A DNA stretch of 64,000 bases. Origin: Candidatus Omnitrophota bacterium (lineage in GTDB: Bacteria > Omnitrophota > Gorgyraeia > Aquiviventales > Aquiviventaceae). A model generated the notes under the pieces. That model ran no database searches. It saw only the letters and a program-made list of their open reading frames with translations, and was not told the origin of the DNA. Location of the stretch: positions 54,332-118,331 of the forward strand of contig JACPSR010000142.1 of NCBI GenBank assembly GCA_016193175.1. Direction: 5' to 3'. This document shows, one piece after another, positions 1-64,000 of the stretch; within the stretch, counting starts at the first letter, position 1, and every line of letters begins with the position of its first letter. The position numbers and the translations under genes were made by a program.

Positions 1-4
1 GCGG

Positions 5-988
5 ATGGCGCCGCAGCGCATCCTCGAGCTGTATGAGCGGATGTGGCGCATCCGGGTGGTGGAGGAGCGCATCAAAGATGAGTACGCCAGCCGTCGCATC
101 CGCGGGCCGGTCCATCTGAGCATCGGTCAGGAAGCGATTGCGGTGGGGGTGCTGTCTCCTTGCCGCCAAGCCGATGTCTGCTTGAGCACGCACCGCAACC
201 ACGCGCACTATCTGGCGAAAGGGGGAGGTCTGACGGGCATGGTGCATGAGCTGTACGGGTTGCCGAGCGGCTCGTGCAAAGGCTATGGCGGATCGATGCA
301 CCTGTTTGATCGGCAGGCCAACGTTCTGCTGTCGAGCGCCGTCGTGGCGGGGTCGGTGCCGATCGCAGCCGGGATCGCCTTTGCGCTGAAGCGGGATGGC
401 ACCGATGGTGTGTGCATCAGCTTCGTGGGGGATGGCGGGACGGATGAAGGGGTGTTCTACGAAACGCTCAATCTCGCGGCACTGCTCAAACTGCCCGTGT
501 TCTTCGTCGTGGAGAATAACGGCGTGTCCACGCTCACGCCCTTGGCGAAGCGGCAGGCGGTGCCTGACGTCGTATCCAAAGCCGAACGGTTCGGGGTGCA
601 GGGCATGAGGGTGGATGGGAACGACGCCGTCGAGGTCGCTGCGGCGTCGCAGCAGATCCTGGAGTGCATCCGGCGCAGCGGGGAGCCGTTGTTGCTGGAA
701 GCGGTCACCTATCGATTGTGCGCGCACGTCGGCCCGGCGGTCTACACCAGCGGCATCGGGGCGGATGAAGAGCTGTTGACGCACCTGGAGCAGGAGCCAT
801 TGAAAGCCTTCAAAGCCAGGATCCGGAGCGACTACCCTGAGCTCATCGAGGCCTGCGCGAAGCGAGAGCAAGCCGTGTCAGAGGAAGTCCATCAGGTGTT
901 CGAAGAGGCCAAGCGCCGGTTTGACGAGGAAGCGGTGCGGGTCGGATTGCCCCCGCCGCCTCCCCCGCCGGATCCTCGCCGGGTGTAA
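5..988 (+). CDS. ThDP-dependent 2-oxoacid dehydrogenase E1 component, alpha subunit (pyruvate/acetoin dehydrogenase E1-alpha family)
   Basis: 327-aa ORF. N-terminus LELYERMWRIRVVEERI and ThDP block GDGGTDEGVFYETLNLAALLKLPVFFVVENNG are typical of E1-alpha. A matching E1-beta gene follows. C-terminal poly-Pro tail. Confidence 0.8.
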   Translation: MAPQRILELYERMWRIRVVEERIKDEYASRRIRGPVHLSIGQEAIAVGVLSPCRQADVCLSTHRNHAHYLAKGGGLTGMVHELYGLPSGSCKGYGGSMHLFDRQANVLLSSAVVAGSVPIAAGIAFALKRDGTDGVCISFVGDGGTDEGVFYETLNLAALLKLPVFFVVENNGVSTLTPLAKRQAVPDVVSKAERFGVQGMRVDGNDAVEVAAASQQILECIRRSGEPLLLEAVTYRLCAHVGPAVYTSGIGADEELLTHLEQEPLKAFKARIRSDYPELIEACAKREQAVSEEVHQVFEEAKRRFDEEAVRVGLPPPPPPPDPRRV

Positions 989-1008
989 CGCATGGGAGGC
1001 GATGCCGT

Positions 1009-1154
1009 GATCCCACGCCCTGCGACGGGCTGCCGCAGGCAGCCCCTGCAACGCGAGCAAGACGGACGGACATGGTGAGGCAAGCGTTCTTCAGTCTAGG
1101 TGGTGTTGCAGCGCCCCGCCCAAGGGCGGGGCAGCCGCAGGGCGTGGGATGATC
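1009..1154 (+). repeat. Palindromic junction element, copy 1 (146 bp)
   Basis: Left arm GATCCCACGCCCTG 1009-1022 and right arm CAGGGCGTGGGATGATC 1138-1154 (13-bp inverted repeat). Hairpins GGGCTGCC-GCA-GGCAGCCC 1027-1045 and CCCCGCCC-AA-GGGCGGGG 1114-1131. Inner stem CTGCAAC/GTTGCAG 1046-1052/1105-1111. The ATG of the next CDS (1149) lies in the right arm. Confidence 0.85.
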
Positions 1155-2162
1155 GCTGCGCAGCAACGCGACACCGTCGTGCTGACCTTTGGCGAGGCCC
1201 TGGCCCGCGCGACGACGCAGGCGATGGAACAGGACGAACGCGTCGTGATGTATGGCGAGGGGATCAACGATCCCGGCGGGTTCTTCGGGTCGACCGTCGG
1301 GGTGAGGGACCGCTTCTCCGAAGCGAGGTGTTTCGACGTGCCGAATTCAGAGGAAGCGTTGATGGGGTTCGGGATCGGAGCCGGCCTCATGGGGTATCGG
1401 CCGATCTTCGTCAACCTTCGCGTCGAGTTTCTGATGTTGGCTATGAATCAGCTCGTCAATCACGCGGCGCGATTACCAACGATGTCCGGCTATCAATGCA
1501 CGATCCCGATGACCGTCAGGGCCATTATCGGCAAGTCGTGGGGACAAGCCGCGCAGCATTCCAGCGCCCTGCACTCGCTGTTTGCGAACATCCCCGGTCT
1601 GCAGGTCGTCGTGCCATCGAATGTCCAGGATGCCCCAGGGTTGCTCCTGGCCTCCATCCAGTCCGATAGACCGACGGTGTTCATTGAGCTCAAATCGCTG
1701 TACGACCTGAAAGCTCCGGTGATGGTGCCGGTGGAGCCGCTTCCATTGGGGCAGGCTCAGGTCGTCCGCCCCGGCGCCGATCTGACCTGTGTGGCCATCT
1801 CCGAGATGGTGGGGTTCGCCGAGCGCGTCGCCCAGCGCCTGGCTCCTCTGGGCATCGAAGCGGAGGTGCTTGATCTGAGGACCCTGGCTCCCTTGGATGC
1901 CGAGGCGATTCTCGCGTCGGTGAAGAGGACGCGACGGGTGGCGGTCTTCGACATCGGGTGGGAGCCGTTCGGCCTGGCAGCCGAAGTCGCCCGGGTGGTC
2001 AGCACCAGCGATCAGTTTCGTCTCGCCGGCCCGCTCCTGAGCGTTGCCCGAGCGCACGAGCACACCCCGGCGAGTTGTTTTTTGGAATACCGCCACTATC
2101 CCGGGGAAGACGAGACGGTGGCGAGGATCCGCGCGCTCTTTTCACGGAGTGATGCCTCATGA
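1149..2162 (+). CDS. ThDP-dependent 2-oxoacid dehydrogenase E1 component, beta subunit (transketolase-like pyrimidine-binding and C-terminal domains)
   Basis: 337-aa ORF. LTFGEALARATTQAMEQDERVVMYGEGI and FDVPNSEEALMGFGIGAGLMGYRPI are typical E1-beta blocks. Pairs with the upstream alpha subunit. Confidence 0.85.
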   Translation: MIAAQQRDTVVLTFGEALARATTQAMEQDERVVMYGEGINDPGGFFGSTVGVRDRFSEARCFDVPNSEEALMGFGIGAGLMGYRPIFVNLRVEFLMLAMNQLVNHAARLPTMSGYQCTIPMTVRAIIGKSWGQAAQHSSALHSLFANIPGLQVVVPSNVQDAPGLLLASIQSDRPTVFIELKSLYDLKAPVMVPVEPLPLGQAQVVRPGADLTCVAISEMVGFAERVAQRLAPLGIEAEVLDLRTLAPLDAEAILASVKRTRRVAVFDIGWEPFGLAAEVARVVSTSDQFRLAGPLLSVARAHEHTPASCFLEYRHYPGEDETVARIRALFSRSDAS

Positions 2163-3139
2163 CGCCGGCCCTGATCTCCATCATCATCCCGGCGCGCAAC
2201 GAAGAAGGCAACATCCCTCGCCTGGAGCAGGAAGTGCTGGCCGTCGTGGAGGCCTTGCCGGATGAGTTTGAGTTCATCGTCGTGGATAACGACAGCACGG
2301 ACCGCACGGGGGAGCTAGTCAAAGCCATCTGCGCCCGCGATCCGCGCTGGAAATATCTGCGGTTGAGCCGCAACTTCACGGTGGAGATGTCGATGACCGC
2401 CGGCTTGCGCGCGGCGCGCGGTGAGGCCATGATCGTCCTGTATTCCGACCTCCAGGACCCTCCGGCGGTGATCCCTCGATTCATTGCGAAGTGGCGCGAG
2501 GGGTATGACGTGGTGTACGGGGTGCGGACGGCCAGGCCGGGAGAACCGGTCTGGAGAAACCTGGCGGTCCATTGGGTGTATCGCGTGATCGCCTGGTCAT
2601 CCGACGTGCCGATCCCGCCGGATGCGGGCGATTTTCGTCTGATCAGCCGGCAGGTCCGCGACGCCCTTGAGCGGTGCGGGGAGTACAACCGCTACCTGCG
2701 GGGGCTGATTGCCTGGCTGGGGTTTCGGCAGGTCGGCATCCCGTATGAGCGGCGGGCGAGAACCGCGGGGAGGAGCCAAGCCCCGTTTTGGCATCTCGTG
2801 TTCTTCGCCTTCAACGCCATCACGAGCTTTTCCCTCAAGCCGCTGCGGCTCTTTACGTTTCTCGGGTTGGCCCTGTTATTGCTGTCCGCCTTGGCGCTGC
2901 CGGTCTACGTCATCCTGGCCATTGTGGGATCGCCCCCGCCCGGGATCACGACCATCATCACCCTCCTCTTTGTGGCGATCGGGTTGAACAGCCTGGGGAT
3001 CGGCATCTTGGGAGAGTACCTCGGCCGGACCTACGCTGAGGTGAAGCGCCGGCCGCTCTATGTCATTCAAGAAACCGTCAACCTTCCAGCGGATGCGACA
3101 GGTCCTGTAGCGCTTCACCCGGTGTTGGAAGAGCGATGA
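2159..3139 (+). CDS. Family 2 glycosyltransferase, polyprenyl-phosphate sugar synthase type (DPM1/GtrB/CsbB/ArnC-like)
   Basis: SIIIPARNEEGNI, VVDNDSTDRT and DLQDPP motifs, plus two C-terminal TM helices. ATGA overlap with both neighbours. Confidence 0.8.
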   Translation: MTPALISIIIPARNEEGNIPRLEQEVLAVVEALPDEFEFIVVDNDSTDRTGELVKAICARDPRWKYLRLSRNFTVEMSMTAGLRAARGEAMIVLYSDLQDPPAVIPRFIAKWREGYDVVYGVRTARPGEPVWRNLAVHWVYRVIAWSSDVPIPPDAGDFRLISRQVRDALERCGEYNRYLRGLIAWLGFRQVGIPYERRARTAGRSQAPFWHLVFFAFNAITSFSLKPLRLFTFLGLALLLLSALALPVYVILAIVGSPPPGITTIITLLFVAIGLNSLGIGILGEYLGRTYAEVKRRPLYVIQETVNLPADATGPVALHPVLEER

Positions 3140-5520
3140 CCGCGAAGAAGCCGGTGAAAACGTTGAACATCGAGTTTCTCGTGCCGCTGATGGTCTTGCT
3201 GGTCTTCAATGTCTCCTACTGTCTTAGCACCTTCATTCCGATTCACGACACCATGTTCAACGCCCAGGCCTTCCACGTGTTCTATCGCGAGTGGTTCTTT
3301 CATGGCGACCTGGCGCACTGGATTCCGTACGGGACATACGGCTGGACAAGCACGATGGAGCAACTGGCGTTCCTCTCGCCCATGAGCTACGTGGTGGCGT
3401 TGGCGGGCCGGCTGTTGCGCGTGACAGATGCTCTCCTCCTGTTCAAGGGTTCCGTGATCCTTGAGCAGCTCGTCCTGCTCCTCGGGATGTATCTGTTGTC
3501 TCGTCAGCTCTTCTCGAGGAGGAGCACGGTCCTCCTGGTCTGTCTCGGGGCGGTTGGCAGCACGGTCTGGTACGCTCAATACCATTTCAATTTTCGGATC
3601 TTCTATATGTTCCCGTTAGTTGTCCACCTCCTCATCCGCTTCTTTGAGACCCACCAGTCCGCGTGGTTGTGGGTCGCGGGCATCACGACAGTGGCCTGGG
3701 CGCTCGGCAACGTGCCGTACTTTGTGGCGCCATGGCTGTTGACGCTGTCGATCATCGTGCTGGTCCTCTTCTCGGCTGACCGCAAGAGCTGGCGCGCTCT
3801 GCGTGCGCGGTCGCGGGGCAACGTCCTCACGTTGACGCTCTTCACGGTCGCGGTGGCGGTCTATCTGTATCAGGTCGCCAAGGCAGCCGACTTCACGTTT
3901 CTGTCAGCCGGGAGGGATGCGACGACCGGAGCCGTGGGCATCCAGCCCTTCCTGTACCATGGTGGCCGCGCGGATCCTGGCGCGGTCCTGAAAAGCTTGG
4001 TGTTCGGATGGCCTTCGCATTTGCCGTGGGGCTCCACGCGAGATAACAGCATCTACGTCGGGCTGCTGTGCGTGGCCTGTTTTCTCTGGGCCGTCCTGCG
4101 AGTTCGTACGACGCGGTTTCTGGCATTGGCGGGCGCGCTCGCTGCCCTGGTCTGGCTCTCGTTTGGCGGGTTCTTCGCCACGGTCGCCTATTACGTGGTT
4201 CCGACGATGGATCGTTACCGACACGTTGGGCTGGTGTATGGGCTGGCAAAAATATTGTTCCTCCTGTGCGCGGGCTTCGGATGGGAGCACTTTTGGTCCG
4301 CTCGCAGTCGGGTCCGCACCGTCCTGGCGATGCTCATCGTCATGGGTGTGCTGGTGGACGCGTTGCGCGTCGTCTTTCCGTTTGATTTCTATCCATTGAC
4401 GCAACATGGGTGGGCGCGTCTTCGCGAGTTGCTGCAAGCCGGGGGACAGCTCGCGAACGAGGAGGTGTGGCCAACGATCTTTCTCTGGCGGGTGGGTCTC
4501 TACGTTCTCCTGATCGGACTGGGGAGCCTCATCATGCGTGTGGTGATCACGCTGCTGGGGAGGGCCCGTACGCGCCTGGTCGTCCCAACCCATGTGCATG
4601 GGGTCGCCCTGCGGACCGCGTTGGTCCTCGGCTTGGTGTTGGATCTGGTCTCCTACCAGGCGGTGGTCTATGCCGAGGCGCCCAAACTGTCTCCATCCTA
4701 CGTGGCGTATCTTGATGCGATGACGGTGGCCAACTGGCAATTCCAGGATCAGCGAACGACCAAGCCCGCTGGGGTCCGGGAGCAACAGGCGATGGATCTG
4801 ATTACCCGCCCGGGCGCCATGGCCTCCTATGCCTTGGCATACAGTTTCGCGCAGTTCGATCCGTGCGCAACGGCGTTCAGGGGGGACTGGTGGTCGGCAG
4901 GGGTTGTCACGCTGCTGCGAGCCACCAGCGAGGGCGAGTGGTGGGATGCCAAGGGCGAGGTGGTAGCACGCCTCGTGGGTTGCAACTCGCCAAAACTGCG
5001 CCTGGTGCCCCATGCGGTGTCCGCCGAGACCATTGAAGAAGCCATCGCGCTGATCCGCAGGACAACGGATCTCGAGCACGTAGTAGTGCTGCGAGGGGTG
5101 ACGCTGCCAGCCCAACCAGATCATGTTCGTGATGTTGGCACGGAGGCGGCTGGAACCGTGCGGGTGACGCGCTTTACGGCCAATGACTTGATTGTGGAAG
5201 CCGATGTGGCCTCGAACGTCGGCGCATGGCTCGTGTATGCGGATGCGTTTCATCCGGGTTGGATGGTTACTGTGAACGGACGACGCGTGCCCATCGCAGA
5301 GGCGTACCTCGCATTCAAAGCCGTCTGGTTGAATGATGGCCACTCGATCGTGCACTTCACGTTTCGTCACGGGGTGAGCTGGTTCCTCAGTTACATGATC
5401 GCGTTCTTTGGAACGTGCGCAGGCCTCGTCTTGCTGGCTGCCTGTTGGTGGGCCGCATGGTCCTCGCCACGACTGGTTCAGAACAGGATGACGCATGCGA
5501 GTGCTGGTCACAGGGCATAA
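3136..5520 (+). CDS. YfhO-like polytopic membrane protein (GT-C type glycosyltransferase candidate)
   Basis: 794 aa with many hydrophobic helices. The C-terminal soluble domain ends in YADAFHPGWMVTVNGRRVPIAEAYLAFKAVWLNDGHSIVHFTF, the pattern I associate with the YfhO family. Follows a polyprenyl-P-sugar GT2. Confidence 0.65.
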   Translation: MTAKKPVKTLNIEFLVPLMVLLVFNVSYCLSTFIPIHDTMFNAQAFHVFYREWFFHGDLAHWIPYGTYGWTSTMEQLAFLSPMSYVVALAGRLLRVTDALLLFKGSVILEQLVLLLGMYLLSRQLFSRRSTVLLVCLGAVGSTVWYAQYHFNFRIFYMFPLVVHLLIRFFETHQSAWLWVAGITTVAWALGNVPYFVAPWLLTLSIIVLVLFSADRKSWRALRARSRGNVLTLTLFTVAVAVYLYQVAKAADFTFLSAGRDATTGAVGIQPFLYHGGRADPGAVLKSLVFGWPSHLPWGSTRDNSIYVGLLCVACFLWAVLRVRTTRFLALAGALAALVWLSFGGFFATVAYYVVPTMDRYRHVGLVYGLAKILFLLCAGFGWEHFWSARSRVRTVLAMLIVMGVLVDALRVVFPFDFYPLTQHGWARLRELLQAGGQLANEEVWPTIFLWRVGLYVLLIGLGSLIMRVVITLLGRARTRLVVPTHVHGVALRTALVLGLVLDLVSYQAVVYAEAPKLSPSYVAYLDAMTVANWQFQDQRTTKPAGVREQQAMDLITRPGAMASYALAYSFAQFDPCATAFRGDWWSAGVVTLLRATSEGEWWDAKGEVVARLVGCNSPKLRLVPHAVSAETIEEAIALIRRTTDLEHVVVLRGVTLPAQPDHVRDVGTEAAGTVRVTRFTANDLIVEADVASNVGAWLVYADAFHPGWMVTVNGRRVPIAEAYLAFKAVWLNDGHSIVHFTFRHGVSWFLSYMIAFFGTCAGLVLLAACWWAAWSSPRLVQNRMTHASAGHRA

Positions 5521-6559
5521 CGGATATCTCGGGTCGGTCATGACCCCGCTACTGGTCGAATCCGGTCATGACGTTGTGGGTTTGGACACTGACTACTATG
5601 CGGGGTGCACCCTCGTGCCTGAGGCGGTACGGGTGCCGTCGCTCCGCAAAGACCTACGCGACCTTGAACCCCGTGACCTGGAAGGCTTCGATGCGGTGGT
5701 TCATTTGGCGGCACTGAGCAACGACCCGATCGGCAATCTGAATTCCCGCTGGACCGAGGAGATCAACTTCCAGGCCTCGGTGCGGCTGGCGGAGTACGCC
5801 AAGGCGGCGGGCGTGCGGCGGTTCCTGTTTTCTTCTTCCTGCATCATGTACGGAATGTCAGAGGCGGCGGTGGTCACGGAGGAGTCGCCGTTGGATCCCC
5901 AAACGGACTACGCCCGATCGAAGGTCAAGAGCGAACGGGCCATCGCGGCCCTGGCCGGCGACGGCTTCGCCCCGACGTTCCTGCGTAACGGCACGATCTA
6001 TGGCCTGTCCCCTCACATGCGGTTTGACACCGTCTTGAACAATCTCATGGGCTCGGCGGTTGCGACAGGGAAGGTCGTGCTGTACAGCGACGGCCAGCCG
6101 TGGCGGCCGGTCATCCATATTGAAGATGTGGCCCGCGCGTTCCTCCGGGTTCTGCAAGCCCCCATCGCGGTCGTACGGAGCCAGGCCTTCAATATAGGGG
6201 ATGCTGGTATGAATATCCAAATCGGCGAGCTGGCGCGGATCGTGGCGACGATTGTCCCTCGCTGCACCATCGAGCAGCTATCGCGTCCGGACGCCGACCA
6301 GCGGACCTACAAAACCGACTTCAGTAAGTTCGCCAAGACCTTTCCGGACTTTCGGTTTCATTGGACGGTAGAAGAAGGAGCGCGGGATCTGCACCGCGCG
6401 TTGACGGCGATTGGGTTGCGCCATGAGGCGTTTCTCGACCGTCGGTTTACCAGGCTGAAGTGGCTGCGCCATCTGCTCGACAGCGGCCGGCTTGACGCCA
6501 ATCTGCGGTGGCAGGAAAAGACAGCGGAGAGCGTAGAGCGGAGAGCGTGCAGCAGATGA
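5495..6559 (+). CDS. NAD-dependent sugar epimerase/dehydratase (extended SDR)
   Basis: MRVLVTGHNGYLGS Rossmann motif and catalytic YARSK. Confidence 0.8.
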   Translation: MRVLVTGHNGYLGSVMTPLLVESGHDVVGLDTDYYAGCTLVPEAVRVPSLRKDLRDLEPRDLEGFDAVVHLAALSNDPIGNLNSRWTEEINFQASVRLAEYAKAAGVRRFLFSSSCIMYGMSEAAVVTEESPLDPQTDYARSKVKSERAIAALAGDGFAPTFLRNGTIYGLSPHMRFDTVLNNLMGSAVATGKVVLYSDGQPWRPVIHIEDVARAFLRVLQAPIAVVRSQAFNIGDAGMNIQIGELARIVATIVPRCTIEQLSRPDADQRTYKTDFSKFAKTFPDFRFHWTVEEGARDLHRALTAIGLRHEAFLDRRFTRLKWLRHLLDSGRLDANLRWQEKTAESVERRACSR

Positions 6560-7065
6560 CGACGAAACACTTTAAGGATCTGCTCAACGCTGAACGCTCA
6601 ACGCTGAACGCTCGAATGATCGACGGCGTCAAGATCATCCCGCTCAAGCAGATCGTCGATGAGCGGGGAAAAGTCATGCACATGCTCAAAGCCACCGACC
6701 CGCACTTTCTCCGGTTTGGGGAGATTTATTTTTCCTGCGCCTGGCCTGGAGCCATCAAAGCCTGGCATGTGCACAAATCAATGACGTTGCATAACGCGGT
6801 GATCTCCGGGCGGGCCAAGCTCGTCCTGTACGACGGTCGCGACAGTTCACCGACGAAGGGTCAGCTCCAAGAGCTCTTCCTAGGTGAAGACAACTACTGC
6901 CTCGTGCAGATCCCACCGGGCATCACCAACGGCTACAAGGCCTATGGCGACAAGCTGGTGATCCTGGCCAACTGCGCGACGGAGCCGTATGACCCGGAGG
7001 AGATCATCCGCCTGGATCCGTTCACGCCGGACATCCCGTACCGGTGGGAGGTGAAGCATGGTTGA
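6556..7065 (+). CDS. RmlC-like cupin sugar-nucleotide 3,5-epimerase family protein
   Basis: IIPLKQIVDERGKV and FGEIYFSCAWPGAIKAWHVHK resemble the dTDP-4-dehydrorhamnose 3,5-epimerase fold. The 6556 start is an ATGA overlap. An alternative start at 6616 (MIDGVKIIPL) would leave a 56-bp spacer containing the 14-bp tandem repeat. Confidence 0.7.
   Translation: MTTKHFKDLLNAERSTLNARMIDGVKIIPLKQIVDERGKVMHMLKATDPHFLRFGEIYFSCAWPGAIKAWHVHKSMTLHNAVISGRAKLVLYDGRDSSPTKGQLQELFLGEDNYCLVQIPPGITNGYKAYGDKLVILANCATEPYDPEEIIRLDPFTPDIPYRWEVKHG
6583..6610 (+). repeat. 14-bp perfect tandem duplication (CTCAACGCTGAACG x2)
   Basis: Read directly: 6583-6596 is identical to 6597-6610, followed by a partial CTC. Confidence 0.9.
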
Positions 7066-8122
7066 CGCTCGCGTCCTGCACGCTGAGGGGGCGACGATCT
7101 CCGTGCCGCGGCGGCCGGCCGGCTCTGAGCCGGGGCTGGTCGTGACACGGACCCCGCTGCGGGTGAGCTTCGCGGGGGGTGGAACGGATCTGCCGGCCTT
7201 CTATGAACGCGAGCCGGGGGCCGTGCTGAGCACGACCATTGATCAGTACCTCTATGTGACGGTCAAGCGGCACGGCACACTCTTTCATGAGGGTTTCCGC
7301 CTGAACTACTCCGAAAGCGAACAGGTCGATCGGCTCGAGGACATGAAGAACAACATCGCCCGCGAATGTCTCCGGTTCCTCCAGGTCGAGTCGCCCGTCT
7401 ACATCAGTACGATCGCCGATCTGCCGGAGTTCTCCGGCCTTGGATCCTCCAGCAGTTTTGCCGTGGGACTCCTGAACGCCCTGCATGTCTTCAGGGGCGA
7501 GCGCGTCTCAGCCGGGCAGTTAGCGGAGGAGGCCGCGCATGTGGAGATCGATGTCTTGCGGCGACCCATCGGCAAGCAGGATCACTATGCGGCGGCATTT
7601 GGCGGGCTGAATTTCTTCTGCTTCATGCCGGATGGACGGGTGAGCGTCGAGCATCAACCGCTTCCACGTAGCGTCGTGCAACGGTTCTTCGAGCACCTGC
7701 TGTTGTTCTGGACGAGGATCCGTCGCGATGCCGGCACCGTCTTGATGGAACAGCAGCGCCGCATCGATGAGACGTTTGGGACGTTGCAGGCGATGCGGGA
7801 GGATGCCCGGACCCTCCACGCGCTCATGCGCAACGGCTTTGATCCGCTCGCGTTTGGAGCGGTCTTGGACCGCACCTGGTCGCTGAAGCGGCAATTGGCG
7901 AGCGGCATCACCAATGACTGCATTGATGCGTGGTACCAGCGGGCGCGGGAGGCGGGAGCTGTGGGGGGCAAGATCTGCGGAGCAGGCGGTGGCGGGTTTT
8001 TGCTCCTCGTGTTGCCGCCGGATCGCCGAGACACTGTCCGCCGAGCGCTTCCAGACCTGGACGAAGTGACGATCGGCTACGAGGCGCAGGGCTCGCGCGT
8101 CTTGCTGCCGTTTGTGGAGTGA
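7058..8122 (+). CDS. hddA: GHMP-family sugar kinase, D-glycero-D-manno-heptose 7-phosphate kinase-like
   Basis: RTPLRVSFAGGGTDLPAFY N-terminus and GHMP ATP motif PEFSGLGSSSSFAV. gmhA and gmhB are in the same cluster. Confidence 0.7.
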   Translation: MVDARVLHAEGATISVPRRPAGSEPGLVVTRTPLRVSFAGGGTDLPAFYEREPGAVLSTTIDQYLYVTVKRHGTLFHEGFRLNYSESEQVDRLEDMKNNIARECLRFLQVESPVYISTIADLPEFSGLGSSSSFAVGLLNALHVFRGERVSAGQLAEEAAHVEIDVLRRPIGKQDHYAAAFGGLNFFCFMPDGRVSVEHQPLPRSVVQRFFEHLLLFWTRIRRDAGTVLMEQQRRIDETFGTLQAMREDARTLHALMRNGFDPLAFGAVLDRTWSLKRQLASGITNDCIDAWYQRAREAGAVGGKICGAGGGGFLLLVLPPDRRDTVRRALPDLDEVTIGYEAQGSRVLLPFVE

Positions 8123-9093
8123 TGCAGGCGATGGGCGCCATCGGATCGCGCCACGTGCTGGTGACCGGGGGGACGGGCCTGGTCGGCTCCCACCTGGCCC
8201 GGCGGCTGACCGAAGCCGGGCACCGCGTGACCTTGCTGGTCCGCCCAACGTCAGACCGCAGCCGCCTGGCGGGATTCGAGTCTCGCCTGGAATGGGTCAG
8301 CGGGGATCTTCGGGATGCGGCCTCGGTGCAAGCTGCGGTTCGGCAGGCGGATCCGGAGCTGGTCTACCATTTGGCAAGCACGGCGCTGAACCAGGGCCAC
8401 GCTGGTCCGCGGGATCACGTTGAAACGATTGTCCTGGGCACGCAACATCTCTTGGAAGCGCTGAAGGACCGCCCGGGTCTGCGGATCGTGGCGGCCGGTT
8501 CCGCCGCGGAATACGGCAGTGGCACCGGCGTGCGCGAGGACCAACTGCTTCGTCCCAGCACCGTGCTGGGGGCGGCCAAAGCTGCGGCCTTCCATTTGCT
8601 GCAGGCCTATGCGCAGACCACCGGATTGCAGCCGGTGACGCTGCGGCTGTTCACGCCCTACGGGCCAGGCGAGCATCCGCGGCGCCTGATCCCATACGTC
8701 ATTGTGAGCGCGCTGGCCAAACAGGAGGTTGCGCTGACCTCGGGCGAGCAGGAGCGGGATTTTGTGTACATCGAAGATGTGGTGGACGCGTTGCTGGCGG
8801 CGACCTCGCCGTCGGTAGCCGGCGGCTCGGTCTTCAATATCGGATCGGGGCAGGGCACGCGCGTGCGCGACGTGGTCGAGCGCGTGCTCGGTTTGATGGG
8901 CAATCCGGTGCAGGCTCGCTTCGGCGCCGTTCCCACGCGGGCGGATGAGATCGTGCGCATGTCGGCCGACATCACCGCGGCGCAAGCGCAACTGGGCTGG
9001 TCGCCGCGCGTGCCGCTGGAGGAGGGGCTGCGGCGTTCGATCGCCTGGTTCGTTCAGCGCCGCCAGCCGACCGAGGCGGTGGCCGGGCGCTAA
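8122..9093 (+). CDS. NAD-dependent sugar epimerase/dehydratase/reductase (extended SDR)
   Basis: HVLVTGGTGLVGSHL Rossmann motif. TGATG junction with hddA. The in-frame ORF begins at 7930, but the N-terminal region overlaps hddA. Confidence 0.8.
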   Translation: MQAMGAIGSRHVLVTGGTGLVGSHLARRLTEAGHRVTLLVRPTSDRSRLAGFESRLEWVSGDLRDAASVQAAVRQADPELVYHLASTALNQGHAGPRDHVETIVLGTQHLLEALKDRPGLRIVAAGSAAEYGSGTGVREDQLLRPSTVLGAAKAAAFHLLQAYAQTTGLQPVTLRLFTPYGPGEHPRRLIPYVIVSALAKQEVALTSGEQERDFVYIEDVVDALLAATSPSVAGGSVFNIGSGQGTRVRDVVERVLGLMGNPVQARFGAVPTRADEIVRMSADITAAQAQLGWSPRVPLEEGLRRSIAWFVQRRQPTEAVAGR

Positions 9094-9094
9094 G

Positions 9095-10141
9095 ATGCCG
9101 GAGCAGAATCGCAAGTCGGCTTACGTGTACGACCAAGATGTCTTCCGGCCGGGAGCGCTCTTTTGCCGCCCTCATACAATCGCCTGGTTCGGTCGGATTC
9201 ACAGTGGCGGGGCGCTGGAGTTCTGTCACCAGGTGCGCTGGAACAACTGGGGATTCCGCGACGACGCACCGTATGGCCCACGGCGAACAGCGCGCGAACT
9301 CCGGATTGCTGTGCTCGGGGATTCTTTCGTGAGCAACCTCGACAGCGAGGCGGCGTGGCCAAATCTGGCGGATGGTTTGCTGAAAGCTCGCCTCGGGCCG
9401 GAAATCCGCGTGTTCAACTTAGGATTGCCCGGAGTCGGACCGGCGAACTGGATGGCGATGGAACACCTGGTGCGGGCGCTCGCGCCGGACCTGATTGTAG
9501 CGGCGTGTTATGACGGCATTCTGAAGCGACCGGCGATCCAGTTCGTTACAGACGTGCCTCGCCGGCGCTTTGTGTGCCGCTACGGCTATCCGCTGCACAG
9601 CGCGCGGCCGATCGGACTCTACGATCCGGCGTTCCGGACGCGGTGCGCTGAGGAGCGGGCGGCGGCGGTGCAGGCGCTGAATCATGCGCAGCGCGCTGCC
9701 GGGCCGACTACCTGGTCCCATGTGCGCACCTGGCTGGATCGGCGCTGGATGAATGGGCAGACCATCGGTGAGCTGAATGCGTCGCGCTTGCGGCGGATCC
9801 TTCGGTGGGCGCCCGCAGCCATGGTGGTGGGGTGTCCGTCCCAGGCCCGGTTCACGGGCGAGATCCTGGATGACGACTCCTCCCAAGCATTGGAGCGTGT
9901 GGCGGTGGCCGAACGGGTGCCATTGGTGGACCTGTACGCTGAGTTGCAGGGACGGAGTCCGGAGCAGCTCTATACCGCCAGCAGCGGTCATTGGAGCCGT
10001 TCCGGCAACCAGGCGGTGGCAGAGCGCCTCGCGGACCACTGGGAAGCATGGGCCCGGGCGCGCTGGACCGGTGCGGCGATGCGTGAAGCTACGCCATCCA
10101 TTCACGTGGATGGAGCTCCCGTCCGGGCAGCGGGACAATGA
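9095..10141 (+). CDS. SGNH/GDSL-type hydrolase or acyl-esterase family protein
   Basis: Block I IAVLGDSFV. Size and context fit a glycan O-acyl esterase/transferase. Start is the first ATG after the upstream stop. Confidence 0.55.
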   Translation: MPEQNRKSAYVYDQDVFRPGALFCRPHTIAWFGRIHSGGALEFCHQVRWNNWGFRDDAPYGPRRTARELRIAVLGDSFVSNLDSEAAWPNLADGLLKARLGPEIRVFNLGLPGVGPANWMAMEHLVRALAPDLIVAACYDGILKRPAIQFVTDVPRRRFVCRYGYPLHSARPIGLYDPAFRTRCAEERAAAVQALNHAQRAAGPTTWSHVRTWLDRRWMNGQTIGELNASRLRRILRWAPAAMVVGCPSQARFTGEILDDDSSQALERVAVAERVPLVDLYAELQGRSPEQLYTASSGHWSRSGNQAVAERLADHWEAWARARWTGAAMREATPSIHVDGAPVRAAGQ

Positions 10142-11394
10142 GCGCTGAGATGGAGGAGGTGGTGGTGGAGCCGCCTGTCGCGTGTGTCGTATGCGGCGGA
10201 ACGGCGGTGGAGTTGGTGCTCGACCTCGGGTGCACCGCACTGGCGAACAAGTTCCTTGCAACCTCTGAACTGGGGCGGCCGGAGCCGGTGTACCCGCTGC
10301 GCCTTGGGTATTGCCGCGAGTGCACGCATGTGCAGCTCCTCGACCGCGTGCCGCCCTCGGCCATGTTCACCGATTACCTCTATATGTCCTCCGCCTCTGA
10401 CACGCTGAAGGCGCACCTGTGGTCGCTGAGCGACGTCGTCCAGCGGCGCGCCCGCCTGACGGCGAGCGATTTGGTGATCGACATCGGTTGCAACGACGGC
10501 ACGCTGCTGGACGGGTTTGCGCGCTACGGCGTGCGGCTGCTGGGCGTCGATCCGGCGAAAAACCTGGCCGAGATAACCCGGTCCAAGCGCGTCGAGCGCT
10601 ACATCGGTTTTTTCAACGCGGAGACGGCCTGCGAGATTGTGCAGCGGTGGGGTCGGGCCTCGGCGGTGACCGCGACGAACACCTTCCCGCACATCCCTAA
10701 GCTGGAGGATTTTCTGACTGGCATCGAGCACGTGCTGGCGCCGGGCGGAGTGTTCGTGATCGAGGCACACTACCTGATGGATCTCCTGGACCGCTGCGCG
10801 TTCGATACGGTCTATCACGAGCATGTCTCGTACTGGGCGCTGGCACCCATGCAGCGGCTGTTTGCGCGCCATGGGATGCAGGTGGTGGACGTGGAGCGGT
10901 TGCCGATTCATCACGGGCAGCTGCGGGTGTTCGTGCAGCGGCGGGGTGAGGGAACGGTGCAGCCACGTGTGGCCGAGTTGCTGGACCTGGAGCGAGTCCG
11001 AGGGCTGAACCGGTTTGAAACGTACCAGCGCTTTGCTGGACAGGCCCAACGGATCAAGCGCGAGTTGCGCCAGACGCTGAGTCGATTGGCGGCGCAGGGC
11101 AAGCGCCTCGCCGGCTACGGGGCGCCCGCAAAAGCCAGCACGCTGCTGGGGTTTGTCGGGATCGGTCCGGAGAGGCTTGCGTACATCGCGGATAACAACC
11201 CTCTGAAACAAGGACGCTACATACCAGGCGTCCGCATCCCCGTCGTTCCGCCGGCACGGATTCTGGAGGACCCGCCGGATTATCTGTTGCTGTTGGCATG
11301 GAACTTTACAGACGAGATCATGCGGCAACAGGCGGAGTACCGAACGCGGGGCGGGAAGTTTATCATCCCCGTTCCTGAAGTGCAGTACCTGTAG
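10138..11394 (+). CDS. SAM-dependent sugar C-methyltransferase (TylCIII-like: Zn-ribbon, class I MT and C-terminal C-MT domains)
   Basis: Cys pairs CVVCGG ... CRECTHVQ, SAM motif VIDIGCNDG, and a long C-terminal domain as in NDP-hexose C-methyltransferases. Confidence 0.7.
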   Translation: MSAEMEEVVVEPPVACVVCGGTAVELVLDLGCTALANKFLATSELGRPEPVYPLRLGYCRECTHVQLLDRVPPSAMFTDYLYMSSASDTLKAHLWSLSDVVQRRARLTASDLVIDIGCNDGTLLDGFARYGVRLLGVDPAKNLAEITRSKRVERYIGFFNAETACEIVQRWGRASAVTATNTFPHIPKLEDFLTGIEHVLAPGGVFVIEAHYLMDLLDRCAFDTVYHEHVSYWALAPMQRLFARHGMQVVDVERLPIHHGQLRVFVQRRGEGTVQPRVAELLDLERVRGLNRFETYQRFAGQAQRIKRELRQTLSRLAAQGKRLAGYGAPAKASTLLGFVGIGPERLAYIADNNPLKQGRYIPGVRIPVVPPARILEDPPDYLLLLAWNFTDEIMRQQAEYRTRGGKFIIPVPEVQYL

Positions 11395-11418
11395 AGGGAG
11401 TGCGACATCGAGATCGAG

Positions 11419-12918
11419 ATGGAACGTGCAGACCACCGAGGTGAAGGTACCCTCTCGCCCCGCGAGGTTGAGATGGTCAATGCCTACGGTCCCTATCATC
11501 ATGCCGTCTGGTCTGCTGGGGGTGTGGCGATCAGCCATGAAGAACGGCTCAGCGGCCGCGGGGAGTTCTTGGTCGATCGGATTCGCGAATCCCTCCTGAA
11601 GCGTTTCACACTCGATGAGATCAAGACGTTTTCCATTCTGGACGTGGGATGCTATGACGGGTGGATCCTGCAGCAACTCAGCGAGTTACCGTTTGCCCGG
11701 TTGGTCGGCATCGAGCCGCGAGAGAAAAATCTCATGAAAGGGCAGAAGGTGAGGGAACTCCTGCGCATTCCCTCGCGCGTTGAGTTCAAAGTCGGCGACC
11801 TTGATTCGCTGGGCGAGGAGACGTTCGACGTGGTCATCTGCGCTGGGTTGCTTCATCATGTCGAATCTACGCCGGCGGCGCTGCGCCGCCTGAGGGCTGT
11901 CTGCCGGCGGTTCCTGTTTATCGAGACGATCTGTCTCTCATCCCGGCATATCACGAAGGCGCTCCAGCGCGAGATTGAGATGAAGGATGTCGTGTACTTT
12001 TATAAGCGCAAAATCTGCGGGGTGACAGGCCAGAAATGGGAGTCATCCTATTCCGATGGGTCAACTACCAGGCTCTGTGTCGTGAACATCCCGTCCTTGG
12101 AATCGCTGACGATGTATCTGGATCTCTGTGGATTTGAAGGGGTGGACATCGTGACGAATCCCGCGGAGTACCGTGCAGCCGTCTGGAGGGATCAACGGGC
12201 CTGCAACGCCGTCTGTCTTTCCGCGGTCATCCGGGCCGAACAGCCGGAAGCCGTTTCTGAGGAAGAGTCCTGGGTGCAGGGGTATGAGAGGGGGCTGGCC
12301 AGAACGATCCTGAAGAAAGCGTACGTGCAACCGCTCTATGAGATCTGGTGTCTGCGAAAGAAACGGGTCCGTCTTCCCGTGTCCTGTTGGACCACCTGGC
12401 TGTATCTCCGTTCGCCAAACCGGTGGGCGGGCCTGTGTCATTCCCTCACGGCCATCTGGTTCAAGGATCGGTATGCGCTGGAGATCGTCAAAAATCTGAG
12501 GTTTAACCCGGAAGACAAGCTCCGTCTGGAATATGGCAAAGTCCTCTGCGACGAGGGCGATACCGAGGGGGCCATCGCGGTTCTGAAGGCCGTGGTGCAG
12601 ACGCTCAACGCGGATTGGTGGTCGGTGTATCGGTCCTTTGCGCTGCTCTCGGACGCCTACGTGCGGATCGGATCGCACGAAGAAGCACAGCGGTATGCCT
12701 CGTTGTGCGCCACCTGCAACCCGAAGTTTCCGCACATCGCTCAGGCGGCACGGGGATTTCCCGAGAGCGACCGACAGGACCACGATGATGGTGCGATGTC
12801 GATGATCCCACGCCCTGCTTCGGTCCCGCCAACGGCGGGACCGTGTTTGCCCACAGCGCATCAACCCATCTTGCAAACACACGCTGCCTGCGGCAGCGGG
12901 AAGCGGGGCGTGGGATGA
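11419..12918 (+). CDS. Class I SAM-dependent methyltransferase with C-terminal helical-repeat (TPR-like) region
   Basis: ILDVGCYDGWILQQL and FDVVICAGLLHHV motifs. The last ~38 codons (12805-12918) are encoded by junction element copy 2, so the true C-terminus is uncertain. An alternative start is at 11473. Confidence 0.6.
   Translation: MERADHRGEGTLSPREVEMVNAYGPYHHAVWSAGGVAISHEERLSGRGEFLVDRIRESLLKRFTLDEIKTFSILDVGCYDGWILQQLSELPFARLVGIEPREKNLMKGQKVRELLRIPSRVEFKVGDLDSLGEETFDVVICAGLLHHVESTPAALRRLRAVCRRFLFIETICLSSRHITKALQREIEMKDVVYFYKRKICGVTGQKWESSYSDGSTTRLCVVNIPSLESLTMYLDLCGFEGVDIVTNPAEYRAAVWRDQRACNAVCLSAVIRAEQPEAVSEEESWVQGYERGLARTILKKAYVQPLYEIWCLRKKRVRLPVSCWTTWLYLRSPNRWAGLCHSLTAIWFKDRYALEIVKNLRFNPEDKLRLEYGKVLCDEGDTEGAIAVLKAVVQTLNADWWSVYRSFALLSDAYVRIGSHEEAQRYASLCATCNPKFPHIAQAARGFPESDRQDHDDGAMSMIPRPASVPPTAGPCLPTAHQPILQTHAACGSGKRGVG
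12802..12918 (+). repeat. Palindromic junction element, copy 2 (117 bp, right arm slightly degenerate)
   Basis: Left arm ATGATCCCACGCCCTG 12802-12817 and right arm GGGGCGTGGGATGA 12905-12918. Hairpins GGTCCCGCC-AAC-GGCGGGACC 12822-12842 and CGCTGCC-TGC-GGCAGCG 12882-12898. Inner stem GTGTTTGC/GCAAACAC 12843-12850/12873-12880. Confidence 0.85.
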
Positions 12919-12934
12919 GCTGCGAAGGGATCAT

Positions 12935-13837
12935 GTGACGATGCGGGTGGTGGTGACCGGATCAGAGAGCTTCATCGGTAGGGAATTGCGACGGCATGGC
13001 CAAGCGAAACAGATCGAATGGGTCGGCCTGGATACGGCCCCCGCTGACGATCCGGGGCACATCCAGATCGACATTCGCTCTCCGGAGCTTGCGGATGTCA
13101 TCCCAGAGGGGCTGGACGCGGTGGTGCACCTCGCGGCCATTTCGCGTGATCAAGATTGTCGTGCCAACCCGCAGCAGGCATTTGATGTCAACGTGTCAGG
13201 GACCCTGAACGTCATACGGGCCGCACGGGAGCGAAACGCCCGCCAATTCATCTTCGCCTCGAGTGAATGGGTGTATGGGGACGTGAGCTCCGATGCCGTC
13301 CAGACGGAAGATCAGCCCATTGCGGTGACGGGGATCCGGTCCGAGTATGCACTGTCCAAACTAGTCGGGGAGCAAGTGCTCCGCATGGCCTTCGCCCAGG
13401 GTCTCTGTCCGGTCACCGTGCTGCGGTTCGGGATTGTGTACGGCCCAAGGCCTTCCAACTGGTCGGCCGTGGAGACGCTCTTTCACGCGGTACGGACACA
13501 ACAGACCGTGACGGTGGGAAGCCTGGAGACGGCAAGACGATTCATCCATGTCTCCGACATCGCTGAGGGGATTGTGAGCGCGATCGGACAGGACGGATTC
13601 CAGATCTTCAATCTCAGCGGGGATCGGCTCATCACCCTGCGTGAAGTAATCGAGCAGAGTGCGTTGTTGCTTGATCGACGCCCCACCGTGGTAGAGCGGG
13701 CGCCGGAAGGCGTGAGCATCCGCAATCCTGATAACCGAAAGGCGAAGCACCTGCTTGGCTGGGAACCCGCCACGGATCTCCCACATGGATTGCGATCCCT
13801 GGACGAGACGCTGCAGACGACCGGTGCGCATGAGTGA
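12935..13837 (+). CDS. NAD-dependent sugar epimerase/dehydratase (SDR)
   Basis: RVVVTGSESFIGREL Rossmann motif and catalytic YALSK. GTG start at 12935 or ATG at 12941. Confidence 0.8.
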   Translation: MTMRVVVTGSESFIGRELRRHGQAKQIEWVGLDTAPADDPGHIQIDIRSPELADVIPEGLDAVVHLAAISRDQDCRANPQQAFDVNVSGTLNVIRAARERNARQFIFASSEWVYGDVSSDAVQTEDQPIAVTGIRSEYALSKLVGEQVLRMAFAQGLCPVTVLRFGIVYGPRPSNWSAVETLFHAVRTQQTVTVGSLETARRFIHVSDIAEGIVSAIGQDGFQIFNLSGDRLITLREVIEQSALLLDRRPTVVERAPEGVSIRNPDNRKAKHLLGWEPATDLPHGLRSLDETLQTTGAHE

Positions 13838-13843
13838 CCACGC

Positions 13844-14005
13844 GATCCCACGCCCTGGCACCGGTAGCGCCTCAATGACCACGAGTGAATACGCGGACAC
13901 CGCAGGCTGGTTCGGCACTGCCGAGGCCGGCCAGCAGATGAGACCAACCGGAGGAGCCGGCCAGGGCCACGCGATGCGTGGCCCGTGCCAGGGCGTGGGA
14001 TGATC
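13844..14005 (+). repeat. Palindromic junction element, copy 3 (162 bp, longest)
   Basis: Arms extend to 15 bp: CCCACGCCCTGGCAC 13847-13861 and GTGCCAGGGCGTGGG 13985-13999. Hairpin GGGCCACGC-GAT-GCGTGGCCC 13964-13984. The downstream ATG at 14000 lies in the right arm. Confidence 0.85.
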
Positions 14006-14845
14006 ACGACGCCTAAGGCCACGCGGCCGCCTCACAAGGGCTCCGTGCGGGGCCATCCCATCGAGGTTCGCAAATCCGTGTTGTCCATCCTCTACAAGAG
14101 CAAGGCCTCGCACCTGGGACCCTCCATGTCGGCGGTCGAGATGTTGCTTGCGATCTACAATTCCGTGGACCTTGATGCCATCCGTGCCAAAGATGTGCTC
14201 CGGCCTCGGGTGATCATCAGTAAAGGCCATTGCGCGGCGGCGACCTACAGCGTGATGGCCCACGTCGGGCTCATGGATTTTCGGACCCTCGAGACCTACC
14301 ATCAAGACGATTCCGCGCTGGCCGGGCATGTCAGCCATGCCGTGGAGTTCGTCGAACACTCGACGGGAGCGCTCGGCCATGGGCTGCCGGTCGCGTGTGG
14401 ATGCGCCATGGGGCTTCGGGCTCGTGGTGCCCCACAGACCCCCGTCTTTGCGCTCCTGGGTGATGGAGAACTCCAAGAGGGGGCGGTGTGGGAAGCCATC
14501 ATGTTCGCCAAGCACCACCAGCTGGCCAACCTCATCCTCCTGATCGATGACAACCGGATCAGTAGCATCACCAACACCGCAGAGGTCATCAACCTGCTGC
14601 CCCTGAAGGACCGCTTCGCCGGGTTCGGGCTTCGGGTCTATGAAGTCGATGGCCATGATGTCGAAGCGATCATTGAGGCGATTGATGACATCAAGAGGAT
14701 TCGGGAAGTCAGCGTGATTATTTGCCGGACGACGAAGGGCTACGGGGTCCCCTTCGCTGAAGGCGAGCCGATCTGGCATTACCGGACCCTGAACGAGCAG
14801 GACTACCGCGCTGCGATGGCGTATCTCGAACAGGGGCAGATCTGA
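14000..14845 (+). CDS. Transketolase, N-terminal (ThDP-binding) subunit
   Basis: SKASHLGPSMSAVEMLLAIY, GALGHGLPVACG and ThDP motif LLGDGELQEGAVWEA. Start is the ATG within the repeat arm. Confidence 0.85.
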   Translation: MITTPKATRPPHKGSVRGHPIEVRKSVLSILYKSKASHLGPSMSAVEMLLAIYNSVDLDAIRAKDVLRPRVIISKGHCAAATYSVMAHVGLMDFRTLETYHQDDSALAGHVSHAVEFVEHSTGALGHGLPVACGCAMGLRARGAPQTPVFALLGDGELQEGAVWEAIMFAKHHQLANLILLIDDNRISSITNTAEVINLLPLKDRFAGFGLRVYEVDGHDVEAIIEAIDDIKRIREVSVIICRTTKGYGVPFAEGEPIWHYRTLNEQDYRAAMAYLEQGQI

Positions 14846-15762
14846 TGCGAGGCCGCATCATGAACGCCGTCTTCGCGCGGATGCAGGCTGATGAGAACGT
14901 CTTCTTCCTCACGGCCGACATGGGAATTAATTTGGTCGAGAAGATTCAACAGGTGTTTCCATCCCGGTATCTCAATGTGGGCATTGCCGAACAGAACTTG
15001 ATCGGCATCTGTGCCGGGCTGTGCAATCTGGGCTTCCGTCCGGTGGCCTATACGATCTCGCAGTTCATCAGCCATCGCTGCTATGAGCAAATTCGCAACG
15101 ACCTGAAGCTTCACGACTATCCTATTACGCTGCTGGGAACCTCTGCGGGGTTTGATAACGCTCCGCTGGGCCCGACCCACCATATCGTGGACGACTGGGG
15201 CGCGGTCCGCACCATCCCGGGGATTGACATCTACTGTCCGTCCAGCGTCAGTTATGCGGACACGCTCGTGGACAAGATCTTGGCGCAGCCTCGTCCGGCG
15301 TATGTGCGGATTCCAAAGGGAGCCTTTGAACAACCCGCCTCGCGAGACGATACCCTGTATCTCGAGGGGGCACGCGGGGGCCCCTTGCTGATCTCGTATG
15401 GGTCAACCGTACAGACGTGCTTAGCGCTTCAGGCGCGGCATGCGGAGGTATCAGTCCTGGTGTGTAATCGGTTGCGTCCACTGCAGGCCGATCTCGTGCG
15501 GGCCGCGCTGCAGCGGCATCCCAGCGCATTCGTGGTCGAGGATCATTTCCCCAGCAGCGGCCTGTACAACATGCTATGTCAGTTCTGCATGGAGCATCGC
15601 CTCGCCTGCCAGCTGAGCAGTTTGGGCCCGCGGGAGGAGTATCACCTGAAGGTCGGGGCCTCGGCAGGCTACTATCATCGGCTCTATGGTTTTGACGAAC
15701 AAGGGATCGAGCGCGCGTTGTGGGGCCAATCACATGCTCTCATTGATTCTCCCAACCTATAA
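14845..15762 (+). CDS. Transketolase, C-terminal (pyrimidine-binding) subunit
   Basis: FFLTADMG, NVGIAEQNLIGICAGL and GPTHH motifs. TGATG junction with the N-terminal subunit. Confidence 0.85.
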   Translation: MRGRIMNAVFARMQADENVFFLTADMGINLVEKIQQVFPSRYLNVGIAEQNLIGICAGLCNLGFRPVAYTISQFISHRCYEQIRNDLKLHDYPITLLGTSAGFDNAPLGPTHHIVDDWGAVRTIPGIDIYCPSSVSYADTLVDKILAQPRPAYVRIPKGAFEQPASRDDTLYLEGARGGPLLISYGSTVQTCLALQARHAEVSVLVCNRLRPLQADLVRAALQRHPSAFVVEDHFPSSGLYNMLCQFCMEHRLACQLSSLGPREEYHLKVGASAGYYHRLYGFDEQGIERALWGQSHALIDSPNL

Positions 15763-16831
15763 TCGACCCGGGTTGCTTCGCCGGGTCCTGAGGTATTACG
15801 AGGCATGCCAATTTCCGCATCGGGTGCTCGTGGCGGACTCGAGTGACGCGCCTGCGGCGGAGGCGAACCGGCAGATCGTGGAGGCCGTCTCCCGCGCCAT
15901 GCCGGTCGAGTACCGGCGGTATGATTCCGCTCTTGAGGTGCCGATGAAACTGGCGGAAGCGCTCGAAGGGATTCAGTCGACGTACGCGGTGATCGGATCG
16001 GATGACGATTTTTTTGTTCCGAGTGCACTAGAACGAGGGGTGGCGTTTCTGGAATCGCATCCCGACTACGCCCTGGCGCATGGTGAGTCGGCGTATTTCG
16101 TCTTAGAGTCTGACAGGATCGTTTCCGGCCGGTGTGTGGGGGTGGGGCGATATCTGCAACGCACGATCGATCACGCGAGCGGCTCGGAGCGATTGGCGGC
16201 GCATCTCGCGCAATACACCACCACCTTTTATTCAGTCCATCGGACGGAGCAACTGCGCAGGAATTGGCGTCGAGTGGCTGCGCTGCCTCTCGATCATTTG
16301 TTCGACGAGTTGCTCCCGTCATGCCTGTCGCTCATCGAAGGCAAGAGTCAGAAACTCGACGAACTCTACATGGTGAGGCAAATCCACTCTGCGCAAACAG
16401 CACGGACACGGGGTTCCAGAGGCCTCGGTTGGGTGATGGGTCAACGCTGGTCAGAACACTACGCACGATTTCAGGATCTGCTGGCTGAGGAGCTGGTTGG
16501 CCAGGACAGGATCACCATGGAGGCCGCGAGGGAAGTTGCCAAACAGGCGTTCCGGCCCTATGTAGCCCGATATGTGGCCAAAGAAGTGGGGAAGTCGCGT
16601 CAGTTGCACGATAGCGTCGCCATCAGGATCGGGGCGCGAGTGCGCAGGGTGGCACGAGGGATGCCTCTGCTGCGTTGGGGCTGGCACCTGGCACGCGCGA
16701 TCAGGCCGATGTCGCGCACAGCCATCTCGCTTGAGGCGTTGCTTCGCCAGACCTCGCGCTATCACGAAGGATTTATGCCGATCTATCGAGCGGTGACGGC
16801 GCAGAACGGTCACGAGGTCGGTGCGTCATGA
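15734..16831 (+). CDS. Glycosyltransferase family 2-like protein (paralog 1 of a tandem pair)
   Basis: LILPTYNRPGLLRRVLRYY N-terminus (GT-A style) and VADSSD. C-terminal SRYHEGFMPIYRAVT is shared with the next gene. Confidence 0.5.
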   Translation: MLSLILPTYNRPGLLRRVLRYYEACQFPHRVLVADSSDAPAAEANRQIVEAVSRAMPVEYRRYDSALEVPMKLAEALEGIQSTYAVIGSDDDFFVPSALERGVAFLESHPDYALAHGESAYFVLESDRIVSGRCVGVGRYLQRTIDHASGSERLAAHLAQYTTTFYSVHRTEQLRRNWRRVAALPLDHLFDELLPSCLSLIEGKSQKLDELYMVRQIHSAQTARTRGSRGLGWVMGQRWSEHYARFQDLLAEELVGQDRITMEAAREVAKQAFRPYVARYVAKEVGKSRQLHDSVAIRIGARVRRVARGMPLLRWGWHLARAIRPMSRTAISLEALLRQTSRYHEGFMPIYRAVTAQNGHEVGAS

Positions 16832-16941
16832 TCCGCCCTAGCAGTCCCGCCGAAGGCGGGGTCGCCCGACGACCACAGGATTGCAACAGCGGGTGCGACG
16901 GCTCCACCACGGGTGGAGCCCTGCCAGGGCGTGGGATGATC
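16828..16941 (+). repeat. Palindromic junction element, copy 4 (114 bp, left arm carries a 2-nt deletion)
   Basis: Left arm ATGATCCGCCCT 16828-16839 (CA missing) and right arm CAGGGCGTGGGATGATC 16925-16941. Hairpins CCCGCC-GAA-GGCGGG 16846-16860 and GGCTCCACC-ACG-GGTGGAGCC 16900-16920. Upstream stop TGA 16829-16831 lies in the left arm; downstream ATG 16936 lies in the right arm. Confidence 0.85.
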
Positions 16942-18096
16942 ACCCTGTGCGTTCCCACCTACAATCGTCCCGCGTTCATCGAGCGGTTGCTGCGCTACTA
17001 CGCAGCCACCAGCTCTCGGCACTGGATCTTCATCGGCGATTCCAGCGATCCCAATGATGCCAAGCGCACCCAGCGGGCGGTCGCGTCGTGGGGGGGGCGG
17101 CTCCAGGTGCGCTACGAGGCGTGCGCGGGCTTAAGTTCCTGTGCCGCCTTGGAACATGTCAGTCGCCTCATCATGACCCCCTATTGCGCCTTTTTAGGCG
17201 ATGACGATTTCCTCTGCACGAATGGGATCGAGCAGTGCCTGGAGTTTCTGGAGCGCCATCCCAGCTACGGGGCGGCTCATGGAAAAGGCCTCCTGTTCCA
17301 AACCGAAACCGGAGCTGCGTACGGACCGATTGGGATGGTCAGGCCGTATCCGCAGGTCGTGCTGAATGCGGATTCTGCTGCCGGGCGACTGCGAGACGTA
17401 TTGACCGCACGCGTCGGCGGGCTGCTGTATTCGGTGCATCGGACTCACACGTGGCGGGCCATGTTCGCGGGGATCGGGCGGCTCTCAGGCACGACGAATA
17501 CGAACATCTTCAAAGATGAGCTCATCGCGGTTTGCCTCTCCGCCATTCGCAACACGGTGCAGGAACTCGACTGTTTGTACCTGATTCGTCACACACATGA
17601 GGCGATCTATAAGTACCCCACTATCTACGATTGGGTGACAGATCCGATGTGGTTTCCGTCGTTCCAGGCATTCCGTGATCGCCTGGTCACGGAACTGATG
17701 GAGCAGGACCGTCTGCATGAGCCAGACGCGCAGGCCGTCTTCAAGGATGTGTTCTGGTCCTTTCTGGCTCATGTCCTCATGAACGGTTGGCAGCGATCCC
17801 GGCAACCAGCGCGAGTGAAACCAGTGAGTCGGCTGCAGGTTCTGGCCAAGCGCGTGCCGGGCCTACAGCGCGGGTGGCAAAAGGTGTTGGCCATTCGGCA
17901 GCGGTGGCAAGACGAACTGTCGCTGCCGGCGCTGCTTCACCCCTCCTCACCGTACCATGACGATTTCATGCCGATTTATGAGGCGGTGACCCACGCGCCC
18001 GCGGACGCACTCGTGGCGGTGGCGTCCGAGCGCCACCTGGTGTCCAGCAAGGGCGCGTTGGATGCTGGTGCGGTGCTGAGAGAGCCCCATGGCTGA
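16936..18096 (+). CDS. Glycosyltransferase family 2-like protein (paralog 2 of a tandem pair)
   Basis: MITLCVPTYNRPAFIERLLRYY, IGDSSD and C-terminal SPYHDDFMPIYEAVT parallel the preceding gene. The open frame extends to the ATG at 16828 through the repeat. Confidence 0.5.
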   Translation: MITLCVPTYNRPAFIERLLRYYAATSSRHWIFIGDSSDPNDAKRTQRAVASWGGRLQVRYEACAGLSSCAALEHVSRLIMTPYCAFLGDDDFLCTNGIEQCLEFLERHPSYGAAHGKGLLFQTETGAAYGPIGMVRPYPQVVLNADSAAGRLRDVLTARVGGLLYSVHRTHTWRAMFAGIGRLSGTTNTNIFKDELIAVCLSAIRNTVQELDCLYLIRHTHEAIYKYPTIYDWVTDPMWFPSFQAFRDRLVTELMEQDRLHEPDAQAVFKDVFWSFLAHVLMNGWQRSRQPARVKPVSRLQVLAKRVPGLQRGWQKVLAIRQRWQDELSLPALLHPSSPYHDDFMPIYEAVTHAPADALVAVASERHLVSSKGALDAGAVLREPHG

Positions 18097-18271
18097 ACGG
18101 GATCAGACGCGGGTGTTGATTGTTGGGTGCCGACAAGTGGGCAGTCGGCATCTGCAGGCCGTCGCGACGTTGCCACACGTTGCTGAGATTGACGTCATCG
18201 ATCCGCGCGCTGCGGCGACGCTGACGAGGCACACAGAATCGGTGTTTGGCTACGAAGGAGGAACTGGATGA
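18089..18271 (+). pseudogene. N-terminal remnant (about 40 aa) of a Rossmann oxidoreductase, paralogous to the 5' end of CDS 21227-22231
   Basis: MAERDQTRVLIVGCRQVGSRHLQAVATLPHVAEIDVIDPR versus MAESDNARVLIVGCGELGSRHLQAVATLPDVAEIDVVDSR. Both have the same ATGGCTGA junction. The 60-codon ORF then diverges and stops. Confidence 0.65.
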
Positions 18272-18981
18272 CGCTCACAGGACTCGTGCAACGGGGATGT
18301 CGCACGTTTGGCTTCGAGGTGCGCCGTCTCCACGGCGGGGTCGTACCCCAGCCGCCGCCCATGATTGCGTACTGGCTCGACCGGGTCGAATATGTCCGGT
18401 GCCGCATGGAGCAGATTGCCCATCTCGATGGCGCTATCGTTGAATGCGGGGTCTATCGGGGTCGTACCCTGTCGATGTTCGCCTATTGGATGCAGCGGCC
18501 GGCGCACGCCCAGCGCCACCTCTTTGGATTCGATTCGTTCCGAGGGTTCCCCGCACCGACGCCGAACGATGGAGGAAACCGGGAGGCTCACGAGGGGAAC
18601 TATGGAGACACCTCCCCAGCGATCGTGCGCGCGTTCCTTGAAGCCTCAGGCATTCCTCGGGAATTCATGGAGACGCGGTGTCACCTGATCCCTGGCTTTT
18701 TCAGCGAGACCGTGCCCAATTGGACGCCGCAGCCTATTGCCCTGCTGCATGTGGACTGCGATCTCTATGAATCCACCATGCAGGTGCTCACCCTCCTTGC
18801 GCCGCAGGTCGTCCCAGGAGGCGTCATCCTGTTTGATGAGTACGAAGAGCCTCGGTATCCTGGGGCCAGGCAGGCGATCGAGGAGTATTTCGGTGAGGAG
18901 GTCTCGGCAATCCAAACGGACGCCTTCCGGAACAAGCACTACCTCGTCAAGGTAGGTGTGCCGGCTCAGAGGAGCGCCTAG
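18268..18981 (+). CDS. TylF/MycF-family class I SAM-dependent O-methyltransferase
   Basis: LLHVDCDLYESTMQVLTLLAPQVVPGGVILFDEY is characteristic of the macrocin-O-methyltransferase family. Confidence 0.7.
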   Translation: MTLTGLVQRGCRTFGFEVRRLHGGVVPQPPPMIAYWLDRVEYVRCRMEQIAHLDGAIVECGVYRGRTLSMFAYWMQRPAHAQRHLFGFDSFRGFPAPTPNDGGNREAHEGNYGDTSPAIVRAFLEASGIPREFMETRCHLIPGFFSETVPNWTPQPIALLHVDCDLYESTMQVLTLLAPQVVPGGVILFDEYEEPRYPGARQAIEEYFGEEVSAIQTDAFRNKHYLVKVGVPAQRSA

Positions 18982-20076
18982 GTGTCAGGATCGCCATGGC
19001 GTGGTGAGATGACGGCTGTGCTGACCGAGTATGCACAGGCCCATGTGGTGCGGGAGCCGCGTCTTGTCGAGCGGCTGTTAGTCATCGGGGGGCTGCCCGG
19101 GTGCGGGAAGGGCCTGTTGGCGCCGATCCTCGGCACCTTGGCCCGGATCGAGATCCAGAAGTACAACGAGGCCATCGAGCATGTCTGTGGACTGCGCCTC
19201 CTCGGCAAGCTGGATGAGGAGACGGCCACGGTGATGATCCGGATGCTCACGGACTTGGATCTCTATTACCTCAGCATGTCCAGAGAAGTTAATCTGAGAT
19301 TCGGGGACATCACATCCGTGTGGAAGAATGCCGGAACCCTCCGATATCTCCGAAGGCTGTACCAGCCCGGGGATGCGGCGGCGGTCGAGAGGATTCGACG
19401 CGAACACCCCATCCTCCAGATTCTCCTGCACAGCGGTCTGGCGATCAGCCCGCCGCTGTTTCGGGCCTTGGGAAGCGCCGTGCGGTTGCTCGATCTGGTC
19501 CGGCATCCCCTCCACCTCATTCACGTGTCGTGGCGGGCGTACATCGAACGCTATGGCATCGATGTCCGAGATTTCACGCTCTGGTGTGCGTACGAGGGCC
19601 GGGCGGTGCCGTATTTTGCGCAGGGATGGGAGGACCTCTACCTCAGATCGAACCCCATGGATCGCGTGATTTTTTCGATCGAGCGCTTGCTGGAGATGGG
19701 TCGCCAGGCGATAGAGAGCTTGCCTGATGATCAGAAGGCACAGGTGTTGATTGTCCCATTCGAGCGCTTTGTGCTGGATCCCTGGCCGTACCTGGAGCAA
19801 ATCGAGGGGTGGCTGGGCACACGGCGGACCTCCCTGACACGCAGGACCATGAAGCGGCAGCGCGTGCCGAGGGATCGGGTGACCGCGACGGTTGACCGTC
19901 CGATCGACAAGCTGTATCGCTGGAAGTCTGCGGGGAAGGCCACAGGTGCAGGCGGTGAGTTGGCCCAGCTGCGGCGCGCGGTGGCGACGGAGGCCTCCGC
20001 GGAGGGCCTCAAGGTACTCGACCGACTGTGTGCCGACTATGAGGCGACCTACCTCGACGGCGGCGTGAGATGGTGA
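18982..20076 (+). CDS. P-loop (GxPGxGKG) protein of unknown function, kinase- or sulfotransferase-like
   Basis: VIGGLPGCGKGLL resembles an NMP-kinase-type Walker A motif. GTG start at 18982 or ATG at 19009. The C-terminus LCADYEATYLDGGVRW is duplicated as a remnant at 23326-23413. Confidence 0.4.
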   Translation: MSGSPWRGEMTAVLTEYAQAHVVREPRLVERLLVIGGLPGCGKGLLAPILGTLARIEIQKYNEAIEHVCGLRLLGKLDEETATVMIRMLTDLDLYYLSMSREVNLRFGDITSVWKNAGTLRYLRRLYQPGDAAAVERIRREHPILQILLHSGLAISPPLFRALGSAVRLLDLVRHPLHLIHVSWRAYIERYGIDVRDFTLWCAYEGRAVPYFAQGWEDLYLRSNPMDRVIFSIERLLEMGRQAIESLPDDQKAQVLIVPFERFVLDPWPYLEQIEGWLGTRRTSLTRRTMKRQRVPRDRVTATVDRPIDKLYRWKSAGKATGAGGELAQLRRAVATEASAEGLKVLDRLCADYEATYLDGGVRW

Positions 20077-20342
20077 CCGGCGTCGGTCTCAGGGGGCTTG
20101 CGACGTCCACGCGACGTGGAGGGATTGGCACGCTGCGGGTTGCGGTTCTCGGGACGGGAAGTGCCGGCCTGATGCCTCTGCGTGCGCTGCGTCAGCTCGA
20201 GGGAGTTGAGCCAGTCGCGGTGCCAAGGCGTCTTGAATGCATCGAGGCGTTGGCTGCGATGGGCATGCGCACATCGCGAGATCTGCGTGAGGCAGCCGCA
20301 ACGGGCGCCATCCGCCGTGAGGGGCAATCCCATGACTCCTGA
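20070..20342 (+). pseudogene. N-terminal remnant (about 70 aa) of a Gfo/Idh/MocA oxidoreductase, paralogous to the 5' end of CDS 23407-24423
   Basis: RVAVLGTGSAGLMPLRALRQLEGVEPVAVPRR...RDLREAAATGA versus RVAVVGTGSAGMRHLDVLRQLDGVESIAVPKR...RDLREVVASGA. Both have the same ATGGTGA stop/start junction. Similarity ends near 20312 and the ORF stops at 20342. Confidence 0.65.
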
Positions 20343-21234
20343 GGCAGCCGAAGTTCGTATCGCCGCACCATCCATCGACGCTGGAGAACTCTATGATGTG
20401 GCGGCGGCTGGTGGGGAGTTCTGGTTCTACCAAGATCTCCGAGACAAGAGCCCTCGGTGGTATGATGAATGCTATTTCAACCCAGACTGCGTGTTGCTGT
20501 TTCCGGAGACCCGGCAGGTCTACTGGTTTGATCTCGACCACGTCTCGGTGGGGGCGGAGGCGACCGGTACCCGGCGGCACGTCTTGGGGAACCTCTGGAG
20601 GAAAAAATTCGCCTTCGCCTCCGATGGTAATCGACTGAGTATCCTGCCCTGTGCAGTGACAGGCCTGTGGAGGGGCAGGCCCACGGCGATGCGGCCGCAG
20701 GAGACAGAAGGCATCGCCTACGTGGTCGGCGATCGCTATCGGAGAGTATGCGAGATCAGGGCCGATGGCACGATGGATCCTCAAGAGCGACGCGAGCTCG
20801 ATGAGGCCTGGCGTCAGCACCGGAAGTTGAAGGTGGGGGTACCACTGGGCCGGAGCGTGCTCATCTATGGGATCCGGCTGGCGTTCCAGCAAAAGGGGGT
20901 CTACAGTTTTGCTTCGAAAACCGTGGTCATCCCATCCCCGCAGGCGCGGGCGTTCTCATGGGAGCAGGCATCACTTGGGAACATCTGCGTGGGATCGGAT
21001 GGCTCCTGTTCCATCTACCGTGAACAGACCTCGCGGCCGGGTCTCCTGCAGGTCCTCGCAACCTATGCTCCCACGGTGCTGCAACGGGCTAGCGGCATGT
21101 TGAACCGATCCCCGGATGGGTTCAAGGAATGGGTGCGGTCGCTGGCGCGGCCGATGCTTCGGTGTCTGCTCACATTTGAAGTCGACCATGCGCGGTGCCC
21201 GTTCACGATCTTTGTGAGGGAGGCCGATGGCTGA
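20332..21234 (+). CDS. Hypothetical protein (300 aa), no domain recognised
   Basis: Long ORF with balanced, protein-like composition. Its stop lies in an ATGGCTGA junction with the next gene. It sits between the two remnant-bearing junctions. Confidence 0.5.
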   Translation: MTPEAAEVRIAAPSIDAGELYDVAAAGGEFWFYQDLRDKSPRWYDECYFNPDCVLLFPETRQVYWFDLDHVSVGAEATGTRRHVLGNLWRKKFAFASDGNRLSILPCAVTGLWRGRPTAMRPQETEGIAYVVGDRYRRVCEIRADGTMDPQERRELDEAWRQHRKLKVGVPLGRSVLIYGIRLAFQQKGVYSFASKTVVIPSPQARAFSWEQASLGNICVGSDGSCSIYREQTSRPGLLQVLATYAPTVLQRASGMLNRSPDGFKEWVRSLARPMLRCLLTFEVDHARCPFTIFVREADG

Positions 21235-22231
21235 GTCGGACAACGCTCGGGTGCTGATCGTCGGGTGCGGCGAGCTTGGCAGTCGTCATCTGCAGGCCGT
21301 CGCGACGCTCCCAGACGTGGCGGAGATTGACGTCGTGGACTCACGCACCGAGGCGTTGAGGCAGGGACAGGAACGCCTCGTTGAGGTCACGGAGCGCAAC
21401 CCCCAAACGCGGTATCGTTGGCTATCCTCGTTGGAGGAGGCTGCTGGTGGGGGTCAACTGTGCATTGTGGCTACCCAGGCGGAAGGGCGCTGTCAGCTCG
21501 TGCGGGATGTGGTTGAGCGGCTAGGGTACGGAGGGTTTCTTTTGGAGAAGATCGTCGGCCAGTCCATCGAGGAAATTGAAGGTCTCGAAACGTTCTTGGG
21601 GGTGCGGGGGTGTACCGCCTGGGTCAACCTGAAAACACGGACGTACCCCATCTATCAGCACATCAAGCAGCGGCTGGAGCCTGGCGAGCCCATCCAATTG
21701 ACGTCGCTCGGCGGTAATCACGGTCTGGCCACGAACGGCGTGCATACGGCGGATTTGTTTGCGTTCTTCGATGGAACCGAGGAGATCGAGTTGGTTGGCT
21801 GCCGCGTTGATCCGATCCTGCATCCGTCAAAGCGGGGCGAGCGTCTCTTTGACCTCAGCGGAACCCTCCAAGGGGCCACGAAGAACGGGAGCCATTTTAT
21901 GCTGTCGTATGCGAAGGACCACAAGCAGTCGGAGCAGATCACGATTGCGGGTCGGCGCTATCGGTGCATCGTCGATCAGAGCGAGAGGAAGCGGTGGGTG
22001 GTCGAAAGCCACGTGGACACGGGTTGGGTGTGGCAGCCGGTCCCATCGACAGAGAACCTTCGGGTCAGCCTGATGAGCCGGCAATTTGTCCGGGAGATCC
22101 TCCATACCGGAACCTGCAGCCTGCCGACGCTCAAGGAGTCCTTGGTGGCGCACCGGTTCATCTTCGGGGCCATTCAGCCGGTGTTCAGTCAGCTGATGGG
22201 ACATGAGGTTGAGTTATGTCCGGTGACGTGA
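21227..22231 (+). CDS. Rossmann-fold oxidoreductase, Gfo/Idh/MocA-like
   Basis: RVLIVGCGELGSRHLQA N-terminal dinucleotide fold and FLLEKIVG (a variant of the EKP motif). Confidence 0.55.
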   Translation: MAESDNARVLIVGCGELGSRHLQAVATLPDVAEIDVVDSRTEALRQGQERLVEVTERNPQTRYRWLSSLEEAAGGGQLCIVATQAEGRCQLVRDVVERLGYGGFLLEKIVGQSIEEIEGLETFLGVRGCTAWVNLKTRTYPIYQHIKQRLEPGEPIQLTSLGGNHGLATNGVHTADLFAFFDGTEEIELVGCRVDPILHPSKRGERLFDLSGTLQGATKNGSHFMLSYAKDHKQSEQITIAGRRYRCIVDQSERKRWVVESHVDTGWVWQPVPSTENLRVSLMSRQFVREILHTGTCSLPTLKESLVAHRFIFGAIQPVFSQLMGHEVELCPVT

Positions 22232-23280
22232 CGGGGTCGGCGCTTGAGGCGCGCGCGCCGTGCTCTGCGTCGGAGCTTGCAGCCGCCATCGCCCGGGCGG
22301 ATGTGGCGGGTGCCGTTGCGACCGTGGTCGGAATCGGCACGATGGGCAAACACTTCGTGAGCGCGCTCCGGGCGCTCGGGGTGAAGCGTGTGCGCCTCTG
22401 CGCTCGTTCGCCAGGACCCTTGGAGTCGTTCCGAGCGTTCGAGGGGTTCGAAACGTTCGCCGGCGGCATTGAGCGGTTCGTCGGCCGACCGGCTCCTGGC
22501 GAGCTGGCGATTATCGCGACCCCGACGGCCTTGCTCATCCCGGCCGCCCGGCGGCTGGCGTCGCTGGGCTTCCGTCGGCTGCTGATTGAGAAACCTGTCT
22601 CGCTCTGGCCGGCGGAGATTGAGCGGCTGGCCGAGGAGCTTGAGGGCGAGGGGGTCGAGGCGTCCTGCGCCTACAACCGCGTCGCGTATCCCTCGTGTCA
22701 AGAAGTGCGGGCTCGTGTCGCCCGCGAGGGCGGGGCCACCTCGTGTACCTATACGTTCACCGAGCGGATCAAGCCGGATTGGCCGCAGACGTTTTCCGCG
22801 GAAGAGCTGGCGCGGTGGGGCATCGCCAACAGCTTGCATGTGATGAGCATGGCGCATGGGGTGATCGGCTGGCCCGCGTCCTGGTCGGCCCATCGTTCCG
22901 GCAGCCTGCCGTGGCACCCGACCGGAGCCGTCTTTATGGGGTCCGGCGTCTCGGATCGTGGGATCCCCTTTGGGTATCATGCGGATTGGGGTTCCACTGG
23001 CCGCTGGTCCGTCGAGGTCCATACCGCGGCCGCGTCGTATCGGTTGTGTCCCCTCGAACAAGTGTTTCGCCGGACATCGACGACGAGCGGCTGGACAGAC
23101 ATTCCGGTCGCGGCCTTCGCGCCGCAGGTGAAGGCGGGAATCACGGAGCAGGTGGCGGCGATGTTGTGTGAGGAGATCGGGGAGCGGGTGCCGCTGGTGT
23201 CGCTGCGCGCGGCCGCCTCGCTGTCGAGATACGCTGAAGCGGTCTTCGGCTATGACTCGGCGGAGACAGAGGCGCCATGA
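22216..23280 (+). CDS. Rossmann-fold oxidoreductase, Gfo/Idh/MocA-like
   Basis: VVGIGTMGKHFVSAL, IATPTALLIPAARRL and LLIEKPVS (EKP motif). Confidence 0.55.
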   Translation: MSGDVTGSALEARAPCSASELAAAIARADVAGAVATVVGIGTMGKHFVSALRALGVKRVRLCARSPGPLESFRAFEGFETFAGGIERFVGRPAPGELAIIATPTALLIPAARRLASLGFRRLLIEKPVSLWPAEIERLAEELEGEGVEASCAYNRVAYPSCQEVRARVAREGGATSCTYTFTERIKPDWPQTFSAEELARWGIANSLHVMSMAHGVIGWPASWSAHRSGSLPWHPTGAVFMGSGVSDRGIPFGYHADWGSTGRWSVEVHTAAASYRLCPLEQVFRRTSTTSGWTDIPVAAFAPQVKAGITEQVAAMLCEEIGERVPLVSLRAAASLSRYAEAVFGYDSAETEAP

Positions 23281-23325
23281 TCGTCGCAGTCGATCGCGCG
23301 GATCGATGAGGATGGAGACGCCAGT

Positions 23326-23413
23326 GCCAACCGTGTCATCCTTCGTTGAGACAGCGAGGCGGCTGTGCGCAGCCTATGAGGCGATGTACCTCGACGGTGG
23401 CGTGGCATGGTGA
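23326..23413 (+). pseudogene. C-terminal remnant of a paralog of CDS 18982-20076
   Basis: ARRLCAAYEAMYLDGGVAW* versus LDRLCADYEATYLDGGVRW*. DNA similarity runs from 23363, matching 20026 onward. It lies in otherwise non-coding 23281-23406. Confidence 0.55.
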
Positions 23414-24423
23414 TGGGCAGAGTGGCGACGCGGGTCGGGGTGCGGCGGGTGGCCGTCGTCGGAACGGGAAGCGCTGGCATGAGGCATCTGGATGTCCTAC
23501 GTCAACTCGACGGCGTTGAGTCGATCGCCGTGCCCAAGCGTCCCGAGCGTGCCGCAGAACTGGCCGGAGCTGGCCAGGCGGCGTTGCGCGATTTGCGCGA
23601 GGTGGTGGCGTCCGGTGCCACGCGCGCGATCATCGCGACGGATACCGGCTGTCACCTTGAAGATGGGCTTGCAGCGCTGGGGCAGGGGTTGGACCTGCTC
23701 ATCGAAAAGCCGCTGGCGACCAACGCCACCGACGCGGCACGGCTTCGCGCGGCGGCTGTCCACGCCGGGCGAAGACTATTCGTTGGTTGCGTCTTACGGT
23801 TTTCGGAATCCCTCAACGCCTTCCACTCGTTGCTGAAGCAGATCGGCCGGGTGCACTCGGTGCGCATCGAATGCCAGTCATATCTGCCGGACTGGCGGCC
23901 CGCCCGCCCCTATCAGGAGTCCTATGTGGCGCGTCGCGTAGAAGGCGGGGTCTTGTTAGATCTCATTCATGAGATCGACTACGCGGGGTGGATCTTCGGG
24001 TGGCCCAAGGCGGTTCAGGCGAGGCTACGCAACGTGGGGCGCTTGAGCATCGCGGAAGAGGAAACCGTTGATCTGCTGTGGGAAACGCCCATGGCCGGCT
24101 GCGTCTCGATGAGCTTGGATTATCTGACCCGCCCCCCACGCCGCGTGACGCGGGCCTGCGGGGAACGGGGGACCGTGGAGTGGGATGGCATCGCGGGGAC
24201 GGCGAGCTTGGCCCTTGCGGGACAAGCGCCGATGGTCGTCCGCTCTTCACAGACACGCGAGGAGATGTTCCTCGCCCAGGTGCGCGCGTTCCTCGAAGCG
24301 TGTGGTGACGGGCGCGATCCGCGACTGGCCACAGCTGAGGATGGCGTGAGGGCTCTGGCGGTCTGTGACGCAGCACGCCGGTCCTCTCAGAGCCGGCAGG
24401 AGGAGCCGGTGGTGATCCTATGA
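23407..24423 (+). CDS. Gfo/Idh/MocA family oxidoreductase (PtmF-like position in a nonulosonic acid cluster)
   Basis: RVAVVGTGSAGMRHL, LLIEKPLA (EKP motif) and a C-terminal alpha/beta domain. Directly upstream of neuA. Confidence 0.75.
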   Translation: MVMGRVATRVGVRRVAVVGTGSAGMRHLDVLRQLDGVESIAVPKRPERAAELAGAGQAALRDLREVVASGATRAIIATDTGCHLEDGLAALGQGLDLLIEKPLATNATDAARLRAAAVHAGRRLFVGCVLRFSESLNAFHSLLKQIGRVHSVRIECQSYLPDWRPARPYQESYVARRVEGGVLLDLIHEIDYAGWIFGWPKAVQARLRNVGRLSIAEEETVDLLWETPMAGCVSMSLDYLTRPPRRVTRACGERGTVEWDGIAGTASLALAGQAPMVVRSSQTREEMFLAQVRAFLEACGDGRDPRLATAEDGVRALAVCDAARRSSQSRQEEPVVIL

Positions 24424-25172
24424 GCGTCGGCAGGCGGTTGCTGGCGGTGATTCCCGCGAGGGGAGGATCGCGCGGGCTGCCGGGCAAGAACATCCGACTG
24501 TTTGCGGGGCTGCCCTTGATCGGCCATGCGGTTCGCTTTGCGCAAATGTGTCTTGAGATCACGCGAAGCGTCGTCTCCACGGATGACGAGGAGATTGCCC
24601 GAGTGGCGCGGAACTGTGGCGCGGAGGTCCCGTTCATCCGACCATCAGCGCTCTCGCAGGATGACACACCGCTGTGGCCGGTGGTTCGCCATGCGCTGGC
24701 ATGGGTCGAGGAGCACGAGGGAGAGGCCTACGACCTCGTGTTGCTCTTGGATCCCACCTCACCAGCGAGGGAGCCCTTGGATGTGAGCCAGGCGATGGAG
24801 CGGCTGCGGCACGCCCCAGAAGCCGACGGCATCATCGGGGTATCGCAGCCGGACTTCAACCCCATCTGGCACTGCGTGGTCGAACGTGACGGATGGATGG
24901 CCCATCTGATTGATAGCGGCAGGCAATTTCATCGTCGGCAGGACGTTCCCACGGTGTACCGCATCAACGGCTCGCTCTACCTGTGGCGGGCCGCTTTCGT
25001 CCGGGACCAAGCCGCTGCGTGGGAAGCGGGAAGGCACCTGATGTACGAGATTCCGGAGTCTCGGGCGATGTCGATCGACACGATCGAGGAGTTTGAACAG
25101 GCGGAGTTGTTGGTCACAGGGGGCCTCATCCATCTGCCGTGGGTGCAGGAGGACGAAAGCAGAGCAAGATGA
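24420..25172 (+). CDS. neuA: N-acylneuraminate (nonulosonate) cytidylyltransferase
   Basis: LAVIPARGGSRGLPGKNIRLFAGLPLIGHAV is the CMP-NeuAc synthetase family signature. Confidence 0.85.
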   Translation: MSVGRRLLAVIPARGGSRGLPGKNIRLFAGLPLIGHAVRFAQMCLEITRSVVSTDDEEIARVARNCGAEVPFIRPSALSQDDTPLWPVVRHALAWVEEHEGEAYDLVLLLDPTSPAREPLDVSQAMERLRHAPEADGIIGVSQPDFNPIWHCVVERDGWMAHLIDSGRQFHRRQDVPTVYRINGSLYLWRAAFVRDQAAAWEAGRHLMYEIPESRAMSIDTIEEFEQAELLVTGGLIHLPWVQEDESRAR

Positions 25173-26002
25173 CCAAGGGTCAGGTGACGGCAACGGCGAC
25201 GCGAACCCTCGCGGATCTCATGCGACTGTCAGGACGCAAGGCGCTGATTACTGGAGGGACCGGGCATGTGGGGGTGGCGGTCGGCGAGGCGCTGGTTGAG
25301 TTGGGCGCGACCGTGGCGGTGCTCGATGTCGATGCCGCGAGATGCCAGGAGCGCGCGGACGCCTTGGGCCGGATGCGAGCGCGCAGCGCGGTGGCGATTC
25401 CTTGCGACCTTCGTGACGAGCAAGCGACCCGGGGCGCCATCCACCGGTCGATTGAATGGCTGGGGGGTTTGGACATCCTCGTCCATTGCGCGGCCTATGT
25501 GGGGACGGACCAGCTCCCCGGCTGGGTGGTACCGTTTGAGCAGCAGACGGTGGACGCGTGGGATGCGGCCATGCGGGTCAATCTGACCTCCGCCTTCATT
25601 ATGGTGCAGGAAGCCCGCACGATGCTGGACGCCTCCGGTACCGGCTCGGTGATCCTCATTGGCTCGACGTACGGACTGGTCGGCCCTGATCCGCGCCTCT
25701 ACGAGGGTACGACGATGGGGACTCCCGCAGGTTACGCGGCTTCCAAGGGCGGCGTGCTGCAACTCACGCGGTATCTCTCGACCGTCCTGGCGCCACGCGT
25801 GCGCGTGAATGCCATCACCCCGGGAGGGATCTGGCGCAATCAGCCGGAGGCGTTCCACCAGCGCTATGTCAGCCGCACGCCGCTGGGCCGCATGGCTTCC
25901 GAGGAAGATCTGAAAGGGGCGGTCGCGTATCTGGCCAGCGACCTCTCGGCCTACGTGACAGGGCAGAATCTCGTCGTCGATGGAGGATGGACGGCATGGT
26001 GA
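25169..26002 (+). CDS. Short-chain dehydrogenase/reductase (PtmA-like)
   Basis: ALITGGTGHVGVAVG, YAASKGG catalytic Y-x3-K, and C-terminal VTGQNLVVDGGWTAW. Confidence 0.8.
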   Translation: MTKGQVTATATRTLADLMRLSGRKALITGGTGHVGVAVGEALVELGATVAVLDVDAARCQERADALGRMRARSAVAIPCDLRDEQATRGAIHRSIEWLGGLDILVHCAAYVGTDQLPGWVVPFEQQTVDAWDAAMRVNLTSAFIMVQEARTMLDASGTGSVILIGSTYGLVGPDPRLYEGTTMGTPAGYAASKGGVLQLTRYLSTVLAPRVRVNAITPGGIWRNQPEAFHQRYVSRTPLGRMASEEDLKGAVAYLASDLSAYVTGQNLVVDGGWTAW

Positions 26003-27039
26003 TCGCCGAGCGATCCGTCGGTCCGGGGCAGCCGTGCCTCATTATCGCGGAGGCCGGGGTCAATCATAACGGCGACATGGCGCTCGCGCGGCGCTTGATC
26101 GACGCCGCCGCCGAGGCCGGGGCTGACGCGGTCAAGTTCCAGACCTTCAAGGCCGAACGGTTAGCGAGCGCATCGGCTCCCAAGGCCGCTTATCAATGGC
26201 AGGCCACCGATCGCTGGGAATCGCAGCGCGAGATGCTGCGTCGATTGGAGCTGTCGGAATCGGCTCATCGAGGCCTCATGGTCTCTTGCCAGCAGCGCGG
26301 CATCCTGTTTCTCTCATCTGCTTTTGAGGAGGAAAGCGCCGATCTGTTGGAGCGGTTGGGCGTGTGCGCCTTCAAGATTCCATCAGGAGAACTGACGAAT
26401 CTGCGGTTCTTGGAGCATGTCGCTCAGAAGGGCAAGCCGATGATTGTGTCGACCGGGATGTCCACCCTCTCGGAGGTTGAGCAGGCGGTGCAGATCATTC
26501 GACGAGCCAGGAACGATCAACTCATCCTGCTCCATTGTGTCAGCGACTACCCGGCCAATCCATCGGATGCAAATCTGCGCGCCATGCATACGATGGCTGA
26601 GGCGTTCAACGTGCCAGTGGGGTATTCCGATCACACCCCGGGTGTCGATGTCGCCTTAGCCGCCGTGGCCTTAGGGGCGTGTGTCATCGAAAAGCATTTC
26701 ACGTTGGATCGGGCGCTTCCGGGACCGGATCATCGCGCTTCACTCGAGCCCAATGAGTTGCGTCAACTGGTTGAAGGTATTCGGAGGGTCGAAGCTGCGC
26801 TGGGACATGGGCGCAAGGAACCGGCTCAGCGCGAAGCCCCGACCGCCGCGGTGGCGCGCAAAAGTCTCGTGGCCGCCAGGGATATTCCGGCTGGGAGTCT
26901 CCTGACCGAAACACTCATTGTGGCCAAGCGTCCCGGGACCGGTTTACCGCCAGCCCTCTTGCCTCAACTGGTTGGACGAAAGACCGTCCACGATATTCCT
27001 GCCGGCGCGCTCTTGACCCTCGACATGGTGGCTTCATGA
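25987..27039 (+). CDS. neuB: N-acetylneuraminate/legionaminate synthase family (NeuB) with C-terminal SAF domain
   Basis: PCLIIAEAGVNHNGDMALARRLIDAAAEAGADAVKFQTF and GYSDHTPG. An alternative start at 25996 gives an ATGGTGA overlap. Confidence 0.9.
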   Translation: MDGMVIAERSVGPGQPCLIIAEAGVNHNGDMALARRLIDAAAEAGADAVKFQTFKAERLASASAPKAAYQWQATDRWESQREMLRRLELSESAHRGLMVSCQQRGILFLSSAFEEESADLLERLGVCAFKIPSGELTNLRFLEHVAQKGKPMIVSTGMSTLSEVEQAVQIIRRARNDQLILLHCVSDYPANPSDANLRAMHTMAEAFNVPVGYSDHTPGVDVALAAVALGACVIEKHFTLDRALPGPDHRASLEPNELRQLVEGIRRVEAALGHGRKEPAQREAPTAAVARKSLVAARDIPAGSLLTETLIVAKRPGTGLPPALLPQLVGRKTVHDIPAGALLTLDMVAS

Positions 27040-28961
27040 GAACGATTGGGGTGGTGACGGTTGGTCGCTCAGATTACGGCATCTACGTGCCCATCCTGCG
27101 CGCCATTCAGCACGAGCCGGCTCTGCAGTTGCATCTCATCGTTAGCGGGATGCATCTGTTGGAGGAGTTCGGGTTGACGGTGCGCGAGATTGAAGCCGAC
27201 AGATTTCCGATCGGCGCGCGCGTGTTCCTCCCGTTGCCTGAGGACAGCCCCGAGGCGATCGCGGCGGCGATCGGTGCGGCGGTGACGGGGTTTGCTCGCG
27301 CGTATGCCTCGCAGCGGCCGGATCTGTTGATCGTGCTGGGGGACCGGTTCGAGATGTACGCCGCGGCGGTGGCGGCTTTGCCCTTGAAGATTCCGGTGGC
27401 GCATATCCATGGTGGGGAACTGACGCAAGGTGCGATGGATGACGCGCTGCGTCATTCACTGACGAAACTCAGCCATCTTCACTTCGTCGCGACGGAGGAG
27501 TATGCCCACCGCGTCATCCAACTCGGGGAAGAGCCCTGGCGCGTGACGGTGTCGGGTGCGCCGAGCTTGGATCACGTCGGGATGGTGCCGTTGCTGACGG
27601 CTGAAGCCCTGTGTAACCGGTTTGGATGGCATTGGGAGGCGGCGCCGCTACTGGTGACCTACCATCCGGTGACACTGGAGTACGAGCAGACCGAGTGGCA
27701 GATGACTGAACTCCTCGACGCCCTGGAGGAATGCAAGCGGCCCATGATCTTCACGATGCCCAATGCCGACATGCATGGCCGTGTGATTCGACGACTCCTC
27801 ACAGCGTTCATCGCCTCCCACCCCAATGCGCACGCGGTGGAGAATCTTGGAACCCAAGGCTATTTCAGCTTGATGGCCGCTGCCGCGGCGATGATCGGAA
27901 ACTCCTCCAGCGGTCTGATTGAAGCGCCGTCGTTCGGTCTGCCGGTCGTGAACATCGGGACGAGGCAACAGGGGCGGGTACGGGCCTCGAACGTCATTGA
28001 TGTGGGCTATAGTCGAACGGAGATCATCCGCGGCATTCGCCAGGCGCTGACGGCCGAGTTCCGAGCCGCCATCCGCCATGGCACCAACCCCTATGGCGAT
28101 GGGCACGCCGCCACGGTGATCGTGAACACCCTCAAGGCGATGCCGTTGGATGATCGGTTGATCAAAAAGCGATTCGTCGATCTGCCGGTGGAGAGGCCGG
28201 ACCGTGCTGACTCGCCGGCCCTCGTGCCAACTCGGGGTGAACCGATGGAACGGTGTGTGATCCTTGGGGGCGGAGGGCACGCCCGTGTGGTCATCGACAG
28301 CCTCCTCGCCAGCAAGCTGGCGGTGCCGTATGCCGTCGTTGACGCTGATCGGTCGCTGTGGGGCAAGGAGCTGTTGGGCGTGCCGGTCGTCGGGGACGAT
28401 GAGCGGCTGCGAGAACTGCGCTGTGAGGGGGTGACGCGATTCATCGTGGGGCTTGGCGGGGTCGGGGATAACGGCCCGCGACAGCAGCTCTTTTGTCTGG
28501 GAATGACCAGTGGTCTTGCCCCGCTGACGGTATGCCACCCGTCTGCGATTTGTTCACCCTCAGCGGTGATCGGTGAGGGATCCTTTCTCGCGCCGGCAAC
28601 CGTGGTGAACTCAGGGGCCGGACTGGGGGTGAATGTGATTGTGAATACGGGGGCGATCGTGGAACATGACTGCGCCATCGGTGACCACGTCCACCTCGCG
28701 ACCGGGGCAAGACTCTCAGGGCACGTCCTCGTCGGCGCGGGCGCCCATATTGGCGCCGGGGCCACCATTCGGCAGCGTGTGACGATCGGCGAGGGGGCGA
28801 TTGTTGGCGCGGGCGCGGTCGTCGTGAAATCGGTTGAGCCCTGGACGGTTGTGGTGGGCGTGCCCGCCCGAGTCCTGGAGCAAGAGCCGGCTGACGCTCA
28901 CGACAAAACGCATGACCGCCAACACGTCTCAGGGCGACAACAGAAGGAAGGGGCCCTATGA
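27036..28961 (+). CDS. neuC: Fusion protein: hydrolysing UDP/GDP-N-acetylhexosamine 2-epimerase (NeuC/LegG-like) with a NeuD/PglD-family hexapeptide acetyltransferase
   Basis: The N-terminal ~385 aa start IGVVTVGRSDYGIYVPILRAI. The C-terminal ~220 aa contain VILGGGGHARVVIDSL plus left-handed beta-helix repeats (GAHIGAGATIRQRVTIGEGAIVGAGAVV). Confidence 0.85.
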   Translation: MRTIGVVTVGRSDYGIYVPILRAIQHEPALQLHLIVSGMHLLEEFGLTVREIEADRFPIGARVFLPLPEDSPEAIAAAIGAAVTGFARAYASQRPDLLIVLGDRFEMYAAAVAALPLKIPVAHIHGGELTQGAMDDALRHSLTKLSHLHFVATEEYAHRVIQLGEEPWRVTVSGAPSLDHVGMVPLLTAEALCNRFGWHWEAAPLLVTYHPVTLEYEQTEWQMTELLDALEECKRPMIFTMPNADMHGRVIRRLLTAFIASHPNAHAVENLGTQGYFSLMAAAAAMIGNSSSGLIEAPSFGLPVVNIGTRQQGRVRASNVIDVGYSRTEIIRGIRQALTAEFRAAIRHGTNPYGDGHAATVIVNTLKAMPLDDRLIKKRFVDLPVERPDRADSPALVPTRGEPMERCVILGGGGHARVVIDSLLASKLAVPYAVVDADRSLWGKELLGVPVVGDDERLRELRCEGVTRFIVGLGGVGDNGPRQQLFCLGMTSGLAPLTVCHPSAICSPSAVIGEGSFLAPATVVNSGAGLGVNVIVNTGAIVEHDCAIGDHVHLATGARLSGHVLVGAGAHIGAGATIRQRVTIGEGAIVGAGAVVVKSVEPWTVVVGVPARVLEQEPADAHDKTHDRQHVSGRQQKEGAL

Positions 28962-30505
28962 TTCTGGTAACGATTGTCAGACCGCCCGTGGTGTTCTCCC
29001 GGCGGTCCTATAGCGTCGCCATCGTGCCCCCGCTTGGGCCCGCCTATTTAGCGGCGGCGCTGCGAACAGCAGGGCATCAGGTGAGGATCGTTGATGCCGT
29101 GGGGGGACGGATTTCGCACATCGGGGCCACCGCACGGCCGAACCTCCTCTATCAGGGGCTCTCGATCGACGAGATGATCGCCGGCATGGACCCCGAGACG
29201 CAGCTCATGGCCGTGTCGGCCATGTTCTCACAGGATTGGCCGCATGTCGAAGTCTTGATCGCGAAGATTGCGCAGCGGTTTCCAGAGGTCCCGATCGTGG
29301 TCGGAGGAGAACATGCCACCGCCGCGTGGGACTACATCTTGGACACCTCGCCAGCGATCACCTGTGTCGGTCTGGGCGAGGGGGAAGAGACCATTTGTGA
29401 TCTGGCCAGGTGGGTCGAACACGGAGGCGACCTGAGCGCCATCCCGGGCATCGCCTACCGGCAAGCCGGGCGTCCCGTCATGACGTCGCCGCGCAAACGG
29501 ATCATGGCCGTCGATGACATTCCCCCTCCGGCCTGGAATTTGGTTCCGCTCGAGGCCTATCTGGACGGCGGCTACGGCCACGGGGTCGATTTGGGACGGA
29601 GCATGCCGATCTTGGCCACACGCGGATGCCCATTCCAGTGCACGTTCTGCTCAAACCCGGCGATGTGGACGACCCGCTATGTGATGCGGGATGTCGGCAA
29701 AGTCGTCGATGAAATTGCGCGCTATCTGCGCGAGTATCGCGCGACGAACGTCGATTTTTACGACCTCACCGCCATCATCAGGAAAGATTGGATCATGAAG
29801 TTCTGCGACGAAATTCTGCACAGGCGGCTGACACTCACCTGGCAGCTTCCGAGCGGAACGCGCAGCGAAGCCCTTGACGCCGAAGCGCTGCGCAAAATGT
29901 TTGAGGCTGGATGCCGCAACCTGACCTATGCCCCTGAGAGCGGGTCCGAGCGGACATTGAAGGCGATCAAGAAAGAAGTGCGCTTGCCAAAGATGGTCAG
30001 ATCGATCAAAGCGGCGAAGCGCGCGGGCATTCATCTCAAGTGTAACCTGATCATCGGCTTTCCGAAGGAACGGCGCCGTGACCTCTTTCGCACGATCTGG
30101 TTTGCCTTGAAGATGGCCTGGATGGGCGTCGATGACGCCCCGCTCTTTCTGTTTTCGCCCTACCCCGGAAGCGAGTTGTATCACTATCTGCGCTCAACCG
30201 GAGCGATCCAGAAGATGGACAACGACTATTTTGAGTCGCTGCTCTGCTTTATGGATCTGTCCAAGTCGAGCCGCTATTGTGAGCGCATCGGGCCTCTGGA
30301 GCTCAACATCTACCGATGTGTCGGGATGTCCCTCTTCTATGTGCTGAGCTACCTGCGGCACCCCGCACGAATCGTGCGGACGATCCGGAACCTCTGGCAC
30401 AGCGAGTCAGCCACCGTGTTTGAGCAACGGCTCATTGAGATGAAGCGACGAGTGTCCATGGCGATGGCAGGCCGGTCGGTCGAATCGGCGGTGAATTCTC
30501 GATGA
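28958..30505 (+). CDS. B12-binding domain radical SAM enzyme (class B)
   Basis: N-terminal cobalamin-binding-like Rossmann region and radical SAM cluster motif RGCPFQCTFCSNP. Confidence 0.8.
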   Translation: MILVTIVRPPVVFSRRSYSVAIVPPLGPAYLAAALRTAGHQVRIVDAVGGRISHIGATARPNLLYQGLSIDEMIAGMDPETQLMAVSAMFSQDWPHVEVLIAKIAQRFPEVPIVVGGEHATAAWDYILDTSPAITCVGLGEGEETICDLARWVEHGGDLSAIPGIAYRQAGRPVMTSPRKRIMAVDDIPPPAWNLVPLEAYLDGGYGHGVDLGRSMPILATRGCPFQCTFCSNPAMWTTRYVMRDVGKVVDEIARYLREYRATNVDFYDLTAIIRKDWIMKFCDEILHRRLTLTWQLPSGTRSEALDAEALRKMFEAGCRNLTYAPESGSERTLKAIKKEVRLPKMVRSIKAAKRAGIHLKCNLIIGFPKERRRDLFRTIWFALKMAWMGVDDAPLFLFSPYPGSELYHYLRSTGAIQKMDNDYFESLLCFMDLSKSSRYCERIGPLELNIYRCVGMSLFYVLSYLRHPARIVRTIRNLWHSESATVFEQRLIEMKRRVSMAMAGRSVESAVNSR

Positions 30506-32025
30506 CGCGAGGAGGAGGTTGGCGGCTCCCGCTGCTGCTCTATCTGGCGGGCCTGCTCCATTGGATCGGCTTCCTGTATCTCGATGTCACGCCCTCCGGC
30601 CAGGAGCGGGAACTGGTGTCCATAGCGCTCCGGAGTCCTGAGACGCTCTTGAAGCGTCCGAACTTCGGGATGGAAGACGGCGTCTACATCGGCGACGTCT
30701 GGTTCGTCTATGAGCGCATGCTCACGGCGCTCCAGCAGGCGGTTCGCAGCCGCCAGATCCCCTACCATCTGCCTGGCCTGAGCGGCTATGAGATGATGCC
30801 AACCACCGCCTCGCCGGTCGGCGATCGGCTCTTCGGTTTTCCCAATGGCTGGCCCTGGTCGCCGGAGGCGCTCCTCTTGGCCGTCCTGGATCTTCCAACC
30901 TTCGTCATCGTGACGTGGCTCATCATGTACTCGGTGGGATTTGCGGGGTGCCTCTTGATCCGGCGCCAGTACAGTCTGGGGCCGATGGCCTTCACGTTCC
31001 TGGCGGTGCTGTTCCATCTGAACGGTTGGATCACCACCCACATGACGACCAAGATGCCCGATAACACCGGCTACTATCTGAGCCCGTATCTCGTGCTGCT
31101 CCTGCTGAGGGCCGGGGAAGTGGCCCCCACGGATCGCTACGCGCAGCGGCGTCTCGGGTTATGGATCGGGTTGGTGATGGCGCTGATGTGGTGGCAGGGG
31201 TCGTGCCATCCCTTCATCCACTGGCTCACCATGCTGGGCTTCTGGGGCATTGTGAATTGGAGGAAATGGCGGGTCACGGTGGTGAGTGTGGTGAGCGCGT
31301 TTGCCCTGGCGGCGTTTCGCGTGATTCCGCCTGCGCTCAGTTGGGGCATGAAGCACCGCTATCATGTGGACAATCCCGCGATCATGGGGTTCTGGTCATT
31401 CGATCAATACATCGACGCGCTCGCGGTGTGCCACCCGTTCATCCCCGACGGGGGGTGGGAGCAATTCAATTGCTACGTCAGCGTGTTTGGCTTATGGGCG
31501 ATTCTCTATCTCGCGTTCTGGGCACCATGGAACGGCTCGAGGTGGGTGCGCCTGCGTCCCTGGCAGTCCTTGCTCATTCCCTCCGTGATCTTGGCGGTGA
31601 TGTCGTTCCGTCACATGAAGAGCGTGCTCATTCCGAATTGGATCCCCCTCTTTAACGCCGAGGCCTACACAGGACGATACATGATGATCCCCCTGGTCGT
31701 GTGGATCATTGTCGCGAGTATCAACCTCCAGGGCGCGGTCGAGGCGTTCTGGTCGCAGCGGCGGCTGCGATGGCTCATGGTCAGCGGGCTTGGCGTGATC
31801 GCGGCGTCCTTGCTGAACCATTCGCGCTTGTGGCGCATCTGGATGGCGACAAAGTTTGCGCACTGGGGTGGCTATGGGCCCACGCTGCCTGCGCGGTTGG
31901 CGAACGACATGACCGACCGCCTGTACATCAACGCGGTCGACCTGAGTCTGGGCATCAGCCTGGTCGCCTTGGTCGTGGTGATCGCCTTGTTGGTCGTGCC
32001 GCGCAAGCGACAGGGCGTGGGATGA
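30502..32025 (+). CDS. Polytopic membrane protein of unknown function (polymerase, ligase or GT-C candidate)
   Basis: 507 aa with many hydrophobic helices. ATGA junctions on both sides. The last codons QGVG* coincide with a solo junction-element arm. Confidence 0.55.
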   Translation: MTRGGGWRLPLLLYLAGLLHWIGFLYLDVTPSGQERELVSIALRSPETLLKRPNFGMEDGVYIGDVWFVYERMLTALQQAVRSRQIPYHLPGLSGYEMMPTTASPVGDRLFGFPNGWPWSPEALLLAVLDLPTFVIVTWLIMYSVGFAGCLLIRRQYSLGPMAFTFLAVLFHLNGWITTHMTTKMPDNTGYYLSPYLVLLLLRAGEVAPTDRYAQRRLGLWIGLVMALMWWQGSCHPFIHWLTMLGFWGIVNWRKWRVTVVSVVSAFALAAFRVIPPALSWGMKHRYHVDNPAIMGFWSFDQYIDALAVCHPFIPDGGWEQFNCYVSVFGLWAILYLAFWAPWNGSRWVRLRPWQSLLIPSVILAVMSFRHMKSVLIPNWIPLFNAEAYTGRYMMIPLVVWIIVASINLQGAVEAFWSQRRLRWLMVSGLGVIAASLLNHSRLWRIWMATKFAHWGGYGPTLPARLANDMTDRLYINAVDLSLGISLVALVVVIALLVVPRKRQGVG

Positions 32026-32027
32026 TC
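32011..32027 (+). repeat. Solo right arm of the junction element
   Basis: CAGGGCGTGGGATGATC is identical to the right arms of copies 1, 3 and 4. It carries the stop of 30502-32025 and the ATG (32022) of the hisF paralog. No convincing left arm is present. Confidence 0.7.
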
Positions 32028-32900
32028 GTGCGGCTGATTCCGCGGCTGGACATCAAGGGACCGAATTTGGTGAAGGGGATCCATCTCGAGGGTCTGCGCG
32101 TGCTCGGGAAACCCGAACGATTTGCGCGGATCTACTACGAGCAGGGGGCCGATGAGCTGTTGTACATGGATGTGGTGGCCAGTCTCTATGGCCGTAAGAG
32201 CCTTTTAGACATCGTGACGAGAACCGCCAAGGAGCTCTTTATCCCCCTGACAGTTGGCGGGGGGTTGCGGACGTTAGAGGATATCACACAGGCGTTATGG
32301 GCTGGAGCGGACAAAGTCGCCATCAACACCGCGGCCATCCAGCAGCCCCAACTGATTCATGACGCCGCGCGGAAGTTCGGCTCTTCCACGATCGTCGTCT
32401 CCATTGAGGCGATGCACAAGCCTGATGGACGATACGAGGCCTATACCGATAACGGGCGCCAACGCACAGGCGTCGATGCCGTGGAGTGGGCCCAGCGGGC
32501 AGCGGAGCTGGGTGCCGGCGAGCTGTTGGTGACATCGATCAACCGTGAGGGAACCGGCACCGGGTTTGATGTCGAGCTGACCAGACAGATTGCTGAACGC
32601 GTTCCGATTCCTGTGATCGCATGCGGAGGGGCTGGGATGGTCAGGCACGTCTACGAGGTGATCACGCAGGGCAAGGCCGATGCCGTCTGTCTGGCGTCGA
32701 TCCTGCACTACGGTGTCGTTCGGAACCTCCCACCCAGTGAACGCGACGTTGCTGAAGAAGGCAATACCGCGTATCTCAGAAGCGGCAAGGGCTTTTCGCG
32801 AGTCGAGGAGGCGACCTTGCCGGACATCAAGGCCTACCTCCTCGAGCGAAGGATCTTCTGCCGCGGGGCTCTGCGGGAGTCCGCCAATGCGATCGTGTAA
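32022..32900 (+). CDS. hisF: Imidazole glycerol phosphate synthase cyclase subunit paralog (HisF/WbuZ-like)
   Basis: RLIPRLDIKGPNLVKGIHLEGLRVLGKP and GADELLYMDV. Located in a glycan cluster next to hisH- and wbuX-like genes. Confidence 0.85.
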   Translation: MIVRLIPRLDIKGPNLVKGIHLEGLRVLGKPERFARIYYEQGADELLYMDVVASLYGRKSLLDIVTRTAKELFIPLTVGGGLRTLEDITQALWAGADKVAINTAAIQQPQLIHDAARKFGSSTIVVSIEAMHKPDGRYEAYTDNGRQRTGVDAVEWAQRAAELGAGELLVTSINREGTGTGFDVELTRQIAERVPIPVIACGGAGMVRHVYEVITQGKADAVCLASILHYGVVRNLPPSERDVAEEGNTAYLRSGKGFSRVEEATLPDIKAYLLERRIFCRGALRESANAIV

Positions 32901-33579
32901 GAAGCGGGTGGCGATTGTCGATTACGGGATGGGCAATCTGTTCAGCGTCCAGCAGGCCTGCGAGCACGTGGGGCTGGAGGCGGCGATCACCTCATCCGCA
33001 CAGGCCATCCTGTCGGCGGACGGGGTGATTCTCCCCGGCGTCGGGGCCTTCGGGGACGCCATGGCGACGCTCGCGCAGCGAGATCTGATCGGCGTCCTGA
33101 GGGACGTGGCCGACTCGGACAAACCGTTCCTCGGGATCTGTTTAGGCATGCAGTTGCTCATGACGGAAAGCCATGAGTTTGGGCGGCACGAGGGGTTGAA
33201 GATCTTGGAGGGTGACGTCGTGCGCTTGGCCGAGACGCGTCCCGAAGATGGTCGGATCGTGAAGGTCCCTCAAGTCGGGTGGAATCGAATCCGGCAGATC
33301 AACGGGCGACCGTGGGACGATTCCTGGTTGGCAGGGCTGGCGGATGGCACGTTTATGTACTTCGTCCACTCCTTCTATGTCCAACCGGCCGATCCGAGCC
33401 TGATCTGCGCCACGACCCGGTATGGGCAGACGACGTTTTGCTCAAGCCTTCGGCGTGGGAACGTGTTAGCCTGTCAGTTTCACCCGGAGCGCAGCGGCCC
33501 TCAGGGGCTGCAGGTGTATGCGAATTTCGGCGCGGCGCTGCAGCGGCCGGTTGCGGAATCGAGGGTCTCGACTCGATGA
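32887..33579 (+). CDS. hisH: Glutamine amidotransferase subunit paralog (HisH/WbuY-like)
   Basis: VAIVDYGMGNLFSVQQA, catalytic GICLGMQLL and FHPERS. Confidence 0.85.
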   Translation: MRSCKKRVAIVDYGMGNLFSVQQACEHVGLEAAITSSAQAILSADGVILPGVGAFGDAMATLAQRDLIGVLRDVADSDKPFLGICLGMQLLMTESHEFGRHEGLKILEGDVVRLAETRPEDGRIVKVPQVGWNRIRQINGRPWDDSWLAGLADGTFMYFVHSFYVQPADPSLICATTRYGQTTFCSSLRRGNVLACQFHPERSGPQGLQVYANFGAALQRPVAESRVSTR

Positions 33580-34799
33580 GTCTGGCCGTCCCCACACAAC
33601 GCTCCGAAGCCAAATATGGGTTGCCCGAGGCGGTGGTCTTCTGTCAGCGCTGCGTCATGTCGAACCAGCGTCCCTGCTCCTCGGTTGAATTCCGGCACAC
33701 GAAGGACCGGAGACATCGAACCCTCCGGTTTGACGATGAAGGGGTCTGCGATGCCTGCCGGGTCGCCGAACAGAAGGAGCAGATTGACTGGGCCAAGCGG
33801 GAAGAGGAACTGCTCCGGTTGCTTGACCGGCATCGCCGACGCGACGGCGGGTATGACTGCATCGTGCCGGGCAGCGGCGGCAAGGACAGCGCCTACGCCG
33901 CGCATGTGCTGAAGTACAAGTACGGGATGCACCCCTTGACGGTCACCTGGCCTCCGATCCTCTATACCGAGATCGGATGGAAGAACTTCAGGAGCTGGCT
34001 CGAGGTGGGCGGCTTTGACAACATCACGTTCAAGCCAAACGGCCGGGTGCATCGATTGTTGACACGGCTGGCCATTGAACACCTCCTGCATCCCTTTCAG
34101 ACCTTCATTCTTGGACAGAAGAATCTCGCTCCAAAGATCGCGTTACAAACGCGGGTGCCGCTGATTTTCTATGGCGAAAACGAAGCCGAGTACGGCAACC
34201 CTATTGCCGATACGAGCTCGTCGCTGCGCGATCGATCGTACTACACGATGCGCAACCTCTCGGAAGTGTACCTCGCGGGACTGTCCATCCCCGAGCTGCA
34301 GGAGCGGTATCGCCTGTCCTTGAATGATCTCAGCGCCTACCTGCCGGCCGACGGCCACGCCCTGGAAGAGTCGCAGATCGAAGTCCACTACCTTGGCTAC
34401 TACCTCAAGTGGACACCGCAGGAGAGCTACTACTACGCCGTAGAGCATACGGGCTTTGAGGCCAACCCGTTTCGAACCGAAGGGACGTACAGCAAGTACA
34501 ACAGCTTGGATGACAAGATCGACGGCCTGCACTACTACACGACGTACATCAAATTTGGCATCGGACGCGCCACGTATGATGCCTCGCAGGAAATCCGCAA
34601 CAAGCACCTCACGCGAGAGGAGGGGGTGGCACTCGTGCGGCGCTTTGACGGGGAGTTTCCGGAGCGGTACCTCCGTGAGGTGATGGACTTCATCGAATGC
34701 TCGCCAGAGCGGTTCCTGGAGTTGTGCGATACGTTCCGCTCCCCCCATCTCTGGAAGAAGGTCGAGGGTCGCTGGATGCTCCGTTGCCAGGTGGCATGA
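33576..34799 (+). CDS. N-acetyl sugar amidotransferase (WbuX/PseA/PtmG family, PP-loop ATPase)
   Basis: CQRCVMSN ... CDAC zinc-ribbon-like N-terminus and PP-loop CIVPGSGGKDSAY. Confidence 0.85.
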   Translation: MSLAVPTQRSEAKYGLPEAVVFCQRCVMSNQRPCSSVEFRHTKDRRHRTLRFDDEGVCDACRVAEQKEQIDWAKREEELLRLLDRHRRRDGGYDCIVPGSGGKDSAYAAHVLKYKYGMHPLTVTWPPILYTEIGWKNFRSWLEVGGFDNITFKPNGRVHRLLTRLAIEHLLHPFQTFILGQKNLAPKIALQTRVPLIFYGENEAEYGNPIADTSSSLRDRSYYTMRNLSEVYLAGLSIPELQERYRLSLNDLSAYLPADGHALEESQIEVHYLGYYLKWTPQESYYYAVEHTGFEANPFRTEGTYSKYNSLDDKIDGLHYYTTYIKFGIGRATYDASQEIRNKHLTREEGVALVRRFDGEFPERYLREVMDFIECSPERFLELCDTFRSPHLWKKVEGRWMLRCQVA

Positions 34800-34812
34800 A
34801 CGAGGACGCTCA

Positions 34813-35889
34813 ATGTACACGGACCTGACCACGTTGTGCATCGGACGAGCGAGTTCGTTACGAGCCGCCATAGCCCAGATGGACCGCAGCCGATTTGGCA
34901 TCGTGCTGGTGACCGACGACCAGCGACGCCTGGTGGGCACGATCACCGATGGGGATATCCGCCGCGCCATTTTGGCGAACGTGGATCTTGAGCAATCGGT
35001 GAACGTGCTCCTGGCGCGAAAGGCAACAACTCGCTTTGCGAAGCCCATCACGGCCGCGGCGGGCTCCGATCCCAATCTCTACCTGGCACTCCTGAAACAG
35101 CACAACATCCTTCACCTTCCGCTGATCGACGATGAGCAGCACGTCGTGGGGATGGTGACGAGGGATGAATTTCTGCCCAACGAGGTGCTGCCGCTCCACG
35201 CAGTGGTCATGGCGGGAGGGCTCGGTAGTCGTCTGCACCCCCTCACCGAAGAGCTCCCGAAACCGATGCTGCCGATCGGCAATCGTCCATTGCTCGAGAT
35301 CATCATCGCGCAGCTACGAGAGGCCGGCATTCGTCGCGTCCAGGTCACGACGCACCACAAGCCGGAGAAGATTGAGGAGCATTTTGGCGATGGGAAGGAC
35401 TTCGGGATCAACCTCTCCTATGTCGCAGAAGACCGACCGTTAGGAACAGCGGGGGCCCTGGGATTGCTCGGCGTTCCCAAGGAGACGACGTTGGTCATGA
35501 ACGGCGATATCCTGACGCAGGTGGATTTCCGGGCGATGCTGGTCTACCACCGGGAGTACGGGGCGGACCTCACGATGGCAGTGCGCCAGTACGACCTCAA
35601 GGTGCCCTACGGCGTGGTCGAGTGCGAGGATTCGGTGGTCCGTTCCCTCAGCGAAAAACCCACGGTGGGATTTTTTGTCAACGCGGGCATTTATCTGCTG
35701 GAGCCTCCCGTCTACCAATTCATCCCGAACGGCCAACCGTTCGACATGACGGAGTTGATCCAGTGCCTGCTCAAGGCGGGGAGGATGGTCGTCAGCTTCC
35801 CGGTCCGGGAATACTGGCTTGATATCGGAGAGCACGCGGGGTATGAGCGGGCAGAGCAAGACGTTCGCAACGAGAAGGTGCGGGTATGA
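34813..35889 (+). CDS. CBS-domain sugar-phosphate nucleotidyltransferase (PtmE/HddC-like)
   Basis: Tandem CBS region (LVGTITDGDIRR, VVGMVTRDEF), then NTP-transferase motif AVVMAGGLGSRLHPLTEELPKPMLPI. Confidence 0.8.
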   Translation: MYTDLTTLCIGRASSLRAAIAQMDRSRFGIVLVTDDQRRLVGTITDGDIRRAILANVDLEQSVNVLLARKATTRFAKPITAAAGSDPNLYLALLKQHNILHLPLIDDEQHVVGMVTRDEFLPNEVLPLHAVVMAGGLGSRLHPLTEELPKPMLPIGNRPLLEIIIAQLREAGIRRVQVTTHHKPEKIEEHFGDGKDFGINLSYVAEDRPLGTAGALGLLGVPKETTLVMNGDILTQVDFRAMLVYHREYGADLTMAVRQYDLKVPYGVVECEDSVVRSLSEKPTVGFFVNAGIYLLEPPVYQFIPNGQPFDMTELIQCLLKAGRMVVSFPVREYWLDIGEHAGYERAEQDVRNEKVRV

Positions 35890-36002
35890 TCCCACGCCCT
35901 AGCTGGGCTCCGCCTAAAGGCGGAGCCGCGAAACGGTGCCCCGTGTTTCTGTCATTGATGTTTCGCCCCACCAATAGGCGGGGCAGCCAGGGCGTGGGAT
36001 GA
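35886..36002 (+). repeat. Palindromic junction element, copy 5 (117 bp)
   Basis: Left arm ATGATCCCACGCCCT 35886-35900 and right arm CAGGGCGTGGGATGA 35988-36002. Hairpins GGCTCCGCC-TAAA-GGCGGAGCC 35906-35927 and CCCCACC-AATA-GGCGGGG 35966-35983. Inner stem CGAAAC/GTTTCG 35929-35934/35960-35965. Upstream TGA 35887-35889 and downstream ATG 35999 lie in the arms. Confidence 0.9.
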
Positions 36003-36970
36003 AGGTGCTGCTAACAGGCGGGGCGGGCTATGTGGGGTCAGTCGTGGCGCACGACTTGCTGTCCCGTGGACATGAAGTGCGGGTCGTTGATATGTTGCTG
36101 TACGGAGGCCAGGGGCTGTTGGGGTTGTACCAGGATGAGCGATTCAGTTTCTTGGGTGGGGATCTCCGGTCTGCACAGCTCGTCGAATTGGCCCTGCACG
36201 GTATGGACGCCGTGGTCCATTTGGCGGCGATCGTGGGCGACCCGGCCTGCGCGCGCCAGCCTGAGCTCGCGCGTGCCGTGAACCTCGATGCTTCCCTCCA
36301 GCTCTTCCGCGCGAGCTGCGCGCGAGAGGTTGAGCGGTTCGTATTCGCCTCGACCTGCAGCAACTACGGTCGGATGTCGAACCCGTCTGTCTGGCTCACC
36401 GAGGAGTCCGAACTGCGTCCCGTCTCGCTGTACGCCCAAACCAAAGTGGAGGTGGAACAAGCCTTCTTGAGTCCCTCGGCGGCTTCTCGGCCCGTCACGA
36501 CCGTCCTCCGGTTCGCGACGGTGTTTGGGGTGTCACCTCGGATGCGGTTTGATCTCACGGTGAACGAGTTCACGATGGAGCTGCTGACAAAACGCAAGCT
36601 CACGATCTACGGCGCGCAGTTCTGGCGGCCCTACCTCCACGTCCGGGATGCGGCGCGGGCCATCGGGTTGGTGCTGGAGAGTCCGCTCGACAAGATCGCC
36701 AACCAGGCGTTCAACGTGGGCGATGCCAATCAGAACTACCAGAAGGGGGCATTAGCGGAGCTGATCCGCGCGCAGATCGGCAACCACGCGCGGATTGAGC
36801 GCGTTGAGAAAACGGAGGATCCGCGGGATTACCGGGTCTCATTTGACAAGATTCAACGGGGGTTGGGTTTCCAGATCACCCGGACGGTCGAGCAGGGCGT
36901 TCAAGAGCTCATCGAGGCCATCTCCTCCGGCGTCATCACCGAATGCGATCACTCACGGTATCGAAACTAG
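35999..36970 (+). CDS. NAD-dependent sugar epimerase/dehydratase (extended SDR; LegB-like dehydratase candidate)
   Basis: MKVLLTGGAGYVGS and catalytic YAQTK. Confidence 0.8.
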   Translation: MKVLLTGGAGYVGSVVAHDLLSRGHEVRVVDMLLYGGQGLLGLYQDERFSFLGGDLRSAQLVELALHGMDAVVHLAAIVGDPACARQPELARAVNLDASLQLFRASCAREVERFVFASTCSNYGRMSNPSVWLTEESELRPVSLYAQTKVEVEQAFLSPSAASRPVTTVLRFATVFGVSPRMRFDLTVNEFTMELLTKRKLTIYGAQFWRPYLHVRDAARAIGLVLESPLDKIANQAFNVGDANQNYQKGALAELIRAQIGNHARIERVEKTEDPRDYRVSFDKIQRGLGFQITRTVEQGVQELIEAISSGVITECDHSRYRN

Positions 36971-38181
36971 CGCCCCGCCGAGCGCCTGGCGGTCCTGAGG
37001 CGGCCCGAGCGCCTGAAATCCCGCTCTCGGTCCCCGCGCTGCGTGGGAACGAATGGAAGTATCTCAAGGCATGCCTGGATACCGGCTGGGTCTCATCCGC
37101 CGGACCGTTTGTGGAACGGTTCGAGCAAGCGTTCGCCCACCATCTTGGTGGAGCCGTGTATGCCGTGGCGGTCGTGAATGGGACCGCGGGTCTGCATCTG
37201 GCGCTTCGCGCCATCTGTGTCGAGCCTGAGGACGAGGTGATCGTGCCAACCCTTACGTTCATTGCACCGGTCAACGCGATCCGGTATTGCGGGGCGCATC
37301 CGGTGTTTATCGATGCGGATCCGCAGACCTGGCAGATCGATGTCAACCAGGTGGGGCGATTTTTGGGGCAGGAATGCGAAGTTCGACCGGACGCCCCAGG
37401 GCCAGCGGTGTCCGCGAAGACCTGCTGGAACAAGCGGACCGGACACCGCGTGCGGGCCATTCTGCCTGTCCATGTACTCGGATTGGCGTGCGACATGGAG
37501 CGCCTTAACGCGTTGGCCAACACCTACCACCTCAAGGTCATTGAAGATGCGGCTGAGGCGATCGGTGTGCGCTATCACAACCGGCCGGCTGGCATGTGGG
37601 GAGACATCGGCGTGTTCAGCTTTAACGGCAACAAGACGCTGACCTGTGGTGGCGGAGGGATGGTTGTCGCGGAGAAACGGTACACGGACTACGTTCGTTA
37701 TCTCTCCACGCAAGCCAAGGATGATCCGCGGGACTACTATCATAAAGAAGTGGGATACAACTATCGGCTGACGAACCTCCATGCGGCGCTCGGGTTGGCT
37801 CAACTCGAACAACTCGATGCCTTCCTGCAGCGCAAGCGGAACATCGCGAGACGGTATCGTGAGGCGTTCGCCGAAATCCCCAACGTCACGCCCATGCCGC
37901 AGCAAGACGGGGCGGCCTCTTGGTTATACACGATCCTGACGCCGGACCGTGAGCAGCGGGATTCGTTCTTAGCTGCGCTGGAGGATGAGGGCATTGAAGC
38001 CCGGCCCTTGTGGCGGCCGATTCATACCTTGCCGCCCTACAAGGGCTGCCAGAGCGCCGGATCGCTTGAGACCGCGGTGAATCTCTACGAGCGGGCGGTC
38101 AGTCTTCCCAGCAGCGTGGGATTGAGCGATCAGGAGTTGGCGCGGTGCGTCCAGACGGTACGCGCGTGGGCGCAGCGATGA
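36943..38181 (+). CDS. DegT/DnrJ/EryC1/StrS family PLP-dependent sugar aminotransferase
   Basis: VVNGTAGLHLALRA, and FSFNGNKTLTCGGGG containing the PLP lysine. The start is uncertain (28-nt overlap with the upstream gene if 36943). Confidence 0.85.
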   Translation: MRSLTVSKLAPRRAPGGPEAARAPEIPLSVPALRGNEWKYLKACLDTGWVSSAGPFVERFEQAFAHHLGGAVYAVAVVNGTAGLHLALRAICVEPEDEVIVPTLTFIAPVNAIRYCGAHPVFIDADPQTWQIDVNQVGRFLGQECEVRPDAPGPAVSAKTCWNKRTGHRVRAILPVHVLGLACDMERLNALANTYHLKVIEDAAEAIGVRYHNRPAGMWGDIGVFSFNGNKTLTCGGGGMVVAEKRYTDYVRYLSTQAKDDPRDYYHKEVGYNYRLTNLHAALGLAQLEQLDAFLQRKRNIARRYREAFAEIPNVTPMPQQDGAASWLYTILTPDREQRDSFLAALEDEGIEARPLWRPIHTLPPYKGCQSAGSLETAVNLYERAVSLPSSVGLSDQELARCVQTVRAWAQR

Positions 38182-40316
38182 TGTATTTCATTGAGCGTCT
38201 GACACTCAGAGTCTGGGTCGGGTGGGTTCTGCCGCAGCTGCTTCGGGATCGTGTGGGAGGACGTCGCGGCGGTCGGTGTTACGTCTTCGATGGCTCCAGA
38301 CCCGCCATGAGGGTGGCGCGGATGTCACGCTGGCTGACGGGAGTCGGGGTTGAGTGGTGTCACTTCCGAGCCCTGGAGGTTCGCGATGAGCGCGGCGTCC
38401 AGCTACGGTTGAGGACGATCACTCAGGACATGGCTGACGTTCTGGATGAGGTGACGAACAACCCGCTGTTCCGCCACGTCGCGCGCAACGGCAGCTCGGG
38501 GAGGCTCTGGACCTATCTGACGAAGATTCTCGGGACGATCGTCGTTCATGAGTGCCCATCGTTTTGTCGCACACCGTTTGTCATCCAGTTATGCGCGTGG
38601 AAGCTTCGCAGGGAGCGGCCGGGTGGCCAATGGCCGGTCGCGTTCTTAGACCAACAGCCGTGGATGGACGAGCTCGTGCGGTATGGAGCTCGGTCTGGCG
38701 TTACGGTCATCCCGGTCGGCCGACCCCTCAAGCTGCACGCAGGGTTGCGGCGCCAGCTGACGCCGGAGCTCAGGGAGTGGGTATGGGTCCTGAAGACGTG
38801 CTGGCAGCTTGCCAGGCTGCGGCTTCATCGGCAGCACAGGCGGATCCTCAAGACCAGCGATAGGGCTGGTGAGATCCGCGCCTCTTGCCAGAGGTCGCGG
38901 GTTGGGGTTCAGTACAACGGGCACCTGAATCTCAAGTGCCCAGAACGGCATTCGGATCTATTTTTCTGGCAACAGTCATCGCTCGCAGGAAACGATCTCG
39001 TGGTGGTCTTCAAGGATCCGTGGTATCCACTTGATGAGCCGCAGGGGACTGAACTCACCGCGTGCGGCATGGAGGCGGTCGTGCTGGCGCCTCTCGCCAC
39101 GACCCTTCCCACAGCACCCGTGTTCATTCATCGACCTCAGAGGAAATATTGGGAGCGACCTCGGCTGGCGCTCCCACGACGAAATCTGAATGCCGCGTGG
39201 CTGCGTGATCAGATGTCCGACTATAGGGCGGTGCAAGACTACTGGGCCGCTCTGTGCGACGCCTGTGGCATCAAGGTCTTCGTCACGTGGTTTAAGTACG
39301 ACGCCGTGCACTGTGCGATCGCCGAGGCGCTCCGGCAGGTTGGGGGTCTCCTGGCGATGTACCAGCGGGCCTACGAATTTAATCCTTCACCGGAGACGGC
39401 CGTGGCCACGGATCTGTTCTTCGGGTTCTCGAAGCGCGGCGCCGAGATCGAGCGCCGCTCCCGCTCGGTGATCCAGTATCATGTAACGACCGGCTATCTG
39501 GGCGATCATCGGTTCCCGCTCCTGCAACCAGCAGCGCGGCGTGTTCGACAGGAACTTGAGCGACACGGGGCGCGTCATGTCCTTGCGTACTGTGATGAGA
39601 ACTCGAGAGCTGATGAGCGTTGGTACGTCGGCAACACGTTGATGCGCCAACACTACGCGTTCCTGCTTGAGCGGGTCCTCATGGAACCCTGGTTCGGGCT
39701 CCTGGTGAAGCCGAAGGCGCCTTCGACGCTGAGACAGCGGCTCGGTCCGGTGTCTGAGCTCCTGCAGCGGGCCGAGGCGACGGGACGGTGTGTCGTGTAT
39801 CAGGATGGGCTCAGGCACAGCTCGATTCCGCCGGCTGCCGCGGCGCTCGCCTCCGACATCCTGGTCCACGGTCATCTGACCGCGGGAACGGCGGCAGCAG
39901 AGGCCACCCTGGCCGGCGTGCCGACGCTCTTGCTGGATCGGGAGGGCTGGTCGATTAGTCCGTTGCATCAGCTGGGTGGGCAGGTGGTCTTTACCGACTT
40001 GGACCGTCTATGGAAGGCCTGTCTTGAACACTGGAAACACCCTGGGGGGGTGCCAGGCTTCGGCGATTGGTCCCCCATGCTGGATGATCTCGATCCGTTT
40101 CGGGATGGTCGAGCCGCCCAGCGCATGGGCACGTATCTGAACTGGCTGTTGGACGGATTCAAGGCGGGGAAGGATCGGGAGACCGTGATGGCCGATGCGG
40201 CCGAACGCTACGGTTCCATCTGGGGCCAGGATAAGATCACCACGGTCAATGCGAGTCATCCGAACCGCCCCGAGACGGATGCGCGCCTCGCGGATTCAGC
40301 TGCTGTGGGCGTCTGA
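38178..40316 (+). CDS. Large hypothetical protein (712 aa), possible GT-B-like glycosyltransferase
   Basis: No firm motif. The C-terminal region (ILVHGHLTAGTAAAEATLAGVPTLLLDREGW) resembles the end of GT-B folds. ATGA junction upstream. Confidence 0.45.
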   Translation: MMYFIERLTLRVWVGWVLPQLLRDRVGGRRGGRCYVFDGSRPAMRVARMSRWLTGVGVEWCHFRALEVRDERGVQLRLRTITQDMADVLDEVTNNPLFRHVARNGSSGRLWTYLTKILGTIVVHECPSFCRTPFVIQLCAWKLRRERPGGQWPVAFLDQQPWMDELVRYGARSGVTVIPVGRPLKLHAGLRRQLTPELREWVWVLKTCWQLARLRLHRQHRRILKTSDRAGEIRASCQRSRVGVQYNGHLNLKCPERHSDLFFWQQSSLAGNDLVVVFKDPWYPLDEPQGTELTACGMEAVVLAPLATTLPTAPVFIHRPQRKYWERPRLALPRRNLNAAWLRDQMSDYRAVQDYWAALCDACGIKVFVTWFKYDAVHCAIAEALRQVGGLLAMYQRAYEFNPSPETAVATDLFFGFSKRGAEIERRSRSVIQYHVTTGYLGDHRFPLLQPAARRVRQELERHGARHVLAYCDENSRADERWYVGNTLMRQHYAFLLERVLMEPWFGLLVKPKAPSTLRQRLGPVSELLQRAEATGRCVVYQDGLRHSSIPPAAAALASDILVHGHLTAGTAAAEATLAGVPTLLLDREGWSISPLHQLGGQVVFTDLDRLWKACLEHWKHPGGVPGFGDWSPMLDDLDPFRDGRAAQRMGTYLNWLLDGFKAGKDRETVMADAAERYGSIWGQDKITTVNASHPNRPETDARLADSAAVGV

Positions 40317-40943
40317 ATGGGGAACGCGCACAGACCGGACATCCGTCGAGCCGTGTTTCTCGATCGGGATGGCACCATTGCCCAGTACCGGGAGTACTGT
40401 TGTCGCCCGCAGGATTTTCGATTGCTCCCAGGGGTGGGCCACGCCATTCGGACATTGAATCACGCGGGGCTGGCGGTGATCGTCATGACCAACCAATCGG
40501 CGATTGCGCGAGGCTGGTTGACGGGGGACGTCTTGGAGCAGATTCACCGAAAAATGCGCCGTGCCCTCAGTCGCGTGGGGGCGCGGATCGACGCCATCTA
40601 CGTCTGTCCGCACCATCCGGACGACGGATGTGCGTGTCGAAAACCTGGGATCGCGATGCTCCAGCAGGCTGCAAAGGACTTTGAGCTGTCCTTGGCGTCC
40701 TCCTATGTGGTGGGAGACCGGATGCTGGATGTGCTCTCGGGGCGCGCCGCGGGAAGTCAGACTATCCTTGTCCGCTCAGGCCACAGACTGGAACCGACCA
40801 ACGGCGTTACGCCTGACCACGAGGCGCAGGACCTGAGCGAGGCCGTGGCGTGGATCCTTCAACAGGAGGGGCTGCAAGCGGGACGGGGCAGGCCTCTTGC
40901 CGCGGCGCGAGGTCCGAGCGACCATGCGGGAGTGCAGAGATGA
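40317..40943 (+). CDS. gmhB: D-glycero-D-manno-heptose 1,7-bisphosphate phosphatase (HAD-IIIA)
   Basis: AVFLDRDGTI, VMTNQSAIARG and Zn-binding CPHHPDDGCACRKP. Confidence 0.85.
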   Translation: MGNAHRPDIRRAVFLDRDGTIAQYREYCCRPQDFRLLPGVGHAIRTLNHAGLAVIVMTNQSAIARGWLTGDVLEQIHRKMRRALSRVGARIDAIYVCPHHPDDGCACRKPGIAMLQQAAKDFELSLASSYVVGDRMLDVLSGRAAGSQTILVRSGHRLEPTNGVTPDHEAQDLSEAVAWILQQEGLQAGRGRPLAAARGPSDHAGVQR

Positions 40944-42607
40944 CATTGGACACGCGAGTGGAGACTCCTCCAACCTTGGCAGACGAACCCTCTCATCCTG
41001 ACGCTGAAGGATCCACCCAGACATCTGCAAGGGCGCTCGAGCAACTGGAAGCTGCCTTGGACGCGGTGCGTCGTCAGTGCCCCTGGCTTCCGGTGTTCGC
41101 AATTCGATGGATGCACTTAAAGCATCCCGTGCACCCCGTGCAGCTGCTCCTCCTGCGCGAACATCTGGGTGTTAGTGGAGAGACACCCGATCGTACCGAG
41201 CGACCTCGGTGGGTATTCACCCAGTGGATTCGCCCAAGACTCCTGAGGCGACTCGGACAATGTGTGATCTATGCGATCTACGTCAGTTGCCGGCTGGTCA
41301 GGCTTCAGATTGCGCTGCGTCGTCAGGTGCGGGCCCTCAGGCGACAGCCGTTTGAGGTGCTGATCAAAACGTGCTGCTTTGAAGCAGAGCGGCCGGCGGA
41401 TGGGAGCGATTTTTATTTCGGTGATTTGCAGCAACGATTGGTCAGGCGTGGCGTGCGAACACTGCTCTTGTCCGGGAATGTGCGGCGTGGCAGTTGGACG
41501 GCGTTTGGCCGGGCCCATCTCGCCGCGCCGCCGCTGGCACGGCTGCCGGAGTTAGCGCTGCTGTCTCCACTGGCGCCACTTCGTCTGATGCTGGCGCAAG
41601 TTCGGGCCGCCATCCGGTTGCGTCGCAGGGTGCGGGAGACCGACGATCCGTTGATCAAACACATCACCCTGCTCGCCAGCCACGATTGTCTGGCGCCGGA
41701 TACCACGCGGGCTGGACTGTATTGCTGGGTCATGAAGCGTGCCGTTCAGACGTGGCGTCCTCGGGCCTTCGTGACCCTCTACGAGGGACACGCCTGGGAG
41801 GCGTGTGCGCGATGGGGCGTGAAGGCTCACGATCCGTCCTGTCAAACCGTGGGGTATCAACATACCGCCATCTTTCCGGAATCGCTGTCGTTAACGTCTC
41901 CATCGAAGGCGCCGACAGACCGTCTCGTGCCTGACACCATTCTGGCCTTGGGGCAGATTCCGTTGGACTTCATGGCGTCTGGACACGCAGATCATCACGT
42001 CCGTCTGGTGCGGTTTGGGAGTTTTCGCTATCGCCATGCGAATGTCGATCGACCGGCGGATCGAACCCGTCGTGTCATCCTCGTCGTTCCCGAAGGGTTT
42101 GCGTCGGAGGTCAAGGTGCTCTTTGAGTTCGCCGTGGCCTGCGCCAAGCGGTTGCCCCGCTATACCTTTGTGCTCCGATGCCATCCAGAAGTGCCCATGG
42201 CCGTGGCGGTCCGATTGATGCCAGGGGCACTGACCAGCCAACCGAACATTGAGCTTTCGGACCGTCGTCTGATCGAGGAGGATTTTGCCCGCTCGTCAGC
42301 CGTGTTGTATCGCGGATCCTCGACGGTCCTCTATGCGGTCCTTCACGGCCTGTTGCCGCTGTACGTCCATATGCCCACCCTGCTGGATCGTGACCCGCTG
42401 TACCGCATGCCGGCCTGGCGCCGACGCTGTGTCAGTCCTGATCATCTCGCGACGCAGTTGGCGTGGCATGAGCAAGCCCCGATGGAGCGCTTGGAAGAGG
42501 AATGGGCGCGGGCGGTGCGGTATGTCACGGATTATACCGGCCCGGTGACCGATGAGCAGATCGACGCGTGGCTTACCACGGTCGGTCTCAACGGGAGCGC
42601 GCGCTGA
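40940..42607 (+). CDS. Large hypothetical protein (555 aa), possible GT-B-like surface carbohydrate biosynthesis protein
   Basis: No firm motif. C-terminal SAVLYRGSSTVLYAVLHGLLPLYVH resembles the GT-B C-terminal region. Its stop TGA 42605-42607 opens junction element copy 6. Confidence 0.45.
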   Translation: MTLDTRVETPPTLADEPSHPDAEGSTQTSARALEQLEAALDAVRRQCPWLPVFAIRWMHLKHPVHPVQLLLLREHLGVSGETPDRTERPRWVFTQWIRPRLLRRLGQCVIYAIYVSCRLVRLQIALRRQVRALRRQPFEVLIKTCCFEAERPADGSDFYFGDLQQRLVRRGVRTLLLSGNVRRGSWTAFGRAHLAAPPLARLPELALLSPLAPLRLMLAQVRAAIRLRRRVRETDDPLIKHITLLASHDCLAPDTTRAGLYCWVMKRAVQTWRPRAFVTLYEGHAWEACARWGVKAHDPSCQTVGYQHTAIFPESLSLTSPSKAPTDRLVPDTILALGQIPLDFMASGHADHHVRLVRFGSFRYRHANVDRPADRTRRVILVVPEGFASEVKVLFEFAVACAKRLPRYTFVLRCHPEVPMAVAVRLMPGALTSQPNIELSDRRLIEEDFARSSAVLYRGSSTVLYAVLHGLLPLYVHMPTLLDRDPLYRMPAWRRRCVSPDHLATQLAWHEQAPMERLEEEWARAVRYVTDYTGPVTDEQIDAWLTTVGLNGSAR

Positions 42608-42719
42608 TCCCACGCCCTCGCAGCCTCGCCTTCGGCGAGGTCGCCAACGAGACGAAATGTCAAGAGGGGCTGGCGACGGCTCCGCCTACGGCGGAGCCCT
42701 GCCAGGGCGTGGGATGATG
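42605..42719 (+). repeat. Palindromic junction element, copy 6 (115 bp)
   Basis: Left arm TGATCCCACGCCCT 42605-42618 and right arm CAGGGCGTGGGATGATG 42703-42719. Hairpins CCTCGCC-TTC-GGCGAGG 42624-42640 and GGCTCCGCC-TAC-GGCGGAGCC 42678-42698. Inner stem GTCGCCA/TGGCGAC 42640-42646/42671-42677. Confidence 0.9.
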
Positions 42720-43739
42720 CGGTGTCTCCTGTTTGGCTTTGGCTACATGGGCAAGATCCGCTATCAGGTCCTGCGTCAACATCCCCTAGTGCGCGGCATC
42801 ACCATCGTGGATCACGGCGTGGATCCATCAACCGTCGGGCTCGATGGGCTCCTCCTTCCTGCAGGGGCCCCCATTCCGTGGGACGAAACCGACGCCGTCT
42901 TCGTCTGTACCCCGAACAATGTCACACCGGACCTGTGCGTGGAAGGGCTGCGTCGGTGTCGCCGGGTGTTTTGTGAAAAGCCGCCAGGACGAAACTGGGA
43001 GGATTTCTGTCGGATCGCCGACATGGCGGCCGCGGTCCCTGACCACACGCTGGTGTTCGGGTTCAACCACCGGTTGCACCCGTCTGTGCAGGCGGCCAAG
43101 TCGCTCATCGGCGAGGGCGGCCTGGGCGAGGTGCTGTATCTGAAGGGGACCTACGGCAAATCAGGCGGCATCCGGTATCGTGAGAGCTGGCGCACCAATC
43201 CGGACATCGCAGGCGGGGGCATTTTGCTCGATCAGGGCATCCATATGCTGGATTTGTTTCACCTCTTCCTTGGGCCGCTTACCGTGGTCGATGCCGTCCT
43301 GGTGGATTCCTTCTGGGGAACGGGATTGGAAGACAACGCCTTCATCCTGCTCCGCTCCGAGCAGGGAGTGCCGGTGTTCCTGCATTCTTCCGCGACGTTC
43401 TGGAAACACACGTTCCGCATCGAGGTCGGCTGTCGCAATGGCTACTTGGTGGCCAGTGGGTTGTTGTCACAGACCGGCAGCTACGGCCGTGAGCAGCTCG
43501 TCATCGGCAAGCGACAGTTCGAAGATGAGGCGCTGGCGCTGGGCAACCCCCGCGAGGAAATCATCCACTTCGACCGTGATGAGTCATGGGACAAAGAGGT
43601 CAACGAATTTCTTCTTGCCGCCCATGAAGGCCGACCGGCCACGCATGGCACGCTCGAGGATGCCCGACGGGTCATGCAGGTCATTCGGGATGTCTACGCC
43701 TTGGCCGATCGCCACGTCGTGAAACGGGCCGTCCCATGA
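42714..43739 (+). CDS. Gfo/Idh/MocA family oxidoreductase
   Basis: LLFGFGYMGKIRYQVL N-terminal fold, VFCEKPPG (EKP motif) and a C-terminal domain. Start is the ATG in the repeat arm. Confidence 0.8.
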   Translation: MMRCLLFGFGYMGKIRYQVLRQHPLVRGITIVDHGVDPSTVGLDGLLLPAGAPIPWDETDAVFVCTPNNVTPDLCVEGLRRCRRVFCEKPPGRNWEDFCRIADMAAAVPDHTLVFGFNHRLHPSVQAAKSLIGEGGLGEVLYLKGTYGKSGGIRYRESWRTNPDIAGGGILLDQGIHMLDLFHLFLGPLTVVDAVLVDSFWGTGLEDNAFILLRSEQGVPVFLHSSATFWKHTFRIEVGCRNGYLVASGLLSQTGSYGREQLVIGKRQFEDEALALGNPREEIIHFDRDESWDKEVNEFLLAAHEGRPATHGTLEDARRVMQVIRDVYALADRHVVKRAVP

Positions 43740-44728
43740 GAACCATTCAGACCAGTGCGAGCTTTCCCCTCTCCTCCGTCAAGCCCCTCGATGGGTTGCT
43801 GCGCTATCGCAGCTACTGTCTGGAGAGGACGCGCCAGGCGCTTCGCGGTCCCACCAGGCGCCGTCAACGCTCACCCATTGACGGCGCACCGCTTGAGCCC
43901 TTCGGCGACGTCGAGGGATTGCGCTACCTGCGGTGTCCGAACAGCGGGAGCCTGTTTCTCGAGGAGTTGCCGGCGTCGGCATCATGGGCGAAGCTCCTCC
44001 AGGACGTGAGCCGCCACCGGTTTTCATCAGAGGGCTTCTACCCTGGATTGGCGCAGTCGCGCACCGATCACGTCTACACCCCAAAGTTGGAATGGATTCG
44101 GGACACCCTCCGATTGCAGGGGATGCATCAGCCGATCATCCTGGAGGCCGCCACACCTCCCAGCACCTTCACGCATCTGCTGAAGGACAGCGGGATGTGT
44201 TCAGAGGTGCTGGTCGTTGATGAAATGACCGTGGCCGCGGGGTCCGGCCACGACGCTGACGCGCCTCGCGTCCACGCCGCGATTCTGCTAGAATCGCTGG
44301 ATCGCGTGGATGATCCGGTGGCGCTGTTGCAAGCCGTGGTGAGTCGGATGGAGGAGGGCGGGTTGCTGTTTGTGACGGCGTTGGTGTGTTCAGGGTTTGA
44401 CCTGGCGGTGCTGGGACTCAACAATCTGTATCTGTGTCCCCCGGATCGGACCAACTGTTTTAGCCTCCAGGGGCTGTCGCGCGTGCTGACCCAAGCCGGG
44501 TTGACGTTACTCGAAGTCAGCACGCCGGGGGTGTTGGACGTCGAGGTGGTCCGCGCCCACCTCCAGCACAATCCGTCGCTGCCGGTGTCGCGCTTCGAGC
44601 GGCAGCTCATCGAGGCCGATGCCCCAACCCACGTGACGCTCCAGGCCTTTTTACAGCAGCAAGGCCTGAGCTCATTTGCGCGGTTAGTCGGAAAGAAGGT
44701 GTCCTTAGGAAAGGGGGAGCACGTATGA
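43736..44728 (+). CDS. Hypothetical protein, class I methyltransferase-like fold (weak)
   Basis: 330 aa. AAILLESLDRVDDPVALLQAVVSRMEEGGLLFV resembles the distal part of SAM-MT folds, but no clear GxGxG motif is present. Confidence 0.4.
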   Translation: MRTIQTSASFPLSSVKPLDGLLRYRSYCLERTRQALRGPTRRRQRSPIDGAPLEPFGDVEGLRYLRCPNSGSLFLEELPASASWAKLLQDVSRHRFSSEGFYPGLAQSRTDHVYTPKLEWIRDTLRLQGMHQPIILEAATPPSTFTHLLKDSGMCSEVLVVDEMTVAAGSGHDADAPRVHAAILLESLDRVDDPVALLQAVVSRMEEGGLLFVTALVCSGFDLAVLGLNNLYLCPPDRTNCFSLQGLSRVLTQAGLTLLEVSTPGVLDVEVVRAHLQHNPSLPVSRFERQLIEADAPTHVTLQAFLQQQGLSSFARLVGKKVSLGKGEHV

Positions 44729-46284
44729 CCGAACGACATCAGTTTCGGGTATTACTGGCCTATCCGAATTTGAGCATGATGCTCACCCCATCCTATGCAG
44801 TGGGATTGTTTACCGCTATTCTGAAAGCCCAGGGGTATGAGATCGAGCTGTTTGACTGCACCCCCTATCTGGCGACGTACGAATACCTGGGGGAGCCGTT
44901 GCCCGTCACACGAGCCAACAAACTCCTCAACAGCCGGCGGTTTGACGCCTTCACCCTCTGGGGCGAGCCAAAAACACATCTCCTGGATGACTTTGTCAAG
45001 ACCATCGAAGCGTTCAAGCCGCACGTCGTCATCTTTTCAACCCTGGTGGAAGACACCTGGCCCCAGGCGAAAGACCTCCTGAAGCTCCTGGCCCACTACC
45101 CCTCCATCAAGACGCTGGTCGGTGGAGTCTTCTCCACGATGGCCCCCGAGGTGATCGCAGATCCTCACACGCAGTGTGTCGGGCTTGGGGAGGGTGAGGA
45201 GGTCATCGTGGAGTTCTGCGAGTGCGTCCGCCACGGCGTGGCTCCGACCCACATCCAGGGGACCTGGGCGAAGGATGTTGATGGGACGGTGATCCACAAC
45301 CCGGCGCGCCCGCTTGTGGATATCAACAAGGTGGTGCCGGATTTCTCACTGTTCGACGAGCGGCGGTTTCTCCGGCCGTTGGGAGCACGGATCTGGAAGG
45401 CGATCCCGCTGGAAACCTACCGCGGCTGCCCGTATACCTGCACCTTCTGCAATTCCCCCAGACAGGTCCTCCTCGCGAAAGAACGGCAGCAGGGATTCTT
45501 CCTGCGACGCAAGACCATGGCGACACTCCGTCATGAGATGGAGGTCATGATCGAGCGCTACCGACCGGAGTTCTTTTACATCAACGATGACGCGTTCATG
45601 GCCCGGCCGAAGCAGGAGATCGCCGAGTTCGTCGCCATGTACAAGGACTTCAAGATTCCGTTTTGGTTTCAAACGCGATTCGAGGACGTCGATGCCGAGA
45701 AGCTGGACTGGGTGTCGAGCGTGGGGTGCTACCGGATCTCGTTTGGTCTTGAGCATGGCAACGAGCACTACCGGCAGGAGAAACTCAGGCGGAAGATGAC
45801 GAACGAGTTCATCCTGCAGCAGTCAAAGATTGTCACGGCATCAGGCATTCCGTATACGCTGAATGTCCTCGTCGGCATGCCCTATGAGACCCGGGAGTTG
45901 CTCTTCGACAGCATTCGGCTCTGCCGCGGGATTGGCATGTTTGATTCCCTGAGCGTGAACGTCTTCGTGCCGTACCACGGTACACCCCTGCGGGAGATGG
46001 CGATTCAAGAAGGGTGGTTAGATCCCGAGGCTCAGACCACCTCGGTCATCTCGAAGTCTCTCCTGACAATGCCTGAGCCCTATCTACAAGCCGATGAGAT
46101 CCTTGCGCTGCAGCGGGTCTTTCCCCTGTACGTGCGGTTGCCCGAATCACGATACCAGGAGGTTCGGATCGCGGAGCAGGACGATGACGAAGGGAAGGCG
46201 GTCTTTGAAGCCCTGTCAAAGGAGTTCTATCAAATGGTGTATGGGAAAGATGAAGCCGAACGCATGCTCACGTATGCTGGCTAG
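44725..46284 (+). CDS. B12-binding domain radical SAM enzyme (class B)
   Basis: N-terminal B12-like domain (FKPHVVIFSTL, LVGGVF) and cluster motif YRGCPYTCTFCNSP. Confidence 0.8.
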   Translation: MTERHQFRVLLAYPNLSMMLTPSYAVGLFTAILKAQGYEIELFDCTPYLATYEYLGEPLPVTRANKLLNSRRFDAFTLWGEPKTHLLDDFVKTIEAFKPHVVIFSTLVEDTWPQAKDLLKLLAHYPSIKTLVGGVFSTMAPEVIADPHTQCVGLGEGEEVIVEFCECVRHGVAPTHIQGTWAKDVDGTVIHNPARPLVDINKVVPDFSLFDERRFLRPLGARIWKAIPLETYRGCPYTCTFCNSPRQVLLAKERQQGFFLRRKTMATLRHEMEVMIERYRPEFFYINDDAFMARPKQEIAEFVAMYKDFKIPFWFQTRFEDVDAEKLDWVSSVGCYRISFGLEHGNEHYRQEKLRRKMTNEFILQQSKIVTASGIPYTLNVLVGMPYETRELLFDSIRLCRGIGMFDSLSVNVFVPYHGTPLREMAIQEGWLDPEAQTTSVISKSLLTMPEPYLQADEILALQRVFPLYVRLPESRYQEVRIAEQDDDEGKAVFEALSKEFYQMVYGKDEAERMLTYAG

Positions 46285-46903
46285 AGGGCAGTCGTTCCTC
46301 CAGCAATATCGCGACGAGGCCGCCCAGATTGCCCAGGCGCTGGACGTCGAGACGATGGATCACATGGTGGGGCGGCTTGTCCGGTTGCGCGATGAAGGCG
46401 GTCGTCTCTTCCTCTGCGGCGTGGGCGGGAGTGCCGGAAACTGCAGCCATGCGGTGAACGATTTTCGCAAGCTCGCCGGGATCGAAGCGTACAGTCCGGT
46501 GGATAATGTCTCAGAGCTGACAGCGCGAACCAACGACGAGGGCTGGGAGACGGTGTTTGCGGCATGGCTGAAGGTGAGCCGGGCCAGTTCGCGTGACGTG
46601 CTGTTCATCCTGTCAGTCGGTGGGGGCAGCCGAGAGCGCAACATCAGCGCCAACCTGGTGGCCGCTATTGATGAGGCCAAGGCCCGGGGCATGGATGTGT
46701 TGGGGGTCGTGGGACGGGACGGCGGGTACACGAAGCGACGAGGCGATCTGGTGCTGGTCATTCCGACGGTCAACGAGCAATCGGTCACGCCGCACACCGA
46801 GGCGTTCCAGGCCGTCGTGTGGCATGCCCTCGTGTCCGATCCACGCCTGATGGTGTGTGGCAACAAGTGGGAGACGCAGACCCTCCATGAGTCGAAGGTG
46901 TAA
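46274..46903 (+). CDS. gmhA: SIS-domain sedoheptulose 7-phosphate isomerase
   Basis: RLFLCGVGGSAGNCSHAVNDFRK and VLFILSVGGGS are typical of phosphoheptose isomerase. Start chosen inside the longer ORF at 46094. Confidence 0.8.
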   Translation: MLARGQSFLQQYRDEAAQIAQALDVETMDHMVGRLVRLRDEGGRLFLCGVGGSAGNCSHAVNDFRKLAGIEAYSPVDNVSELTARTNDEGWETVFAAWLKVSRASSRDVLFILSVGGGSRERNISANLVAAIDEAKARGMDVLGVVGRDGGYTKRRGDLVLVIPTVNEQSVTPHTEAFQAVVWHALVSDPRLMVCGNKWETQTLHESKV

Positions 46904-47996
46904 CCGAACCGCACGACGCCACCAACCCATCGGCAAGACGAAAGCCGTCGTCTTCACGACGCTCGCGGTGTTCCTCTCGGCAGCTCTCACGGCTGGTGCC
47001 GTGATCGGCGTGGATCTCTCTCTGCACAAGCGATTCGAAACCTCAGCGGGGCTGAACGTCCGGGGCTACCGCGGTCCGCTGGTCGGAAGGAAGCAACCCG
47101 GAGAGCGGCGGATCGTCGTGCTGGGCGGCAGCGCCGCCTTCGGCTATGGTGTGCGGGTGCATGAAGCGTTCCCCGCGGCCCTTGAGCGACAGCTCAACGA
47201 CGGCCAACGACGGGGGGATCGGGGAGCTGTCGGTGTGGTGAACCTCGCGTACAACCGGGAAGGGGCCTACGCGTTACTCTCTACACTCAAAGACTATGAG
47301 GCGCTGGATTACGACATGGCGCTTTTCTACACGGGATATAACGACTTGCCAGAAGAGCCAAACCTCCAGGTCTATCGACACGAATCGCTCGCCTTCACGT
47401 TGACCGGCTACCACCCAATTCTCCCCCTGGTCTTGAAAGAGAAGTGGATGGCCCTGCGTCACGGAGGCAATCTGGAAGCGGCGTATCGGGAAGCCGGTCA
47501 GCGGGTGCCACCCCACCCCGTCCTCTTCCGGCCGGGGGGTGGGCCGCCGGGCAATGCCGAGATGCGCAAGACGGCTGCCGATATCCGGCAAGCCCTGGAA
47601 CGTCGTCTCGGCCGCCTGACCTACCCGGACACATTGGTTGCCGCGGCGGGCGTCGAGTGCGGTGGTCGCTGGGCGCACTATTGCCAGGGCGTGGCGGTTG
47701 CGGTTGAGTACGCGTTTGAACGCGGGAAGCGGGTCCTCGTCGTGACCGAGCCCTATCTCTCGGACGACCATGTGGCGCAGCAGGCCGCGCTGGCGAACAT
47801 GCTGAAGGCGCGCTTCGGAAACGAACAGCGAGTGCAATATGTGAACCTCGGCCAGGGCGTGGTGGACCTCGACGATTCGAATCTGTGTTTCGATGGGATG
47901 CATCTGACGGCAGCGGGCAACGAGCGGATCGCCGAACACCTCGCCGGTCCCATCCTGGAGATCTTGGATCGGGCCGCAGCGACTGCGGGTTCATGA
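46887..47996 (+). CDS. Membrane-anchored SGNH-like hydrolase/acyltransferase family protein
   Basis: N-terminal TM helix (VVFTTLAVFLSAALTAGAVIG), VVLGGSAAFGYG block and distal DGMH block. Confidence 0.5.
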   Translation: MSRRCNRTARRHQPIGKTKAVVFTTLAVFLSAALTAGAVIGVDLSLHKRFETSAGLNVRGYRGPLVGRKQPGERRIVVLGGSAAFGYGVRVHEAFPAALERQLNDGQRRGDRGAVGVVNLAYNREGAYALLSTLKDYEALDYDMALFYTGYNDLPEEPNLQVYRHESLAFTLTGYHPILPLVLKEKWMALRHGGNLEAAYREAGQRVPPHPVLFRPGGGPPGNAEMRKTAADIRQALERRLGRLTYPDTLVAAAGVECGGRWAHYCQGVAVAVEYAFERGKRVLVVTEPYLSDDHVAQQAALANMLKARFGNEQRVQYVNLGQGVVDLDDSNLCFDGMHLTAAGNERIAEHLAGPILEILDRAAATAGS

Positions 47997-48154
47997 TGGG
48001 AAAGGCCAGAATCCTGTTTGAGTTTTGGGAGTTTCTGAGAACACAGAAGAAGTGTTGGCTCCTTCCGATCATCGTGGTGCTGTGCCTGCTGGGGATCTTG
48101 GTCGCCTTTTCTCAAAGCAGCGTGGTGGCGCCATTCATCTACACCCTGTTTTAG
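47993..48154 (+). CDS. Small membrane protein, DUF5989-like (carbamoyltransferase-associated)
   Basis: 53 aa, MMGKARILFEFWEFLRTQKKCWLLPIIVVLCLLGILV. I recall this type next to SxtJ and carbamoyltransferase genes. ATGA junction upstream. Confidence 0.6.
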   Translation: MMGKARILFEFWEFLRTQKKCWLLPIIVVLCLLGILVAFSQSSVVAPFIYTLF

Positions 48155-48550
48155 ATGGCGGACACGACGCGCGCACAGGAGCGGTCGTTCGGACTATCGG
48201 TCGGTCTCATCTTCGGACTGCTGGCGGCCTTCGCCCTGTGGCGGGGGCGGCCGGCGGTGGGATGGGTGTGCGGACTGATCGCCGTTGCGCTCGTGGTGCC
48301 TGCCCTCACCAGGCCGGCGTGGCTTCGCATCCCCAGCCGCCTGTGGTGGCGGCTGGCCCGTGCGCTGGGATGGGTCAACACGCGGGTGCTGTTGTCGGTG
48401 TTCTTCTTCTTCGTTGTGACGCCGACGGGACTGGTCATGCGGTTATGCGGCTGGGATCCCCTGCACCGGCGACGCGCCAGCCGCGGCAGCGGCTGGGTGC
48501 CGCATTCGGAGCGGTATCGAGACCCCAAGCACTACGAACGGATGTACTGA
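48155..48550 (+). CDS. SxtJ-family membrane protein
   Basis: 131 aa. ERSFGLSVGLIFGLLAAFALWRG and TRVLLSVFFFFVVTPTGLVMR match my recollection of SxtJ-like proteins. Confidence 0.6.
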   Translation: MADTTRAQERSFGLSVGLIFGLLAAFALWRGRPAVGWVCGLIAVALVVPALTRPAWLRIPSRLWWRLARALGWVNTRVLLSVFFFFVVTPTGLVMRLCGWDPLHRRRASRGSGWVPHSERYRDPKHYERMY

Positions 48551-48586
48551 ACCTCTTCATGAGAAGCGAACCATGAGGTGCGAGCG

Positions 48587-49591
48587 ATGAATGCTTCGCC
48601 AGAAGTGTCGATGATCTTCCCACTGCGTGATGAAGCCGGCAACCTCAAGGTCTTATACGAACGGGTCCGGGAAGCCTTTCGTCAGGCGGGCGTGCCGTCG
48701 TACGAACTGGTGTTTGTCGATGATGGAAGTCGAGACGAGTCGCTGACCATCATTAAGACCTTGCGTGCAGACGATCCCTGTGTCCGGTACCTGTCTCTGA
48801 GCCGAAGCTTCGGGCACCAGGCGGCGCTGTTTGCTGGACTGTGCTGGGCCCGTGGTCGAGCCGTGATAATGATGGACGCCGATTTACAGCATCCGCCAGA
48901 GCTCATCCCTGAGATGATCCGACTCTGGCGCGAGGGCTATGAGATCGTCTACACGACGAAGCGCAACGCCCAGATAGCGTGGTTCTGGCGGTGGCAAATG
49001 CGGTTGGTCTACCCAGTGCTTTCGAAGCTCGCTGGTCTGCGGCTCTCCTTCGGGCAGTCCGACTTTAGGCTACTGGACAGCAAGGTCGCCGAGGTCCTGC
49101 GCTCCATGCCGGAATATCGGAAGTTTCTCCGCGGATTGGTCAGCTGGGTCGGATTCAAGCAAATCGGGATCGCCTACACGGTTCCGAAGAGGTGCGAGGG
49201 TCGTTCGAAGTATTCCTACCGGACGCTCGCGCGACTCGCCCTGGACGGCCTCTTCGCGTTTTCAGCGTTCCCCTTACGCATGCTATTGTGGTTTGGAATC
49301 ACGCTCTCGGCAATACTTGCGCCGTACATGGTCTGGGTCATGTCCCTGGGTGTGAGGAGGATGTTGGGGGAAGTCGTCGACTATCCGACAGGGTGGGTGA
49401 CGGTCGTGGTCGCGGTGTTGTTGATAGGGAGTGTCCAGCTCGTTGCCATCGGGTTGATGGGAGAATACATTGCACGGATTTTTGAGCAGACGCAAGGCCG
49501 CCCGCCCTTCATCGTTCGCGAGTATTCAGATCAGGAACAACGGGCCGTGCCGGTTCCTGAGAGATGGGCGGAGCCTGTTGGACTTGGGTGA
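48587..49591 (+). CDS. Family 2 glycosyltransferase, polyprenyl-phosphate sugar synthase type (paralog of 2159-3139)
   Basis: SMIFPLRDEAGNL, FVDDGSRDES, DADLQHPP and two C-terminal TM helices. GTG at 48578 is an alternative start. Confidence 0.8.
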   Translation: MNASPEVSMIFPLRDEAGNLKVLYERVREAFRQAGVPSYELVFVDDGSRDESLTIIKTLRADDPCVRYLSLSRSFGHQAALFAGLCWARGRAVIMMDADLQHPPELIPEMIRLWREGYEIVYTTKRNAQIAWFWRWQMRLVYPVLSKLAGLRLSFGQSDFRLLDSKVAEVLRSMPEYRKFLRGLVSWVGFKQIGIAYTVPKRCEGRSKYSYRTLARLALDGLFAFSAFPLRMLLWFGITLSAILAPYMVWVMSLGVRRMLGEVVDYPTGWVTVVVAVLLIGSVQLVAIGLMGEYIARIFEQTQGRPPFIVREYSDQEQRAVPVPERWAEPVGLG

Positions 49592-49601
49592 TGTCTCGCC
49601 G

Positions 49602-50480
49602 ATGAGAGCGAGCGTGGTCATTAACGCTGACGACTTTGGGATCCATCGCGCGGTGAATCGAGCCATCCAACGAGCGCATCATGAGGGCGTGGTGACCAGC
49701 GCCTCTCTGATGACGTGCGGGGTGGCGTTCGATGATGCGCTGGAACGCCTCAAGGTGAGCCCTGCGCTCGGGGTCGGGATCCATTTGACGTTAGTGGAAG
49801 AACGTCCGGTGCTGCCGTCCTCACACGTGCCGTCATTAGTGGGTCCTGATGGCCGGATGCCGAGATCCTATTGGCACTTTGTGAACGGATGGCTCAGGGG
49901 TCGCATTCAGCCATGCGATGTCCAGCGCGAATTGGAAGCCCAAGTGGACCGACTGCTTGCCAACGGGATTCAGCCCACCCATGCGGATAGCCATCAACAC
50001 ATCCACGTGGTGCCTGGAGTGTGGTCCATCGTGGCGCGGATTGCCCACGCCTACCGGATTCCGTTTCTCCGAACGCCGTGCTTCACGTCGTTGTGGGAGC
50101 ACATCGACAGCTGGTCAGAGCCGTTTCTAAGGGGCGGGATGAATCTGCTAAGGGCCATGCGTTGTCTGTGGTGGCCATCCAAGATTGCCCGGGCCGATTA
50201 CCTTGATGGACTGAGCCAGAGCGGCCGCATGACAGCCGAAGCGTTGCTGAGGATTCTGACGTCCCTGCGCCCTGGGCTTACCGAAATCATGGTGCATCCC
50301 GGAGAGGAGAACGAGACGTTACGACGCCTGTACTCCTGTGGACCCTGGCAGGGGTTCGATTGGGAAGCTGAGCTGGCGGCGTTGACCGATGCGCGGGTCC
50401 AGGCCGTCTGTCGTCAGGAGACGTTCTCGTTGACTCACTTCGGGGCTGTGTGGGCATCCATCTCAGAGGAGCGGCGATGA
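49602..50480 (+). CDS. YdjC/ChbG/HpnK-family carbohydrate deacetylase
   Basis: VVINADDFGIHRAVNRAIQRAHHEGVVTSASLM and HADSHQHIH metal-site motifs. Confidence 0.8.
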   Translation: MRASVVINADDFGIHRAVNRAIQRAHHEGVVTSASLMTCGVAFDDALERLKVSPALGVGIHLTLVEERPVLPSSHVPSLVGPDGRMPRSYWHFVNGWLRGRIQPCDVQRELEAQVDRLLANGIQPTHADSHQHIHVVPGVWSIVARIAHAYRIPFLRTPCFTSLWEHIDSWSEPFLRGGMNLLRAMRCLWWPSKIARADYLDGLSQSGRMTAEALLRILTSLRPGLTEIMVHPGEENETLRRLYSCGPWQGFDWEAELAALTDARVQAVCRQETFSLTHFGAVWASISEERR

Positions 50481-52480
50481 GGTCGGACGAACGTCGGAGC
50501 GACACCAGCGCGCCTGCCATGACGACGCGGATTTTGGGAATTTCCGCCTACTATCACGATGCGGCCGCGTGCCTGCTGGTCGACGGGGAGATTGTCGCTG
50601 CCGCGCAGGAGGAGCGCTTTACGCGCAAGAAGCACGATGAGCGGTTTCCGTCGAACGCGATCAGGTACTGTCTTCAGGCAGGCAGAATTCCCATCGAGGC
50701 GGTCGATCTCGTCGGCTTCTATGAGAAGCCCATTGTGAAATTCGAGCGGCTCATTGAAACCTACTTGGCCGACGCCCCGCGGGGTCTGCGCTCGTTTTTG
50801 ATGGCGATGTCAACGTGGTTGGGGGAAAAACTGTGGTTGGCGGACACGATCCAACGGGAGCTGGGCTGGAGGCGTCCCGTGTTGTTTGGTGATCACCACG
50901 AATCCCATGCGGCCTCGGCCTTTTACCCCTCACCGTTTGAGGAGGCGGCGGTCCTCACGATGGATGCCGTTGGGGAATGGGCCACGGCCTCGTATGGCTA
51001 CGGGAAGGGCAACGAGCTGGTCCTGTTGAAGGAGATGCGATTCCCCCACTCCTTGGGATTGTTGTACTCGGCGTTCACCTATTTCTGCGGGTTCAAGGTC
51101 AACTCGGGCGAATACAAGTTGATGGGTCTGGCCCCCTACGGCGAGCCTCGGTATGTCGAGGCCATTCGGGATCACCTCGTGGACATTCGCGAGGACGGCA
51201 GTCTGTGGCTCAACCTTGAGTCCTTCAACTACTGCACCGGTCTGACGATGACCTCCCCCGCCTTTGCGCGGCTCTTCGGGGGACCTCCGCGTAAGCCTGA
51301 CGACGCCATCACGCAGCGAGAGATGGATCTCGCTCGCTCGATTCAGGAGATTACCGAGGAGATCATGCTCCGTATGGCCTGCCATGTCTATCGAGAAACA
51401 CGGCTGCCCTATCTGTGCCTCGCGGGCGGGGTGGCGTTGAACTGTGTCGGCAATGGCCGGATCTTGCGGGAGGGTCCGTTCAAGGAGCTTTGGGTGCAGC
51501 CGGCTGCGGGTGATGCCGGGGGCGCGTTGGGTGTGGCCATGGCGCTGTGGCATCGGTATCTGGGGAAGCCTCGGCTCAGCCCGGAGCGCGAGGGCACGTG
51601 GCATCCTGCCATGAAGGGGAAGGGGCGCGGGGCGCCGGTTGCTCTCGCCGTCGGTGCGGGTCTGCAGCGTGGCGAGGGTGCCACGTTGGCGTCGGCGCAT
51701 GAATCCAACGACCTGCCCGTGTACACGGATCGGATGAAGAGTGCGCTGTTGGGCCCGGCGTTCTCCGAGGAGGAGATTGGTGCGTGGCTGGCAAAGCAAG
51801 GCTACCCTGCGCAGCGCCTCGAGCGCGAGGCGCTGGTTGAGCGCGTGGCGGAGCTGTTGGCTAAGGGTGAGGTCATTGGGCTGTTCCAGTCTCGCATGGA
51901 GTTTGGGCCACGGGCGCTCGGCGCGCGATCCATCATCGGGGATGCCCGTTCGCCCCAGATGCAGTCGCTCATGAACCTGAAGATCAAATTCCGGGAATCC
52001 TTCCGGCCATTTGCGCCCTCCGTCCTGCGGGAACATGTCGGGGACTGGTTTGCATTTGACGGGGAGAGTCCGTACATGCTGCTCGTGTGTGATGTCGCGG
52101 TCCATCGGCGGCTGCCGCTGGCGCCAGCCGATGCGGCGCGCCTAGGCCTGGAGAAACTCCAAGTTCCCCGCTCGGAGATTCCGGCGGTGACCCATGTCGA
52201 TCACTCGGCGAGGATCCAGACCGTGCGGCGGAAGCACAACCCGCTGTTCTACGACATCCTGCGCGCCTTCTATGAGCGGACCGGCTGCCCCGTCATCATC
52301 AATACCTCGTTCAACGTCCGTGGGGAGCCGATCGTCTGCACGCCGGATGACGCCTATCGATGCTTCATGCGCACCCAGATTGACGCGCTCGTGTTGGAGT
52401 GTTTTGTCCTCGAGAAGGGTGAGCAGGTCCCGACCGGGGAGCCACAGGAAGTCTGGCAATGGGAGATCCCGCCCGATTGA
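50477..52480 (+). CDS. NodU/CmcH-family carbamoyltransferase
   Basis: ILGISAYYHDAAACLLVDGEIVAAAQEERFTRKKHD N-terminus and a C-terminal carbamoyltransferase domain (NTSFNVRGEPIVCTP). The 50477 start gives an ATGA overlap; 50519 is an alternative. Confidence 0.85.
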   Translation: MRSDERRSDTSAPAMTTRILGISAYYHDAAACLLVDGEIVAAAQEERFTRKKHDERFPSNAIRYCLQAGRIPIEAVDLVGFYEKPIVKFERLIETYLADAPRGLRSFLMAMSTWLGEKLWLADTIQRELGWRRPVLFGDHHESHAASAFYPSPFEEAAVLTMDAVGEWATASYGYGKGNELVLLKEMRFPHSLGLLYSAFTYFCGFKVNSGEYKLMGLAPYGEPRYVEAIRDHLVDIREDGSLWLNLESFNYCTGLTMTSPAFARLFGGPPRKPDDAITQREMDLARSIQEITEEIMLRMACHVYRETRLPYLCLAGGVALNCVGNGRILREGPFKELWVQPAAGDAGGALGVAMALWHRYLGKPRLSPEREGTWHPAMKGKGRGAPVALAVGAGLQRGEGATLASAHESNDLPVYTDRMKSALLGPAFSEEEIGAWLAKQGYPAQRLEREALVERVAELLAKGEVIGLFQSRMEFGPRALGARSIIGDARSPQMQSLMNLKIKFRESFRPFAPSVLREHVGDWFAFDGESPYMLLVCDVAVHRRLPLAPADAARLGLEKLQVPRSEIPAVTHVDHSARIQTVRRKHNPLFYDILRAFYERTGCPVIINTSFNVRGEPIVCTPDDAYRCFMRTQIDALVLECFVLEKGEQVPTGEPQEVWQWEIPPD

Positions 52481-52529
52481 CGGCGAACACTATGGCACAG
52501 GGACAGTCCTGAAGAGAAAGGTGGAAGCC

Positions 52530-53288
52530 ATGAGAACCTTAACCGGGATCTTTTTGGACACCGGAAGTCTGGAAGAGATTCGGAAGTACCATGCGTTGGG
52601 GATCATCCGGGGTGTGACGACCAACCCGACGATCCTGGCGAAAGAGGGACTGAGGGGAGGATGGTTGGGGATTGAGGAGCGCTGCCGGCAGATCGCGCAG
52701 CTCGTCAGCCCGCTGCCCGTCTCGGTGGAAGTCACCACGAACGACCCAGAAGGGATGCTCGAGCAGGCCCAGAGGTTTGTCAGCTGGGCGCCCAACATCA
52801 ACGTCAAGATTCCGATTCACGACGTGGAGGGCGGCACGGAGAACTTGCGGCTCGTGCATGAGCTGGAGACGCAACACGACATTCGCGTCAACGTGACCGC
52901 CATGATGAGCGCGCAGCAGTGTCTGCTGGCGGCGATGGCGGGTGCGACCTATGTCTCCTTGTTCGGGGGGCGGGTCAACAACATGGGCTACAACGCGTGC
53001 CAGGAGATCCGGCGCCTCCGGGGTTTGTTGGATGCCTTTGGCAGCCCCGCCAAGATGATCGTCGGATCCACCCGCGAGGTCCTGAACATCGTGGAGTGGT
53101 TTGAAGCGGGCGCGGATATTGTTACGACGGTCCCGCCGTTGCTGGAAGGGATGCTTGTGCATCCCTACAGCAAGGAGACGGTCCAGCAGTTCCTCCGGGA
53201 CGCCGCGAAGCTGGAGCAGGTTGACGAGCGTCGACAGCCGGAGCGTATCTCGAAACCGGGTCCTCGTGTTGCGCGCGTGTTGGCCTGA
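52530..53288 (+). CDS. Transaldolase family protein (fructose-6-phosphate aldolase/TalC-like)
   Basis: IFLDTGSLEEIRKYHALGIIRGVTTNPTIL and Schiff-base lysine context NINVKIP. GAAAGGTGGA precedes the ATG, RBS-like. Confidence 0.85.
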   Translation: MRTLTGIFLDTGSLEEIRKYHALGIIRGVTTNPTILAKEGLRGGWLGIEERCRQIAQLVSPLPVSVEVTTNDPEGMLEQAQRFVSWAPNINVKIPIHDVEGGTENLRLVHELETQHDIRVNVTAMMSAQQCLLAAMAGATYVSLFGGRVNNMGYNACQEIRRLRGLLDAFGSPAKMIVGSTREVLNIVEWFEAGADIVTTVPPLLEGMLVHPYSKETVQQFLRDAAKLEQVDERRQPERISKPGPRVARVLA

Positions 53289-53300
53289 CGGGGTGATGGG

Positions 53301-54242
53301 ATGAGCCAGTGGTACGACGATTGGCAGCACCAGCGGCATGCGGAGGCGTTCGATGGACGCTGGCAGCTCGATCGTCGCAACCTGATCCGCAACCAGGAAG
53401 GCTTCAACGACGTCCGGCTGCTGAATGAACGGATTGACCAGGATCGTTCGCTCCAGCTACTGGAAGTCGGATGCGCCACCGGAGAGTTCTACCGCTACTT
53501 GCGCAGTCGCTATCCCTACACGCGCTACTACGGTCTGGACGTCTCCGGTCCGGCCATCGCGCGAGCCAAACAGAAGTACGCCGAGGGGACATTCATCATG
53601 GGCGAGCCCGCCGCCTCCATCAGCGCGACCCTCCGACTCCATGGCCTGCCGGAGCATCCGCATCTCGTGTACGCCAAGGACGTCATCCAGCACCAGACCG
53701 AGCCTCTCGCCTTCCTCTCGGAGCTCATCAGAATCGCAGAGGAGACGGTGATCGTCCGATGCCGCACGCGGGATGTCGGCCACACGGAGTGGGATCCAGA
53801 ACGCTCCTGCCAGTACCATTACGAAGGCTGGATGCCATTCATCGTGCTCAATCTTCAGGAGCTCATTGACGCTGCGATGGCCGAGGCGCTCAGAGCAGAA
53901 GTGGTCGTCTATCGAAGCCATATCGTCCTCGGCGGAACGCACAACCGGTTTGTGCCCAAGGAGCTGTTTGTGGCCTCGACAGGAACCGCGGAGACAGCCC
54001 TTGGCGTGTTCAAGCGCACAGCGCATTCTGGGCGAGTGACGATTGCGGATCGTTTGGATCAGAATCCGAGGTATACCTGGGACTACGTGCTGAAGCACGC
54101 AGCGCGACAGGCCTGGGATGCCTTACGAGTGTGCAGGGTGCGCGACGCGGGGCCGCCTGTCGTGGCGCAGTTCCAATGGAGCCGTTCGAGCGGACTGATG
54201 CAGCACGACCAAGGGCGATCAGTCGAAGAGGCCAGAAGCTGA
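53301..54242 (+). CDS. Class I SAM-dependent methyltransferase
   Basis: LLEVGCATGEFYRYL and YYGLDVSGPAIARAK motifs. Confidence 0.7.
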   Translation: MSQWYDDWQHQRHAEAFDGRWQLDRRNLIRNQEGFNDVRLLNERIDQDRSLQLLEVGCATGEFYRYLRSRYPYTRYYGLDVSGPAIARAKQKYAEGTFIMGEPAASISATLRLHGLPEHPHLVYAKDVIQHQTEPLAFLSELIRIAEETVIVRCRTRDVGHTEWDPERSCQYHYEGWMPFIVLNLQELIDAAMAEALRAEVVVYRSHIVLGGTHNRFVPKELFVASTGTAETALGVFKRTAHSGRVTIADRLDQNPRYTWDYVLKHAARQAWDALRVCRVRDAGPPVVAQFQWSRSSGLMQHDQGRSVEEARS

Positions 54243-54243
54243 C

Positions 54244-55941
54244 ATGTGGCTCTTCATGATCCTCTGCAGCCTCCTGTATACGGTGACGCGCTTCACCGGG
54301 CTGGAATACCTGTCGCTGTACTCTGGCGGTGCGTTTCAGGTCCTGCATCCGGAGAGCTTTCCTGTCGATCGCTACATGCCGCCGTTTCGGGCCACGCTGC
54401 TCTCGCTCTATTATGTCGTCGTGCGGTTGGTGGGCGACCTCTGGCTGGACGATCGCTTTACGATTGTGGTGTACGGCGGGCTCGTCCTCATGGCCGTCGT
54501 GGTCTTGGACAAGACGGCACGGCTCTTCGGCGCAGACCGTCCCGCAGCACGTGTTGCGATGCTCTCCCTGATGCTGACGATTGGCAACGGCTTTAAACGC
54601 ACGCAGTTTGTGAGCGCGTTGGAGTTTAACCCCACGACCATGGCAGGACCCGTGGCGTACTGGTTGTTCTACCTGGTGCTTGCCGGAAAGCGCCCAGCCC
54701 TCATTTTCGCTGTCATGGCCCTTCTGGCGTCCATCTCCATCAAGAACGCATGGTTGCCAATCCTGATTGGCCTGGCGATCCTGTTCAAGGAACGCTTGAC
54801 ACCCCGCGGCAAATGGCGTGTGGGGTTGAGCGTCCTGGGACTGATCGCGGCGGCCCTTGGGGTGTATTACGCGGTGGTCAGGCTGCAGAATCCAAACCAG
54901 GTGGCCCTGTTCGACTTCATCCTGGAGGAGATGGAACGAGAAGAAGCCAACCCCTTCTGGGACGCCTGGTGGAGTAACCTGGCGTTTCTGGTGGTGTGCG
55001 CCGGAGCCTGGTGGGTCAGGCTTCCTTCCGTCGTGCTTGAACAACGGGTGAAGATGACCGCTGTCGTTGGGGCTACCGTCTGGTTGCTTGGTGGGGTGTA
55101 CCTGTCCTACACGCCGGACATGCTCAAGATCCCCTACGTGGTCCCCTTTGATGTCGAGAGGGCCCTGGTGTGGCCGCAGTATGTCCTCCTCGTCGCGATC
55201 GCGGCCTCGGTGTTGAGGCGTCTCGACTCGGCCTCCTCATGGAGAGGTGTCTGGGTTTGCATCGCGGTGCTGTTGGCGATCTATCTGACGCCATTCCACC
55301 TGAAGCGGGCCAGCACGGTCGTCGTCCTCTTGGGGCTGATGTGGCTGTGGCGGTACGTGTCTGAACGGCGGCGGGCGATCGATCCGTCCTGGCGGCTGCG
55401 GATCGTCGCTGGCGCGCTCTGCGCCACGACGTTGTCCACATTGGTCTCGTGGACGGTCCATCGGATGCCAGCCCTTCAGTTTTTGGCTGAGCATGGCATC
55501 ATGGGGGACAACCCGGGAGCCAAGTGGGTGGGAATCAACGAGTACATCCGGGAAAGGACACCCCCCAACTCGCTGGTCCTCGCCTTCTCGATGGGGGACT
55601 ATCCATGGCGGCGTCCTCAACGACTCACGCTCGAGACGTCCTTGCGCACGCGGACCGGTCGGTCTATGCCATTTGGATCTCCCGTGGTGTTCGTGTTCGA
55701 TTACCTCTCCATTGGCTGGTCCGTCCACGAACGTGGGCCACATCATGACCGGCTCATCGACGCATGGGAACGGCACGACGTGACTGGCGTCACGGCGAGC
55801 CTGAACGCCATTGGAGCGCCTGACTATCTGGTGGTCCCGACGACGAAGGCACAGTGGCTTCAAGACCGCTCGAGCTTTCCCTACCGGATCGAGACGGTCA
55901 TTCGCGAATTCACGATCCTGCGAAAGGCCATCTCTGCGTGA
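54244..55941 (+). CDS. Polytopic membrane protein with C-terminal soluble domain (GT-C or polymerase candidate)
   Basis: 565 aa, about 10 or more hydrophobic helices followed by a ~150-aa hydrophilic C-terminus. Confidence 0.55.
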   Translation: MWLFMILCSLLYTVTRFTGLEYLSLYSGGAFQVLHPESFPVDRYMPPFRATLLSLYYVVVRLVGDLWLDDRFTIVVYGGLVLMAVVVLDKTARLFGADRPAARVAMLSLMLTIGNGFKRTQFVSALEFNPTTMAGPVAYWLFYLVLAGKRPALIFAVMALLASISIKNAWLPILIGLAILFKERLTPRGKWRVGLSVLGLIAAALGVYYAVVRLQNPNQVALFDFILEEMEREEANPFWDAWWSNLAFLVVCAGAWWVRLPSVVLEQRVKMTAVVGATVWLLGGVYLSYTPDMLKIPYVVPFDVERALVWPQYVLLVAIAASVLRRLDSASSWRGVWVCIAVLLAIYLTPFHLKRASTVVVLLGLMWLWRYVSERRRAIDPSWRLRIVAGALCATTLSTLVSWTVHRMPALQFLAEHGIMGDNPGAKWVGINEYIRERTPPNSLVLAFSMGDYPWRRPQRLTLETSLRTRTGRSMPFGSPVVFVFDYLSIGWSVHERGPHHDRLIDAWERHDVTGVTASLNAIGAPDYLVVPTTKAQWLQDRSSFPYRIETVIREFTILRKAISA

Positions 55942-56780
55942 TGGTGAACGAGCGTGTTCAGGTGAAACGAGAAAAGCGGATGGATGTGGCAGATCCCCTG
56001 GCTGTGGCGGAACGGTTGCGTCGCCGCTTGAAGCAGCGGGCGCTCACCTTCGGGGCGTGGATCTCGATCGGGCATCCGGAGATCGCCAGCATCTTCGCCG
56101 GCGCGCGGGGGGACTTCGTGGGGTTCGACCTGGAGCATACGACGATCGATTTTGCGACAGCCCAGCAGATCATCCGGGCCTGCCACGAGTTTGGCCGCGC
56201 GTGCCTGCCACGCATTGGCCCGGGGAATCTGGAGCAGCTCAGTCGCCTGCTCGATGCCGGGGCCGACGGCGTGGTCGTCCCGCAGGTGCAGGGTCGTGAT
56301 GACATCGAGCGCGTCGTCGATGCGCTGCGGTACCCGCCGGCGGGCCGGCGTAGCTTCGGGGTCGCCGCGGCCCATCAGTACGGGCGCGCGTTTGACGCGT
56401 ATGTGCGGTCGGCGAACGCCTCCCTGTCGCTCATCGTGCAGGTCGAAACGATTGGGGCGGTGGAGCAGGTCAAGCCGATTGTGGCGCATCCGGATGTGGA
56501 TGGCGTGATGGTCGGACCCTATGACCTTTCTGGGTCCCTTGGCATTCCAGGGAAGCTGTCCGATCCCCGCGTCACCGAGGCAGCCGGGCGCGTGGTGACG
56601 GCGTGCGCCTCGGCCGGCAAGAGTTGCGGCACGCACCTCGTGCGCCCAAGCCTTGAGGGGATCCGGCGGCATCTCGCCGACGGGTTCACGTTTCTCGTCC
56701 TGGGCTCCGATGTCTTCAACCTGGCGCAGCGAAGCGAAGAGCTCGATGCGATGATCGAGGCGTGCCATGCCGACCGTTGA
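55941..56780 (+). CDS. HpcH/HpaI-family class II (pyruvate-dependent) aldolase
   Basis: TFGAWISIGHPEIASIFAGARGDFVGFDLEHT and VQVETIGAVEQV blocks are typical of 2-keto-3-deoxy-acid aldolases. Confidence 0.8.
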   Translation: MVNERVQVKREKRMDVADPLAVAERLRRRLKQRALTFGAWISIGHPEIASIFAGARGDFVGFDLEHTTIDFATAQQIIRACHEFGRACLPRIGPGNLEQLSRLLDAGADGVVVPQVQGRDDIERVVDALRYPPAGRRSFGVAAAHQYGRAFDAYVRSANASLSLIVQVETIGAVEQVKPIVAHPDVDGVMVGPYDLSGSLGIPGKLSDPRVTEAAGRVVTACASAGKSCGTHLVRPSLEGIRRHLADGFTFLVLGSDVFNLAQRSEELDAMIEACHADR

Positions 56781-57531
56781 GGAACGCTTCAATCTGCGCG
56801 GAAAAGTCGCCGCGATCATTGGGGGCGCGGGGTACCTGTGTTCCACGCTGGCGGAGGCGATGGCGGAAGCCGGCATATCGGTCTTCATCCTCGACGTGGC
56901 TGAGCCGGTGCGGGGCAACCCGGTACCGACGGGTACCATGCTGCCGTGCCTTCGCTGCGATGTCACCTCGAAGGATGATCTCATTCGCTGTCGGGACCAG
57001 ATTCAGCGAGAGCACGGCCGGATCGATATCCTGCTCAACGGCGCCGGGACAAACGCCCCCACCCCATTCTTCGACATCTCGCTCGAGGAATTCGACCGCA
57101 TCATGCGAGTGAACCTGCTGGGAACCCTCCTAAGTTGCCAAGTGTTCGGCGAAGTTATGGTGCGCCAGCGTGCGGGGAGCATCATCAATTTCACCTCTGT
57201 ATCCAAAGACCCCCCCCTTTCGAAAGCGTTCGTCTACTCCACGGCCAAGGCGGGCGTGGCCAATCTGACGCAGAACCTGGCGCGGGAGTGGGCGCCGTTC
57301 AACGTGCGGGTGAACGCGCTGCGGCCAGGGTTCTTCCCAACCGCCTGGAGCATGCGGCACTTCATTGACGAGCCGCGCAAGGCCGCCATCCTGAACCACA
57401 CTCCCATGGGTCGGTTTGGTCAGCCCGAGGAGCTCATCGGCGCGGTGCTGTGGCTGGCCTCCGATGCGGCCAGCTTCGTGACTGGTTCCATCGTGACGGT
57501 GGATGGCGGTTTCACGGCGATGACCATTTAA
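56767..57531 (+). CDS. Short-chain dehydrogenase/reductase
   Basis: AAIIGGAGYLCSTLA, YSTAKAG catalytic motif and C-terminal VTGSIVTVDGGFTA. Confidence 0.85.
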   Translation: MPTVEERFNLRGKVAAIIGGAGYLCSTLAEAMAEAGISVFILDVAEPVRGNPVPTGTMLPCLRCDVTSKDDLIRCRDQIQREHGRIDILLNGAGTNAPTPFFDISLEEFDRIMRVNLLGTLLSCQVFGEVMVRQRAGSIINFTSVSKDPPLSKAFVYSTAKAGVANLTQNLAREWAPFNVRVNALRPGFFPTAWSMRHFIDEPRKAAILNHTPMGRFGQPEELIGAVLWLASDAASFVTGSIVTVDGGFTAMTI

Positions 57532-58289
57532 TGAGCTTGCGACGTCAGGGTCGTGTCGTGGCGATCACGGGAGGCACACGGGGGATTGGTCGCTCGGTCG
57601 CAGAGCTGTTCCATGACCGTGGTGAAGCCGTTGCGGTCTGCGGCCGTTCAGACCCAGAGCCTGCGCTGCCACCCGAGATTCTGTTCGGCCGTGTCGACGT
57701 GCGCGATCGCGAGGCTCTGGACGGTTTCGTTGGGAAGGTTGTGGAGCAGTGGGGAGCGCCGAATGTGTTCGTCAATTGTGCCGGCGTCTCGCGGTGGCGG
57801 GCCGTTGAGGAGATCGATGAGGCCTTTGTGCGGGAGGTGCTGGACACGATTGTCCGTGGGACGCTGTGGGGATGTGCGGCGGCTGCGAAGGTGATGACAG
57901 AGGGCGGCTGCATCGTGAATATCTCGAGCCTCGCTGGCAAGCGAGGCAGCGCGAATAACAGCGTCTACTGCGCCGCCAAGTTCGCGGTCAACGGCATCAC
58001 CCAGGCGTTGGCGAAGGAGCTCGGTCCGAGGGGCATTCGCGTCAATGCGGTGTGTCCGGCCTATGTGCCGACACCTCAGGTCCTTGCCGCGTTAGCGGAG
58101 CCGGTCTCGCCAGCCCGTGGTCAAGATGTGGAGCAGTACCTGGAGCAATTTGCGGCGACGCAGACTGCGCTGGGGCGGCTCTCCGACGCGCACGAGATCG
58201 CCGAGGCCGTGTACTTCCTGGCCAGTCCAGCAGCGTCTGCGATCACCGGACAGTGTCTCAATGTGGACTGCGGAACGCTCCCTCAGTGA
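57531..58289 (+). CDS. Short-chain dehydrogenase/reductase
   Basis: VAITGGTRGIGRSV, YCAAKFA catalytic motif and ITGQCLNVDCG. TAATG junction. Confidence 0.85.
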   Translation: MSLRRQGRVVAITGGTRGIGRSVAELFHDRGEAVAVCGRSDPEPALPPEILFGRVDVRDREALDGFVGKVVEQWGAPNVFVNCAGVSRWRAVEEIDEAFVREVLDTIVRGTLWGCAAAAKVMTEGGCIVNISSLAGKRGSANNSVYCAAKFAVNGITQALAKELGPRGIRVNAVCPAYVPTPQVLAALAEPVSPARGQDVEQYLEQFAATQTALGRLSDAHEIAEAVYFLASPAASAITGQCLNVDCGTLPQ

Positions 58290-58299
58290 GACGCCACGC

Positions 58300-59076
58300 A
58301 TGCCGGTGCGGGTAGCGGCGGTCATCCCTGCGCGGATGGCCTCACACCGGTTTCCGGGCAAGCCGCTGCTTTCGATCAGAGGGCTGCCCCTCGTGGAGCA
58401 TGTGCGACGGCGGGCGACTTTGTGCGGCCGGTTCTCAGAGGTCGTCGTGGCGACGTGTGATCCGGAGATCGCCCAAGTGGTTGAGGGCTATGGTGGGCGG
58501 TGCCTGATGACCTCCTCAGCGCATCCGGCCGCGACCGATCGAGTCGCTGAGGCGGCCCGTCAGTTGGACTGCACCCATGTGGTCAACGTGCAGGGGGATG
58601 AAGTCTTGGTGCTGGCGAGCGACTTGGCACGGATGGTCCGCGCTATTGAGACAGAGCCTGAGGTACCAGCCTGGAATGCAGTGACGACCATTGAGCAAGC
58701 CAGCGAGCTGAGTGATTCGGCCATCGTCAAGTGCGTCGTCTCCATGTCTGGACGGATCCTCTATTGCTTGCGCGACGGTTCATCGCTGGCGATGAAGCTG
58801 GGTCCGGCGTATGAGCCCATTCGGACGGTCGTGGGAATCCTCGGCTATACCCGAACCTTCTTGGAGCAGTACACCGTCCTGGCGCGCACCCCGCTTGAAG
58901 TAGCCGAGGGGATCGACCAATCCCGCATCCTGGAGCATGACATCCTGTTGCGGGCGGTCGAGTTTAGCAGGGGCTATCCTGCCATCAACGAGCCGCGCGA
59001 GGTAGAGCTGGTGCGGCAGTATCTTGCCGAAGATCCGGTGCAACAGGCCGTGCTCGATCAGGTGCTCCAGCGATGA
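58300..59076 (+). CDS. KdsB-family 3-deoxy-ulosonate cytidylyltransferase
   Basis: VAAVIPARMASHRFPGKPLLSIRGLPLVEHV and VVNVQGDE motifs of the CMP-Kdo synthetase family. Confidence 0.8.
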   Translation: MPVRVAAVIPARMASHRFPGKPLLSIRGLPLVEHVRRRATLCGRFSEVVVATCDPEIAQVVEGYGGRCLMTSSAHPAATDRVAEAARQLDCTHVVNVQGDEVLVLASDLARMVRAIETEPEVPAWNAVTTIEQASELSDSAIVKCVVSMSGRILYCLRDGSSLAMKLGPAYEPIRTVVGILGYTRTFLEQYTVLARTPLEVAEGIDQSRILEHDILLRAVEFSRGYPAINEPREVELVRQYLAEDPVQQAVLDQVLQR

Positions 59077-60017
59077 GCCGTGGGGTCGTGTACGTCGCGC
59101 TGCAGCAGTTCTGCGAGTTCGAGCCAGTCCCGAAGCAGCTCTTGCGCGAGGCCGGATGGGAGGTTCGGGTCAACGAGCTGGGTCGTCGCTTAACATCAGA
59201 GGACTTGATCCACGTACTTCGTGACGCCGAGGCGGTCGTGGCGGGTGTCGAGCCCTACGATGCCGCCGTCCTCGAGGCGCTGCCCCGCCTGCAATGCATC
59301 AGCCGATGCGGTGTGGGGACGGATGCCATCGATCTCGATGTGGCGCGTCGGAAAGGCATTGCCGTGTACACAACGCCTGACGAAGTCGTCGAGCCCGTCG
59401 CGCAGATGACAGTGGCCATGATCCTGGCCTTGGCGAGGAATCTACCCCAATACCTCGCAGCCAGCCGACAGGGCGCGTGGGTCAAGCGTCCCGGATGGCT
59501 GCTGTCTGAGTGGACGGTGGGCCTGGTAGGGTTTGGCCGGATTGGCAGGACGGTGGAACGGTATCTCCGTGTTTTTGGGCCACGTGTCCTCGTGTCAGAT
59601 CCATTCGTCGCGCCCCACGAGGTTCCGGAGACGGCCCACTGGTGTCCGCTTCCTCGGCTATTAGCTGAGGCTGATGTGGTGTCGCTCCACGCGAACCGTC
59701 CTCGACAAGAAGGTGTGCTGATGGGCCGCGCAGAGTTGGGGCAGATGAAGGCCGGCAGTCGACTCATCAACACCTCGCGGGGATACCTCGTTGATGAGCA
59801 GGCCCTCGAGGCGGCGCTCCGATCCGGGCATCTGGCGGCAGCCGCATTCGATGTGTTTGAGCAGGAACCTTATACAGGGCCGTTGACGAGGTTCCCACAC
59901 GTGCTCTGCACGCCGCATGTCGCCTCGCTGACGCGCGCCTCACGGGCTGCCATGGAGCGGCGGGCCGTCCAGCACCTCCTGGAGCACTTTACGCGGATGC
60001 CAGCGCCAAGCCGATGA
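59073..60017 (+). CDS. D-isomer-specific 2-hydroxyacid dehydrogenase (phosphoglycerate dehydrogenase-like)
   Basis: NAD site VGLVGFGRIGRTVERYL, NTSRG, and catalytic-region TPHVAS. Confidence 0.85.
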   Translation: MSRGVVYVALQQFCEFEPVPKQLLREAGWEVRVNELGRRLTSEDLIHVLRDAEAVVAGVEPYDAAVLEALPRLQCISRCGVGTDAIDLDVARRKGIAVYTTPDEVVEPVAQMTVAMILALARNLPQYLAASRQGAWVKRPGWLLSEWTVGLVGFGRIGRTVERYLRVFGPRVLVSDPFVAPHEVPETAHWCPLPRLLAEADVVSLHANRPRQEGVLMGRAELGQMKAGSRLINTSRGYLVDEQALEAALRSGHLAAAAFDVFEQEPYTGPLTRFPHVLCTPHVASLTRASRAAMERRAVQHLLEHFTRMPAPSR

Positions 60018-61213
60018 TCAACACAGCTTCGAATCCGCGCGTGACGGTGCTGTTGCCGGTGTACAACGGGATGCCGTATCTCGCTGAGGCGATTGAGAGC
60101 GTCTTGGCCCAGACGTTCACCGACCTTGAGCTGCTGATCGTCGATGATGCCAGCACCGATGAGTCCATAGCCTGTATCCAGCGTTTCCGGGACCAGCGGA
60201 TTCGACTGGTGCGCAACGAGCGCAACATGGGGCAGGTGGGGTCATTAAATCGGGGATTGGCATTGGCCCGCGCGCCGTACATCGCCCGCCTCGACCAGGA
60301 TGATCGGTGTCTGCCCGACCGATTGCGGCAACAGGTCGCGGTGTTGGACCGATACCCCAACGTGGGGCTGGTGGGGTCGTGGTTGTGGTTGCATCGCGGG
60401 GGACTGCATGGGCGGCGGACGGTCGTTGTGGGCATGACGCAGGTTCAGGATTACGGCTCATTCCTCGGTGCAGTCCTCACCTACGCCTCTCCGATTGATC
60501 ACCCGACGGTGATGTTCCGCCGGGATGCCGCGCTGTCTGCAGGCGGCTATGACGACTCCTTCAAGTTCTGCGAAGACTATGCGCTCTGGTGCGCGATGGC
60601 GACAAGGCGCTGGAGTGCGGTGGTGCTCCGAGCCCCCCTGATCATGAGACGCGTCCATGAGACGCAGCAGAGCCGAACGTACGCAGGGGTACAGCGGCAG
60701 AATGCGCGGCGCGCTCATCACGCGTTGGTGGCGTCGCTGGGCGCGGATGGAGCGGCCCAGCGACTGAGTCAGGTCCTCCAGATGGAGGAGGCGTTTTGGG
60801 AGGCGTGTCCGTCTCAGGCGACAGTCCAGCAGGCCCTGGATGTGCTGGAGGCGTTCCTGCAGCGGCTGGAACGGGCCCTGGCGCTGACACCGTTTGAGGC
60901 TGCCCATCTGCGTCACCGGGTGCACTGGTGGATGAGCCATGGGGCTCTGATGGGGATTCTTCAGCGGCGGTACCGAAGCCTGCCGGTGTACCGGTTTGCG
61001 TTGCGCGGCGGCTGGCGGATGGCGCGGTGCCCGGCGATGTGGGTGTATCCCGTGTGTCTGGCGCTGTCACCCCTATTCGTCCCCTCGGTGCGTGGGGTGC
61101 TTGTGAAGATCCTCCTCCGGATCGGCCGGCAGAAGTACGTGGTGCGATCGTTGTCCCATCGCCTCGGGGAGTGGATCGGCCGGTTTTCGTCCCACTTATG
61201 CCGTGCGGTGTGA
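60014..61213 (+). CDS. Family 2 glycosyltransferase
   Basis: VTVLLPVYNGMPYLAEAIESVLAQTFTDLELLIVDDASTDES and RLDQDD (DxD-like) motif. Confidence 0.8.
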   Translation: MINTASNPRVTVLLPVYNGMPYLAEAIESVLAQTFTDLELLIVDDASTDESIACIQRFRDQRIRLVRNERNMGQVGSLNRGLALARAPYIARLDQDDRCLPDRLRQQVAVLDRYPNVGLVGSWLWLHRGGLHGRRTVVVGMTQVQDYGSFLGAVLTYASPIDHPTVMFRRDAALSAGGYDDSFKFCEDYALWCAMATRRWSAVVLRAPLIMRRVHETQQSRTYAGVQRQNARRAHHALVASLGADGAAQRLSQVLQMEEAFWEACPSQATVQQALDVLEAFLQRLERALALTPFEAAHLRHRVHWWMSHGALMGILQRRYRSLPVYRFALRGGWRMARCPAMWVYPVCLALSPLFVPSVRGVLVKILLRIGRQKYVVRSLSHRLGEWIGRFSSHLCRAV

Positions 61214-61222
61214 GGTCGGCCC

Positions 61223-62530
61223 ATGGAGCTCCTCTATATTTCCTATGACGGGATGTTGGAGCCGCTCGGCCAGTCGCAGGTCCTCAGTTATTTGCGCCAG
61301 ATCGCCAAGCACCGCACGGTTGCGCTCTTGTCGTACGAGAAACGGCGAGATCTGAAGGACCGTGGGCGGCTCGTGCCGCTGGCGCAGGAGCTTCAGGCTG
61401 CGGCGATCCACTGGCGACGGCTGCGCTACCACAAATGGCCTTCGCTGTTGGCGACAGGCTACGATGCCTTGCGCGGGATCGTTGCAGGGATCGTCCTCTG
61501 CCGACGGCATCGCATCCGTGTGGTGCACGCCAGGGGCTATGTGGCCTCCGTCATTGCGGTACGCCTCAAGCGGTGCTGCGGGACGCGGTTCATCTTCGAT
61601 ATGCGCGGGTTCTGGGCTGATGAGAAGGTGGACGCGGGACATTGGAGTTCCCATTCGCTTGCCTACCGACTGGCCAAGCGATGGGAGCGTCGGTTCTTTG
61701 AGGAGGCCGATGCGATCGTCTCGTTGACGGCGGAGGGCATCGCGGCATTTCCGACGCTTGGGTATCGAATCCCATCGGATCGGCCCACCGTCGTCGTGCC
61801 GACCTGCGTGGACCTCGATCGGTTTGTCCCTGGCCAGAAGGACCCGGAGCTGCTCACGCGGTTTGGATTGCACGACGCGACCGTCATAGGGTGTGTCGGC
61901 AACACCGGCAACTGGTATCTCCGGGACTGGATGTTGCGCTACCTGGCGTTTGTGTGTGGTCACCTCCCCAACGTCAAGGTCTTGTTAGTCACGAGGGATG
62001 ATCACGCGCGTCTGAAGAAAGACGCCGTGGCGGCCGGCGTGCCGCCTGACCGACTCGTGCTGACTCAAGCCTCGTTTGAAGAGATGCCGGCCTACCTGCG
62101 CCTGCTGGATCTTGCGGTATTCTTCAGGAAGCTGCAGTTTTCCAAACAGGGCTCCTTGGCGGCTAAGCTCGGAGAGCTGCTCGCGAGCGGCGTGCCAATG
62201 GTGATCAACGAAGGGATCGGGGATGCTGGCGCGCTGATCCGCCAGGAGCGGGTTGGTGTGGTGTTGTCAGACGTCAGCGATGCGGCGTTCGAGACGACGT
62301 TTGATGACGTGGCTCGACTGCTTCAGGACCCCCTGTGTCGAAGGCGATGTCGGCAGGTGGCTGAGCGCCACTTCGATCTCCGTATGGGGGTGGGGAGGTA
62401 TCTTGAGTTATACCGTCGCCTCAATGGGTCGGACGAACCGAGGGGAGGGGAGGATGAAGGTATTGGTGACCGGGGCGGAAGGGATGTTGAGCAGTGCCCT
62501 GTGCCCGGAGCTGCGGCAGCGGGGCCATGA
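61223..62530 (+). CDS. Family 4 (GT-B) glycosyltransferase
   Basis: MELLYISYDGMLEPLGQSQV N-terminus and C-terminal GT1/GT4-type region (SLAAKLGELLASGVPMVINEGIGD). The 3' end overlaps the next gene by 77 nt. Confidence 0.7.
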   Translation: MELLYISYDGMLEPLGQSQVLSYLRQIAKHRTVALLSYEKRRDLKDRGRLVPLAQELQAAAIHWRRLRYHKWPSLLATGYDALRGIVAGIVLCRRHRIRVVHARGYVASVIAVRLKRCCGTRFIFDMRGFWADEKVDAGHWSSHSLAYRLAKRWERRFFEEADAIVSLTAEGIAAFPTLGYRIPSDRPTVVVPTCVDLDRFVPGQKDPELLTRFGLHDATVIGCVGNTGNWYLRDWMLRYLAFVCGHLPNVKVLLVTRDDHARLKKDAVAAGVPPDRLVLTQASFEEMPAYLRLLDLAVFFRKLQFSKQGSLAAKLGELLASGVPMVINEGIGDAGALIRQERVGVVLSDVSDAAFETTFDDVARLLQDPLCRRRCRQVAERHFDLRMGVGRYLELYRRLNGSDEPRGGEDEGIGDRGGRDVEQCPVPGAAAAGP

Positions 62531-63350
62531 GGTGATCCCGACGGATCTGGAGCCGAGAAGCCCTGGCACCGTTCAGCTTGACGTGCGGGATGAGGGCGCC
62601 GTTCATGCGGTGCTCACGGCGGAGCGACCCCAGTTCCTCCTGCACCTTGCGGCAGAAACGGACGTGGATCGATGCGAGAAGGAACCCGCGCACGCGTACC
62701 TGACCAATGCCGTAGGGACCGAATACCTGGCAAGCGCCTGCGGGCGATCCCGCATCCGGATGCTCTATGTGAGTACCGCGGGGGTCTTCAACGGCCTGAA
62801 GCCCACGCCCTATGTGGAGTCTGATCAACCCGATCCGGTGAACGTCTATGGCCGGGCGAAACTGAGCGGGGAAATCGCCGTGCGGCACCACGTGTCCGCC
62901 CATCTGATCGTGCGGGCCGGATGGATGGTGGGCGGGCATGACCGGGACAAAAAATTCGCCGGAAAGATTCTGCAGTTGCTGCAGACTCGGAACACGCTGT
63001 CGGTCGTGACCGATAAGATCGGCAGCCCCACCTTCACCGAGGACCTCGCTCGGGGGATTGCCACGCTGATCGAAACCGAGCACGTCGGCATGTTTCACAT
63101 GACGAACCAAGGCGTGTGTTCCCGCTACGAGTTTGCGTGCAAGCTCGTGGAGTTCCTCGGTCGATCGGACATCACCATCAGGCCGGTGACCTCGGAGGCC
63201 TTCCCGTTGCCAGCGCCCAGAGCGCCCTCGGAGGCCATGGCGAACCAACGGCTGCAATCCTTGGGGTTGGATCACATGCCGCCGTGGCAGGACGCCTTGA
63301 GGATCTATGTGCAGCGGTACCTGACGCACAGCACGTTGCAGCAGGTGTGA
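62454..63350 (+). CDS. RmlD-like NAD(P)-dependent 4-keto-sugar reductase (SDR)
   Basis: MKVLVTGAEGMLSSAL and YGRAKLSGE catalytic motif. The purine-rich GAGGGGAGGGGAGG precedes the ATG. Confidence 0.8.
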   Translation: MKVLVTGAEGMLSSALCPELRQRGHEVIPTDLEPRSPGTVQLDVRDEGAVHAVLTAERPQFLLHLAAETDVDRCEKEPAHAYLTNAVGTEYLASACGRSRIRMLYVSTAGVFNGLKPTPYVESDQPDPVNVYGRAKLSGEIAVRHHVSAHLIVRAGWMVGGHDRDKKFAGKILQLLQTRNTLSVVTDKIGSPTFTEDLARGIATLIETEHVGMFHMTNQGVCSRYEFACKLVEFLGRSDITIRPVTSEAFPLPAPRAPSEAMANQRLQSLGLDHMPPWQDALRIYVQRYLTHSTLQQV

Positions 63351-63365
63351 CACGAAGTCAGCATC

Positions 63366-64000
63366 ATGCGCGTTCTCTTTCTAACCCCGCATCCCGCGGA
63401 AGGAGCGAGTAGCCGGTATCGTGTGTTGCAGTACCTGCCGCATTTGCGGCTGCAGGGCATCCACTGCATGGTGAGCCCCTTTCTGACGCCACGGTTCTAC
63501 CGGATTGCGTACCAACGGGGGCGGTGGGGAGCCAAGCTCGGCCACTTCCTCATCAGCAGCCTCAAGCGGCTTCGAGACGTCATCCGCAGCGGCCGATACG
63601 ATGCGGTGTTCATCCACCTCGAAGCCTTCCCGATCGGCCCCCCGATTATCGAGTGGCTCTTGGCGGTCCGCGATGTGCCGATGGTCTTTGACCTTGACGA
63701 TGCCATCTTTCTGTCTCGGAGCAGCCCGTCGAACCCCATCGCCGCGTGGCTTCGCATGCCGCAAAAATTGCCGTCGATCCTGCGGTGGAGTCGGTGCGTG
63801 ATTACCTGCAACGACTACCTGCGCCAGTACGCCGAACGGTTCAACCCTCAGGTCTACATGATTCCCACGTGTGTGGACGTCGAGCAGTTTTGCGTGCCTC
63901 CCCCCCGGCCTCTTCGGCGGCGCCCCCTGATCGGATGGATTGGCAGCCACAGCACGGCCCCCTTTCTCGAGGCCCTGAAACCCGTCTTGAGTCGTCTGGC
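63366..64000 (+). CDS. Family 4 (GT-B) glycosyltransferase, 3'-truncated by the window end
   Basis: My own translation from ATG 63366 is stop-free to 64000: MRVLFLTPHPAEGASSRYRVLQYLPHL...LIGWIGSHSTAPFLEAL. This ORF is not in the supplied track because it is open-ended. Confidence 0.7.
   Translation, partial: MRVLFLTPHPAEGASSRYRVLQYLPHLRLQGIHCMVSPFLTPRFYRIAYQRGRWGAKLGHFLISSLKRLRDVIRSGRYDAVFIHLEAFPIGPPIIEWLLAVRDVPMVFDLDDAIFLSRSSPSNPIAAWLRMPQKLPSILRWSRCVITCNDYLRQYAERFNPQVYMIPTCVDVEQFCVPPPRPLRRRPLIGWIGSHSTAPFLEALKPVLSRL

Follow-up and report, generated by a model that had tools for sequence, protein, structure and literature searches.

Probable Nesting of Two Glycan-Tailoring Modules in a Surface-Glycan Island of Uncultured Omnitrophota

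Introduction

NaxD, a member of the YdjC superfamily, deacetylates undecaprenyl-phosphate-linked GalNAc (PMC11279074), and the addition of GlcN to lipid A requires lgmA, lgmB and lgmC (PMC4993483). Francisella FlmF2/NaxD/FlmK and Bordetella LgmA/LgmC/LgmB follow the same plan: an ArnC/GtrB-type GT2 comes first, a YdjC deacetylase second, and a GT-C-fold transferase is found nearby. ArnC/ArnD/ArnT (Und-P-L-Ara4FN) also combine a GT2 acting on polyprenyl phosphate with de-N-acylation and GT-C transfer.

A separate kind of gene set is known from saxitoxin biosynthesis, where sxtI, sxtJ (405 bp), sxtK (165 bp) and sxtL, coding for a GDSL lipase, are consecutive, with sxtK between sxtJ and sxtL (PMC2679770, PMC2684587). 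The suomilide biosynthetic gene cluster also groups sxtJ, K and L (PMC10157211). In the literature, SxtI, SxtJ and SxtK are treated as acting together, although there is no experimental proof (PMC2679770, PMC12300590). Here, we describe an Omnitrophota locus in which relatives of the first kind of system lie within relatives of the second.

Results and Discussion

The window, that is, the whole 64-kb stretch of DNA analysed, is a single-strand surface-glycan island of approximately 58 genes. Five tightly packed genes at 47993–52480 on the + strand encode a DUF5989 protein, an SxtJ-family protein, a GtrB/ArnC-type GT2, a YdjC deacetylase and a NodU/CmcH-type carbamoyltransferase (CT); all five lie where the initial annotation had placed them and score far above the Pfam thresholds (Table 1). 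The SxtJ ATG abuts the DUF5989 stop, 36 nt separate SxtJ from the GT2 start (27 nt from the alternative GTG), the gap between GT2 and YdjC measures 10 nt, and the CT, for which 50477 is the most likely start, overlaps the YdjC stop by 4 nt. Judged by sequence, these junctions are operon-like. The YdjC reading frame runs upstream to 49470, but 49602 is the start of the domain as well as the start called on identical contigs. Since the identical gene order is found on 10 contigs assembled independently of one another (from nine Logan runs and from GCA_016187645.1, annotated as "Candidatus Omnitrophica bacterium"), the cassette is not an assembly chimera.

The cassette as first delineated left out a GDSL/SGNH gene directly upstream, which is part of the carbamoyltransferase module and whose stop overlaps the DUF5989 start (ATGA). 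Its reading frame opens at 46857 (GTG), and gene calls on identical contigs start it at 46887 (369 aa).

Table 1. Cassette genes, the adjoining GDSL/SGNH gene and membrane-associated glycosyltransferase candidates in the window
Feature	Coordinates	Strand	Evidence
GDSL/SGNH hydrolase-like, membrane-anchored, SxtL-like	46887..47996	+	Pfam Lipase_GDSL_2 38.5 bits (cut-off 32.9)
DUF5989, 53 aa, small single-TM protein	47993..48154	+	Pfam PF19451 80.7 bits (cut-off 27), E 8e-23
SxtJ-family membrane protein, 131 aa	48155..48550	+	Pfam PF19588 53.7 bits (cut-off 24.4), E 3.7e-14
GtrB/ArnC-type GT2	48587..49591 (alternative start 48578)	+	Pfam Glycos_transf_2 90.6 bits (cut-off 23.3)
YdjC-family deacetylase	49602..50480	+	Pfam YdjC 230 bits (cut-off 29.7)
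CT, NodU/CmcH/TobZ-type, SxtI-like, soluble	50477..52480	+	Pfam Carbam_trans_N 316 bits, Carbam_trans_C 239 bits
565-aa polytopic membrane protein, GT-C fold	54244..55941	+	AF2 model and Foldseek
Second GtrB-like GT2	2159..3139	+	Pfam GT2 95 bits
794-aa protein, ~11 TM segments	3136..5520	+	Faint YfhO match, 18 bits (cut-off 28.5)

The carbamoylation genes (module A). The GDSL/SGNH, SxtJ, DUF5989 and CT genes are, by sequence and gene neighbourhood, a widespread SxtI/J/K/L-type carbamoylation set. The best PDB matches of the CT are NovN (301 bits), GdmN and TobZ, and its sequence contains the HHESH and GPRALG motifs. The chemistry of TobZ/NovN-like enzymes is established: carbamoyl phosphate and ATP give a carbamoyl-adenylate, from which a sugar hydroxyl is O-carbamoylated, and the characterised members of the NodU/CmcH family known to us are O-carbamoyltransferases. 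SxtJ has three helices, which the AF2 model (pLDDT 82.6) places at residues 2–29, 33–52 and 54–97, and a basic C-terminal tail (…DPKHYERMY) that is conserved in a family alignment. Judging from size and position, the DUF5989 protein is probably the equivalent of SxtK. An N-terminal Arg/Lys patch and a single TM segment are kept in 27 of 31 GDSL homologues, and the SGNH domain is predicted to face outward.

To what extent these genes travel together was assessed in 80 SxtJ loci, with ±8–10 kb inspected around each relative here and in the YdjC survey below; 54 of them had at least 3 kb of flank and could be judged. A CT is present in 53 of these 54 and DUF5989 lies beside SxtJ in 49, which bears out the initial remark that the two small membrane proteins flank such carbamoyltransferases. 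GDSL homologues occur in 20/54 loci, directly adjacent in 11. The gene orders are J-K-CT (n = 32), CT-J-K (n = 14) and K-J-CT (n = 2), and most of the 80 loci are set among sugar-nucleotide and glycosyltransferase genes. YdjC occurs in 0/80; GtrB-like GT2 genes occur in three, kilobases away and with 28–29% identity.

Module A thus resembles sxtI-J-K-L in its CT, in SxtJ (the namesake of the Pfam family), in a ~53-aa DUF5989 protein of SxtK size and in its GDSL/SGNH protein. It differs in that the saxitoxin genes form an alkaloid cluster whereas sugar-nucleotide and glycosyltransferase genes surround the set here, which is moreover split by GT2-YdjC. Glycan O-acetylation by AT3-SGNH (OafA/OatA) and AlgI/J/F/X systems likewise pairs a cytoplasmic acyl donor step with small or polytopic membrane proteins and an SGNH domain anchored in the membrane. 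The comparison is of the works-like kind, there is no sequence relationship, and SxtJ differs from those systems in having just three helices; that a carbamoyl group might cross the membrane in a similar manner is pure hypothesis by analogy.

The GT2-YdjC pair (module B). Full-length alignments link the GT2 to GtrB of Synechocystis (sll0501, 5EKP; 234 bits over residues 2–312), its best solved relative, and to ArnC structures (127 bits). It contains a DADLQHPP motif and two C-terminal TM helices, and shares with GtrB and CsbB/GacI-type proteins a GT-A domain followed by a C-terminal TM hairpin. These features uphold its assignment to the polyprenyl-phosphate-sugar type, and we predict that it is a polyprenyl-phosphate (N-acetyl)hexosaminyltransferase, although its NCBIfam scores for PgfS (249 bits) and ArnC (145 bits, cut-off 529) are below the equivalog cut-offs. 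Unlike GtrB-type systems, the 64-kb window contains no GtrA-like flippase, nor one of the ArnE/F type. The YdjC protein keeps the clade-invariant NADDFG, GIHLTL and HxDSHQH motifs, lacks a TM segment or signal peptide, and is predicted by analogy to be a polyprenyl-phosphate-HexNAc deacetylase, NaxD/LgmC-like in logic.

Among YdjC proteins at least 40% identical to that of the window, a small sample of 15 loci, a GtrB-like GT2 is present in nine (directly upstream in six), compared with 6/53 for more distant YdjC proteins. Full-length GtrB-like GT2 homologues (38–56% identical) adjoin YdjC in 15 loci. In three loci (L096, L099, L101) the GT2 and the YdjC protein are both ~55% identical to the window pair, as expected of a co-inherited pair. 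PMT_2 (GT-C) proteins adjoin the pair in five to six loci (L099, L103, L106, L161, L179). This recurrence, together with the PMT_2 neighbours, supports the FlmF2/NaxD-like logic initially proposed for GT2-YdjC. CT, SxtJ, DUF5989 or GDSL genes occur in 0/84 YdjC loci. A strongly conserved methyltransferase follows YdjC in related GT2-YdjC modules; here, the CT holds that position.

Several differences separate module B from the described systems. Flm and Lgm are lipid A modification loci, whereas the pair here lies within a 64-kb polysaccharide or nonulosonic-acid island; they lack the methyltransferase of the related modules, and the GT-C candidate here is not specific to the pair. The likeness to Arn extends to the 565-aa protein, whose best structural match is ArnT, but ArnD is a NodB/CE4-type deacylase instead of a YdjC protein, the GT2 falls far short of the ArnC equivalog score, and equivalents of ArnA, ArnB, ArnE and ArnF were not recognised here.

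Candidate acceptor transferases. The AF2 model of the 565-aa protein (pLDDT 90.6) retrieved ArnT as the top Foldseek PDB match (5EZM/5F15; E 1e-4, prob 1.0, TM 0.42–0.47), followed by ALG12, STT3 and EmbC; neither Pfam nor NCBIfam gave a match. The stretch W67-L-D-D-R71 is invariant in its family, and homologues in two loci (L182, L183) accompany SIS/HpcH/SDR/CMP-transferase genes without CT or GT2-YdjC. Of the proposal that this protein is a GT-C acceptor transferase, the ArnT-like predicted fold stands, but since the family is conserved in islands without GT2-YdjC, it does not count as a partner reserved for module B. Going by its modelled fold, it is possibly a user of a polyprenyl-phosphate-sugar donor, yet part of the conserved island core. 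The same proposal for the 794-aa protein is not supported: apart from the faint YfhO match, it gave no NCBIfam match and an hhalign probability of 2% against the 565-aa family, and it has a GtrB-like GT2 of its own. The latter, a paralogue of the cassette GT2 (BLASTP 33% identity over 307 aa), has two C-terminal TM segments and overlaps with its end the start of the 794-aa gene.

Syntenic islands. A closely related island (L011/L016), with flanking proteins 81–89% identical to those of the window, shows the order HAD…GFO-MT-rSAM-SIS-GDSL-SxtJ-DUF5989-CT-TAL-MT-566aa-HpcH-SDR-SDR, and a search relaxed to E = 10 recovered no trace of GT2 or YdjC in it. The islands L011/L016, L017 and L180 all have module A at the corresponding place and lack GT2-YdjC; in L017 the GDSL gene sits between SxtJ and DUF5989, and in L180 DUF5989 is naturally fused to the C-terminus of a methyltransferase. 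From these three syntenic islands it follows that GT2-YdjC is most likely an insertion into module A confined to this lineage. The L016 CT is 88% identical to that of the window (82–88% across the nearest relatives), and the occurrence of such similar CTs in the same slot without GT2-YdjC argues that the CT substrate is independent of module B.

Alternative readings. The initial annotation joined the five genes into a single pathway, in which the GT2 would make polyprenyl-phosphate-HexNAc, YdjC would deacetylate it, a membrane-held CT would carbamoylate a hydroxyl or the freed amine, and a GT-C would deliver the carbamoyl-hexosamine. Five contiguous, translationally coupled genes would suit this reading, as would the CT in the position otherwise given to the methyltransferase, CT partners that are membrane proteins as befits a lipid-linked substrate, and an ArnT-like GT-C 3.7 kb downstream. 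However, the comparative counts (0/80 and 0/84) and the CTs of the syntenic islands without GT2-YdjC give it no support, and we know of no precedent for N-carbamoylation of an amino sugar by the NodU/CmcH family. We consider this pathway unlikely. Similarly improbable in our estimate is that the substrate of YdjC is an N-acetyl sugar, soluble or nucleotide-linked, or else a cyclitol-type intermediate, belonging to the long sugar pathway of the island, while the GT2 separately makes a simple polyprenyl-phosphate-hexose for GtrB-style side-branching. For characterised YdjC enzymes such as ChbG, the substrate is soluble chitobiose, and the NCBIfam ChbG model matches at 138 bits (cut-off 227). Two of the YdjC homologues nearest to that of the window (L097, L104; 54% identical) lie, without a GtrB-like GT2 nearby, among homologues of window genes 10138–24423, in a cluster with a C-methyltransferase, GFO-type oxidoreductases, a different GT2 and a DHQ-synthase-like gene. 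Against this stand the enrichment of GtrB-like GT2 genes beside the closest YdjC homologues, the parallel identities of the two proteins and the recurrent PMT_2 neighbours.

A hopanoid-type HpnI/HpnK system was also considered, in which the GT2 would add GlcNAc to a lipid such as bacteriohopanetetrol, YdjC (HpnK) would deacetylate the product and a radical SAM enzyme (HpnJ) would act next. HpnK is indeed the best NCBIfam match of the YdjC protein, and 3.3 kb upstream there is a gene for a B12-binding radical SAM protein. Yet the HpnK model requires 232.6 bits and the YdjC protein reaches 200; for HpnJ, where the cut-off is 578, the radical SAM protein reaches 71. The GT2 is of GtrB/ArnC type and not HpnI, and the window genes include no recognisable squalene-hopene cyclase or further hpn gene. 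With equivalog scores too low and hpn genes missing around it, this system is effectively refuted, and we assign it only a very small residual probability.

Conclusion

We favour, with reasonable though limited confidence, the reading that two glycan-tailoring modules, independent of each other, have become nested in this lineage to give the cassette. In module A, the CT would form carbamoyl-adenylate and O-carbamoylate a sugar hydroxyl, SxtJ and DUF5989 may tether the CT at the membrane, and the outward-facing SGNH domain would accompany it. In module B, the GT2, working at the cytoplasmic face, would charge polyprenyl phosphate with an N-acetyl-hexosamine, and YdjC would convert the product to polyprenyl-phosphate-hexosamine; after flipping, by analogy with FlmF2/NaxD/FlmK and LgmA/C/B, a GT-C would add the amino sugar to an extracytoplasmic glycan, the nearest candidate being the 565-aa ArnT-like protein. 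The modules most likely decorate the island glycan or glycans independently, and their adjacency would stem from co-transcription without a shared intermediate.

The nesting and the YdjC/CT overlap would also be expected of a shared pathway, and the CT in the usual place of the methyltransferase could hint at action on the deacetylated sugar.

Nested only in this Omnitrophota lineage, the two modules look less like a demonstrated new pathway than like an ordinary mosaic, each part of which belongs to a known kind of system.

Two Probable Modules in One Cassette

All five genes that the initial annotation had named within window:47993-52480 were recovered far above family thresholds, with stop and start codons that overlap or abut. 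Comparison with other genomes makes it reasonably probable that these genes belong to two separate modules, one for carbamoylation and one for an amino sugar.

The cassette is part of a 64 kb window (GC content about 62%) in which essentially all genes lie on the plus strand and sugar-nucleotide, glycosyltransferase or glycan-tailoring functions are encoded essentially throughout. These include NeuB, a UDP-GlcNAc 2-epimerase/PglD fusion, two CMP-transferases, a DegT aminotransferase, a GmhA-like SIS protein, a GmhB-like HAD protein, transaldolase-like and HpcH aldolases, two B12-radical SAM enzymes and many methyltransferases. About 58 genes are predicted, all on this strand and many with overlapping stops and starts; GC skew is positive across window:1-64000 and the cumulative skew climbs monotonically. 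Ten independently assembled contigs share the gene order of the cassette, and the window SxtJ is identical to a protein from a 'Candidatus Omnitrophica bacterium' MAG. Within the nonulosonic-acid block, the HisF/HisH-like pair could serve as the amidotransferase for an acetamidino group. The two pairs of split thiamine-diphosphate enzymes, taken together with the transaldolase-like and HpcH aldolase genes, suggest rearrangement or extension of a sugar carbon chain.

Coordinates of features in the window and in comparison loci (L-numbers: genome loci fetched around homologues of window proteins)
Feature	Locus	Coordinates	Remark
Split thiamine-diphosphate enzyme, pair 1	window	5-2162	E1/transketolase N- and C-terminal halves
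Second GtrB-like GT2	window	2159-3139	326 aa
794-aa membrane protein	window	3136-5520	
Region homologous to the L097/L104 cluster	window	10138-24423	
Split thiamine-diphosphate enzyme, pair 2	window	13985-15762	E1/transketolase N- and C-terminal halves
Nonulosonic-acid block	window	24420-33579	CMP-transferase, SDR, NeuB, UDP-GlcNAc 2-epimerase fused to PglD-like acetyltransferase, B12-radical SAM enzyme, 507-aa membrane protein, HisF/HisH-like pair
GDSL/SGNH protein	window	46887-47996	Carbamoylation set
DUF5989	window	47993-48154	Carbamoylation set
SxtJ	window	48155-48550	Carbamoylation set
GtrB/ArnC-type GT2	window	48587-49591	Amino-sugar pair
YdjC deacetylase	window	49602-50480	Amino-sugar pair
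Carbamoyltransferase (CT)	window	50477-52480	Carbamoylation set
Transaldolase-like protein	window	52530-53288	
565-aa GT-C candidate	window	54244-55941	
HpcH aldolase	window	55962-56780	
GT2/CT fragment ORF	L017	13783-14643	Just after intact CT
Methyltransferase-DUF5989 fusion	L180	8246-9424	
Methyltransferase-DUF5989 fusion	L181	1515-2741	
YdjC homologue	L097, L104	8001-8855	54% identical to window YdjC
Methyltransferase after YdjC	L096	8853-9608	
Methyltransferase after YdjC	L098	8868-9623	
Methyltransferase after YdjC	L099	8880-9644	
Methyltransferase after YdjC	L106	5406-6176	

A Four-Gene Carbamoylation Set

The initial annotation had described two small proteins of the cassette as neighbors of carbamoyltransferases. 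This is right, but the unit consists of four genes, and the first of them, encoding a GDSL/SGNH protein, had been left out. SxtJ (PF19588) scores 53.7 bits against a gathering threshold of 24.4 and covers positions 2-98 of the 99-position model; its AF2 model, three helices with a disordered tail, gave no functional clue. The adjoining DUF5989 protein (PF19451, 80.7 bits vs 27) contains one transmembrane (TM) segment and is the probable equivalent of SxtK. A literature search for DUF5989 found no paper mentioning it. The gene for CT lies 1.9 kb beyond SxtJ within this operon-like run, and its product is devoid of TM segments. It combines a Kae1-like Carbam_trans_N domain (316 bits) with a YrdC-like Carbam_trans_C domain (239 bits), displays HHESH and GPRALG motifs, and finds its best PDB matches in the O-carbamoyltransferases NovN, GdmN and TobZ. 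By sequence, this protein is a member of the NodU/CmcH/TobZ family and not a NodU orthologue; the corresponding NCBIfam model (NF041651) returned 116 bits against an equivalog cut-off of 1000. Of the 31 GDSL/SGNH proteins found beside SxtJ, DUF5989 and CT in the window and in L016-L058, 27 carry an N-terminal Arg/Lys patch together with a single TM helix, and because of this conserved arrangement we predict that the SGNH domain is extracytoplasmic. SxtL, the saxitoxin homologue of this protein, has been called a decarbamoylase by homology alone.

To quantify how regularly these genes occur together, we fetched the best 80 of at least 579 SxtJ loci from the species-representative genomes scanned (20 SxtJ homologues in the alignment), compared them by tblastn with the window proteins, and judged the 54 loci that extend at least 3 kb to each side of SxtJ. 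As the initial annotation had anticipated, co-occurrence is nearly complete, with CT present in 53/54 and DUF5989 in 49/54 loci. A homologue of the upstream GDSL/SGNH gene occurs in 20/54 and is directly adjacent in 11. The order SxtJ-DUF5989-CT prevails (32 loci), followed by CT-SxtJ-DUF5989 (14) and DUF5989-SxtJ-CT (2). The set was observed in Acidobacteriota, Omnitrophota, Nitrospirota, Cyanobacteriota, Methylomirabilota, Bacteroidota and Proteobacteria. Homologues of window sugar-nucleotide or glycosyltransferase genes accompany it in at least 21 of the 46 SxtJ loci that span 15 kb or more, and all three loci with gene tables read (L011, L012, L014) are glycan loci.

Two loci, L180 and L181, encode a class-I methyltransferase with a complete DUF5989 as its C-terminal tail. 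At L180 this fusion gene lies between a free-standing DUF5989 gene and CT, and the fused copy is 63% identical to the window DUF5989, compared with 56% for the free copy. That such a fusion occurs naturally suggests that DUF5989 tethers tailoring enzymes of the cytoplasm to the membrane.

With sxtK as the probable DUF5989 gene, the same four genes are known from natural product biosynthesis. The saxitoxin cluster contains, consecutively, sxtI (CT), sxtJ (405 bp), sxtK (165 bp) and sxtL (GDSL lipase) (PMC2679770, PMC2684587), which is exactly the gene set described here. The suomilide cluster likewise contains sxtJ, sxtK and sxtL as a group (PMC10157211), and an SxtI/J/K complex has been drawn in reviews without experimental proof (PMC12300590). 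The glycan-locus context, the predicted outward-facing SGNH domain and the DUF5989 fusion tail together suggest that SxtJ and SxtK may act as membrane tethers, and that the saxitoxin pathway took over a module from glycan tailoring. To our knowledge, the roles of SxtJ and SxtK have found no explanation since the description of the saxitoxin cluster.

The GT2-YdjC Pair

The GT2 of the cassette gives full-length alignments to GtrB (5EKP: 234 bits, residues 2-312) and to ArnC (127 bits, residues 6-312), contains DAD within the DADLQHPP motif (MMDADLQHPP), and ends in two C-terminal TM segments. These features indicate a polyprenyl-phosphate glycosyltransferase by family. Assignment as an orthologue of ArnC (NF007986, 145 bits vs cut-off 529) or of PgfS (NF047588, 249 bits vs 500) was rejected. 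YdjC, encoded 10 nt downstream, contains a 230-bit YdjC domain in which the clade-invariant residues D10-D11, H61 and H127-D129-H131 are all kept; a gene for a GT-C-fold protein follows 3.7 kb further downstream. The ChbG chitin disaccharide deacetylase model (NF002559) was also rejected, since it scored 137.7 bits against 227 and aligned with the N-terminal half only.

We collected 84 loci around YdjC homologues. A full-length GtrB-like GT2 (38-56% identical) was present in 9 of the 15 judged loci with a YdjC at least 40% identical to that of the window, directly upstream in 6, and in 6 of the 53 judged loci with a more distant YdjC. The pair recurs in 15 loci, and 5-6 of these have PMT_2 (GT-C) membrane proteins as neighbors (L099, L103, L106, L161, L179; the match in L121 is sub-threshold). 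These conserved neighborhoods support the FlmF2/NaxD-type logic that had been proposed for this pair. NaxD, a member of the YdjC superfamily, deacetylates undecaprenyl-P-GalNAc (PMC11279074). At the level of genes, the window YdjC shares the family domain, the conserved motifs and the GT2 and GT-C neighborhood with deacetylases of the NaxD/LgmC type.

In four loci (L096, L098, L099, L106) a methyltransferase of about 250 aa (68-79% identity) directly follows YdjC, with more distant copies in L097, L114 and L144; no orthologue was found in the window. This methyltransferase is better conserved than YdjC itself, which suggests an ancestral GT2-YdjC-methyltransferase module in which the freed amine is possibly N-methylated.

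Separability of the Modules

The initial annotation had read the five genes as a single pathway to a lipid-linked carbamoyl-hexosamine. In favor of this reading, the genes of the cassette are tightly coupled, and CT holds the position that the conserved methyltransferase has elsewhere. The comparative evidence argues against it. YdjC occurs in 0/80 SxtJ loci (the best 80 of at least 579), of which only 3 contain a GtrB-like GT2, distant and kilobases away, and none of CT, SxtJ, DUF5989 or GDSL occurs in the 84 YdjC loci. Syntenic islands point in the same direction. L011 and L016, among the nearest relatives of the island, have the order rSAM-SIS-GDSL-SxtJ-DUF5989-CT-TAL-MT-566aa-HpcH-SDR-SDR without GT2 or YdjC, and the flanking proteins are 81-89% and CT 88% identical to those of the window. 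A single pathway is therefore improbable. We regard the family identities and topology predictions as established, and likewise the limits of each module and the fact that the two occur independently of each other in other genomes.

The slot between SxtJ/DUF5989 and CT is a variable site, because its contents differ among L011/L016, L180, which has the methyltransferase-DUF5989 fusion between SxtJ/DUF5989 and CT, and L017, in which a GDSL gene separates SxtJ from DUF5989. L017 also contains an ORF that joins an N-terminal GT2 fragment to a duplicated C-terminal CT fragment and resembles the scar of a rearrangement at a variable site. Remnants of GT2 or YdjC were absent from L016 and L017 even at E=10. 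Parsimony favors a gain of GT2-YdjC in the lineage of the window together with a swap of the SxtJ/DUF5989 order, with the relatives viewed within +/-10 kb, so that the pair may sit elsewhere in sister genomes. A search for direct or inverted repeats flanking GT2-YdjC yielded nothing above short matches at chance level, and promoter- or terminator-like sites did not exceed the shuffled expectation. GC3 of both genes (0.70-0.71) is slightly lower than that of their neighbors (0.74-0.83). The more distant islands L182 and L183 contain core genes (GFO, rSAM, MT, SIS, HpcH, GT-C protein, HAD, two SDRs, CMP-transferase, 2-hydroxyacid dehydrogenase) and lack both modules. This points to a nested arrangement, in which the core gained the carbamoylation module and the latter gained the amino-sugar pair in one lineage.

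Candidate GT-C Enzymes

Two membrane proteins had been put forward as acceptor transferases. The 565-aa protein matches none of the Pfam or NCBIfam models. With its AF2 model (pLDDT 90.6 from a 29-sequence alignment), the 11 best Foldseek matches in the PDB were without exception GT-C enzymes, with ArnT at the top (E 1e-4, TM 0.42-0.47), and the first extracytoplasmic loop has its acidic motif in the invariant pair D69-D70. The protein may plausibly use a polyprenyl-P-sugar. The ArnT-like fold agrees with the initial proposal, but the protein is not specific to GT2-YdjC, since its family accompanies the core pathway with or without the pair (L011/L016, L182, L183).

The 794-aa protein has about 11 TM segments, a faint match to YfhO confined to its C-terminal 70 residues (18.2 bits vs cut-off 28.5), and no similarity to the 565-aa family that hhalign could detect (probability 2%). 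Because its start overlaps the end of the second GtrB-like GT2 (33% identical to the cassette GT2), it is already provided with a likely donor synthase; the two would form a CsbB/YfhO-style pair. No GtrA- or ArnE/F-like small flippase was found in the window. SxtJ emerged from this search as the sole genuine small multi-TM gene product, as the other multi-TM match was a minus-strand ORF within a coding region.

Proposed Functions and Alternatives

In our model of two modules, GT2 would load an N-acetyl-hexosamine onto polyprenyl phosphate, YdjC would then deacetylate the lipid-linked sugar, and a GT-C enzyme would move the amino sugar to an acceptor outside the cytoplasm. Separately, SxtJ and DUF5989 would keep CT at the membrane while it O-carbamoylates a sugar of the island's glycan, with the SGNH protein, predicted to face outward, as a putative partner.

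Action of YdjC on a soluble substrate is an unlikely alternative to the lipid-linked route, which the conserved GT2 and PMT_2 neighborhoods support. It draws on L097 and L104, where a YdjC gene lies inside a cluster homologous to part of the window (C-methyltransferase, GFO-type oxidoreductases, a weak GT2, a DHQ-synthase-like gene and a radical SAM/SPASM gene). Such surroundings would suit a pathway to a cyclitol or an unusual sugar, in which YdjC may have another role. The pairing of GT2 with YdjC could also be read as the HpnI/K(/J) hopanoid system. We dropped this highly improbable reading because YdjC misses the HpnK cut-off (TIGR03473, 200.3 vs 232.6 bits), the radical SAM protein encoded nearby reaches 71 bits vs 578 for HpnJ, and none of the window genes was recognised as an hpn gene (HpnI, HpnJ, squalene-hopene cyclase context).

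A more speculative proposal, to which we assign a low probability, is that CT, SxtJ, DUF5989 and SGNH form a membrane-spanning carbamoylation machine which, in the lineage of the window alone, captured the polyprenyl-P-hexosamine module as a substrate source. Activation of the carbamoyl group would fall to CT in the cytoplasm, its tethering or relay to the small membrane proteins, and its placement or editing on the glycan, at or after export, to the outward-facing SGNH protein. By analogy, such a machine would resemble the AT3-SGNH and AlgI/J/F/X O-acetylation systems, and its carbamoyl-hexosamine decoration would be one not described before.

Conclusions

The two-module account refines an annotation and does not reveal a new system. 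The GT2-YdjC pair follows the known logic of FlmF2/NaxD, LgmA/C and ArnC/D, and the carbamoylation module is the known SxtI/J/K/L set; the two are nested in a single uncultured lineage only, with no sign of new chemistry. Adjacency in a glycan island can, as this case shows, reflect recent nesting of separable modules. SxtJ and SxtK (probably DUF5989) belong to a four-gene carbamoylation set in at least 579 species-representative genomes among those scanned. This broader pattern, a carbamoylation set common in glycan loci, with a predicted outward-facing SGNH domain and DUF5989 as a fusible membrane tail, may be of interest beyond the window.
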